Assembly (NCBI GenBank): GCA_003344405.1
Contig: NOWV01000016.1
Location: forward strand, 434,001-498,000
From: Trichoplax sp. H2
Lineage: Eukaryota
Direction: 5' to 3'
DNA: 64,000 nucleotides
The notes beneath the pieces are model-generated. The model made no database searches, was not told the DNA's origin, and saw nothing but the letters and a program-made list of their open reading frames with translations. Position 1 is the first letter of the stretch; each line of letters begins with the position of its first letter. Shown piece after piece: positions 1 to 64,000 of the stretch. Made by a program: the position numbers and the translations under genes.

Positions 1-1199
1 AGCTTGTAGATAAGATCTATTTAAACGATTGGACAAATTAATAAAAAGTTAGTTCTTAGTTCCTAAGGTTAGAAGTATAACGGAAATCGAAGGTGTACGA
101 ATTATTGCGAGATCGTAGATTCGATCACAACGTTATCTTGTCACACGGGAATTTGTGACATGACGACGTTTCCATATGTTGTAATAGCTCTAACGTAACT
201 AATTTGAATTTGTTTAGGTAAAAGAATGACAGTAAAGGCGAATAAATCAGTTGTAATACGCGATAATTATGAGATTGTTAGTGATTATATATGTTTATTT
301 GTTGTTAAATAAGCAATGGCAGCTATACAATTTATATCGAGCATACTCCCCTAGAATATTACAGAATTGACTATCTTATGTACAATGATCGAAAACAATA
401 GATATACATCATATAAGCCAGGTGCGGAGTACAAATATACACACGTCTAACAGTCATTTCTCAGTCGCCCTTTGCCTATATAATAAAATCTGTTCTACTA
501 GCTGTAATTAAAGTGTGGTTCACACAAGTAATTTAGAATAGCAGATTTTATTACTGATTCTCTATCGATTGAGATACTACGTATTACGTAGACAATAGTA
601 CAACAAGCTCCGATAGACAAGGAAAACTTCCTGCAACAGCAGATCTTAGAAAAGAAGGACTAAGAACAACAATGGCAGAAAAGTGTCGCTGCTTAAATAT
701 ATTATCTTACTTGTTTGTAGCATGATAATTGTGAAAAACATAATTCAAGACTTACAGAACTTAGTATGAGAATAAAATTATACGATTAGTATCATATTCT
801 ACGAAGCTGAAATCAACATACTTGAATTATCACAAACATTACTAATATATATCTATTATTGTTAACAACCCTAGATTTTGGTATTATTTTTAAGTTATAT
901 CTAATTTACTTCTACATAACATGTTGACAATAATAGCTTATCTAACAGCTGCACTACAGCCTATTCAACAACAGTAGATAACTCGTACATTGATCAGTAA
1001 GAAGGCTGGAAAATTTTCTGCATAAAAGATATGAAAAACTGCAAATTACCTTAAGGAATTATAGCAAAAGTTATTTTTGAAAAATTTTTGGTACAAGTCA
1101 TTACATAGTACGCTGTTAATATTAAACTAGCTTTCTCTCATACTATATTGTCAAACTAAAATATAGCGGCAATTTTGCCTGTTAATAATTACAATGTGC

Positions 1200-4100
1200 T
1201 TATGTACTGCTTAAATTTAAGTGCTTAGTATCTGTAGGTGACATAGCGTCCCTATCAACCTTCCAAGTCACACATTGTTCAATTGTCATATCTAAATAAT
1301 TTTGCATACGAATTGGAATGTTTGTCTGATTACGAACACTTCGTAAATGTGCAAGATCTTTCCAAAGCATTGGACAATATTTTGTAGCTAAAATTTTAAA
1401 ATGTTGACGTTAGTAAGCTAACCACGCAATGAATAATTAATATTTAGCAGCAAAGCAGATTACTAATAATAAACTTACGGTAAACTCCAGTCAAATTTGC
1501 AAATGCCCAACTAGCAAAGTACTGGACTTGCATTGTATCATTAAGTAGAAGGTAAATTATCGGCGTTAACGATCTGCAATGGATACACCATGAATAAGCA
1601 TTAGCCGAGTATAAGTATCAAGTGGTACATTTAAATGGCAATCACTTTTAAATGTCATTAACCTATAATTGATTGTACGGTCTGCTTTTATATTCCAACT
1701 TTCGCTTACACTAATCTTTATGTGAAAAATGAGACATTTAGGTTAGAAAAATTTTACTTGAAAAAATGTAAAAAGTTATCAATGGATTGAATCGCTCACA
1801 ATTTCATTTAAAGTCTCTTCACGTAACGTTTCGCTAACAGTCCAGGCATCCTCTCCATCGGATGCTAAATGAGCCAAAATACCTGCTGAATTATAGCCTA
1901 TTTCTAATTCACTTTCTCGTAGTAAAGATCTATAAATCATGACATAGAAACAACATTTTTTTAATTTTATCACATATATTGCCACAACAATCTACAGCAT
2001 AACTACTAAGTTAGGCATTTCTAGTACATACCGGAACATTCTCATACAGTCTTCACGCATCAGGTAAAAGCGTAAGGATTTCACTTCCGCAACATTACCC
2101 TAGTTTCGTAAATGTAATAAAAATACATTTCTTTAGCTATGAAATTTGTAATTGAAATCTATAACTATTCAATAGCTTACCAACAATCCAAGCATATTTA
2201 CTATTAACGTTTTATCACCATGTAAAAACTACAAAAGTTAATTGATAAAGAAATTAATACAAGATTTCATTAAATGATAAATCTTATGCGTATGTGTGAA
2301 GGTACAATTTTATATCTTGAATTTACTTACTTGGAAACATTGTAAAAAGACATCAACCCCATCGTTTTTTAAAAACCTTTCACAATTTTCAGGTGTCTCA
2401 TCTAATAAACCGGTAGTTAAACTATCATGTAGATTATTTTTCGTATTAAAATAGTACAAGAAATATCTTACCAGTTACGTTCCACATTGCACTCCAGGCC
2501 ACATGCACAGCATGAGTACTCTAATGATGTAAAGCACGATTTACATTACGCAATAAAAATGTTGTTATTAAAACAATTAAATTAAATTACTCCCAAAATA
2601 GCACTAACAAGTATTCAATACTTTACCCTTCTAAGGTCTTCTTCGTCCAAGGCCGATCTTTCTTGTAATCTAGCAGAAATAATTCCAAGTAACAGCTAGA
2701 AATAAAACAAAAAATTTTTATCATCATTTAATTTTTCCACTAAAAATGAATTTTACTACATCAGCAAAATGATCCCTTACTTCGATGAAATTTAAAGAAC
2801 CAAAATATTCCTTGCTTTCACCAGATACCTATTTACATTAATATGCATTAGACAGTAGATAATACCAAGCCCAAGATAACTGTAATTATAATTAATTCTA
2901 GTGTAGTATATATTGTATGTTATAAAATGGATGATGACTAACTACCGAATCTTGCAATACTATACGTACCGTTATTTGAAATGCTTACCTGACAAACTAA
3001 TGAATTACAAAGTTGTAGGGAAATTCTCTGAACGAAATCGTCCAAACTATTAGTCATGTATCCAACCAAGACTTTAGCCAATCTTTCATATACAAATGTC
3101 TGTATATAAAAATAACATCTTCTAAGTATGATAATACATTATGACACTTGATTATCACTACAGATAGCAGTCTTTCTAACACCAAAATACGTACAACTTC
3201 TATAGGAATTCTAAAGTTGCATAATGAGACGCAAGTATTCTTTTGCAACTATCCAGATGAAAAGTAGATAGCATAATTAATAGTTGAAAATGTATTCTAA
3301 AAGAGCATATTAATGAATCTAAATTATAACATTATTAGATAGTGCAATATACGTAATAGTTGATAGGTAAGAGCTATAAAAAGACAAGCCGTTCTATACC
3401 TGAATTCGTGTAGATTGTGAGTGATGATGTTCCATAGCCACCAACAATGCTGATACTGCCATTCTAAAAATATTTATCAACCAATGAGTTATCAATGTCC
3501 TAAATTTACTAGTTGTCATTATAATAACATAGATATTATATGTTATTGTAACAAATCACCAGTGAAACAATCAATGCTGTAATAATAATTATATTATAGT
3601 GATGTAATGATGGAACGCAATCATCGGAATCATTGCAATTGATATTAATTCTGATATAAATATTATACTGTCAACTTTTTACTTCTACTGCTACAATCTG
3701 AAATCTTTTACAGCGTCAATGCCAAACGATTCATAATCGAATAGTTATCACTTATTTAATCAGTTGTATAATATCATAATTTATCATCAATATTTTTCCT
3801 ATCATATCTTGTCGAAATATCGCTACCAGAATAATTAATGTTAAGGATGCATGTATATATATATATATATACATTTATATTAGTACATGCTTAGTTTACT
3901 ATATCGATACCCATCACTACAGCGATAGTCAATTATAATAGTCATTCACCTTCTTAAGTCGATGCTTTGAGTTGGAGACGCTGAGTCTTTAGTGAAATGA
4001 TAGATTGAAGCACTGCAAAGAATATCCACAAGATAATAGAAACGTAAGAGATTGACTGAAGCATCGCAGTGTCAAGAATAAACAGCTTTGCATTAGATAT

Positions 4101-6536
4101 TCCGAATTTTAGATTACCAACTGGTAAAGCGACTTTTAAAAACACTAACAACATGCTTATCCTTATACTAACAATACTTAACTTTCTTTTGTAATCAAGT
4201 AACGAAAGTAGATATAACCATAATCTCCACTATAAAGAATAACTATCATTTGTTTTAAGTACTAAAATGGTGATTGATTTTAAAATTTACCTTCCAGCGC
4301 TTTGGATACTGTAATCATCAGGATATGTTAACATACATTGACAGACAGCCTGTTATAATGAGCCATTAATAAGAGCAAATATCAGTAAGAAGCGAATAGA
4401 GTCCAATAAATTTGATCATTTCTATCAAGCCATTTTTAGTTGGGTGATACATCCAATGGGCTAAAGATGAAAACATACCTCTAAAGCTTCATCATTATTG
4501 GATAGGTTAGAATGCCTGGCAATTTCGAATAGTCGTCTTAAAGCAGAGTCAACATACTGACGGCGATTTTTATATAATTTTAAGACCAATACGATTTGAT
4601 GTTCATCTTGCTCTCCGGTAGTCTAATGAATTATGATTGGTAAGATGAAGTTATAACATCTAATTTACAATTGAAATAAAAAATAATTCAACTCAGATCT
4701 ACTGCAATCCTTGGATTACTAAACCCATGGATAGCATACGTATCACTTTGTTTGTAATATCAATATTATTGTTTGACTCACATATTGAGCAAGCTGAGAT
4801 AATCCAGGAAAATTATGATAATCGACAAACATCAAGCCTAAGAATTCTAACTTTGGCTTGACACTTAATAAAACTTCGAAATTTTTTCGACATAATTGCA
4901 TGCCCGATAAATCGAGAGCTTCTAACTTGGTTAATTCTATGCAATGATAAATGACAATATCAATATTTAGGTTAGTAAATAGCTTCTAATTTGATTCATT
5001 TGATGTAATGATCAGTGATTGTATAGAATATTTAGGTTCGTTAATAGACTCATAGGCATATTTAGTCAGTTAGCTGGTTCAATGGCCAGATCGATGGATG
5101 TATCTATTACAATAAATGATTTCTTTCCTGGTTGATTTGTACTGTGGTTAGTATCTATATGAAGCATCAACTACCGATACATAGATATATCGTCAACAAA
5201 CGCCGATACATCTATTTCGATGAAGTTCTTCTATTGATAAATTAATCAATTACATCCAATTTGAAAGGCAATTATTTAGCGGGTTAGTCTATCACGACTA
5301 TCAATGTAACGAACTACTGAATAAACCAATTTTTTTTTGTCCAAGAAAGTTATTGATATTTCCACGATAACTGCATATGAATGTTTATTCTAGGCTGTAC
5401 TAATGTTATAATGAGTACTATATGAATGCATTATTGTAACTTGGGGTATACGTAATATCATATGATGATTGCGTTGATAACATGGTCAGGTATAAAATTT
5501 TGAAATAGTATAGTAGTAGCCTTCATGCTTGTTTTGCTATTCAAGGAATTCGCTAGCACTAGACGATCAGTTAAAATGGATTGGTTAGGGGAAAGAGTGT
5601 AATGTTGAAGGACAACCTTAACATAATTTAAAAAGTGTAGTTCTATCGCAGGAGGATAAGAGGGAAAATATTGTCTCATCATTAACAGTGGATTTCGAGC
5701 GTTTACCATCATGCTGATATAATAAAAAAAAAAAAGGGAAAAATAATCATGAGCTAAAAATGAAGTATGCTATTGTATTTACCATGGAATAATTCATCTT
5801 CTATATATCCATATTGCCTCATATGTTCATAACCATTCATTGGTGAACATGAGATGTCCAATTTGCGCAAATTTTTCAATCTTAATACTGTCTTTAAAAT
5901 AAAATCAATGCCTAAACTATCGAACAAGAGTAAGCACTCCAAGGTATCGGCTAGCACTTCTAGACCTTTCAATGACTTCAATTGTAAACCGGATAAATTA
6001 ATGGCTTTAAGATGACGTAAGCGTCTTCCTACATCCAATACATTGCTATCAATTTTAGTATAGCTAGCATCTAATGATCGCAATGCATGAAAATTGACGA
6101 CACAACGAAAATGATTAATGGATGTACAATGATTGATATTTAAATGGCGCAACGTTGAAGCACTTTTACTCTCGAATAAATACAACACATATTCGGTAAT
6201 ATGATCATTTTCTGATACATCAATCTCTTGTAATTCTTGATTGGCTAAATATGATAATCCTTTATTGCTAATTTTACTTCGACGAGCACATAAACGACGC
6301 ATTTGATTGTGGCTACCACTGCGAAATAAAGAAAGCCAAGCTTCATTGAGAAGATGACGAGCATTAAGCCTTTTGATCATTGCGTCGCCAATTTCGGGTG
6401 GTAACGACAAGGTGGGATAGAGAGGAAATTGAAATCCACTGCCGTTAGGCCGATCGACATGCGAGCTTAACTGCTCAATTAATACATCGATACAATATGC
6501 AACCAGTGAAGGCACTGAATAAACAGGAATATCCAT
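1200..6536 (-). CDS. ZER1: ZER1/ZYG-11 family Cul2-ElonginBC E3 ligase substrate receptor (BC-box, LRRs, ARM repeats), about 740 aa, 18 exons
   Basis: Manually spliced GT-AG exons keep one frame: 5783-6536, 4782-4936, 4479-4622, 4291-4349, 3950-4012, 3400-3463, 3195-3248, 2989-3099, 2781-2828, 2627-2695, 2472-2520, 2331-2401, 2181-2228, 2032-2099, 1800-1929, 1663-1715, 1479-1573, 1200-1387. N-terminal VPSLVAYC BC-box, LRRs (LRHLNINHC, LRSLDASYT, LRKLDISCS), and ARM-region motifs AWSAMWNVTDETPENCERF, MLGLLGNVAEVKSLR, YNSAGILAHLASDG, WAFANLT typical of ZER1. Confidence 0.9.
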
Positions 6537-7001
6537 GATCAACCAGAATAATGTGTCATCAAAATGGAAGACCAAAGGGAAAAAATGGTTGCTACGTTAT
6601 TGACTAGCGACCTCGTAGATGATGGCCGCCTTGACTGGCTAGTTGACGTTTACCATGGACGGACGGAAGAGAGTACGGCGCTCTGGCTGCCCGCAAGGTA
6701 TACCACTCCAGTATAGCCAGAGTCGACTAGTCCTTGCACTAGTACAACTCGATAAGGGGGCCAGAGTAGGACCCCAACCGAACCGCTTCCTGTCCGGTCC
6801 TCTGTCCAGCGGTAACACGCTTATACCGCTATATACTGTCCTATACAAGCGGAGCAAACCATACAGAATGTATACTATCGCGACAACGACGAGGACATCG
6901 TATTAACGTAGCAACTCACGCAGGTCAACACTGTGTCAATCGCAGTGCAGCGGCTCGAGCTCCAATCGCCTCCAGAAATAATGCTGAAACAGCTCGAGAT
7001 G

Positions 7002-8138
7002 GTAGCCATTTCACCATGGCAATAGGATTAATTAAGAAGCTAAATAGCAATCTTTCAAGGCTGTTGATACTACTCGTCTAGAAGGAGCTTTAAACCATCC
7101 TAGTTCTCGTCTTGCATGATATGGTTAGGACGTAAGGGCCATCAACAGGATTCCTCCCTCTAGCAACATGGCGACACTTTATACCGTGCAAAAGTGACAT
7201 CAAAATAGGCTCACTTTAGCCTTGTATTATAGCCATTTCACCATAGCAATAGGATTAATTAAGAAGCTAAATAGCAGTCTTTCAAGGCTGTTGATACTAC
7301 TCGTCTAGAAGGAGCTTAGGAGCTTTAAACCATCCTAGTTCTCGTCTTGCATGATATGGTTAGGAAGTAAGGGCCCATCAACAGGGTTCCTCAAGCAACA
7401 TGGCGACACTTTATACCGTGCAAAAGGGATATCAAAATAGGCCCTTTTTAGCCTTGTATTGTAGCCATTTCACCATAGCAACAAGACTAATTAAGAAGCT
7501 AAATAGCACTGTATATGCTGATGATGTGCTATTCGTCTAGAAGGAGCTTTAAACCATCCTAGTCCTCGTCTTGCATGATATGGTTAGGACGTAAGGGCCA
7601 TCAACAGGATTCCTCTAGCAACATGGCGACACTTTATACCATGCAAAAGGGACATCAAAATAGGCTCACTTTAGCCTTGTATTGTAGCCATTTCACCATA
7701 GCAATAGGATTAATTAAGAAGCTAAATAGCAGTCTTTAAACGCTGTTGATACTACTCGTCTAGAAGGAGCTTTAAACCATCCTAGTTCTCGTCTTGCATG
7801 ATATGGTTAGGACGTAAGGGCCATCAACAGGATTCCTCCCTCTAGCAACATGCGACACTTTATACCGTGCAAAAGTGACATCAAAATAGGCTCACTTTAG
7901 CCTTGTATTGTAGCCATTTCACCATAGCAATAAGACTAATTAAGAAGCTAAATAGCAGTCTTTAAAGGCTGCTGATATACTACTCGTCTAGAAGGAGCTT
8001 TAAACCATCCTAGTTCTCGTCTTGCATGATATGGTTAGGACGTAAGGGCCCATCAACAGGATTCCTCTAGCAACATGGCGACACTTTATACCATACAAAG
8101 GGACATCAAAATAGGCCCACTTTAGCGCTGTATTGTAG
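7002..8138. repeat. Tandem array of five ~226-232 bp near-identical units
   Basis: The unit start (g/a)tagccatttcaccat recurs at about 7002, 7229, 7461, 7684 and 7910. The internal string tcgtctagaaggagc...aaaccatcctag...gcaacat(g)gcgacactttatacc...aaaataggc is shared by all copies. Confidence 0.95.
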
Positions 8139-8832
8139 ACACAACACTAGCCTACAGTAGAGTAATAAGATTCAAGAGGAAAAGTGAATCATTTCTATCC
8201 TTTCTAGTGCTGACGATTGGTTAATTGACTTCAAATTCAGCAAGGACAAGTTGTAAATAGCGCCATCTTGGAAGGGATCGACTTTCGATCATTTTAGCCC
8301 ATTCGACCATAGTAATTAGTGATAGCTGACGCCAGTTACAGTACTTACCCTATTTCTCTATCATCTAGAGTTAGCAACCCTAACAATACTATAAGACCTG
8401 GTGTAAAGCCCTATTGATCCTTAACAGTAGCATCATTCGTATGGTATTTGGATACGGTTACAGTAGTAGTACTGTATTTATACTCAAAATAGTTTCGGGT
8501 TCAATACGGCACAGACTTCTAACGGACTGCTATTAGTATAAGCTATTCACTACTGTCTGAGTAAGAAGACTGAAGTTGTTGACAGTTTTCAAGAGTCCAG
8601 CACGGTGACCACCGCCCTCAAAGACGGCCATCTTGCTCCACCTTGGACCCGTTTGCTGCCATTGATTGGCAAGTAATCCATTGCAATGCACACTAATCTT
8701 CTTAGATTGCTAGTAAACCTTTAAATAAACAATCGAACTTGGATGCAACCTTACCAATAATAATCTTACAGTATCGCGATGGGCCAATCGAGCAAAGATT
8801 GTCATCATCATCGCGGTAGGCCAAGGCAAGAG

Positions 8833-10918
8833 ATGCAAACATCCAGCAAGAACAAGCAATTAGCTGGATTAATGCTCCACGATGCAATCGCTGGAGGATT
8901 TGCTGGATTAATAACACGCTTTCTTACTTCACCGCTTGATGTCATCAAGATTAGGTTTCAATTGCAGCTTGAATCAACCTTGAAGGTAAGCTAATGGTGG
9001 ATAACGAGCTATGCATGCTTTAGTTGTCAACACTCATAGCCTAGTAGCAAGCTAACTGAACTTTCAACTTGATCAATCATCTCCCAATGCTAGACACAAA
9101 AACAAAATTCAAAGTACTTTGGAATCTATCAATCCATGATAAAAATTATTTCGGAAGAAGGTCTATTAGCATTATGGTAACAATTCTTCTTCATTTCACC
9201 CTTCAATTTGAATCTTATCACACCTTCAATGTCTCAGCTTGACCACTATAAATCAATTCTAGGAAAGGACAAATGGCTGGCCAACTCTTGTCCATCACCT
9301 ATGGAGGCGTGCAAGTAGGTTATCTGCTATTTTATGACATAACTATTATTTTAAAGTGATCGAATCATACTGCTCTTGGTGCCTAGTACAACTGTATATT
9401 AAAGTTTACTACTTTGCGGATTTATAAATAGTACCCTGACAAATCAGATATAAAATAAACTAAGAGCATACGAGTACAGTAATTGAATAATGATCGCGTC
9501 ATCATGATAACTACTCTTTTCTTCAAGCTAATACCTTTCATTTTATGATTTACAGTTCATGTCATATAATTTCAGTAAAAAAGTCATCTATGAATTACAT
9601 CAGCAAAATATAATTTCTCCATTACAACCTAACGGTAACTACCATCAACAGTCACACTCTTGTCTCTACTGTAGAAGTGCACATTATTAGTACACATGAA
9701 TTAACTGCCATCATTCATTTCAGTCGTCAGCTTCGTTTGTGGCAGCATAGCTGGCCTTACTGCTTCAACAGTAGCTCACCCTCTGGATGTCTTGCGTACA
9801 AGATTTGTCGCTCAAGGCGAACCTAAGGTAGTTGTAATTCTTTGCAAGTTGCAATACTAACCTTTCAATAACCATCAAAGTGTTTGTAATTTATAATAAT
9901 ACTATCTTATTTTATGCTATTAGTATTATATTAGCTATAAACACGCCTTAGCTAAGATGGGCAAAGATGAAGGGATAAGATCATTTTATAAAGGTAAACA
10001 TTTATGCTACAGTTTATCCGATTGAACATTCTCGGAGAAGATATTTCAATATTCAGTAAAATGAATTAAACGACCATCCATAGGTTTATCACCAACATTA
10101 CTATGCATAGTACCTCAGACTGGTCTGCAATTCGCGTTTTACGAATTTTTTATCCGAGAACTGAGAAGGTACTCAGTGGCTACAAGTAATGGAAAAGGGG
10201 TAAAATTGGTCACATGTTATTCATGTTTCAAGAAGACATTAACTTGTGTGTCCCTACTAGTGCATTAGCAAAGGATCGATATTTTTCAATCTTATCTTTG
10301 TAACTTTGTAGAATTTAAACAAAAATGGCGTCGATATAACTGTAAGTGGAGGCGCTGCCGGAATTTTTAGTAAAAGCATCATCTATCCACTTGATGTGGC
10401 TAAAAAACGATTAGAAGTATGGATCATATCGCATATACCTGCTTTTTCCAATTGGTTATCAAATCTGCATTTATTATAGTGCATAGTATTTTGATTGCTA
10501 GACATATTACAACTTATATAACTATGTTAATTGCAAGATACCGGCTTTATATCAATCATATCTTTTTCTCTTTAGGTAAATGGCTTTGTAAAGCCCCGAG
10601 AAAAATTTGGTCAAGTAGATAAATACAATAGTCTTAAAGACTGTTTTCTGAAAATATGGTCCACTGAAGGCCTAGCTGGCTTTTATAAAGGACTCTCTCC
10701 TAGCCTTGTTAAGGTGAATTGACACATGAATGAATGCAATACAATCGCACATATCTAGTGCTATGTAAAACTTAACCACATTAGCTATAGCTAGGATATC
10801 CTAGATTCTAAATTAATGACTTTTAATTTCATTATAGGCAGCATTATCCTCCTCACTGATGTTTTTCTTGTACGAAAAGAGTATTTATTATCTTAACAGA
10901 ACACGAAAAGATAGCTGA
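8833..10918 (+). CDS. SLC25A19: Mitochondrial carrier, thiamine pyrophosphate carrier (SLC25A19/TPC1-like), about 326 aa, 10 exons
   Basis: Exons 8833-8985, 9094-9176, 9263-9314, 9556-9634, 9724-9827, 9924-9993, 10084-10199, 10312-10416, 10576-10713, 10838-10918. Three PX(D/E)XX(K/R)XR signatures: [42 protein letters not shown]. These strings and [12 protein letters not shown] match SLC25A19. An in-frame upstream ATG exists at 8779. Confidence 0.88.
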
Positions 10919-13900
10919 TGCATGCAAAGTGTCGGATACGATAGCAACAATTACTTTTAAAGTCAGATTCACCATATCCAAAGCCAGATCCTTGACAAAA
11001 TATGACAATCACAGAAAGCTATATTCTTATTTAAATGACGAGTACCTACATGATGATTTGCGGAAATCTACCTATAGATACTAGATACATTCTTTACACG
11101 TAATTTAAAGCTATCAAAAACCCCTCAATGTAAAGATACTGCATAATACATAGTACCATTACTGTAGACACATTTTCTCTAGCGGTATCTGCATTATTTT
11201 TTAAAATGACTTTATCATTTTTTTACTTAAGAACCTAATAATATAATTTTTAGCTTTGATGTAGAACTCTCAAAAATTCTTTATGCAAAATACTATATAA
11301 CATACAGATATAGATACAATTATATTAGGATATTTTATTTAGTAGTGATTATAGTCTTGTTTTAATGACGCACACTTAGCTGTTTATGCGCATAGATATA
11401 CTTACAACTGTATTTCTTACTCGTGATATAAAATCTCTTAGAAAGGCTCTATGCAAAGATACTACATAGCAGATACCGTCATGTATAAATATTTTTACGT
11501 AGTAGTTCTTACATTCTTATTTATTAACAAACGTTGAGCCGTTTATACGTAATATTTACTAGAGTTGTTTGGATGCTCTCTACAAAAATATTACTACTCT
11601 GATTTATATGTCTTCCTATGCTAGAGACTTCTCCTATCAATAGCGCATTCAAGTGTATTTGGCTTTATTATCAATTTACTAAACTTCAGTTTATTTCATC
11701 TATTGTACAGCTGTACAGCCGATATCTGCGGTAACCAACAATTTATTAAAATTATTTTCATGTAATACAGTTCAGCAGAGATAATATCATCATTTTTCGA
11801 CTACATCTTTATACTCGTATAACTACCATAGAGTCAGACAAAAAAATTAATATTCTTTATGATTCGAGCTAAGTGGTTCTAGATGTGTAGCAACTTGCTT
11901 GTTATTCGTACACTTTTAAATATTGAGTAAACCAAGATAAGTATTTTAACTCTAGCATTTACAACACCTCTAGGAAGCACCATGTAACAAATAGATTATA
12001 ATAGTACTCCAGCTGTGAAAAATTCTTTCTGATTGTGTATGTCTACATTTTTCACCGTACTGAGTAAACATCCGCAATGCCCTTATAACACGTACAGTTT
12101 TCGCAGGTTAGCATTCTAAATTATAATCTAGATACTATCGGAATGGCTAATCCATGGTAAAGAAAATGAAATCTTCCTTTCATTCCTTTATTGTTACACA
12201 ACGGTATATACTTTACTACTTCGCTTATAAAATAAAATGTATCTATAGTAATCGATGACGGTAACATAAAACTCGCTTACTAATGTACGTCGATATTTCT
12301 ATCTGAATAATATATTCGAAGCAAGAAGATACCGTAGCTTATATAATTAGTAACTTTTCATGTAATTTCATCACTTAATAGTCAATATATGGCTAATCCA
12401 TGTTGAAAAGTAACATTTCTTAATCCATTAACTGATATCGTACGGTATTGTTCAAACTAATCCAGATATAGAAAAAGCACATCGACAACAACAAAGTAAA
12501 ACTCTATGGTTAATCTTCGTATATGTTTACAATGACGTAGTGATATTTATAACTAGTATACCAGATAGAATAATCGCATACAATCAATCTTATTGCTGGT
12601 GAAAAAAGTATCAATCAATGAACAATATCACTACCGTTCCATTTAAGAACCACAAGTATACAAGGGTGATCTTTTGTTGCAAATCAAAAAAATTGCCATT
12701 ACTCCCAAATAGTACTACTGTATTGAATGACAACATCGCTTCTATCTGCAAGACAGATAGCCGCATCCTCTTCAAAAGTTACGTGTATTTGTTTTAGCGG
12801 CGAAGTTAAAATCAAATTAACGCCCATACAATAACACAAGAAATGCCAAAATTATTCTTCAGCTTTTTTTCTTGAAAAGGTACAAAAGAAATAACTCATC
12901 CATTATGCTAAAATTAAATTCATTACCGATACAATAGCATTCAATAGTTGAAAAGAAGCGAACTGACCTTCAAGAGTATAATTTATTATGATGTTGATCA
13001 TCTTTTGTTGGTGTTTGTAACTGCTGACGATAATCTATATTATTTCTCATTGGTATAGAGAGTAACAACCTGGAGTTTAGTTTCATGCCACTGTAGCCAT
13101 ACCTATAAATAATTAAAGTCTTCATTTTAGCATTAAATTAATATTTTCAGTAACTTGCAAGCAATGTTGACATAATATTTTGCCATATTCATAAATATTG
13201 ACATAGTTTACTAACAACTAGAGAATGCATCCGGTGAATAGATTAAGTACGCAACTTATGGCAAATGATGGCGAATTCTAACGCTATTAGAACATCAATG
13301 TCTCAATCGAGAATTTTTAAGAATAGTAAATACTACTAGGACTCTACAATGTTATACAACGTTTACTTTAATTTACTAATTTTGTATTCTGATTAACGCT
13401 ACACCGGGTACAAAAAGGAGATTAAAAAAAACAGTAGTAGATCAGAACTACATAGAAGAAGGAGTTGAGTAAAGTTTATCGTGTGCATTTTTTCAGACTG
13501 TACACGGATAAAACCTTTGAATATAATATGAATCAACAGATGAAATAGTTCAACCGGATTTGTTCATATTCTAATCAAGAATATTTGGCAAAAATAAGGA
13601 TAGAAAAAATGTAGAGTTAGCCTACTCCGTGTATGTAGCCTATCTTTCTATACAATTTTATCCATAACCAATATTTATTGTTGCCAATGAAGTCATGGAT
13701 TTAAACAAATACGATATCAATAGTAACATGATATTCTAGAAGCGAACAACTATTATATTGTCTATGGAGTTAAATCATTATTCTTGCTAAAATTTCGAAA
13801 GGCTATCACTAAAAAATAGCATTCAATCTATAATACAAAAATTATACAGTCTAATAACAATTCTATAGAAATAAAGGATCAAAATAATGTCTTAGAATTG

Positions 13901-14649
13901 ATCATTATTCTAGTTAAATTACAAATGATGATAGTGAATAAACAAGCTCATCTTGATTAAGGATCATCAGCTTGATTAAAATATGCCTACCGGCTTAACG
14001 AGTTAATTTAACTATAAATTGAAAGATTCTCGTGATGCAGTAAGATTGCATTCATGATAGACTACTTCGCTTGGAGAATACTGATTCTATGAGATATTCT
14101 TTACTTTTAATCAATAAGTTTAGCACTTGTTTCAAGACAACGGATCTTGTAATTAATAATTAATAATATATTATGCTGACAAAATACTCTATCATTTGGA
14201 AATTTTACCTAAGCATAATTTTAAAAGACTCCCCTATAAAAATATTATTGTAACCTATTTTAATCTAGCCAATACTAATTGCATATGGAAATTCTCTCTG
14301 GCTTTGATCAGTTCGCCACGGCTTTAAAGAAAGCTATCGTAAAAAACACAATTATCGATTCAAAAAATTATCCGCTATGACTATTGATAGTAACCCAACA
14401 GCGACAATATCAATCCATTACGAAAGCCGGTACTAATTTAAGGAGTTCATTAAATCGTTTAGTTCCTCTATTTCTGCTTTAACCTAATAACTTCCGTCCT
14501 ACTCTAAGAAACGATCATTCCCAGGATCAGAGCTGATCTTTTACTTAGAATTAGTCCATTATCAATGCTATATTTTTCTACTATGGCCTATGCAAGGAAT
14601 TCATTTCCTTTCTCTCACTCTCCCTGTATCTCTTTCAATCAACAATTTT

Positions 14650-15340
14650 TTTTAAAGTGGACGTAGAAAATAAAGCTACTATTCATCTATTCCTACACTA
14701 TAAAATACTCAATTAAAAAATCTTCTTTCCTTTAACATTGTAAGAATAATAAATCGTTTTCACATTGTCAATCGCCATCCTTTAACTAGCATTAATCCAG
14801 TATAGTAGTAATCTCTCATCGATTTTGAAAAAGTCAACGTAGAAATGAAATTCCTATTTGTTATCCCTACGGTATAAAATACTTCAATCGAATAACCCCT
14901 TCCATTTGCAATGTAAGAATAATTAATTATTTCCACACTGTCAAGCATCATCCTTACCTACTATTAATCCAGTACAGTTTTGATTTATATCTCTTATCAA
15001 AGACTTTAAAAGTCAACGTATAAAATGAAATTCCTACTCGTCTATCCCTACGTTACAAAATACTTTCATCCAATAACTCCCTTCCATTTACAAGGTGAGA
15101 ATAATAAATCATGTGCACCATGTCCAGCGTCATCCTTTATCTAGTAGTAACCCCAGTATACTTGTAATCTGCCAATCCAAGATTTTGGAAAAGTCAACGT
15201 AGAAAATGAAATTCCTATTTATCTATTCCTACGGTATAACATACTTTAATCGAATAATCGCCTTCCAATTACAATACAAGACTAATAAATCCTTTCCAAC
15301 ATGTCAAGTGTCATCCTACAACTAGCTTTAATCTACCATG
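14650..15340. repeat. Diverged tandem repeat, four ~178 bp units, upstream of the kinesin
   Basis: aaagtcaacgtagaaatgaaattcctatt...aatact...aagaataat...catcct recurs at about 14654, 14829, 15008 and 15189. Confidence 0.85.
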
Positions 15341-15840
15341 GTTATTCTCTTGTTGCTCAAGAAGAGAAGATTGCACCTAGAAAGGAAATACAAATCAAAC
15401 TTTATTTGCCCGCAGCTGATCTACTATCTATTGTTATAAAGCAAAATAAGATGTAGATCATCAACTATGTTATATTGTCATATTATTCAAACTATTGTAC
15501 TCTTCTAGCGTCATAACTAGGTTTAATTTGTTATAGGGTAATGGAAGAATTTTCTTTGACAAACTAATAATTAATCAAGCAGCAACTTCATTAATATTCA
15601 GTGACGTGATACGCTCATTATCCTTAGTTTTTTTTTATGGAAACAATTTCATGCCTTTACTATGACAAGATGATGTACTGTATTAGCCATCTACCTCTCC
15701 ACAGTGTTGAACTCTCATCTTACTATATTAGTTGTAGACGCGTTGGTATGTCGTCGTTACTGAGTTATACAATCGATCGAGATCATTTATATCAAGCTTG
15801 ATTATTATTATTCTAACATTGGATATAAATTGACTTTTTC

Positions 15841-18800
15841 ATGGAAACCACCTTGGAAAAAGAGATTGATCGACAAGAATCGCCAGCAGGTCCACGTGAA
15901 CGATTGAAAAAAAGAATTTCTAATCGATCATTGCCTCATGTACCAGCGGGAAGCAATGGGAATCAACGACCAGCAACGCGAAAATTGCCTTCAGCTCCAT
16001 CGCCTATTACCACGGCTGGCAATGATCAAAATCCATTATCTGGTAAAATTCGTGTTATACCTATTGAGGCACAATTGAAGCAATTAGAAGCAGCAAGACG
16101 TCGTTCATTGCCGATGACAGCGGGTAATAAGCAAGAGATTTTAGTTCAATTGGAAGCTCGAGATCGAGCCGAAAGTTTCAAAGATAGAATGGTTGATCCT
16201 TCATCTTCTTTACCTTACCATTTTCAACATGAAACTTACTACGATGTCGAAAGCCATCAAAAAGGCACGCAAACGCTTATTATTGATGCATTCGATGAAG
16301 TACGAGTACCATGGACTATCGTCGCTAGATTTAAACCAACTTCTCCTGGGTAATAATGATCTATTGACTAGACATTGATTGAAATTTGAAGTAAAAACTT
16401 TAGAAAATACAACAAATTTATTGTCTACTATCTCTCTAATCAATCTCGATAGGATCAGTTAAATACAACTTATTGTAGAGTGTCCATAGATAGATGGAAT
16501 CCTATCTACTATGATATAATATCTTCCGTAGTTTAAATAAAGGTAGAGCTTGTTTATAGATAAGCGCTTGATAGACATCGATCTTGATTAATTATGAGCG
16601 ATATAAATGGCAAAAATGCCATCTTGCAGCTAAGCATAACGAATAATAGAGCAATCCATCGTTTTACAGCGCAGATTGCTTTTTCGCCTCATTTTTTCTG
16701 CTCCCTACACACAATACAATTTATTCCATAACTATTTCTACTGGATCTTTTATTTACATTTTAATCGCTTCTTTTCTCCTATTGCTCTTAGAGATAAAGA
16801 TCAAAATATTGACATCGGTCAAAACAGAATCACTTATAGAGCAACAAGTGGAGAAATTTATGAAAGCAATGTTGATCGGGTCATCAAAGCTACGGATAAA
16901 GACAACAAGCACGATGAACTTTATAAAATGATCGGCCAACCTATAGTTAACTTAGCTTTCAAAGGCTATAATACTTGCCTTTTCGCCTACGGACCAGTAC
17001 GTAAACAATTTTAAAGTAGAGAACGATAACCTAAATAGAATGCTTACTATTGATGCAGATGTTGACATATATAAAACAGTTTATTTGAATCCTTCCTCTG
17101 AATTGTTCTACCTTTTATCCTTTCATTGGTATGATTACTATCGTATTATAAGAATATTCAAGTAGCCCAACTAGCCATTAATCATACTATGTACTTTATT
17201 TTCGATCGACATGCTATTGCTTATCTAGTATGAGACTATGCCGTTATGACTACAAGCATTACGATAGATATTCCATCTATAGCATGTAATAAATTCAAAA
17301 TAAGAGATAGTTCAGGTGGAATTCCTACTATTTATGTAGACGTGAACATAGACAATATTAATATAGAATATCTAATTTTGGATCATTCCCTTCAAGGATT
17401 CCACTTTTAGCTATTTTGCTTCATCATCATTACAAACCTTTATCGGCATCATTTTATTCTGATGTCTATGCCAAAAAGTAGAAAATGATGCTGTCCTTTT
17501 TGTTTTTCTGCCAACTCAAACTTCCATTTATTATAGGAGCAGATTAATACTATTACATGTATCATCATGACAAGCTTTTAATCCATGTCATTTGCAAGAG
17601 TTTCCTGTGCTTTCAATTATGACTTCGTGACCTTTAATGTTCCTCCTTTTCTTTTGGTAATTTTTTTTAGATTGGTAGTGGAAGATCTTACTGGTAATTG
17701 TTTCTAGAACCACCACATGCTGGCTTTAATACAAATATTTTTAATTCAAATTAATAAAGCTACTTAATGCCACTTTTCAATTTCCATTCCTCGAATTTGT
17801 CTTGCGTGAATACTTTAACATTGATAATTAGTGCCTTTCCAATTTTCTTTTACTAGCATTACCGGTAATGATATGGATGAAGGATTAATTCCGAGGATAT
17901 GTGATGAATTGTTCGATAAAGTAGCAGAATATGGGGAGGTATTTGCACTTTTCTTCAATGTTTTCCTTCCTTTCAAAATATCTAACCAAGGTATATTGCT
18001 GTTAACTAATTAGGATAATGCTAGTATCGAATTTGGCTTTTACGAAATATTCAATGAAAAAATCTACGACATATTAGCACTTAATGAACATACTAAGGCA
18101 GTATGTAATCTTAATTCTAAGAGCATAAGTCTAGCTTTTGAAAATGATTATTATTGAACTCAACAGAATATTCATATAGCTATAGATAGATAAGCGAGCA
18201 AACAACTTTTCCATTAAAAATTTCAACTAATATTAATCATTCCTTATTTCACTCATTATTAGCTAAGCATATTAGAAGATCCGCAAACAGGACCTTATAT
18301 CGATAATTTATCTATGTAAGCTACTTTTAAATAAGAATTCAAAATTCTTCATAAAAAGTAAAAGAAATATTCGCCCATCATCTATAAAATGAACTCTGTT
18401 TAAAGGATCGGTAGTAATATTAATAATAAAAATTTTTTTACTATCGAAAAAGGTTTATAGTGAAATGTAAAGAAGACATTATAGTAAGTTAGAAGATAAA
18501 TGATGCTTATAATATCTTCAAATTAAGGTAGACTTTCACATTTTTAATAATTCTACAAAAGATTTAATGTAAGCTAAAAATTGAATATAGGACTGGCTAG
18601 AATATGGACAAAAGTTTAGGGCCATTTACAGTAACGGAATTAATCGTCGAAGTCGTCGAGCACATGTTGTATTTACGTTAGTTTTAAAAGTCTTCGAGGT
18701 AGTTTTCTGCAAGTTTCCTAGGCAAACAATAATTTTAAAATCATAGTGCGATTTTTATACCGTCGATTTTGAACTTATCATGTATACTATATTATAGATA

Positions 18801-21800
18801 GTAATTGTCCTAATTTAATCTTCTATAGACAACATTGGATGGAATAGAAGAAGTGGCAACCACTGCCAAAGTATCACGACTTAATATCGTTGACCTAGCT
18901 GGTTCTGAACTTGGATTTCAAAATAGTGATATAGTAAATTATATGCATCTCATTAACATAGTAACAACTATTTTCCAGTTGGCATGCATGTTAAATTCTT
19001 AATATGACTATTATACTATATAATGTAACCAAACAAATACTAAATTACTATCTTTTTTTTTAATATACAATCTTAGGACAACTGTAGTATTAGTCAATCG
19101 ATACAATCCTTCAAGGCAATAATTAGGCAATTATCCATGGAAGAAACTGATGAGAACAAAGCTGAACGAGCTTATAAAGATTGTGATTTAACGAGGTAAT
19201 ACAACTTCATAACATGATTTCGAGATGGAAAGCTTAATAATTTCAAACTATAGATTAAAATGACCTGCACAGTAGACAGAAATTTCCTGTTCATTCTTTG
19301 TTTAATCCAGTTTATTAAAAGAAATCCTGGGTGGAAATTGTAGGACTTTTATGCTGGCAACTCTTAGTCAAGCTGCTTCGAGTACTGGCGAAGAATTCAT
19401 AGATACGATAAAATATCCAAGAATATACCAAACTATGTCAACTCTAACATTGTTATAGAAATTTGATCGTTGCGTAACTATAACTTTGTTGCTACTTTAT
19501 ATCAATCAGATACAATGAAATATTTAAGGTCTATAAAACTGTTTAAAATTCTAATATTAGCGTAAAATGACATCACTTTATTGAATAAGAGTATTTATAT
19601 TACTACTCAAATCATCTGGTTAATTTAATCATTTCAAGATTTTACGAAATGGGTATCAATTATAAAAAATTATTCTGTGAATTCCAATTTGATTGCTTTA
19701 TTAATCTAGAAATAGCATTGCATGGATATTTTATAATCCTTAATAATTCATAAGTTATGCAATGCTGCAAAGTCAATTATAAATCGAGCACGAATTAATG
19801 AAGATATTTATGGTCTCCATCTTAAAGGTACTAAACTTCAGATTATCGTCATGATAATATCTAAAAAAGGCTAATTACACTATAATTATAACTGTTAATT
19901 TCCTTACTGTTTTGGCTAATATAAATTCCGTCGTAGAATTAAAGAAGCAATCAAGTGACCTTAGGAGCCTAATGGCACATCAAGAATCCAATTCTACATG
20001 GAGCAAAGACCTAGCCAATATACAGAAAGACATTGCTATCACCGTTAAAGAACTTACAAGAGAAAAAGAGTAAATTTAAAAATTCTTTAAGAAATTGTGC
20101 TATCATGCAAATCAGTACAATACTATATGAGACTGGTTTAGTTCAAGATTTAGTATAGTTATTTTCTATTCAATTCATTCTGATTACAGATTAATTAATT
20201 ATAAATATGAAGAATCTAATACATTTAAAGATAGAGCACGACAAGATCTTGAGGTAAACTATATGCGCAATCAACCGATATTACTTGAAATCTACTATTC
20301 AAAAATGATTTTAGATATCTAAAATAATTTTATCAAGTCTTAAAATTAGAGAAATGAAAATAGAGCATTATTCCATCACCAAAATTGTATTTCAGGAAAT
20401 GGGAATTGCACCCATGAAAGACAGCAAATTTGATTACTTGGTTAATTTACACGAAGATGATCGACTATCAACTATTTTGTACTATATCTTAAAATGTAAC
20501 TGAACACTACTCCGGATAGACTTTATTTAGAACTAAAGTATATTTGCAAAATAGTGGAAAATAAAATTGCAGGATAAAAATTCCAACTGTTATCGCTATA
20601 TTATAACGAGACCAATCTTTCCGTATCAAGCAGCATACACCTCCGTGGGAAGTCTATATTCTAATTGCAACATCCGTTTACCTGGTGCACTCATAAGTGA
20701 AAGGCATTGGTAAGTTATCGTAACTATTAAGCCATATGTTTTCATGCTATGGTATAAGATAAAATCTTTTTTGATCATTTACGACCTAGTGTATTAAAAT
20801 TACTTATTTATGGGTTATATTGGACATCATAGATTAAACTAAACGAGTAGACTAATATCCTATGTATCCCACTAATGGCGAAGTAATGCTGTCTAACTAA
20901 ATAATTCGTTAATTTTACATTGCAAAATGATTTTAATCAGCAACGGTCTGGTCTATTTCAATCTATGGAAATGCAGTTTACATTGTAATCTATATTTTAG
21001 CCATTCTATACTCGGAATAAGCTATAGTTTTTCCCAGCCAGCTAAGTGATGGCTTTGAAACAATCCATCTGCGCCATAATATAAGATAAAATTACTTGAC
21101 TAGAAGCGATCGAGTCTATTTAAATCTATGAAAGATACAGTTTATACATACTATAGCCTATGCCCATAACCAACTTACGAGCAGATTAAAGTTATATTCA
21201 GTCAATCATGACAATCTTGTCGGTTTCGGTATTTATGTTATGTTATAAGAATAAAATTAATTTAATCGTCCATGATTTAGCTTACGATACAATCTGCCCA
21301 ATAGTATCATCCATTAGTACTACAAATTATAGGCATATAAATTACTTATTGAGTTACGATTTATTCTATGTAAAATTTCTGATAAGAAAAGCCACTCTTA
21401 ATATAATTATCATTCTAGCTATCATATATTTAGTTAAATCATATCCAGCCAAAACTAATAATGATATAATCTAATCAATTATCGAGTCCTATTTAACTAG
21501 ATTCTAGCTACTGTAGACTCGTTATTAGTCTATTTAAGCAATGTCAAAAATACCATACAATTTGTAATATAATCTTAGCTTAAATGTAAATTTACTGCAA
21601 TATATCTCGTACACCAAAAACTACATGTTTTCTTATTTATAGCACATTGCAGTTTATCAGTTTTAAGAGCAATAAAATTATTGTTATTATGAAATATCAA
21701 ATAAGCTAATTGCAATGCATATCACATCTATTTAACAGTTACTTCGAAATTAGCGGTGATAAAATTACCGTCACTCCGACAGGTAAGAGTTTAAATTAGG

Positions 21801-24800
21801 GAATAGTAAAGGAAAGTGCATACCAAACTATACATTTGAATTCTTTTCTACACGTCCAGCTCCCCATAGATATGCTTACTTCTTCTAGTTTTAACCTATG
21901 ATTTTTTCCTTTATAGAAAACTCAGCCACATACGTCAACGGTGAATTACTTAAAGAAAAGAAAGTCCTACATAATGTAGGGATTAAAATTCTGATTTATC
22001 GATTGTTTATTTTCCTTTCTCACTGATGTAACACTGCTCTCGCTTTTGTAGAATGATAAAATAGTCTTTGGTGATCAATTCTTTAGGTTAGAGATTAGGC
22101 ATTGCGCATCATTACTACTTAAATTGGATAAAACCTTCTTCCAGTAACAAACTATTGACCTCACTTGCTGATAAAAGAATTTCTTTTTTCTCTTTATAAT
22201 TTGCTAGAGTAAATTGTTCCAGAAGACGTGCATTGATTTTAACGCAACCTACAACAGTTGGATCAATTACATTTAAACATGCATATCAGGAGCTGTTATC
22301 CAAACAGCTGGAAAAGTAAGCAGAACATAAATAATAAATTAATCGATATTCTATTATCCTTTGATGTAAAACTAAATATGTAGCGGTAGCTATACTCTTA
22401 CGGTAAAGGACCAAATATACAATAATTTAATCTACTAATTCTATATACTGTAAAGATAGTCAATACAATTTCATGGTTATTTGTTTTCGTAACAGCCTTG
22501 TTAGAAGGACCTAGTTCTTAATAATACAATGGTCATTTGTCTTTATAAATCGGTGATGAGAATATTCATTCTAATTCAAAATGATAGCTAGCCAAGAACA
22601 TATGAGAAATACTCTTTTAATTATCTTGATAGACTCGGTGGGGTATAAATCGAAGACAATGAATTTATCTTCTAGCTGTTCGCTATAACAATTCTCACAA
22701 TTTAGCGCTGCAGATATGATTTATGATTTATAGGGGCACGATCTAAGTACCTAGTGTTACAGTTTAAATTTCTAATGACAATCTTTATCCTAATTCCCCA
22801 GTAGAGAAAAGAGAATATCCCTTTTAGTGCATAAATAATCAGCGTTCTCAACTATATGATAATTGATTATTTGCCTATTTTTTGGCGAGGATTATCAAAT
22901 GCTATTACTGTCAATTTTAGTCATAATATGTTGAATATAATCCAAATTATAATCACAGTTTACATCTATAATCGAGGACAAAGATATCTTCAGAATAATT
23001 TAACACTCTATGGTGGAAAATACTGGAGACTTTCGTCCATATAGAAATATCATTGTCTACGCATCCTATATCCATTAATTCTTGCTAATATGGATGAATG
23101 GGAAGAAAAGTAATTCCTTATAGATGTTAATAGAAAGGATTCCAATTTCTACATTATATATACAGCAATTAGCCAAATAGTCTATTCTGTTACTATTATA
23201 AGGGACGAAACAAAGTTCCTGTCTAGTAATCTTGCCTCCCTATTACATCTCCGTAGTCAAGACAAGTTTATCCTCACCAAGTTCCTGTTTAGCCACCTAG
23301 TCTCCCTATTACATCCCCATAATTAAGATGATACACCATTATAAAAGTAATCACTGTAACTTGAGGTAATAACGTCTATAGTAAAGTCAGTTCTTAAGGG
23401 TCTACAATAAATCAGACTAACTGGATTTAAAACCCGAACTAAGCTTTATTACAATAAAGCTAACCGTAACTGCATTTACAACAAAATATTAACAAAAAGA
23501 ACTCCCAATCTACTTCTTGTATAAGCTTATATATCCTAGCGCATGACCTATTTAATATCGGTAGTAACATTATCACGCTTTCATGTGCTAAGCACGGGCA
23601 TTGAATTACTATATTTTACCGGGGCACAAGCGACTAATGGCATTTAAACTACGCTAGTATTATAGCCTACGGTAGTGCATATTAGTAATTCCATAGTTAA
23701 TTCAGAATTTAACTCAAGTACTAAGCTCACGACACTACAACAATTATTTCATGATGCAGGATAATCCAAGAAATTGAAAATGCTAATAATCAACTAGACG
23801 AGGAAATTTCACAAAAAATCATGGATTTACAGGTAAATCAGGAATCTTGGCTGGATTCTATTGCTATATTCAACTGCGTTTTAAGTATTTCCTTAGACAA
23901 AATTGAAAGAATTTTAGATACAGCAACAATTTAACAAAATATGATTGACTAACATAGAAACAAGATGGAAATCCTGCTCAATTACGCGTAGCAATTGAAA
24001 AGCTAGAGTTCCAACAGAGTGATTTATCTATGGTTAGAGAATGGATCCGAAATTTAGTAAGTAGACATGATGCTTGTCCATAATTCTACCTTACATGCTT
24101 AAAAATGATCTGATTATTTTTCACTTTCTATTTATATATTTCAATTTGGAAAATTTTGACTACACTATAAACTAGAAACGACTAAGAAGGATAGATCCAA
24201 AGAAAAGAAGAGATAGTTTAATGAGTATCGGTGAATAAATTCTAATATAGCTAAGTCATAGAGAATTGGAAAGGAAAACGATCGGAAATGGTGATTCAAA
24301 TTTTTTTTATTTTACTGACAGATGAAAGTACTTATGAAAGTTTAAGACTCTCTATTCTTCTCAACGAAGCCAATCATATTAGTAAAGCTATTGGAGAAAC
24401 AGCAGTAAGTATATCATTATCCTAATATTTAGAAAATTGAGCTAAATTGAATTTCAATATCTCAGTCTGTTCATTGATGATTATCTACGTAGATATTTGA
24501 TCGTCTTGACAACGTAGTCGATGGAAAGGTAAGAAGCAACAGGATGAAGGGTTCTATTCGACCTTAAAAAAAGCTTACCGAAGAAGTTTTACAATAACTG
24601 ATCATTGACGATCGTTTTGGTCATTTCTTTTACCAGATTTTAACTAAAATCTCCATGAAAAACCCACAAACTAACAAGACTATTACCTGGTCCTTTTTGA
24701 AATTTGAATCGCACCTCGCTAATATGCGCGAGATCAATTGGGTAGGAGAGGATTTCTTGTTTAAATAGAGATGTTCTAGTTGGCTGTGATCCACTAGTAT

Positions 24801-27800
24801 AAGTCTTTGGTTCTAGTTGGATCTTATGAGGAATAGAATAGTAGGATATTAGAGCTTTTCCGTTATACTTCTGTCGGTGATCACCATCTTGACGTATTGA
24901 AGACCTCAGGGAAAGATTGAAATTTCTGTTCACTAATTTGTAGGAAACGAACATGAGAAAATCCAATTATGGGGATGAATTAAATACCGGTCGAGTTGGA
25001 GTCTATAAAATTGGTAGCGAAGAAGCAGAAACAACAAACAAAGAGAGAATCCTTATTCCAAAATCAGAAAGCGACCAAAGCGATTTTATTAAATTATCGG
25101 AGAAATTACTCAACGACATGACTTTAAAGAAATCATCAAGTTTACCGATACGAGATAGTACAAAAGATCTAGCGGATATTGCCATGACTGATTTATCCAA
25201 AGTTTTAGCTAATGTCGAACCTGAGAGTAAATTAATAGGGAAAGATGAAATAGAAATCGATACTACAGAAATAGTACTAGAAAATCCAATTATTGATCCG
25301 TTAGGTTTAGATACAGAATCAATGACTATCGATTTAACTAATGAAGAACAACGAAAATCACTAACAGATTCCTTATTTCAAAATTCCAATAAAATCAACA
25401 ATTCTTTGTATGGCAGTTCGGGGGATAAATTAGAATCGTTATTTCATAATGTGTCAGGCGATGTTAATTCACCTAGTAGTAAGGAAACTTTAGATAGCAC
25501 TGAAATCAACGATCATGACTCTGAATTAACGTTTAATTCCATTTCCTTAACGGGTAGCAAGCGTTCATCTGTTGCCAGTCAAGTAGAAATACATCCAAGT
25601 AGCAAGCGATCATCTGTTGCCAGTCAAGTAGAAATTTATCCGGATAGCAAGCATTCATCCGTTGCGAGTCAAATAGATATACATTCTACCCTTCAAAGTA
25701 ATTATTTATCTAAAGAAATACAGCAGGATAATCCTAATACAACGGGAGATATCAATGATAGAAATCATTATTCCAAGAGTGAAGAATCCACGAAGGCCGT
25801 TGATAACAGGACTATACCCAATGCAAGTCCAGTTATTGCCATGAGCCATGATAATTATACTTCAAGTAGTGGTGAAGATGATCGAAGTTCAAGCTTACAA
25901 CAACGACCAGTAGTAAAGAAAGAAGATCTAAAGCTGTTGTAAGTTATAGCTAATGGTTGAAGAATAGTATTACTCGTTTTCTTAACCTTTTTGTTTCATT
26001 CAGTGTCTTAAAATGTGCTAAAAGTAACTTAAGTATAAAAATGAATTAAATTCGTTTTCATTTACGGTATATAGAGAAATTGTGGCCAAAAATAGTATTC
26101 AGACTGGGAAAGGATCGAAAGGAATTTACCCTGTAAGAAGAGGACGCAAAGCCGAAGTGGCTTCACTGGTAAGATAAACATTATTAGGGAATTTTTCAGT
26201 GCCTCAAGTTATAAGTAATGTACTGCTTTTGCGCTGATATGATAAAATAATAGCTTTAACAGTTAAATCATCGTTAAGATAGAATAGACACTATTACAAA
26301 ATTGTTCAATGCCTTTTCAATTAAGTGTGATATTGTATTGATATGATAAAATAATAACTTTTAGCAATTACATGATTAGTAGGTTAGGATAGACCCTATT
26401 AGAAAATAATAGTTAAAAGTACTAGCTTCAACGGGCAAATCATTAATGAGATAGAATAGACACTATTAGAAAACATTAGTTAAAAATACTAGCTTTAATA
26501 GTTAAATCATTACTAAGGTAGGATAGAGAATATTAGTAAATACTAGCTTTAACAGTTTAATTAATGATTGGTAAGAACAGATAGATATTATTAATATTTA
26601 AATATTAGCTTTAATCGTGAAAGAATAATATATACACTTACTTGTAGGAAAGGGAAATTTTATCTGCACCATCAAGTCCTAAATTAGAAAATCGAAAATG
26701 TAATGGACTCAATTTAATATAGCGTCCATCTGATACAAATTAATAAGTATTCTCTTTATTATTGCACAAATATTAATAGTTATCAATTTCTTGCATAATT
26801 AGCCTTCAATTCCGCAACAACTATTGTCAAACTTTGTCATGATCATATCCAAAAGGCAATCTCATTTTTGGAAGGTATATCTAGATAGTTTTTACATACA
26901 ATAGCAAAGCTACAATTTCATATCTCGGGAATTCGGAGTAGAATAATAAAAACTCGACGTTATAGCCATTCCATTAATTTGATGTATTATCCGTATTTCT
27001 ATATGTACCTTGTAGCTGGAGTACAAGCCTGTTATGTCCCACTACCTCAAAAAGTTTTACACGAATGCCAGATGCTATCAGCTTTTGGAGCCTTATTACT
27101 CAGATACTATAATAAAGGTAATGAAAAAATTTCCTGTAACGTTGGCTAAATTGATTAATAGGGCGAAGATACTGGCAAAATTCGATACAAAATAACTTAT
27201 TACAAGTGATTTTATCATAATATACGCCTAACTTGATTATCGATCAAAACTTAAAAATATTCTCAGAGAAAGTCGGAAGTTCCGTTAACCTAAATCATTG
27301 CTGTCTCCAATTAACTGTATCGATGGAAATGCTGGCTGAACATGTTCGAACTTGGGGTAGTATGGATATTGCCCATAATACCTATGATCATATTAACATC
27401 CAACTATTAGGAATAACAAAGATCGCAGGAGGAAATGTGGCTAATATGCTTCTGGTAAGCTAATTTAGAAATAAATAAGTCGTGATTATTAGTAATTTAG
27501 TACTCCTGAACATCAGTTATTGACTACTTTAAAATTCTACCATGTCATAGGCTGCTGAAACTTGGAAGGTCAGCGAAATCCATAATTCTTATAAGAGAAT
27601 TTATGATTGTGTCCATTCTATTGCTGAATTATCAGGGGAACATACCTTTGTATCAGCATCTTACCTATTTAATGATGAGAAAATTGATAATAGCGATATG
27701 ATTGATGACATAGATAGCCATCGCAACCTTATTCAGGTATAGATCCATTTGTGAAGCAATCTTGGTGTGATATTTTCGTAATAGAGAGCAGTTGCATGCG

Positions 27801-29307
27801 TGATGTTAGTTGGGTGTAGAAGGATCTCAATTTTCGCTTTAATCAAATATTTCTGTATAGACAATATTATAAAGTTCTAATTTCGATTCTAATTAAAAAT
27901 AAATTCATATTACATTAGTCTTACTATCCGTGAGAACTAAATAGCTAATAACTAACTGTACTATATCGCTCTATAATTTGGTATCCTATGAATAATTAAT
28001 CTATATAAATTCAAACATTTTAATAAATCTTGTTATTAATTCTATTAGCTAACATCATTTCAATTTAATAGAATAGTCGTTATTAAGATGCAGCGATAAA
28101 TTTACCTATAGTTGGAATACATCTAACTGTTTATTTCCAATAAATAGTTGGATAATTATCTGAAAAAACGATATATTGATGGATCAAATCGTCCCATCGA
28201 AAAGGCGATCATCGAAGCTTATGACTGTATTTTGGAATGTGATGAAAAACTTAGTATCACCGGACATTCTCATCGAGTTCAGGTAAGATACATGAAACTA
28301 TTAAACGTATTCTTAACTTAAAATATTTAAATTGTAGATTAATTCCTCAATAAATATATAATCTAGATAAGTGTTGAAGTCATAAATTGTCTCCTTGACA
28401 TCACACAAGATGTAAAAATTTTATTAAAAGATCAAGGGCTCTTGCAATCGATAGAGGTAATGTAAAAATTCTATCAATACCCATCTGCCTTTGTAATAAG
28501 TATTTATGCGAGATAATCATGAATAGTATCGTCCAACCCTAAGCTAGTATCATTATGTTTCGATCAATATCGATGTCATAATCTTCAACTTTTGAAGCTT
28601 AATTATTTCGACCAGATATTTATTCTTTAAGATTTTATATAACTGACCTTAGATATCTTTACCAATTATAGAATGATATTGACGATTTTAATCAAGTCTA
28701 TTGCCAATCTTCATTTATTCAATCGGTTTATAATCGAGCAGTGGTTGTTATTAACGATGTTGAACGATTAAAACTGGATGTTCAATCGCTAATTGCTACC
28801 TGTTGTGACAAGAACAGTTTGAAGAATAGATTGAAAACTTATGAGGAATCAGTTCAATATAGTAAAAGTATTATTCAAGATATTTCGAAATTGTTAAGAG
28901 TCATCAATCGGCATTCCAAACGTTCCAGTTTAATCCCAAATACACCAGAAGATGGTTCAGTAAGAACGCCCGACTTATCACTGTTTGATCATTCTAAATC
29001 TCAAGATGACGACACAGACACTGGCATCATTGATCTAGCACAAAAAATTATACAAACTTGTAATACATTAAATAAGATTTTAAGTAACAGGTCGTCAGGT
29101 TCAACGACACCAAGACCATCCATTCGTGGTGCATTAGTAAAGGGTGATGAACAAGTAACATCATCTACACCACCTCCAATTTATGTTAGATCGACATCAT
29201 TTACAAATAAAGGGATTAAAAAAGGAATATTTGATGATGCAAAAAGTCGCGAATTAGAGCAAGTTTTAGCATCAGTTAAGAAAAAGCATAAAAATCAAGG
29301 TAAATAA
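15841..29307 (+). CDS. KIF14-like kinesin-3 family protein (N-terminal extension, degenerate motor domain, coiled coil, FHA domain, long tail), more than 30 exons
   Basis: Motor exons: 15841-16349, 16792-16996 (GYNTCLFAYGP), 17671-17693 (IGSGRSY), 17857-17938 (GLIPRICDELF), 18014-18100 (YEIFNEKIYDIL), 18263-18315, 18453-18483, 18591-18698, 18829-18933 (LNIVDLAGSE), 19077-19195, 19311-19412 (LLKEILGGNCRT), 19754-19827. Then pre-FHA/FHA exons (YLVNLHEDDRLS; IRLPGALISERHC; TYVNG; DKIVFGDQFFR), KIF14-like LSILLNEANHIS and TWSFLKFESHLANMRE, a large exon 24944-25938, and a last exon about 28672-29307. The 3' end is less certain. Confidence 0.85.
19413..19753 (+). other. Candidate U12-type intron with AT-AA termini in the kinesin gene
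   Basis: 5' end ATATCCAA; U12-like branch site TCCTTAAT at 19737-19744, about 10 nt from the 3' end. Joining gives EFIDTIKLCNAAKSIIN, in register with the kinesin consensus ETLSTLRYANRAKNIVN. Confidence 0.6.
25556..25685 (+). repeat. Coding 42-bp repeat x3 encoding SKRSSVASQVEI(H/Y)P-like units
   Basis: agcaagc...tc(t/c)gttgc(c/g)agtcaa occurs three times within the large kinesin exon and is visible in the ORF translation. Confidence 0.9.
26235..26615. repeat. Diverged ~55-65 bp intronic tandem repeat
   Basis: Recurrent tagcttta(a/c)(c/t)agttaaatcat...tagaatagacactatta motifs in a kinesin intron. Confidence 0.65.
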
Positions 29308-32300
29308 ATCCAGTTTTACATGAAATTCGATTCTCAATCAAGGCACTGCTAGAACTACGCTACATCCAATCTCCCACTTGTATCAGATCAATATTATTTC
29401 ACCAAGCTTAATAACGTCTAAAATCGCTCATTGGCACAAGTTTTGGCATCATTTAAGATAATACATGAAAAATTAAGCCTAACTAAATCAAAAAATTAAT
29501 TTCTATACCATGCAGAATTTGATTTATAACACCAAGTAATACTGGCATTAGATTACGTGCTGCCTAATGCCATCTGCTGTTTCAATCTTGCGGTAACTAT
29601 CTCGTATTTGAAAGTAACGATAAAAGTTATATTCATCATAGAAATTAAGCAACCCATCTGTTAACACAAAATTGTATAATTATTCATGTCTATTCATTTA
29701 CACTGTACGTATATCTATCAATTCACTTTTGCATCGATTTACTTCGCTAGCTCTCTATATGTACAAGGATACTATTAAATTGGATACCGCAATACCATTA
29801 AATATTTTCCCGAAAATAATAAACTAATTTTCGATATTTTATATTAATTATGTAACATAGTTCAATATAAAAATTCTTCAGTACTACTCAAAAGGAACTA
29901 TTATGAATGATCTTGTTTCTTCTTCTACTTCGCTAATAACTGTAATGATATTATTAGCTGAAATGATAGTAATTATTCTGCAGTCGTTAATTTTTCAATT
30001 GTTTTGGCCATCCTACTGTTAAAGTTACTTCTTTCACTATAACGTTTCAATTGAGACGATACTACTATATTTGATACGTTCTAATCATTCTTCTATATAG
30101 ACATAATTGTTATAAATAATTGCCAACATTTAAGTTTGTTTCTGTAAGAGCTACAATCTTCTGTCAGTTATGTATTTATTTGTATTTATTCTAGCAGTAC
30201 CATATCAATCAGCTCAACATTCAACATAAAAAAACACTGTCATTACGTTCATTCCAATCTCTGTTGATATTTGTAAGTTACAAATTTGAAAAAAATAGAA
30301 TGTTTACAAAATATTTTACGTTCTATTTTGTCTATAATACGATTCTAATCATAGTGGTAGCCTGCCCTGAATTAGTCGGTAACTTTATGATGTTGACGTT
30401 GAAGGATAATTTTTTGCGATCAAGTGATTCTTGATGCAGTTAAAGGACAAAAACTGATATAGCCGTTACGGTAGTGCAAGGAAACCGTTTTCTTAAAATA
30501 AAATGAAAGATCAAATGGACAATAGTCCACCTATAAAATTTTATCTTTTGGCCATTAACAATGTGTAAAACTACTTTATGTACATAGATGAGTTATTTAA
30601 ATAATTTACTAAATTAATTGCTTATTTTTTTATAAAAGATCACTATGGAAATGATCTTCATTCATCATTTTCTACCATGTTACTATCATCAAATTTCCAA
30701 GTTTATGTGATGTACTAACCAATGTCACCATCAACAAACTTAATATTGCTTTAATTTGAAATAAAATATCTCAGCTCAGTTTTCTCTTCCTTGCTGATAT
30801 TATTCAATTATCAGCTGTACTATAAATTTATTATCCTTAGTAAGTTAAATATCCCGTAATTTGAAACTTAAAGTTATCCTTAATTTTATATTAATTTTAA
30901 TATTATGAAATTTTGCATTAAAGAAACTGGCTAGAACGATATAATTGCTTTGTAGCAAGAATGGATAATACGTTCTAACGATATGCTTAGAACTTATCGC
31001 TATCATTTACATTAATATTATGGGATTATGACATGTGCGAAGCTGTATCATCTCAACAACCTAGCTTTATGCTATAGAAGGCTAAATAACTGTGAATTTA
31101 AAAGTAAAATTCTCAGTAAACACTTCTTTCTATAATAATGCCATCCAAATACAACATGCTAATTATGAAGTTACTTATAGTGCTTTAGATATACGAAATA
31201 ACAATTACACTTGAAATACTATTTTCAGCTTACCCTTTCTTTCAAACAGACATCGTTAACATTATGCTTTATGTTGGGCATTGTTGTATCATTTTGATAT
31301 TGCATAAATTTAAAAATAAAATATCTTAAGTCATCCTTTTAATTTGTACTAACTTTAAATTTTTCAGTTATATCCTACCAGAAGCGTTGTATCATCATAA
31401 ACAAACTTGATATAGCCTATATCAGATTTGCAAAGATATCTCTAAGCATTCTTTTCGTATTTGTTACCGTCAACTTAAGCTATGTACATATATACAGTAG
31501 CAATATCATCCCAGCCATACTAAATGTTGCTTAGATTATTGTTATATCCAGTAGATAAAAGAGTCTTATCAGTTTTAGCTATTGCTTTATTGGCGAGATA
31601 TCTTAGTTAATAATGAGAACGTAAATTAATCTAAGCTGGTAAATATGCGTAAATATGCGTAAAAAGATAAGCTGCATCAATCACTAATATCTAAAAGTTA
31701 CCTTTATGGGAATTTCCTCTTTTAAAAGGTAAAGTAAATAGGACTGGTAAAGTTGCCGATGGACTGATTAGTTAGGTAAAAGCATCAATAGCTCAAAATT
31801 TTAGCCTACTGTACGAATATAGCTCTAGATAAAATAACCTAAAGAATTTATTTCGGAATAGTCCTTTAACGTGTTTAGGCAACAAGATGTATACTCTAAT
31901 CTATACCTTTGTCATAAGGGAGACTGATTTGTCTTGGATCGTCAAAATAAAATAGTAACGAATAAGAGTAGGTTAGTTACTATCCTTCTTATACGCTTTA
32001 TCATGGACAAATAACATGGTAGTTTAAGACTGTGAGCCCAAGATAATATAAACTTTGTCAATTACAAAGCAGTATAGAACCTAAGCAAATTTTATATACT
32101 ATTAAGGAGAAGAGACTGCTACTATTTAAAAGTAGTCTTCATTTAGGCTACGACTTGATCTCAGTTGATTATTGCAATTTTAAATCAGAATTTTAATACT
32201 TTTTGAAAATCCATTCTCAAGATTGATATAATCAATCGAGCTTTCAGTATAAAAAAGATTAAGTAGATAAACATAAATTCCATGAAAATAAAAATAGTTA

Positions 32301-33394
32301 TTTCTTTGTGAATTTTATATACTATTTGTTTTAAATTGGCGACCGAAAAAAATTGAAATCATAATTGAAATATTTAGAAAAGAAGAAAAACTATGATTGA
32401 TAAACATAGATCTAAATTATTTCATCACAGCTCATACATGAAATAAAACCTCGATATGGCAAAGAATAATAATCATTATTTGCTATACTCTTAAAACTTA
32501 ACAAAAAGGCTTTCAAACATCCTTTGAAATTATCTACTATTTACATGAAAAGAGAAAGTCTATAGAAAGAATTAAAACAGGTAAATAGTTATTAGGTCGA
32601 AAATTTAAATCGTGGCAACTACTACAAAACTATAAAATAATAATTATCATAGTATAATATTAACATTATAAATAATATTTACAATAATCCATTGTTCATG
32701 GTAATTCGGCATGTAACATTAATTTGCAACCCTTTCATCCATAACTATCTTAAAATATTAATGGAATCTAATGTTGGCTAGCTTTTATATCTTAAGGTAT
32801 AAATAAAATGAATAATCCTTTTTGAAAATAAAAACTAATTATATTGTTTCTAATTTAAATGAACGACGCTATCTTATCAAGCAAAATGATATTTTACGCT
32901 GAAAATTATCATTTATCTATCCTATATACATATACGCATATATATATATATAGGTTCTACTCCACTTAATCTATTAGATTTCAATTGGATGGATAATTGG
33001 ATACTGTAAATCCTTATGTATGGCAATACTTCTACGTATGTCCATAGATTAATACCATAATTTAACTATCGATATTTCATTAGTGAATACAACCAATGTA
33101 ATAAAGCTAGTTGGAACGGCAGCTTAGATCAAATAGAAGCTAAATTGTTACTAATTTTTCCGAACGTTTCTATTTTAATGTAGGTAATATTCTTCGACAA
33201 GTTTGATAATTATATTATCTAAATCAGGATTATGTTGTGCGGCACCTTTCAAAATAAAGATAAATTAAAAAATCGGAGTCTTTTTCTTTCTTTCGTAGGC
33301 TGACAACATACTCAATTGAAATCTTTTTATGATATCTTACAGTATATCTTCTATCATCTCCAGCACGTACATGTCATGTGCTTAGTACGTAATA

Positions 33395-34671
33395 TTAATG
33401 ATTTGGCGTAATTTGCATTTGTAGGCTTTGCCCAATATTGACTGGACCATTATTAACACCAGCAATTGGTGCACCGCTACGATAGAGATGATTTGAATAA
33501 GGGCTTGGCATCGCTTCTGAACCATCTGATTGTGATGACAATGGTGATAATGTCGATGTAGACCAACTTTCTGGTGATTCTGGTGGTGGTGTCAAATAGT
33601 TAATAACCAATCGATTACTTTGTGAATTTAAATTAGTTGTTGTTGTCGTTGTACATTGCGGTGGTGTTTCACCATTAGGATATTGCGAAGGCGGTGTTAG
33701 ATAGAATTCTTGAGTCATCATTGATGGTACTGGAACTGTTGTAATAGCGTTGTGAGTCATTAAATGAACACCGTTGACATTCTCATTATACAACTGCTGC
33801 GATGAAACTGGAATACCGGTTGGATTATTATTAGTAGTTACTATCGAAGGCGAATCATCACTTTCTAATTCATCCACTAAAACGGGTTGATCATCGGTTA
33901 AATTGTTTGCTGATGCTAACATTTCAAATCGTTTTGCATTCCTTTCTTGTAAATCTAAACTAGAATCATCACTATCACTAAACATAGCAACATCCGATTG
34001 CATATCTTGCCAACTTGTTTGCTCTATCATCCCATTATTGGTTATGGTTGGTCCATCATTTTCTAAATGGCCATTTTGATTGATAATATGATTACTAGAA
34101 GGATTACTGCCATCGTCTATATCAGTTGGTTGATTGTTAAAATCAGCCTCTTCATTATTATTAATGGGAGATACATAATCTAAAAAGGCTTGATCTAACT
34201 CTAACTCTAAAATATTTTGTAGATCAAATCCTTGATTGCCATCTTCTGTTTGCATAGGTACCGGCACGTAATTAGAGTTATGATGTAAACCATGACCATT
34301 GACCATTTCTGTGGTCATTGTTGGCAAAGTAACAGTGGCTTGCATGGGTAAACTTGGTTGTGTAACAGGACTAACACAAGTTGTTGTTGAATTTACACCT
34401 ACCATACTAATAACTTCTCCATTCGCTGTAGTTACAACAGCTGATATTGGCGATGGTTGGAGAACAATCGGTGATGGCTGATGCTGTGGTGAATCATGAT
34501 ATTGTGGAGATGCTAAAGGTGAATTTTGGGCTGCATTAGGTACTAGTCTGGCTTGTTGTTGTTGCTGTTGTTTTTGTTGTTGTTGCTGTTGTTGTTGTTG
34601 TTGTTGTTGCTGCTGTTGCTGTTGTTGTCGATGGAGCTGCTGTTGCTGTTGTTTTTGCTGATGTTGATGAA

Positions 34672-34702
<31 letters not shown>

Positions 34703-37700
34703 ATGGAGCTGCTGTTGCTGTTGTTGCTGTTGATGAAGCTGCTGTTGCTGTTGGTGTAGATGCTGTTGCTGCTGATGCAATTGCTGTTGTTGTTGAACTT
34801 GAGTTTGTACTTTCTGTTGTGACTTTTGTGCGTCTCGACCATTGACCGATTTGGCATAATTAGTTGTGGTCGATTGGCGTGGAGTCATACGAGGTATAGG
34901 TACTTTGGGTTGTGTTGTCTCTTGGCGAAATATCTCAGGGGAGACAATTCTTGGCTTATCCGGTAATGGAGAGAGTGATGCAGCTGTTCCGTTGGTCGTT
35001 GCTCCATGAACAGCAACTTTCCGACTCTGATGTTGACGAATTAATTCTGCAACTTGACGATGTTGCTTCTCCTTAGCAACATCATATGGCGTTCTAAGAT
35101 GAATATCCTCAATACTTTCATCAGCATTTCGACCTAATAGAGCTTTGACATTTTCAACTCTGCCATCTTTAGCTGCCTTAAATAGTGCTGTCTCACCATA
35201 AGTATCTTGTGCATCAATAGCAACTTTATGTTCAAGTAATATCTGAACGATACGAGAATGTTCTGTACTGGCTGCCCAATGCAATGCATTACGACATTTG
35301 TTATCGACTGTATCTACCTTGACAACATCAGGTAATTCCAGTAATTTCTTGACAATATTAGTCATACCATAGCGTGCAGCATAGATTAATGGAGTACTAC
35401 CGGTTTTATCCGTTGCAATTAAATCTGTTCGGCTATCATGAGCTAAAATCTAGTAGAGGATAAATGGTCAAAAAATTGATTAAGAAACGCTATTTTTCTC
35501 CTTGAACATGTTTCAACTACCGTATAAATGCCTTCATTTGGCAAAATGAGGAGTAACATTGGAAAGTATATAAGAGCAAAGGATCGAGGATGATAAGTAA
35601 AACTAGGAAATATTGGCTCAATTACAATTACAATTTACCTTAAAAATAGTCTCTGCTTTTGATGTTATAGCGATATGTAACGGTGTCCTACCCGTACTCT
35701 CTTTAATATTTGGATTAGCACCGTGCTCTAATAACTTTGCCGTAGCAATTTCATTTCTTTCAATTGAAGCAAAATGTAATGCTGTCATTTGATTATCATC
35801 TTGGGCATCTTTATCAGCTCCCGATTTGATTAGGTAATCCATAACGGTAGCAATATCGATGTGATGTTGACTATTTTGATCATTCTTATCATGATTTTCC
35901 TGATCTTTCTTCTTACCATTAGTTAATGGATTCGATTTTCGACGAACAATTTGCATCAACGGTGTTATGCCACCTTTCCCTTTAGCGTTAACATCTTCTA
36001 CATAACTTAATAATTCTTTGGGAGCATTTTGATCAGGTAAAAATTTAGGATTCGATTCGTTACGATGTAAACTATTCCATTCACGATCGTCTTCAGCAAT
36101 CGCTGGGAAATCGTAATTAGAATCCGTTTCACTATCGTCGTCAGGATGATTTATTTGCTTTTGATTAATATTGTAATGGAAGCGTTTACGTGGAGGTTCG
36201 ATAATATCCACTTGTGTTTCACCGTCAGAATTCCAATTGATTTCTGTATTTTTAATATCTGGCACTTCACGACAATTTTTATATTCTTGCCGCATTTGTT
36301 GCTTGTGTCCATAAGCACCAGCACCATTATTCATGTTGCTATTTCTAATCATAATAATAAATAACATCAATTTCTAGCTATCTAAGTACAAGGCAACTAA
36401 GCAACAAATCAAAATACTTGTCGATTACATCACTAATGTAATTTATTGCTGTAACTTGAACATGCTAATTATCGACGGTTATAACAAAATCGATCTAAAC
36501 TACTGTTTTTAAACATGAAGATTCTACTTACGGTCCAGCAAGTTTGGAGTTATAACTAGGTAATCCATTATTATCTTTATTCTCTTTTGATCCAAAAGGA
36601 AACCAAATACCGCGAGTTTCTTTCCTTTTACGTGTTTGCAAAACCCCTACCACTAGGAAGATGGTAAATACGGCAGCTCCACCAACGGAAAGTATTAGAA
36701 TCCATTCCAATGATAGCGGATTATCCTGAATCGGCACTTGAATAATTTCATCTGGAAAAGAAGGAAATTAAGAAATAAGTCCATAGCTTAATTTCTTTTC
36801 GTGACAAGAGCTTATTATATCTCCATGATTTCGATTTGCAACTCTATGCAACTGTCACTGATTCATGCGATGGCAAAATCATGATGCAAATTATTGAGGA
36901 TTATAATACGATTGCACGATTCGTAATTTTAATATGGTAACCATGCAATCTATGATCAATTTATAAGTCTTGTATCTAATTTTAATATAGTATTTTTATT
37001 ATTGGACATTATCCATTTTGTCCATCTTGATTATTCATGATAGGACGGCTTACCGGACAGAGAGAGTATCTTGAATGGAAGTTTGTTTAAGAGAATACTC
37101 TTGGAAATAGCTAAAGCTGCTAAAAATTTAGCCGCCTAAAAGGAAATATTAAATGGAGATGGATATACTTGTTACCTTTCTATTTCTAGCTTAGGTCTCA
37201 AATTGTCAATTCAAGCTATAATTACGCTACCTCATTTGTCTTCTTAAAGCAAGATCCTGTACATCCACGATTATCCAAGATTATACCTACTCGTAGCCTG
37301 TCATAACGGATATTTGAGAAATGAGAAGAAACAAATTAGAAAAATCAATCTTTTACTACCGATGTGTGAAATAAAGTAGCACCAGAATTACTTCGACAGG
37401 AACTAAGTGTATTGCAAAGTCTATCACGAGTAATTACGTCTTATTTCTTACCCGACTGTCGATGTTGCTCGGCGTTCTCTATTCAATATAAACCTTCCAT
37501 TTTTGAAATCGTTAAAGAGCGATCTTTTACTTCTTGATGTTGCACCAACCTTGACTTCTTTAACATCATCTTTACCATCCACTTTGGCAATTTCTATAGT
37601 AGTTCTTATAGCAATACTTAACGTTCTCAAAAACGACTTGGAGCTGTTGGTGAAGGATTCTAAATTGGTTGCCAAGATCATATAAGATACGCCTTTGGAC

Positions 37701-40700
37701 TACGCGTGAGAATAGGCCATGATAGAGCAAAGAAAAATAGAAATTATAAGTAAATTGGACATGCAAGCCACAAGATATGCTGTCACTTTTTCTAGTTAAT
37801 TTCATAACTCAACTTTAGTACAGAAACGAATTACGGAAGATTGATAGAAGAGCAAGTAAGATCAAGGAAAACAGAAAGAATAAAAGCTTAACACTTACAT
37901 ATTTTGGTGTTTGATCATTGCAATCTAATCCGTCAAACATGCATTCTCGGCTATTGCAGCCTTTATCGCAATAACCATTACCATAATTGGCTTCGCAATA
38001 CTGATTGTAATTATCCCTAAATTTCAATTATAAAAGATACTTAATAATGGCAAAAATGAAACAACTGTACGAGAGAACTAGTCCAAGAGCTAGACAAAAA
38101 GGATACAATGCGAATGCGGTCGTGAAAATAACTTACGGGCAAGAAGCTACTGCTTGATTGCAATCCCAACCATCGTATAAACAGCTTTCAGAGTTACATT
38201 CTTGATCGCACCGACCATCATGAAAGAGCTTCCAACACTGTCGGCCATCCTTACGTGTGCAATTACTCCATGGGCTCAAATAGAGTGAGCAATCGAATCC
38301 ATCCCAGGCGCATTCGTAGGTATTACATTCCGGCTGTTGTGAACGATTAAGAAATAGGGAGATATTAAACTTATGAAGGGACAATAACTAATGTCATTAG
38401 GATATAAATAAGCGATGAATACATTAGCTTATTGGATGAGAAGTATGCAAACTTTATCATGAAAAACTTACGTTGCAAACTGAATTGTTAAATACTTTCT
38501 TGCATGATGGGATGCTACAACGAGCGCCTATGTTATTAAGGCGAAATTCATTTCTTAGTACTGAAATAAATGCGATAAATTTATTGAAGATAGATCGGAT
38601 TAGGTCATATTTACCTGGCAATTCTATTTCGCAAGACTTTCCAGTATATCTCCATGGGCATTGGCACTCTTGACGACCTTGTGAACTTGTACATACACCA
38701 CCATTTAAACAGCGACATCCACCTTCACATCTTGAACCGGTAAATCCAGAGACGCAATCACATTCGTATCCATTGGCTAATTCTCGGCATTGACCATCAT
38801 TCTGGCAAGGATTAGGCGAGCAATGAATTACTTTACTATTACAATCTTGACCAGTGAAAGAGGATGGACATGAGCAAGTGTAAGTGCCATTACTACTTTG
38901 GCATGTACCACCATTGTCGCAAGGATTGGATGTGCATGGATCAAGGCGACTTTGGCAATTTTGACCTACACGAATTGATAAGTGTTTCAATAGGACTATC
39001 GATGATGAGTGGAAAACTTCTTATTGAATAAACTTGTTAATTTTACCTGTAAATTCATCTTTGCAGATACAAGTATAGCTATTATCGCCATCAATGCACT
39101 TTTCAAGGCCTTCTGCGTGGCATGGCTGGGATAAACATTCATCAATGTTACCTTGGCATCGATCGCCAATAAAACCTGTATTACATTCACATCGGAATCC
39201 ACCAATTTCATCGATACATTTCCCACGACGATAGCAGGAATCTTCCTGGCATTCATTTCGATCAGTTTCACAATGGATACCAGTGGTTCCAGTAGGACAA
39301 ACGCAAATGTAACGATTAACAAGATCATGGCAAGTTGCAGTATTCATACATGGTGAACTTGCACATTCATTGATGTTGGTTTCGCAGTGTGTTCCTAGCG
39401 AAAGTTAGATTCGTATTGGTGCTTTAATATCCAGTAGATTTGAATCGGATGAAACTGTTATACTTTGAGATTTAATCAATAGTGATACTCTTGCTAATAA
39501 ACAACGTAGCAACTTAAGAAAATTGTACCTGTATAGCCTTCCATACATGTACAGTTATAACTGTTGATATCATCATGGCAGACACCTTTATTTAAGCAGG
39601 GCGAAGATGAGCATTCATCGAAATTGCTCTCACAATTGCGTCCAGTATAACCTTCAATTAATAGCAATATAAATTAACCATATGAATATTTGAGGAGCTA
39701 TTATCAAATATTCTGAAATATTTAAGCAATACTTCATGATGCCGTTAACTACCTGGTTGGCAGACACATTTATAGTTATCGTCGAGATCGTAACATGTCC
39801 CATCATGATGGCAAACGGTACTGGCACAATCATCGATATTCGTTTCGCAATTGCGACCTGTAAAGCCATCTTTGCAGAAACATTGATAATTGCCAATATC
39901 ATTAAGGCAATTGCCATTAAGGCATGGATTGGATAAGCATTCATTAATATCAGTTTCACAACGTTGGCCTCGATAACCAACAGGACAATCGCAAAAATAG
40001 GAGCCGATGGTGTTGACACATTTGCCTTTCTCACATACACTTGCGCCAAGGTTACATTCATCTGCAGAAAGAACGAGAATGAAATATAAGCTTTGCTTTT
40101 AAAAAGGATAAAATGGAGTAGTACAACTTTCATAAAAGAAGGAGCTCCTCACAGCTGTATATCAAAGACATTATCGCTGTACTTACTTATATCAATTTCA
40201 CAGTGGATTCCTGTATAACCTCGAGAACACATGCATGATGCATTACCGCTAATATCGGTGAAACATGAGCCTAAATTCATGCAGGGGCTAGAAGCGCATT
40301 GATCAACTTTGTCGCAACGAGCACCTAATATAGATGATAGTAGCAATTTAACAGTGAGATACCAGGGTAGATGTTGAAACTATCATGACAGGTTATTGCG
40401 AATATTGGAAGCCATTGCAACTTCACTTATGCTTATTAAATTCACTTCTCTTACCGGTGTATCCTCGCGCACAATCGCATTGATAACTTGCGACTAAATC
40501 AACACAAGTAGCACCATTTTGGCATTCATTATTAACGCAATCGTTGATGTTGGTTTCGCATTTTTTACCCGTAAAACCAGCTTGGCAATGGCAAGCATAA
40601 GAACCATAAGTATTTTGACATGATGCATTATGATTACAAGGATTCTTGATACATTCGTTAATATCCATAAGGCATGCGGTGCCGGTAAAACCTAACAAAT

Positions 40701-43700
40701 AGCAATGATAGGCAATGAATTTAGTCGACAATAAACGCATCAACGCCAATCAAGGTAAAAACTCGGACTAGATAAATAAAGAACTTATTTATTGCCAAAA
40801 TTGACATATACAGCACTGAAATAGACAAATCAGTTAACAAGATTGAGATATAAATTGTATGCCTGTAGTAATATAATCTGACTGCTCTTTTTCAAAGTGT
40901 ACAGTTTTCAATCTTGAATTAGCAAAGACTGCATAATTTATACGGAACTCAGACTAGACTTAACTTAGAAAGTATACAGTTTTCAATCTTGAATTAGCAA
41001 AGACTGCATAATTTACACGGAACTCTGACTAGACTTAACTAGAAAGTATACAGTTTTCGATCTTTATTTTAGCAATGATAATTGCATAATTGCACGGAAT
41101 AACTTTAAAATTATAACTTACCGGTCGGGCATACACATGAATAGTCTTTCCATGTTACCGGATTAACGGCACATTTTTGTGCTGCACTACATGGTGAACT
41201 CAAGCAAGGATTGGAATATTTACATCTTCGGCCAGTAAATTCTGGTAAACAGCTATAATTCGATAGAAAATTAATGATTGAATTAGTCACCTATACGTTA
41301 GATATTAAATAATAAAATATTAGTCTATGTATTGCAAAAGAAGATTGTCATTGAGCGCTATCATAGTACTTCAATTAGGTTAATATCAACCGAAAGTATT
41401 AGCCCTTCCATCTTCCCATAATCGAACTGGATAAATTAATTATCATTAATTTATTCATCAGAAAACAAGTAAGACTACGTCTGATTTGCCCCTTAGCATT
41501 TTTTTGGTCATAAATTAGCATCTCATTAATTATGCTGATGCAAATTGGGAATCCCTTGTGCTATACAATGTTAAACTTAATTATAAATCTTCTCATATTA
41601 CCTCCCAGTTATCGTCTAGAATCTTAATAGAATCTTTTTCTGTTAGACATTGACTCTGACTTATAACAGCATTCCTTCAAGTTTAGCTATATCACGGATA
41701 ATATATATATATACTGTAGTCTACGATAGCAATTACTTTATTGACACCTATTGATGATATTGTGCTTAAGTATCTATCTCAGTGATACCAATTAGTTTTG
41801 GGTTTGGCTTATCATTTTAATAATATCAATACAGATAAATTTACGATGTACTGTATTCATAACGATGAATTCATTAATTTAATGAAGGGAGGAGTAAACT
41901 ACCAATTGCAAAATTAAGCTGACATTATGAATATTTTATCGTGAGATGGCTAAAATCAGGATTGACTTTGCTAAAAGGGAGAAGTAAAGATAATATACGA
42001 TAACGAAAAATCGTATGTAGTAGGTTGATAAACAGCTTTTTTTTCAATATGGATAGGAATAATCACATTATTAGTATATCAGATTCATTTTCTCAAACAC
42101 AAAAATGATTGATTAGTACATCTTTACATTTAATTTACTTGAAATATGGAAGCACTAAAGTGGAAAGATTGAGAATAGATTGATCATCTAATTATTATAT
42201 TAGTTCTAACATATTCCCTATATTATAATTAGGGATTGTATAGCCGGCTGTAATTACTGTGTCCTCGAAAATTGGGGAGATTATAATTCCATTCAAGAGA
42301 ATATGTTCAGTTCTTGTCAAGTTATGCCATCATAGGCGCGATTAATGCACTTGAAGTAGTCGACTACTTATGTTTCAAATATAAATTAATAAAAATGATT
42401 ACCATTAGTTAATTATAAGGGGAATTTTTCCGTAATTAGATAAAGCTTATAAAAATACTTGAAGTAATTGACTACTTATGTATTGGATATGAATTAAGAA
42501 TGATTAGTTAATTACATCGAGAATTTTTCCGTGATTAGATAAAGCCTATTAATACACTTAAAGTATTCCACATGCTTTAATAACTGTCTTGGCTTTTTTA
42601 TCATATACTACGAAAATTAAATGAATTGTTGACGAAGTTAGGCAAAATTGACATTTTCCATTAACGAAGATAAGAGTTGGGTCAAAATTCAATTTTTTAT
42701 ATCATCAATGCTCGAAGATTGCAACATCATTGATGATTAAACTAATTAACTTGTATCATCAATAAATTTCCGCTGAATGATATCATTTTATTGGCATAAT
42801 CAGACTGTTATGTTGTCATGGCTGATTAACATTATTGCCTCAAGTCATAACTTTCAAAAGAATACTATGGAGTGATAAATAGAAATGGAAACAATAGCAA
42901 GAGATGAATACGGCGGAGAAGGAAACAAAAAGCAGAGCCAAAGGTATAATCATATTCTTTTAACTTGTATGGTGGCAACGAATATCATCGAATTGAATTC
43001 TGTACTAGTTAATGCCTACAAAGTTTTCAGTTATTATCGATGTCTTAAAATTCTTTTCTATTATTATTGTCGCTGTCGTTGTTGGTGGTTGTTGTTGTTG
43101 TTGTGATTGCTACTCCTTTTTATATCGTCTACGAAGAGATATCTTTTACCGTCTCTCTACCCTTTATTTTACTTTATTTTCAAACTATTGGCATTGTTTG
43201 AATCAAAATAGACGTCGTATGGCTTTTAAAATAGAATTAAAAACGATTTCTTCCTCACTACTAATAAGTCAAGTGCTTGACAAGTACCGATACAATAGAT
43301 TGAACAATATCGATTATTTTTACGCCTTTCCACGGATATATCAAGCTTAACTTCCTCTTCTGTTTTACTAGTGATTTTATTCTTGTAGTGGATAGAAGTG
43401 AAATTTCCTAGACTCCTCGTAAATTGGTAATAGCCCTTAGAATAATAAGTATGAAATCAAAAATATCTACCTATATTGTCGACATGATGGACAAAGATAG
43501 GGGCGCACGGCACAGACAAATTATTTAATTTGATCAATATGTCATAGCATTGACGCGTTAGTCTAGTTGATTTAATGAATAAATTGAAATATTTAATGAT
43601 TGTTGAGCAATGGATATAAGAGAATTAATTAATGTTAGCCGAGTTATTATTTGCATGAATGGTGTTCATAGGAATAAGGGGTGCTAAAATCTAAAAAGAA

Positions 43701-46700
43701 TAAATTGTTCTCGTGGACAACACGTGTTGGTTACTTATTTGTTGCCTATCTCGAATCAATATATTCTTCTTGTTTTGAAGTTGGCGACGGTTAGTGACAA
43801 AAGATCAGAAACTAATTACCAGCGGTAAAGATATTAAAATGTACAACTAATCAATTGTAACCTCGGTGATACATTCTATTAATATTGTCTATGTCATTAT
43901 GATATTCCTTGTGGTTGATGAATACGTTCTACACTCGACTGAGATTCGATGAAATAAAATGAAGAATTGTAATATCGCTAGACGTTATTTTCCTCCCTCT
44001 AGCTATAAATTTTATCCTTATCAATTCCTTATCATTGATTCCATAATTTAAATTACGGAAATGTAATTATCTGAATTATGATTATAATCGTATCAGTTTG
44101 AACATTAATTATTCTAAATTTAAATTACATTAATTCGTTGATTAGCTATATAAATCATGTCAGAAAAATTACAGTACTTCGATACGTAATAGCTTGATTC
44201 AATATGAATTCTTGCTATTATGATTTGTTATGTTCGAATCGCTTAAGATATGTTAGATGTTTGTAAAGTTTAACTTGAACAAAACCAATTACTCATGTCC
44301 AAAGCTTGAAAGAGCAAGAAGAAAATGTTATCGTGAGTCGTGACATTGATTGTCACTATCATATTTCCGGTCAATTGCCTATCGTCAATTTAAAAGTTAA
44401 TTTGTTATAGTGATGTTGGACCGATTTGTTCATCATCTTAATATATTGCTATTTGACGTTAGGTAGAGTAAAAAACGAGAGAAAATAATAACATGAAGAT
44501 TAGAGTAGGGATTATGAGTCATCATCGTGATGCTTAGTTCATGAATATAACATGTCTAATCAAATCTCTATTGAATCTTCTTGTCGTCATTTGCACTGAT
44601 TATAGAAATGAAATAAATTGACTTTTTTCTTTTTTGACTGTCTGCGTCTCTTTTTTCTCTGTCTTAGACTCTCTTCATCTTTTCAAATCAATAGTTATAT
44701 TGTCAGCAATATTTAAAAGTCTACATGCCTAGAAGCACTAATTAAGGCCACTTGAAACTAATATAATAGATACTGTTCTTATTTTTATTCAAACGATGAT
44801 TTAATGAAAAGAAAAGTAGATATAAAAAGAAAAGTATAAGATTGATGAGATTTTAATATCTCATCTACTAAGTTATCAATAATGGCTACTAAAACAGGAA
44901 ATAGCGATGGTAACTCAAACGTAAAAGCATCAAGATATTCAAAATTTAAATCTGGAAAAAGTGATCGTCATACTGCTCTCATCAATGCCTTTTCCGTTTA
45001 AAATGAAGCTCCTAATGCGATGTAAAGAGACCAAGAGAGTAAAAAGGGTGATAACAACAAGTGGACAAATAACCAACGTTCATGGACAAGCAATCAATGA
45101 TATATATAAATAAATTACGCTGATTTCTCTTTAGTCATGACATTCTCAATTGTATAAGGTTATGATTGACATAGAATTTAGACAATAGAAAAAAATGATG
45201 GAGGAGAAAGGTCGTGTGGGATGCAACTGGTGTCACTATTTTTTAAAACATAGTCTATTGAAATTGATTCAACAATTCAATCTTTAAGACTATTATTATC
45301 CATGAGTGGGTACAACAGTTGCTCTTCTCAATCGTTATTGTTCATTAATTAACGATATTATACAATTTCTACATGACTATGGGATACAAGGAAAGCATCA
45401 CTAACAAAGTCAAGAGATGGATTGAAGAAGAGGGGGGTAGCAAAAAATAATAAGAAGAATAATCAAAGAAAAATAGAATATTACAAACAACACGCTAAGA
45501 ATAATTATAGCCTCAAGTCGCTTGCTATTTCAACTAAATTGGGGAGAGTATTATGAAATAACAGTCGACCATTCAACAGTAATCTAATTAGTTAAGAGAG
45601 AATTAATTTCAACTTCTTAAGCAAAGTACGGGACCGGCTAGACATCAATGTCCATATCAAAATCACAGGGAATAATCAAACAATAGACTTGCTAGTTGAT
45701 GGAGAATAGAGAGTAGTTAGTTTTGTCAGTTGTAACTATTTTTTTGTCTGTATCTTTGCTACGTATTGACTTTTTTACATTACGTGTATCATCAACAATT
45801 TCATTTGAAAGAAGAGAGAAAAAAATGCTAATTTAAATATATGTATTGATTGAAAAATGAGATATCTAGTTGTTGATTCAATTTGCTATAGCTACAGCAT
45901 AATATTACCAACTTTTAGTCATCGTCTTGGCTGACCCTGCATGACTCCATCTTATTGATATCCTGATTGAATTTATAGCTCAAACATGTTCTTTAAATAA
46001 TTGTATTATTAATCTGCGACGATAGGATACAAATTTGAATTACGGCAAACGACGCCACGCGTCCGACAATGCAATCAATAACTCTTGTTGATAGATTATG
46101 CAGGGTGGAGACATCGACTGTAGTAGCAAATTAACACCTCAATAACATTTCGAGAAGAGTTAAGTAGTACCCCTGCTATCTCTTAATAATTAAACCCCAA
46201 CTGGATGTCCACTACCACCTATCTACTTGGATATAATATCGGCTAAAATTATTGATTGTATTCATTGAATCCTGATTAAATGCAGTGTACACGTCCGTAG
46301 ATAGCCATATAGAGCAATAACAGATAAAATAGACAAACGCATGTAGTTAATACTACATACCCGTGTATACTCTAATTTCCTATCTAGCATACTTTTAGCT
46401 TGGAGAAATGATCTATCTCACTATGCATGTGCAAGATTATAAACTAGAGATCACATAATTCGATAGATCGATAATACAATAAGTGACATCATGAGCAACA
46501 GGGTGCCATATTGACAATATATAATTACAACATCGACGGTCGATTTAGCTAATTCGCTAAAGTCTCTTCCATTAGACATATATAATTATATATATAATAT
46601 TTGACGCCCTTTCAACCCCATCGATAATGTAATTATCATCTAATATTTTAACAACATATTCAAAGATAAGATAAGTTAAGAATGTTGACTATGCATGATT

Positions 46701-49700
46701 CATATAATATGAATTTATGCTAGCTTTTTTCAAATACAGTAAGGAAGGTTGCAAAATAATTATTTTAAATGATGCGTAAGCACAAAAATTTTAATTAATA
46801 CTACAAACGGACTTTGTTATCTAAGTTTGCTAGGGTATTGAATAAAAAGCTATAGGGCAAATAAGAGGGATAAAATAATTGCATTAACTCCAGGGAAAGA
46901 AATTTTAGCTATCATTTATATCTAACTTTACACGGCTTGGCGCTGAAATGGTAGTAATAATTAGAGGATGAGTCATGACTGCATAATAAAATCTCTTCAT
47001 GAACTTTAGCTCTTTTACGGTTATCATGTGGAAAGAGTTTTTCTATCTATACTAAAATGACATTTTATGTGTATTGAGTCATCGATGTAGACTATTATAT
47101 ATACTCGTATTTATATATAAGTAATGGATATTTTCATTAAAATAGAATTAGGGGTAAATGAAAGTAGATCTATTTAATGGTTAACCAAAGTATAATTATA
47201 GTAATACTTTAATAATTATAATCGGAGACCGTGAGAAATTAATTAATCACGCCTAAGATTGCAAGTAATACCTTAGTAATTCTAACTATTTTATACTTCA
47301 TACGTATCATTATAATTAAATGATGAAAGATTTTAATATAGCGAGATGGACATTTTTAGTACTTGTATAAAATGGAATTGACACCTAATCTTGATTAATA
47401 AATTCTATTTTTGAGTTTCGTAAAACTAGAACAACGACGTCTCTTTTAGACTGATTCATAGTTTTCAAGTTGATGATATCCTAAAACGCTTACAGATAGC
47501 TCGTAAGTCTGGCAATAGTTAAGTGTTATAACTTTTGCATTGCTGCCTATCTTTCTTTCATATTCCCAAATGATGCCGACTGACTGGTGCTTATTCATAT
47601 TGTACAATAGTTGTGATACTAAGATCGTTTTCGAATCATTCTTTGTTATAGTTAAAAGTAGCAGTTTCTTTATCTTTTCTTTATTACTTTCGTTCAATTC
47701 TACTTAATCTGCCTCAAGACAAATCAAAATCAAACATGATAACTAGCTATACCTTAAACAAAGAGCTTTTAAACACTATTTGCTACCGTAAAGGTCTTAT
47801 TAATATTCCAGTCTAAAGTGGAAACATTGTTTTTACACCTAAGGTCCTATAGATTGAAGAAGGCATGACTGCATAACAAGTAACAATACCCTGTCTTAAG
47901 CACACAGAATGATTAAGCCATAATTAATTTCTATCTTAGAGTTCATAAAAATTAGGCACGTATACTCGCACTATAAATTAAAGGACAGAAATATTAAGAG
48001 TGTTCATATATTTTTAGCTTGACATCATAGAATAATCGAATAAAAGCCATTTGCGTAAATATAGGGACGTTTTTATTCTACCTTATTTTAAGTATATCTT
48101 CTCAGTTAGCATCATGTGTAGAAAAAATTACGGAAATTCATCTGAACAGATTAATAATTTAAAACTGTTTTCAATATGATGGAAATTTGAAAAGTTACTA
48201 TTGCAATATTGATACCTTTCAACTACTTTTAACTATTTATGGAATAGCTACTTAACGTAGTAAAGTACTTTGATAGCAGCTTAATTCAATAATATAGCCA
48301 TAGGCAGTATGAATTAATTATTCTAGCTGTTCAGCTATGTCTCTTAATTTGCCCAAGGTCAAGATAATGAAATAATTCACATTTTATTCTCTAGCGATTA
48401 CAGTATTGTATCTTAATATGTGTGGCAATATAATCCAACTATGGATATGAGGAAATAAAGTACAACCCAACCGTATAGAAGGTAGACATTGTATCCCTTG
48501 TGTAATATTTCGAACTTTTTGAAAGAATAATTTAAACTGAATGAGTCATTTCTTCATCAATGACTCAAATATTAATATATAAGTAGGGTTTAAAAGTATA
48601 GGTTGATATGTTCACAATATCGTGTTGCAGACTCTCTACATAAAGAGTCTATAAACCATTAGTAGGTTCTAATATTTCAATTGCAATATCCAAATCATAT
48701 TTAAGAATTTATATCTCCAAGAAACATTGACTAGTAGGTCCACACCATGGACTGTTAGATTGGCAAACAAGCCTGTATCCATCTCAATTAATCTACAGCA
48801 GTATCTATATGATAGCTTACCTGCATCTGCCGGTATAAGGATCACATTTGCCTCCATGCAGGCAGGAATCAGGCTGGCATAAATTAACTAGATATCAAGA
48901 AAATAGAGATAAAAATTAAGCATATCCAGTCTTTAATACAACTAGGCTTCATATAAAATGTCCGCATTCTATTTTATTACTAGGGTGAGAAGGTACCGTA
49001 GTGAAAAGAGAGTAATAACTAATTAAAGAATTAATTTTAGTATTAGAAGTTATTAAACCGCGATTCACTAAGGCAGTAAACTATAACTAAAGATTTTGTA
49101 CGCTTTTATGAAGGTATAGGAACGAAAAATAGCTATCAATTTAGCACTAATTTAAAATTAAGCAAATACTTGTAAAGTTTTACAGGGCTATCTTAGACTG
49201 TTTTCAAAAATAGTTTAATTGCTTTAGGAGCTATGGCTATTATGAGTATAAATTATCAAGTTTGCCTCGTTTTTCAATTTAATGTGACAATGTTGATAAT
49301 AGTTAAGGAAATATGACAGCTAATATTGTGGTAATTGTTAGTAACTCTGTTCGGCCAAGCCCCTGCCATGAGGGAGCATGATGACTAGCTTCAATAATCA
49401 GGGATATTAAAGGCAACGTAAAATGGCTTAGCTAGAAATCTATACTGACACAGAAAATTATGGTTGGGTAATATTGGACAAAGATTTAAAAAGAAAAGTT
49501 AAGCTCTTAACCAGTTATTTAGTAACAATGGTCTAAGTAAATTTAAACTGATGTATTACTACAGTATCTATTTGCCAAGGAATAGTATAAGATTTGGCTT
49601 AGTAAGTGTCAATATTATAATAAAATATTATTACAGAATTTTGTACTCTTCTTTAACTAGAAGTGAGAAGAAAGATAAATGACTACAATCAAAGTAGTCT

Positions 49701-51444
49701 TCATTTACGGTTACTTAGTATCATTAAATTATGACTGGAAATTAATCCTTTCGAAGGTGGCTTTCTTGAAGGAACAACTGCACTCTTGAATGTGAATTAT
49801 TTTTACTCTATGTTAGCAACTCGTCATTTTTTCCATTTTAATATCATTACTTCTTGATATTTCCTCCATAATGTATCGATACATAGCAATTACTGTTCTT
49901 TTAATTAATATCCGATAAATCGCTAGAACGGACTCGTTTTTAAATTATTCCATATGATTTGATTGCAAATTTTTAATTAAATTAATAAAATTCTCCTTCA
50001 AACGCTAAATTCAAACCTACTTTAATAGAGGTGGATTTATTAAAGATGGATAAAAAAGTCTTGAGTCTTCGTAAAAATTTATACGTGATCTTACGAAGAC
50101 TTCTTATAACAGAAAACGGCTAAAATCGACTGTCATGATCTTTTTATAGAATTATGGGCGGAAGAGAAGATTTTCATTGAATTAATGCAGGGTGGTTGTT
50201 TAAACTATTATTTTCCAGAAATTAGTTTAATCCATGATATTTAAAAAGATAGATGATTAGCTTTTCTCAAGCATAGTAAATCGTTCAATTTTATATGTTA
50301 CTTTGTCTAACTTTCGACGGACAAAATGATATGACAAGTAAACCTACGTCTTGATTATTTAAATACACTCTCCCTATGTAAAATAATATTTATGGAGCAA
50401 ATGAACAGTGGTTATCATTTAACCACAATTCCTGTTGATATTAGTTTTATGGTATCTAAGTGAACTTTTTGGGGGTAATCCCATTCTTATTACTTTAATA
50501 AAATGCAAATAATGTTCTCTAATATGGATTTGACATGGTATTCTTTTGTAGATTTGAGAGTATCTCTTTGATGGTGTATTTTTTTTACTATTGCCTTTCA
50601 AAAATGGCCCTATCTAATCCCTTCGTAGGCATAAAATGCTGTTATGCTCACTAGATATGATGAAGATAACACTTGCGACATTATTAGAGAAGGTAGGATC
50701 TAGGTTGATTATGTTTCTATTTAACCTTAGGAAAAGATGAAGTTAGGAGAGGGCTAGAAATTATTGCATTATTGAAGGGATTGAGCAGCGATCGATATAA
50801 CTTCAACGACCATTTTAAAGGTGCATAACGGGATTACAAAGCTCTGATTATTGCGGTTATACTCTCGTTTTATAGTAGAAAGAGAGTATCAAATAGATCT
50901 TTTTAGCCATTATTAACCGGATTACAAGCGCATAATCATAATTACAATATTTCATTTTAATTAAAATATCCACTAAAAAGTACGGAAAGAGCTTCAAATT
51001 AATAAGTTATTTGAATTGGAAGAGGAAAAATTATTGAATCATGAATTGACTAGAAAGATTAAATATGGAATCAGATCGACTCTAATACTAAACAAAACGG
51101 TTTTAAAAAAGGAAATTAGTAGCGTATATTTAATGCTGGTTTGCGGAGTAAGTATCAAAAAATATAAAAGCGCTCGATATAATAACTTGAAACTAATATG
51201 AAGATAAGAATTTTTGCCTTTACTTTCAGAATCAACATTATCATTAATAGTAAAATCATTATTGGAAATAATGCTATCCAAAATGATAGTGTTGATGGGT
51301 AAGTTGAATTTCATGGATCATCAAGCATATTAGTTACTTTCTTTTGTCTACAAGTCGATAAAGTAGTGTATTACCTGATTGTCCTTTAACGTTTACTACC
51401 AATAAGAGTAATAGCAATGAAACGATAAACTGGCTAGGGTCCAT
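33395..51444 (-). CDS. Notch: Notch receptor, about 1840 aa: signal peptide, 15 EGF repeats, 3 LNR, NOD/NODP, TM, RAM, NLS, ankyrin repeats, polyQ, PEST
   Basis: 18 in-phase GT-AG exons totalling 5523 nt: 51375-51444 (signal [23 protein letters not shown]), 48821-48887, 41122-41252, 40455-40691, 40187-40324, 39753-40061, 39529-39651, 39047-39394, 38615-38965, 38472-38527, 38137-38333, 37899-38016, 37452-37699, 37231-37297, 37054-37135, 36532-36751, 35639-36344, 33395-35449. LNRs ([27 protein letters not shown]), TM followed by RKRK...IWFP, NLS PPRKRF, ankyrins (TALHFA, TPLHIA, NALHWAA, TALFKAA), PEST ([20 protein letters not shown]). Confidence 0.95.
34553..34800 (-). repeat. CAG/CAA repeat encoding a polyQ (opa-like) tract in the Notch intracellular domain
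   Basis: (tgc/tgt)n on the + strand; roughly 80-residue Q-rich run interrupted by LH units in ORF 33395-35365. Confidence 0.95.
40894..41100. repeat. ~75 bp tandem repeat (about 2.7 copies) in Notch intron 3
   Basis: aaagt(g/a)tacagttttc(a/g)atctt...agcaa...tgcataatt...acggaa at about 40894, 40969 and 41043. Confidence 0.85.
42343..42565. repeat. ~110 bp direct duplication in Notch intron 2
   Basis: acttgaagta...gactacttatgt...ttagttaatta...gaattttt ccgt(a/g)attagataaagc occurs twice. Confidence 0.75.
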
Positions 51445-54400
51445 CTTGGCCAAGGGGAAAAGGAAATCTTAACTCCTTGTTGAACGATAATATTTTTGAT
51501 GTATCTTGCTGCCGACTCAATCGTTTTTTCCACTTCTTTTCTTTAACTTTAACTGATACCCAATTATGAATAGGTGGGAAGGAAATGAAAATTGGTTGTA
51601 ACAATTTTAAATCCACTTGGATTATCCAAATTAATTTTAAATATCTAAATAAGCGATTTTGTCTTCGTCGTAACAAGCAATTAAACGTATGGTCAATGTG
51701 TAACAAGGAGATAGTCGTGTGTTGCAGGTTACTAATTGTTTAAGCATCAAGTTGAGATTAAACAGGTAAATCAGTAACTGATTAGTCCAAATGGACTGAT
51801 GATAAACAATGCAATTGGCTAAAAAAGAAAAAAAGATTGTATAGCTTAATAGGCTTTGATGTCCGTCATATGCTAACTGTAGCTATGGCACGCAATTTTT
51901 TTTTTATGGAGGCTCTGCTGAACTTACTGTATTTGTTCTATTGTCATCGTTGAAACTATAGATGTTGACTAGTTTGGGAGGAGTTTAACCTAAATGAAAC
52001 ATTAGCAGACATTACCAATTGATTCCATTTGCATGCTTTTATCTCTTACTTTCTTTCAGTAGTACCATCTATTGATACAATGGATGTAAAGAGACCGTCG
52101 ATCGATCAATAATAATAATAATTATAATCAGCGATATTGTTATGCAGACCGTTAGTAACTGTTTTAATCAATACGCATCTAGCAGGGGTTGAAATTGAAG
52201 AGTAGAGTTAAAGTAAGGAGGAGGGAGAAAAGAAAGAAAGTATAAGGTAGAAATTGTTTGCTAAGTTAACACTGTTGATGTTAAAGTCGTGGAATAATGT
52301 AGAGAATAGGGGGCAACCAGGGTGACGATAAAAAATTGCCATAACAATCTAAAAAAGAAGTCAATCGATGAGCAAAACAAAATGAATATCGATCTGACTA
52401 GTGATCAACCCATTCATATGGATATAACTCTATACTTTATCCTATAAAATTAATACAATCTTGCTTGTATTGTTAGAGAAGAATCTAATCGCCGCCGATA
52501 GAATATTCAATCATCATTGAACGATGATCAACTTGATGAAGTAAGATACTATAGAGAAGAAAAAATGATGTCATGGCTTGCCACCATTGTATGTTGAATA
52601 TTGTTCTGATTGAGCGACTGCCATCACCTGTTGAATATTAACACGCATCGTTGCAACAATCAATTTTATTTATTGTCTTGAGTATAATTAACAGACTCTT
52701 TCAATGATCTACAATAGTAGATATACAACTAGCATCTTTCCTTATTATTCTGATCATCATAACATCTTGGAGTTATTATTGATTAAGTTCGAGCTTTTTA
52801 ATCTACTACGACTGTATCATTGTTGTATCCGTTGTTGGCTCTATTAGAGAGTTGGCCAATAGTTGAATATTCGATCAAAGCCAAGCTAAATTGTCTTTAG
52901 TAAACTTTAGATATAAATATACAATGAATTAACAATATTCAATTTGAATGGCGTTATTTCCTTTTATCAATGCCTACATAGTGCACACACACACTTCCAT
53001 AGACTACATCGATATACACAAACACGCGTACCAATGGTCGCATACTGTTTCTTATTTTATTCTCAATGCTTCTCTGTTTTATTGAATAATGTAGCGGATA
53101 CTTTACATTTACAAAATGGCTGACTGTATTATTCTTGAACGGTAAAAATTGAAAGATGACACAATAACTTGAAATTTCATTTCACATTAAATTGTCTCAT
53201 AGAGCGTCGAAGCGTACTGTAGGTATTTCCATTGGCTTACTAAGCATTTTACTTTAGTCACAGCTTCATTATCATTAATCACTTTATCCTGTACACTACC
53301 GTAGGACTGAAATTTCAGCCTACTTTACAATTCCAGTAGTTGTTTTTCCTCCCTCTTACTTTGATTATAGCCTTACTAATAGGCATAAAATCAGTGATGT
53401 TATCTCTTAATTAGTTTAATGTATTGGCATCAAAAGAAAGAATTTATATTCTATTGATGTGCAAATGAGATGCACTACATAAGACAAGGACAGAGGGGGG
53501 GGGAGAAAGGAAATTTCAATTTAAAAAGTACAGCTGGTTGAATCTAGTATTTTCACATGCAATACGCGTAGATACTCTATTTTGAATCTATTACAAATAA
53601 TTCCATGTAAACTGATCATATCTGCCTATCGATAGCAACAGTTTTATCATTCTATCGGTCACGATCATAATTTCGAGGAAAATATTTTTTGTCACGAAAC
53701 TTGATCCAACTCAAATGAAAGTAATCTTCTGGTAAATATCTTCTATTTTGGTCATAACAACCCACTCAACAACCCAGAGATAATCACTTCATCAATTGAC
53801 CAGATTAACATTCAATTTGAATTGCTTTTGTACACACAATCCGGATTTTTCAAGGGTCTTATTTTTTGTTACCAAGGTAATCTAACAAAATTTGACAGCC
53901 AAAACCGTTACCTATAAGTCATTCTTGATTGCTAAACGTGCATAACGATCATGTTGTCCTATCTATTAATCACATTTTGAAGTCATTGTAGGTACGTTGA
54001 ATCATCCATTTTTCTCTCATTATGATATAGACTAGATCAAATACTTATTCTGTAACATTGACACTATTAATGTTAACATCTATGGATATTAATTAGAATG
54101 ATGAATATTCGTAATTTTATAATTTATTCTCACTCATTTTAATGTGAGGCGATAACGGATATTGATCTTGATCTGTAATATTGTTTACAGTAAATTAAAA
54201 CTTAACTCGGTATCAATTTATTATTAATGTAGTTAATATTCATCATTAAAAAATTGTTGGTCAAGAATTTATTAATTAGTCGATCGGAAAATAGTTAAGA
54301 ATATAATCATCATCCACCTGTGTTTGTATAGATCGTCAATATTTGCGTATCGATGTAGACGTCACTGTCAAATTTCAATAGAATAACACTGCCGAGATTA

Positions 54401-57126
54401 TGATTGACTTGGTGGCCAACTAAGAGTCGAGGCTAAAGTTAATTTCCTACATTTACACGCCCGTTAAGTTTGAAGTTTACATTATATTCTAAAGGGTCAG
54501 TAAAGCTTGTAAACGTCACTTCCATCGGCAATAATCTGTATATAAAGTCATTCTCGAGAAATACATAAAAAAACCAGTAAGGAAATGAACACTTCATATC
54601 ACCCTTTGAGAGCTCATTTAATACTTAATAGATGATGATTATTTGATTAAGAGTTAGTAATTATTACATTCACCTGCATAGGCAAATAAAACGACGAATG
54701 GAGCTCTTATGCTAGCTGACATCGAGGTCGTGTAATTGAGCGCCTAAACTAGATGGCCATGTGCTATAACAGTAATGTTTTTCTAATTCTGGCCGATAGT
54801 GAAATTGAATTTTGTGCTCTTCGACCGTACTTTCAATTACAATTCCTTCAAGGTTTTAGTATTGTGTTATCCTATCTGATAACCAATATCGCATGGAGGT
54901 AAGGAAGGAAATAATCAAAAAAATTGAACTATTGCCAAGGTGGATGCTTATCAATCGAACAATATTAAATCGAGCGTGATTGATTATTCATTTTTATACG
55001 ACTCTTACTGCACTGGTACTCAATCAACTATCTAGATTGATTGCTGATATTATCTAGAGTTGGGTCAACATTATACAGTATAAACATTTGCCATGTTGCT
55101 TTTGATGTTGGTGAATCAATGCTATTACTATCTAATTCTATGTTAATTTTAATGGTCAAGACACAATAATGTTGATATTCTAATGGTTGCTTTACATATT
55201 TCATTAAACACGTCGTTGATATTGATTATTTCTTTTAGTGCGCCAATAAATTCTTACAACATTACTTCCTATAAATCCATAGCTCATTTGTACATTGAAT
55301 ATGTAAGCTATGAAGTGATTATGTTATTGCCTTTGCAAGGAAAAGAATTTGATATAAAATTGAGGAATCTAAATCAAATTCGATATTGAAGGTGGCTTTT
55401 TCGATCAGAGAACAATGGGCACGTGAACGAACGGTTGGCATCGAGCCATTGCGAGTGGTATGCGTAGTTATTTAAATAATCGAAGCGATTCAAGGTATTT
55501 TTACTCTACTGTATGCTAATTTAGCCTCCTTTCTGGAGATGACTAGTACAGCGCATTAACTTATGCATATGGATGAGTAGATTACTCTATACTAATGGTG
55601 TTGATTAGGGCTGGAAAACATTTTACACCTCGCCCACTATGCATATGAAGACACACGAGCAATTTGTAAATAAACTTGACTCTGAATAAAGTCAATAAAT
55701 AACGGACTAAAATTCGTCATGCATGAATAACAATGTTAACAACATTTTTGAAATGATTCTAGTGTCATGAAACCCATTAGTCTTACACATGTAGAACAAA
55801 TGACTACAGAAGTAAGCTAAATAAAAATCGGCAGCCTGCATTATGTAATCGAGCTCGGATAAGATCGATGCATTCCATTTCATGGACAACCCAATTTTAT
55901 TGTGAGCCTATTGCAATAAAAGCAAACATGACCTGAATCGATGGATATTAAATGATATTGATCGTTTCCAGTAATATATTGATGTGCTTTGTACTAATTT
56001 CGATGGTCTACAGTATAATGATTTATTTAATTAATTTCCTGTCATCGCTGATGAAGTTCAGACGACTTAAATGCTGCTATTTACAGTTAAATTAATTAAT
56101 TTACCATTTTTATTATAAAGGTAATCTACTTTATCATTTGTTCATAACTAATTTACTATTGATCCAAGGGAAATTCCTATACGTGATTGTACAGCATGTT
56201 CTGGAAATACTTCATATCGCCCTGTCTACCTATGAAATCAATATTTAAAAAAGTCGCAGTTCTGATATAGATCGTGCCCTAGCTGTTTATAAATTTGTAT
56301 GGAGTTGGACTTTATACAACACTTGAAGTTAATACATATACTTCTAGTCTCTCATTCTCTCGCTGTACATAAGTGTACAATTGGATTAGGTTACCTCATT
56401 CATTCTCAAAATTGCGCCTTATTAATAGGAATGACGACATAAATTGTCTATTTTTGGGGGAAGGAACCAATCAACTCGAGTCAAACCGTTCAGCTCTCCA
56501 AGACTACTAAGTAAAATTTAGCCTGGTCCACTAGCCCGAAGTATTGAAGAAAAATTATCATCTTGATGAATACGATAGTGATCTAAATGCGCGTGCAAAA
56601 GCACGAAATTTCACGATGTAAGATCACAGTAGTAGAAAAGTACATTGCTTTCCTGACTTAAATCATTGTTTTGCAGCGCTTTATTGAACAAAATAAGACA
56701 GTTGGTATAAATTTAAGCCCATTATAAATTATTTGTATATATGGAATTAGCCTGAGTGAATTGAATTCACCGCCTCGATACTCAAGGCCATAACCATGAC
56801 AACATCGGCGGATATACGAGTACCCCTATCTTGGAACTGTTACACCAAAGGTGAACATGGATAGGTACTACTTCCTTCTATCAATGTAAGAATATAATAG
56901 CTCTTGCGATATCGATTTACTCCCTACGGTTGTTTCCTTCATAATATCTGAATAAATCTATTTGATATCCTTGTCAATATCCTTGACATCCTCCATCGCC
57001 AATCCTATTGCATGCAGTCATGTCTAGTCATGTCCATTGATGTCCACTCGTACGAGGACGCGGTAACACCTACCCGCAAAATCCAGATTTTTCCTCTGTG
57101 GCAAGAAGTTCCAGTTTCTAGATCGC

Positions 57127-57742
57127 CTTAAATCGCTCATTAGCAGCTGAAAATGATTTAGAAATAAGGAAGAAACTTATTGGCGCAAAATTATAGAACA
57201 TAGACGTTAATAATTTATGATAAGTGTTGGAAATCAACTAAGGAAGGGAGATTTGGATGTCAACAGTATAGCGTATCGTTTCAGATCTGCGATTAAGTTG
57301 AAACGACCAGCAAATACTCAGCCCCCCGTATTCAGACTGCGCTATACCGTCCTCTACAGTACAGTACTAGATTTCGTACTGTAAAGTATTGTACTGTGCA
57401 CTGTAGAAAAGGACTCTGCACTTCTGCACTTAAATCGCTCATTAGCAGCTGAAAATGATTTAGAAATAAGGGAGAAACTTATTGGCGCAAAATTATAGAA
57501 CATAGACGTTAATAATTCATGATAAGTGTTGGAAATCAACTAAGGAAGGGAGATTTAGACATCAACAGTATAGCGTATCGTTTCAGATCTACGATTGAGT
57601 TGAAACGACCAGCAAATACTCAGCCCCCTGTATTCAGGCTGCGTTACACCGTCGTCTACAGTACAGTACTGTACAGTACAGTACAGTATTAGACTTCGTA
57701 CTGTAAAATACTGTACTGTGCACTGTAAGAAAAGGACTCTGC
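57127..57742. repeat. Near-identical ~302 bp tandem duplication just upstream of IMP3
   Basis: cttaaatcgctcattagcagctgaaaatgatttag... starts at 57127 and again at 57429; both copies end in aaaaggactctgc. Confidence 0.95.
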
Positions 57743-57836
57743 TCTGGTGGCTGCACTCGAGGTAGAGTGACTGTCTATCATCTGTCGGTCGTCTGTCTGT
57801 CATCGGTCTGTCATCTCTCTCTCTCTCGTTGCAAGC

Positions 57837-59912
57837 ATGGTTCGCTCCTTGAAATATCACGAAAAGAAATTATTAAAAAAAGTTGATTTTATATCATGGA
57901 AGAAGGAAAATAATATTCGCGAGATCCAGATTATACGCAAATATCATATTAAAAAAAGAGAAGATTATACTAAGTAAATTTCTTCGCTAAAATAGCGTAA
58001 TAACAACGCTTGTTACTTCTGTTCTACATTTCGGATATTCGTTCATGCAATACATCATGTTGTGCAAAATCAATACTCACTTTTCGACTTTGCAAATATA
58101 ATCATACAACGGAGCATATTTAGGCATCCAAACAGTACATAGACGCAAACGATCATAGTGAGATATTGTATTTGTTAGAGGAATGAGTACAGTATGGAGA
58201 TGGTGTACAACATGGTTAATTAATTCTTACTTTTCAAGATGTTTACAGTTGGATGAAAGGAAGAGATCCATGGCTCGTTCGGCCACTGCAGTAACTCTTA
58301 CATAGCACAACTTTACTTGTCTCATTCAAATTTCATCTTTTCTCTGTAAATGAAGTAACATCCAAACTTTGTATTGGCTAGTAACACGCTGTACTTTGAT
58401 TACGACCAGTTGGATAGATACGATAGTGTACATCTCATTGCTTCGCACAAGGCTTTATTCGATATCCAACTTGAGCTATCCCATTTCAAATGACATCTTT
58501 TCTCTGTTAAATCTACGGATATAGAAACTTTATATTGGTCAGTAATCCACTATACTTTTATTGTTACAAGTTGGACCGATACGATATTACATCCCATTTC
58601 TTTATGAAATACTTTGTGCAATATCTACAATAGAAATATCATGCTATGATCCAGTATACATGTAATGCTATGACTGAATATAAAAAGTTCGAGTTATCCC
58701 TACGCGTAATATGTGATGCTGAACAAGCAGTATTATACTGGTACCAGATATGGGAATGAGTTTAGTACAATCAGATTTCATTTTTATCGCTCAAGTGTGT
58801 AATTACGTGATAGGCTATTTTTTAACCATCATCTCGTTAGTATACATTAAAGACACACGTCATGACTACAGATCTAGTAGATCTACCTAATTCGTTATTC
58901 ACAAAGTAATTATAGACATTGGATTTCTATGTTAGTTTAAAGGCTGCACCATATTGGAAGTGTCCCTTGCCATAATCTAAAATTGTACTTGAATTTAACA
59001 TCTAGATATAATAAACTTTGTGGAATGGTAAGGAAATTATCTCATGTACTTAAAAAGCTAGATGTTAATGATGAATTTCGCGTGGAAGCTTCCGCATTGT
59101 TAATCGAAAAACTGTAAGTCATCGTTTTATTTAACAGTTATATAATTCGCCCTTCCTTGATGGAGTTGAATACCTAAGTTGACTTTGATTGCGTAACTGA
59201 TAATATTATATGTGTAGATATAACCTTGGACTTATCCAATCGCAGAAGAGTCTAACCTTGTGTGAGAAATTAACCGCTTCCACATTCTGCAGGTCAGTGT
59301 ACTAATCAAAGTAGATTCCAGTTAATGCATCGTTTATGACCATAAAATTTATTCTTGTAGGCTAATGCCAATAGCTTTTTTGCCATTGCATTAGTTCTAG
59401 TATAAAGGTGCGGTAATAACGATTCATTTAGCTATTTGACTACTATGCATTGTAGGAGAAGATTGCCTGTCATTCTGGTCAAGCTACGAATGGCTCCTAC
59501 CGTTTCGATGGCAACTACATTTATAGAGCATGGTCGTATCCATTTATGATTTCTCCTATTACATGTTACTAATAATAAGTTTATTGACTCACATTTTTCT
59601 GATTAGAATGAAAGAGTATTGCTGCATTATTTTAAAAAGTGCATTTACTGTACAATTTTCGTTGACGCGTTATATCACAGACATTCGTATAGGACCAGAA
59701 GTCGTAACCGATCCTGCACTGTTGGTGACAAGAACGATGGAAGATTACGTTACGTGGACTGATTCATCCAAGATTAAAAAACATTTACTACGTTATCAAG
59801 GCGAGGTTAGGATCAATTTTGCTGCTATAGTATTTATAATTTGTCTCTTCACAGTTTGTATTGAAATTAGCTATTTTATTGTTTCAAGTTGGACGATTTT
59901 GATGTATTGTAA
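57837..59912 (+). CDS. IMP3: U3 snoRNP protein IMP3 (S4-like RNA-binding), about 182 aa, 6 exons
   Basis: Exons 57837-57973, 59006-59113, 59218-59292, 59456-59535, 59681-59805, 59889-59912. Motifs [79 protein letters not shown]. Confidence 0.95.
58320..58600. repeat. Diverged ~160 bp duplication in IMP3 intron 1
   Basis: catcttttctctgt...aaacttt(g/a)tattgg...agttgga...gatacgata...acatc occurs twice. Confidence 0.65.
59536..59680 (+). other. Candidate U12-type GT-AG intron in IMP3
   Basis: 5' splice site GTATCCAT, branch-like TTCGTTGAC at 59658-59666 about 15 nt before the AG, and no pyrimidine tract between them. Confidence 0.7.
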
Positions 59913-60668
59913 ATGAAGAAATTCATCACAGGATTACAAAGAAAGCCACAGTTCTTCTAATTGAATGAAAGTTTTACAAAAGTAGCGACACCCTGTTACA
60001 GCCAGAAGCCAGTTGCTGAACATCTAGATGAATCATATTCAATACCAAAATATAATGAAATGCTAAATCTAACTAATTACCAGGATATTTATTTTCTTTT
60101 TATTACAATACGAACACGATCGTACACTACGCTTGTTACAATTGTAGCAGGTACGTATATCTCTATACTTCTACGATTTATTAATTTCCTGTTACTTTAT
60201 GACAATATATTCTGGCGGAGAGCCTTTAATGTAAAGATACATGTTTGCAAGGACATGTACAATATTAACTTTTTAAATAGTGTTAACATCTGTCCACTTA
60301 TACCAGCAGTAAATACAGTATATGCTGGACATCAACTGCGATATTCAGAGCAAGATGTAGCACCTGAGATATTCGAATCTCTAATCAAAAATAGGTAGAC
60401 CAATTAAAATAGTACCTTTAATGCATTAATCAGGTTTCAATTATATCAATAACTGGTGCAGAATAATAAAGCAAATCAATCGATGCTTATTACCGTTTGT
60501 CTCGTCACAGTTGTAACTTAAAAATTCGTAATTTAATGTCAGTGATCCTGACAAACGTTGCAACACAAGTTGACTGTTGTCAAAATATAGTGTTATAATT
60601 TGTATATGCTACTATTAATTTAATTTCATCTTCGTAGCAATACGCCTTGATATAGAATCATCATCGTA

Positions 60669-63042
60669 TTACCACCACCAAAACCTTAAGTAGATCACTA
60701 TTAGAAAAAACAGAAAACCTATGACAGCATATTTAGCGTAAGTTGACCGTAAATTCAAGTATTTGGCATCCTTTTTATATTTCTGAGAATGCATCGATAA
60801 GTGGCTAGCTTTATCATCCAGAACTAAAGGGATAAAGCAAAATCAGGATAATCAGCTTCACATCGTATAGGATACGTACAAAATATGCAATTTATATATG
60901 ATTCTTGTATTGTAAAAAGAGTTATCTATAAAAGAACAGATTATTGATAATTATAAACACTGTATGAGCAAAACAACCTGATAGCTGTTCTCCACGCTGT
61001 AAAATATCGTCAATATTTTGCAGCATAATTCTTTGTACATCGTGTAAGTCATCATTTAATTGATTTAAATTACGATGAGATCGCGAATCCATATAAGATT
61101 TCTTTGTTTTCAGTAGAAATGTTTCTGAATGCAAAAGATTCAAGATATGCATCAGTAATGTACGTAATTTATACACAGCTATTTCTCAATTTTACATTAG
61201 CATTACACAAAAAATTACAGGTAGCTAACAGCGAAATGCTGATTGATTATCTTAATTATTCAATGCTGAAGGGAAAATAATTTATTCCAGACAATTCTAG
61301 TAAAGTAATTACCAGCTTAGGTATGCTTACCAAATTCAATGAAACAGTAAGGCCTCGAAACTATTCTTATTTCAGACCCATACAATTTGATAAATTCTGC
61401 TTGCAAATCATTCAAGTATCCAAATACTAGTCTTTTCGAAAAAGTCTTCTCGCAAAGAGCCATGAAACAGACGCCGGTGTCTATTAAGTAACTGTTGATA
61501 AATAAGAAAAGGGTGTTTAAATTAACGTGAGATAGAAGGAAGGTTGGTTAAAAGCATTCCCAGTATAAACGGATTGGACTCTGGCCGTTTATATTTTAAT
61601 GTACGCGTATACTGTAAGATTCATGACCATATTAATCCGAACTTGTTACTTGTACAAAAGCACTGTAATAGAAAGTATAATGCTCCTACAGTATTTCATT
61701 TAAGGGGAATCTTTCAGGAGGGATTAATAAGAGCTTCGAAAAAGAGATCGAAAACTGTATTATTTACAAGTGCCATTGGAGGAATTCCATTTAGAACGTC
61801 TTTGTCATTTGAAATTCAGGATATACGAGTATTATATGGTACTGTATATCGCGCAATGCCACAGTGTAAAATTATCATGACAAGAGAATGCAACGCAGGA
61901 TGATGATAACTGCTTAATATATAGGCCAAAAATAAGTACTTTGATCATGTTGCAGCAGTGTGGTGCGTGTACGGTGATTCCACATACTGATTATAATTAG
62001 TAGACAGCAGTAGAACAAAATTTGATATTCTTGTTACGAAAACTTACTGGAAAACGTAAGGACCAGTTTCGATGCTACAGCGTGTCGGTGATTGATCTGA
62101 TAATTTTCTGAACAACATCTTTGCTTGATTTTGATATTGTTGTGCAGTCTTGCCAACCTATTACCAGATTATACGAAATTATTGACAAGAATTGACAAAT
62201 CAAGTGTACTACCATGTGCTAACGTATCGGCAGTTTATGAGTGCAGATTTGTAACGTCCTTAATGGAAATAATGGAAACACCGAATATCCTTTTAGTGTA
62301 CAGTAGTTGGCACCCATGTTATCTACCTATAAGCAAGTTCATCTTGGTAGAAAAGTATTGCAAGTTAACGAATAATCCGGTATAACGTTTGGTGTCTCGT
62401 GAACTGTGGCAACTTTGCCAGACGTTAGGTGTTCCAATACAGTACTAGCGTACGCCCAGCAAAGTTGACAGCTACGCGGATTTTGTTTTTTTTCACCACA
62501 AGAGAAACTACCACGATATTACTGGATGATTTTCACTGCCATTTTTACAACCAGTATATCTATTGCTGGTAACATTATAAGACTAATCGATTTAGTTGTC
62601 AAGAAAGCTAAATGTATGACGGATCTTTTCTCCCTAACTGTAAGTAATCCGCCACTTTGGATATGGTGGTGTTTTAGAATAGCTGTGAAGTAAGCTCTTG
62701 CAATTCAAAAAAAGATTCTCTCTAATCTACTGTATTTCAGTTCAAAGTGTCGATGTCGTCGTTATTACGAAGAGCAATGATTCCCATACGAGTATTAGTT
62801 CGTTTTTATATTTGTTGGTATTTTAAAGGATATCATGATCAATAAGCAACAACCATAGATGATTGTACAGTGTAGAATAAGGTAAGACATGCATTGGCTA
62901 TTATTACTCAACTACTATCCATTGCATGCAGTACAACGGAAGCGTAAATGCTCCAAGGAGAACAAACCTCTTCTGATTCTTGCATGGATGCAGCCATTAT
63001 CAGCCCGTCAGCCACACGAGCTATCAAAGTCATTAAAACCAT
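60669..63042 (-). CDS. SEC22B: Vesicle-trafficking longin R-SNARE SEC22B-like, about 215 aa, 5 exons
   Basis: Exons 62968-63042, 62048-62157, 61331-61491, 60978-61124, 60669-60823. Motifs [57 protein letters not shown] (zero-layer R), [16 protein letters not shown], then a C-terminal TM ending RFWWW. Confidence 0.95.
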
Positions 63043-63082
63043 ATTGATTACTATTTCTCAACTAGGCTTAAGGCAAGCGAAT

Positions 63083-63195
63083 AAAGAGTTTGGGATTTGA
63101 CAAGGTGATGAGAAAGAGTTTAGGATTTGGCAAGGTGATGAGAAAGAGTTTGGGATTTGGCAAGGTGATGAGAAAGAGTTTGGGATTTGGCAAGG
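63083..63195. repeat. 30-bp minisatellite, about 3.8 copies, 40 bp upstream of the SEC22B ATG
   Basis: aaagagtttgggatttggcaaggtgatgag (1-nt variants) at 63083, 63113, 63143 and 63173. Confidence 0.95.
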
Positions 63196-63490
63196 CTCTC
63201 GTTGGCAGTTGACTGAAGAAATTTTCCGTTAAAGTCTAGTCTCCTATCGGACCTATGCACTACAGTCCGCTCGTCTGTCCACTCTGTTGTTCACTCTGAT
63301 TCAGTACGTGTGCTGTAGTTGTTGCTGCTGCATACTGTAGTAACCATATGTATCGTACTATACTGTAGTAACCGTACTAAATAGTAATGTCAAGAAATTT
63401 TCCCTTGAAGTCCAGTCTCGCTCGACCTGAGCAAGGTTCGGCTGTCCGCTTGTCTGTCCACTCTGTTGTGCACCGGGATACAGTACGTTG

Positions 63491-63574
63491 CGGACTGGAC
63501 TGGACTGGACCAGACCGGACCAGACTGGATCAGACTGAACTAGGCTGGACTGGACTGGACTGGGCTGGACTGGA
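63491..63574. repeat. Imperfect (GGACT)n pentanucleotide microsatellite
   Basis: ggactggactggactggaccagaccggaccagactggatc...ggactggactggactgggctggactgga. Confidence 0.9.
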
Positions 63575-64000
63575 TAGTAATGTCGTGACGTGGCACGGGT
63601 GACCCACAGCCGTGAGTGACTTCGTTGTACTGAGTGTACAGTGTACAGTGTACAGTACACTTGTGTAACGTACTGTAGTGGACAGGCTGATAGCACCATC
63701 GGCTGCAGTAGCTGCCCCTAAGTGCCACTAGGCAAATTCAATCAAGTTGAAAAGTGCTCTAGGTGCCCCACATTTCCCAAGCACAATCTGCTCAACACTT
63801 CGTTGACGGCTTCTGCTGTGGACTACAACTTCCTAATACAGCATTGATGCTCCTTTGACCAGTATTTTGGACTGCAGCCGCGTTATAATATCATGTCCTA
63901 AGGGCAGAGAGCAGCTCCAGGATGGACGGTTTCGCATTAATATGGGGCTGTCTTTTAGCCATTGTTTTAGCTCAAGTTTTGGCTTATATCTTATGCCATC

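Follow-up and report, generated by a model that had tools for sequence, protein, structure and literature searches.

A transcribed KIF14-like kinesin-3 gene of Trichoplax sp. H2 with a degenerate motor domain

By in silico analysis of 64,000 nucleotides from Trichoplax sp. H2 (the window) we find a KIF14-like gene on the plus strand at positions 15841 to 29307. We consider it rather probable that this is a real, transcribed member of the KIF14 family of kinesin-3 proteins which has kept the kinesin fold, and whose motor can no longer complete normal cycles of ATP hydrolysis and stepping. Judged by its sequence, the encoded protein is probably a non-moving scaffold.

Gene structure and transcription

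The gene model comprises 36 exons with 5103 coding bases. The frame runs over approximately 1701 codons without an internal stop and closes with a TAA at 29305-29307, in agreement with the initial annotation, which had read a frame open over more than 30 exons. The encoded protein starts with an N-terminal extension, which is followed by a kinesin motor and a neck coil, then by an FHA domain and finally by a long tail. In RNA contigs from two studies the motor exons are exactly those read from the sequence; five of the predicted motor-exon joints, for which a check against RNA had been proposed, are present in contigs from two to three of four RNA runs per joint. Over the whole coding span RNA contigs support at least 15 joints, which are those listed out of 37. 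Some contigs retain introns, namely 22087-22222 (X18), 24231-24321 (X19) and 16350-16659 (X19). A full-length protein of the same organism containing exon 2 was not found in the protein libraries searched.

Exon 1 (15841-16349), supported by sequence and RNA, holds the start codon, the N-terminal extension of approximately 156 residues and the strand beta-1 (IVARFKP). Its open reading frame begins downstream of a stop at 15826-8, and contig 9 of X17 covers 15736-16348 followed by 206 further bases, which equal exon 2 plus one ambiguous base. Exon 2 (16792-16996) runs from beta-1 to beta-3 and has FAYGP at its end, the counterpart of FAYGQ in active kinesins. The P-loop (IGSGRSY) is encoded by exon 3, a micro-exon of 23 bases (17671-17693), and the joints on both its sides, 16996 to 17671 and 17693 to 17857, occur in X17 and X18 (two of four runs). 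The helix 2 region (GLIPRICDELF) follows in exon 4 (17857-17938), then exon 5 (18014-18100, containing YEIFNEKIYDIL), exon 6 (18263-18315, ending in EDPQTGPYIDNLS) and exon 7 (18453-18483, 31 bases). In contig 11 of X17, 276 bases precede position 18591, which is the sum of exons 3 to 7 (23+82+87+53+31); the lengths of exons 4 and 6 agree with this arithmetic, and exon 7, read by eye, is required for it. Switch I (NGINRRSRRAH) lies in exon 8 (18591-18698), and beta-7, switch II and the start of a shortened L11 lie in exon 9 (18829-18933). Exon 10 (19077-19195) encodes the main microtubule-binding face, made up of helix 4 with SISQSI, the acidic L12 and, with ERAYKDCDLT, the beginning of helix 5; it is followed by exon 11 (19311-19412, beginning with LLKEILGGNCRT). 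The joints 18698 to 18829, 18933 to 19077 and 19195 to 19311 are found in X17, X18 and X19, i.e. in three of four runs.

The intron at 19413-19753 does not follow the GT-AG rule. It is U12-like because it has AT..AA ends, starts with ATATCC and contains TCCTTAAT (19737-19744) approximately ten bases upstream of its 3' end. The junction is required by the reading frame and by the helix 6 alignment. It has no entry of its own among the 15 of 37 joints listed; an RNA piece of X19 (19309-19410), which ends at 19410 with 43 bases running on, is consistent with it. Exon 12 (19754-19827) then completes helix 6 and provides the neck linker (NRARINED); a loose end of X18 at 19827 reads into the first eight bases of exon 13.

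Exons 13 and 14 (19937-20069, 20190-20253) encode the neck coiled coil, which aligns with the KIF14 neck region, and exons 15 to 19 (20396-20495, 20631-20709, 21739-21782, 21917-21975, 22052-22086) the FHA domain. The stalk is formed by exons 20 to 23 (22223-22315, 23760-23832, 23958-24056, 24176-24230) and 24 to 26 (24322-24404, 24493-24528, 24637-24741); this part from 22223 to 24741 contains the post-FHA block (LNEANHIS, KFESHLANMRE) and has four joints among the listed RNA joints. Compared with contig 11 of X17, the model lacks 12 bases between 19311 and 24741. Exon 27 (24944-25938), 995 bases long and covered by RNA, is Ser-rich and of low complexity, has three 15-residue repeats at 25556-25687 and matched no Pfam family. 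The helical tail comprises exons 28 to 31 (26075-26168, 26648-26699, 26803-26874, 27016-27117) and 32 to 35 (27267-27454, 27551-27736, 28148-28282, 28367-28456), with six joints among those listed; the last three introns derive from the model only. Exon 36 with the stop codon (28672-29307) lies within the span of X17 contig 12 (28670-29591).

Relation to KIF14

The spliced product is colinear with vertebrate KIF14 in BLAST alignments (30% identity over approximately 800 residues, best E 1.7e-95), compared to E values of 1e-35, 3e-30 and 1e-24 for the other kinesins included; a tree without KIF13, KIF16 and KIF28 covered so few families that it gave the protein no definite position. In the search against solved structures KIF14 ranked first for three of seven motor exons and came within about 1 bit of the top for two more. 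It was the best match of exon 5 (17.0 bits) and exon 11 (21.8 bits), and for exon 8 the KIF14 alignment reached 25.2 bits versus 16.2 for the next kinesin. Five of the six motor exons scanned with the Pfam kinesin profile PF00225 match it in order (profile positions 41-82, 93-116, 180-211, 221-238 and 286-313) with 12 to 26 bits each, e.g. 26.4 for exon 2 and 12.4 for exon 4. As the scan was made exon by exon, these scores are to be read against a whole-protein cut-off of 29.3, under which every one of them falls, and against the 368 bits of the whole Xenopus KIF14 motor.

According to the excerpted text of PMC2063646 kinesin-3 proteins are characterised by an FHA domain; here it occupies residues 578-671 and scores 81.3 bits (E 3.5e-27) with a profile of 80 KIF14 FHA segments. 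Identity to vertebrate KIF14 is 38-44% in the FHA domain and 36-39% in the motor. Beta-1 begins at model residue 160, behind the N-terminal extension, and such an extension ahead of the motor is described as unique to KIF14 in the same excerpt. In BLAST, similarity of this part to the KIF14 extension, i.e. the PRC1-binding region, was not detected; the matches begin at the motor. The extension, the FHA domain and the colinear alignment together bear out the assignment to KIF14-like kinesin-3 made in the initial annotation, including its retained FHA domain.

The annotation had also called the tail KIF14-like, and this holds for the post-FHA block (residues 693-852), for which a profile of the KIF14 tail gives 34.5 bits. 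The C-terminal part of the tail shows weak similarity: HMMER gives 0.4 bits with a KIF14 tail profile, and hhalign a weak colinear alignment to the KIF14 tail (score 30.9, probability 5.6%), a score that none of 10 shuffles and one of 70 reached. The four-helical bundle PF23313, located at residues 1171-1264 in Xenopus KIF14, was not matched in five tail exons scanned singly with E up to 5.

Motor domain, selection and alternative readings

Each degenerate motif read in the initial annotation was found in its place. The P-loop reads GPIGSGRSYC instead of the canonical GQTGSGKSYT, with the Walker-A Lys replaced by Arg (codon AGA, 17683-17685). In switch I (NRRSRRAH) the first of the three Ser residues is kept along with Arg and His; the second Ser has become Arg and the third Ala. 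The DLAGSE of switch II is intact and is followed by Leu. Among the canonical motifs of active kinesins GxxxxGK[ST] and NxxSSRSH are therefore lost and DxxGxE is kept. Further replacements relative to the comparators are INKSL to ISQSI, YR.S to YK.C and GGNS to GGNC. An alternative exon supplying GxGK[ST] or SSRSH was not found near the gene: in all six frames of the window there is no SS[RK]SH and a single G.GK[ST]. The latter, at position 40678, has no relation to the gene and lies 11 kb beyond the stop codon.

The degeneracy of the motor exceeds chance. Of the 39 alignment columns that do not vary among 16 comparator motors, 27 are kept and 12 altered, and all 12 fall in catalytic or microtubule-binding elements (P-loop, L11/helix 4, L12/helix 5 or GGNS). 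A further hint arises from charge. The L12 of kinesin-3 is rich in Lys and contacts tubulin tails; here it reads MEETDENKAE and this basic feature is absent. The microtubule-facing segment from L11 to helix 5 carries a net charge of −4, compared to +4 to +7 in the 16 comparators. Exon 10, which encodes helix 4 and L12, had no kinesin among its four solved-structure matches (E up to 10), and no Pfam match.

Purifying selection is indicated by the sequence comparisons. The 19 listed coding polymorphisms divide into ten nonsynonymous and nine synonymous ones (pN/pS approximately 0.30, binomial P 0.0098), which is a partial list with 42 further differences outside it; the motor domain holds two of the 19, one of each kind. 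The sole ortholog fragment (P0001), from a related species, is 74% identical to exon 2 and likewise ends in FAYGP. The differences are concentrated at its beginning (15 of the first 28 positions versus 3 of the last 40, including FAYGP; Fisher 4e-5). The fragment covers the change from Gln to Pro and stops short of the Lys to Arg exchange and of switch I. Because the frame is open, pN/pS is low and the ortholog exon is conserved, we conclude with the initial annotation that the gene is not a decaying pseudogene.

The protein might still be a working, if unusual, motor, in which Arg takes over from the Walker-A Lys and compensating changes allow slow ATP hydrolysis with movement along or tracking of microtubules. 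The retention of DLAGSE, of Arg and His in switch I, of the glycines and Ser of the P-loop and of the neck linker would suit such a motor, and the constraint on the exon entering the P-loop in two species fits a pocket that still matters. We nevertheless regard it as unlikely, since the altered invariant columns are all catalytic or track-binding, the segment that binds the track has a net negative charge, seen in none of the 16 comparators, the exon for helix 4 and L12 is unrecognisable as kinesin, and an exchange of the Walker-A Lys to Arg generally cripples hydrolysis in P-loop NTPases.

Improbable as well is a duplicated KIF14 paralog turned regulatory partner, whose neck coil would join it to an intact kinesin-3 in the way Vik1 or Cik1 pairs with Kar3; the initial annotation had suggested a regulator that might be a paralog of an intact KIF14. 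Its catalytic motifs would be degenerate as in the known non-catalytic partners, and both coiled coil and linker of the neck are retained, but a gene that preserves the entire KIF14 architecture, N-terminal extension and FHA domain included, looks as a sole ortholog would be expected to. A transcribed pseudogene or early decay, with a frame open by coincidence, could account for the degenerate motifs and the introns retained in X18 and X19 but is very improbable in view of 1701 stop-free codons in 36 exons, spliced RNA in two studies, the pN/pS value, the strongly uneven conservation against the related species and the well-preserved FHA domain and post-FHA block.

Proposed role and comparison with known kinesins

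If, as we prefer, the gene encodes a KIF14-family protein with a disabled motor, the exchange of the Walker-A Lys together with the loss of the Mg-coordinating Ser of switch I would abolish hydrolysis or slow it considerably, and nucleotide may still bind in the pocket. The acidic L12 and the altered helix 4 would weaken canonical microtubule binding. The protein could then serve as a scaffold or adaptor without motility, relying on the parts that are conserved, i.e. the neck coil for dimerisation and in addition the FHA domain, stalk and tail. If human KIF14 is a guide, the motor might be dispensable for midzone targeting, for PRC1 binding by the N-terminal extension and for citron kinase binding by stalk and tail: in the excerpted text of PMC2063646 midzone targeting and PRC1 binding are assigned to residues 1-356 and citron kinase binding to residues 901-1649, in both cases without need of the motor. 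With the switch I Arg, all of DLAGSE, the Gly and Ser residues of Walker A and the neck-linker sequence still in place, the motor may have retained slow hydrolysis or a degree of switching that depends on nucleotide. The lineage may also be merely divergent, with some of the changes compensated, the whole protein being far from vertebrate KIF14.

KIF14 is described as the kinesin with the structurally best resolved mechanochemical cycle (PMC10586761, excerpt) and as required for cytokinesis in human cells (PMC2063646, excerpt). An expressed and selected relative with a disabled pocket and an acidic track face would bring pseudo-motors to kinesin-3 and help to tell motor-dependent roles of KIF14 from scaffolding roles. 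We tentatively raise, as a minority view, that the gene is the sole KIF14 of an animal lineage, that its catalysis was lost before this lineage separated from the species of P0001, and that selection still maintains it. This would be a natural separation-of-function experiment, arguing that the ancestral essential function needs no motility and that ATP-driven movement is dispensable; the conserved task of KIF14 would be scaffolding, in which the extension, the FHA domain, the stalk and the tail presumably organise partners for the midzone and cytokinesis. Should there be a canonical paralog, the gene would instead be a duplicate that has lost catalysis, much like pseudokinases.

The best overall match among known systems is KIF14 itself (vertebrate orthologs P0018-P0137; structures 4OZQ and 6WWE-6WWV of mouse and human motors), whose domains, from the extension through motor and neck coil to the FHA domain and the post-FHA block, come in the identical order. 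In vertebrates KIF14 is motile (PMC10586761, excerpt) and has GQTGSGKS, SSRSH, INKSL and a basic L12, whereas GPIGSGRS, SRRAH, ISQSI and an acidic L12 are found here. The extensions differ as well, with approximately 156 residues compared to 356 in human KIF14 and no detected similarity.

KIF26 is similar in being a kinesin-fold protein without motor activity and with a role in signalling or scaffolding (PMC10585591, excerpt). It belongs to another family without FHA domain or KIF14 architecture; the FHA domain and the colinearity with KIF14 argue for placing our protein in kinesin-3, and its likeness to the kinesin-11 KIF26 is functional only. KIF26 still binds microtubules, whereas the microtubule-binding face of the protein described here appears compromised.

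In yeast, Vik1 and Cik1, the partners of Kar3, and Smy1 have kinesin-like folds without catalysis and serve as partners or adaptors. They are fungal and of other families, and Vik1 is without any nucleotide pocket, whereas a P-loop-like GxxGxGRS is retained here; Vik1 gave an insignificant match to one exon (14.3 bits, E 0.35). KIF7/Costal2 (kinesin-4) and NOD are immotile or non-processive and act by binding or scaffolding rather than transport. Both keep the Walker-A Lys and belong to families other than that of KIF14, KIF7 matching one exon weakly (15.6 bits). That known inactive kinesins sit in other families, as had been held from the outset, agrees with a small literature search.

Motor motifs and comparator motors

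The motor domain of the KIF14-like kinesin gene (plus strand, 15841-29307) was read directly from 16000 to 20200, and every unusual motif listed in the initial annotation was found there, on the plus strand. Exon 1 ends with IVARFKP and exon 2 (16792-16996) with FAYGP. IGSGRSY is encoded by a 23-base micro-exon (17671-17693), in which AGA (Arg, 17683-17685) occupies the position of the kinesin Walker-A Lys. NGINRRSRRAH lies within 18591-18698, DLAGSEL within the switch-II exon (18829-18933), and both SISQSI and ERAYKDCDLT within the helix 4-L12 exon (19077-19195). An alternative exon supplying GSGKS or SSRSH, a prospect raised in that annotation, was sought in all six frames across the window and none was found. 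SS[RK]SH is absent from the window, and the single match to G.GK[ST], at 40678, is situated 11 kb past the stop of the gene; therefore no exon within the window can restore the canonical motifs.

The predicted spliced product was aligned with 16 comparator motors, comprising 11 vertebrate KIF14, one partial KIF1-like sequence and two double-motor proteins each counted twice; a further KIF14, P0043, was left out since the motif used as anchor did not pick it up. The comparators share 39 invariant columns, of which the model retains 27 and differs at 12. Four of these changes affect the P-loop (Q238P, T239I, K243R, T246C) and three replace G, L and E in L11 (one by a gap). Two more fall in helix 4 (N407S, L410I), two at helix 5 (R435K, S437C) and one in GGNS (S451C). 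Switch I stands outside the 39-column count because the region is missing from the partial KIF1-like comparator; it reads N-R-R-S-R-R-A-H compared to N-D-K-S-S-R-S-H in KIF14, having lost the second and third Ser and retained the first Ser along with Arg and His. L11 is four to five residues shorter than in the comparators, and the net charge from L11 to helix 5 is -4, whereas the 16 comparators all range from +4 to +7. As the whole protein is distant from vertebrate KIF14 (identity 36-39% in the motor, 38-44% in the FHA domain), it is the position of the changes that is striking, not their number.

The Walker-A Lys of P-loop NTPases touches the beta- and gamma-phosphates, and its replacement by Arg usually spares binding and cripples hydrolysis; the second switch-I Ser of kinesins helps to hold magnesium. 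The microtubule interface of kinesin is described, in a passage of PMC10586761, as consisting of helix 4, L11, L12 and helix 5. An altered pocket combined with an acidic interface would be expected to leave the protein without microtubule-stimulated ATPase and without stepping, and to weaken canonical binding. The retained DLAGSE, the P-loop glycines and Ser, and the neck linker could speak for an odd but still active motor; given the substitutions in both the pocket and the interface, we regard this as unlikely.

Gene model, transcripts and family placement

The window is AT-rich (32.9% G+C) and its genes are split into small exons. A length-maximising exon chain gave 51 exons, an over-prediction, and was replaced by a codon-score model in which RNA joints were forced and three manual corrections were made (18453-18483, 18591-18698, 24637-24741). 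The resulting model begins at an ATG (15841) and closes at a TAA (29305); its 36 exons total 5103 bases and 1701 codons without a stop, which bears out the earlier statement that the frame stays open over more than 30 exons.

Four sequencing runs (X16 to X19) were compared over 14500-31500. All are stored as contigs, so joints are visible and expression levels are not; 15 of the 37 joints are listed, and stretches without RNA cover carried no evidential weight. X16, labelled "RNA?", has no joints and covers introns and upstream DNA; it behaves like DNA and was rejected as RNA evidence. Both joints of the P-loop micro-exon (16996>17671 and 17693>17857, GT..AG) occur in X17 and X18, that is in two of the four runs and in two studies, and the joints 18698>18829, 18933>19077 and 19195>19311 were found in contigs of X17, X18 and X19. 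The splicing proposed initially is thus seen in RNA contigs for the P-loop, switch-I, switch-II and helix 4-L12 exons. In X17, contig 11 has 276 bases before 18591, the exact total of exons 3-7 (23+82+87+53+31), and contig 9 has 206 bases past 16348, corresponding to exon 2 and one ambiguous base. For 19311-24741 the model sums to 1234 bases compared to 1246 in contig 11; this 12-base gap lies outside the motor and may arise from alternative acceptors at 22208 (+15) and 20634 (-3, tandem-AG).

The intron at 19413-19753 is non-GT-AG. It starts with ATATCC, carries TCCTTAAT at 19737-19744, approximately 10 bases before its end, and closes with AA, features typical of the rare AT-AA introns of the U12 type, to which it probably belongs. 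No GT-AG alternative preserves both the frame and the alignment in helix 6. The aligned piece of an X19 contig stops at 19410, after which the contig has another 43 bases; the 19413-19753 junction does not appear among the joints listed, and the end at 19410 fits it, since two ambiguous A's could shift the cut of the aligner.

Some otherwise spliced contigs keep introns (22087-22222 in X18, 24231-24321 and 16350-16659 in X19); intron retention or incomplete processing of the RNA may be the cause. In X17, X18 and X19 the contigs also run approximately 1.7 kb beyond the stop codon (29308-30980), which would reflect a long 3' untranslated region or else the transcript of a neighbour. Three tandem 15-residue Ser-rich units (SK[RH]SSVASQ[VI][ED]I…) occur at 25556-25687 within a low-complexity exon of 995 bases.

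Elsewhere in the window, a Notch-like receptor gene is found on the minus strand (approximately 33398-41000), with EGF repeats (38460-40749), LNR (38136-38387) and ankyrin repeats (33398-36373), as in Notch receptors, and with a Thr/Ala/Ser-rich low-complexity stretch at approximately 34540-34884. The combination of EGF, LNR and ankyrin repeats is specific to animals and marks the organism as one. Upstream of the kinesin lies a mitochondrial carrier family gene on the plus strand (8764-10720; Pfam Mito_carr on exon 8764-8991, carrier-like ORF pieces to approximately 10720), and an open frame of 280 residues on the minus strand (5757-6596) contains Zer-1-like leucine-rich repeats. Neither Rfam families nor tRNA genes were detected in the window.

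Single motor exons matched Pfam Kinesin in profile order with 12-26 bits each; the helix 4-L12 exon gave no Pfam match and no kinesin among solved structures at E up to 10. KIF14 was the top solved-structure match for the exons at 18014 (17.0 bits), 18591 (25.2, next kinesin 16.2) and 19311 (21.8, next 17.9), and came within about 1 bit of the top match for exon 17857. Exon 2 scored 25.4 bits with KIF13B and 24.7 with KIF14, and the switch-II exon was nearest to KIF1A (15 bits). Exon 5 also matched Vik1 weakly (E 0.35), which was regarded as noise.

The canonical match P0003 from the representative search of the protein library proved to be KIF14 and led to 120 long vertebrate relatives. In BLAST against the fetched proteins the spliced model shows approximately 30% identity to KIF14 over about 800 residues (best E 1.7e-95, model residues 159-851 aligned to KIF14 residues 332-1130), compared to 1e-35, 3e-30 and 1e-24 for three other kinesins. 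The FHA region scored 81.3 bits with a profile of KIF14 FHA segments. An N-terminal extension precedes the motor, which begins at residue 160; Gruneberg et al. (PMC2063646) describe such an extension as unique to KIF14. The assignment to a KIF14-like kinesin-3 made at the outset is supported by these results. A motor-domain tree of KIF14 and three odd kinesins, without KIF13, KIF16 and KIF28, gave the model a long branch, and so few kinesins do not resolve the family.

As to the statement that FHA domain and KIF14-like tail are kept, it holds for the FHA domain and for the post-FHA block (residues 693-852, 34.5 bits with the KIF14 tail profile), and is less clear for the far tail, whose alignment to the KIF14 profile is colinear but weak (score 30.9, matched by none of 10 and one of 70 shuffles). 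The Pfam KIF14 four-helical bundle was detected in Xenopus KIF14 and in none of the five single tail exons searched; Pfam found no relevant family on tail exons or on exons 1, 27 and 36. By architecture and similarity the gene product appears to be a KIF14-type kinesin-3 that fails the catalytic-motif test of an active motor.

Ortholog and selection

A representative search with exon 2 over 1.84 billion representative proteins returned 17 matches at E up to 0.001, the sole ortholog being P0001, a fragment from a related species; the other 16 were canonical kinesin exons or proteins ending FAYGQ. Homologue searches with exon 2 gave four candidates among longer proteins, none of them scoring, and P0001 alone among near-length proteins. 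P0001, 89 residues long, occurs on three contigs from assemblies of public runs. It shares 74% identity with exon 2, including the final FAYGP, beyond which it continues into sequence that is intron in the window. The predicted protein of P0004, an unrelated canonical fragment, also runs into non-kinesin sequence after FAYG(Q/P), so that an intron right after FAYG(Q/P) seems present in both. The exon 2 boundary appears common to P0001 and the window gene, and at least the P-loop change from Gln to Pro is, judged from the two sequences, older than the split of the two species. A metagenome scan with an alignment of exon 2 and P0001 yielded five loci at 35% identity; the one that was translated (L003) did not encode a kinesin, and all five were accordingly taken as chance matches.

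Differences between P0001 and exon 2 are distributed unevenly, 15 among the first 28 positions and three among the final 40 (Fisher 4e-5). The RNA contigs show 82 differences from the window, of which 40 are listed; among those listed 21 fall in the gene span and 19 in model exons. These 19 comprise 10 nonsynonymous and nine synonymous differences over 4023 and 1080 sites (pN/pS 0.30, binomial P 0.0098), just two of them in the motor domain. This ratio, the uneven pattern in P0001 and the open frame of 1701 codons exclude simple decay, as had been argued before, and a transcribed pseudogene, for which the introns kept in some RNA contigs and the degenerate motifs could be cited, is highly improbable.

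Comparison with known non-motor kinesins

Non-motor kinesins are known in other families, among them Vik1/Cik1, Smy1, Costal2/KIF7 and NOD. No account of a degenerate KIF14 turned up in a limited literature search, a result that speaks weakly for the absence of one. The protein could also be the non-catalytic partner of an intact paralog, which the altered pocket would permit; no full-length protein from Trichoplax or a close relative was among the proteins searched with exon 2, and we consider such a partnership doubtful.

We rather favor a non-motile scaffold, which by analogy with human KIF14 is the probable role. Selection would here retain the fold leading to the pocket together with neck, FHA domain, post-FHA block and tail. 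For human KIF14, PMC2063646 assigns midzone targeting and PRC1 binding to the N-terminal extension (residues 1-356) and citron kinase binding to residues 901-1649, and the motor domain is, according to the authors, dispensable for midzone localisation. Since human KIF14 can thus reach the midzone and bind its partners without its motor, a scaffold role is plausible for the KIF14-like protein as well.
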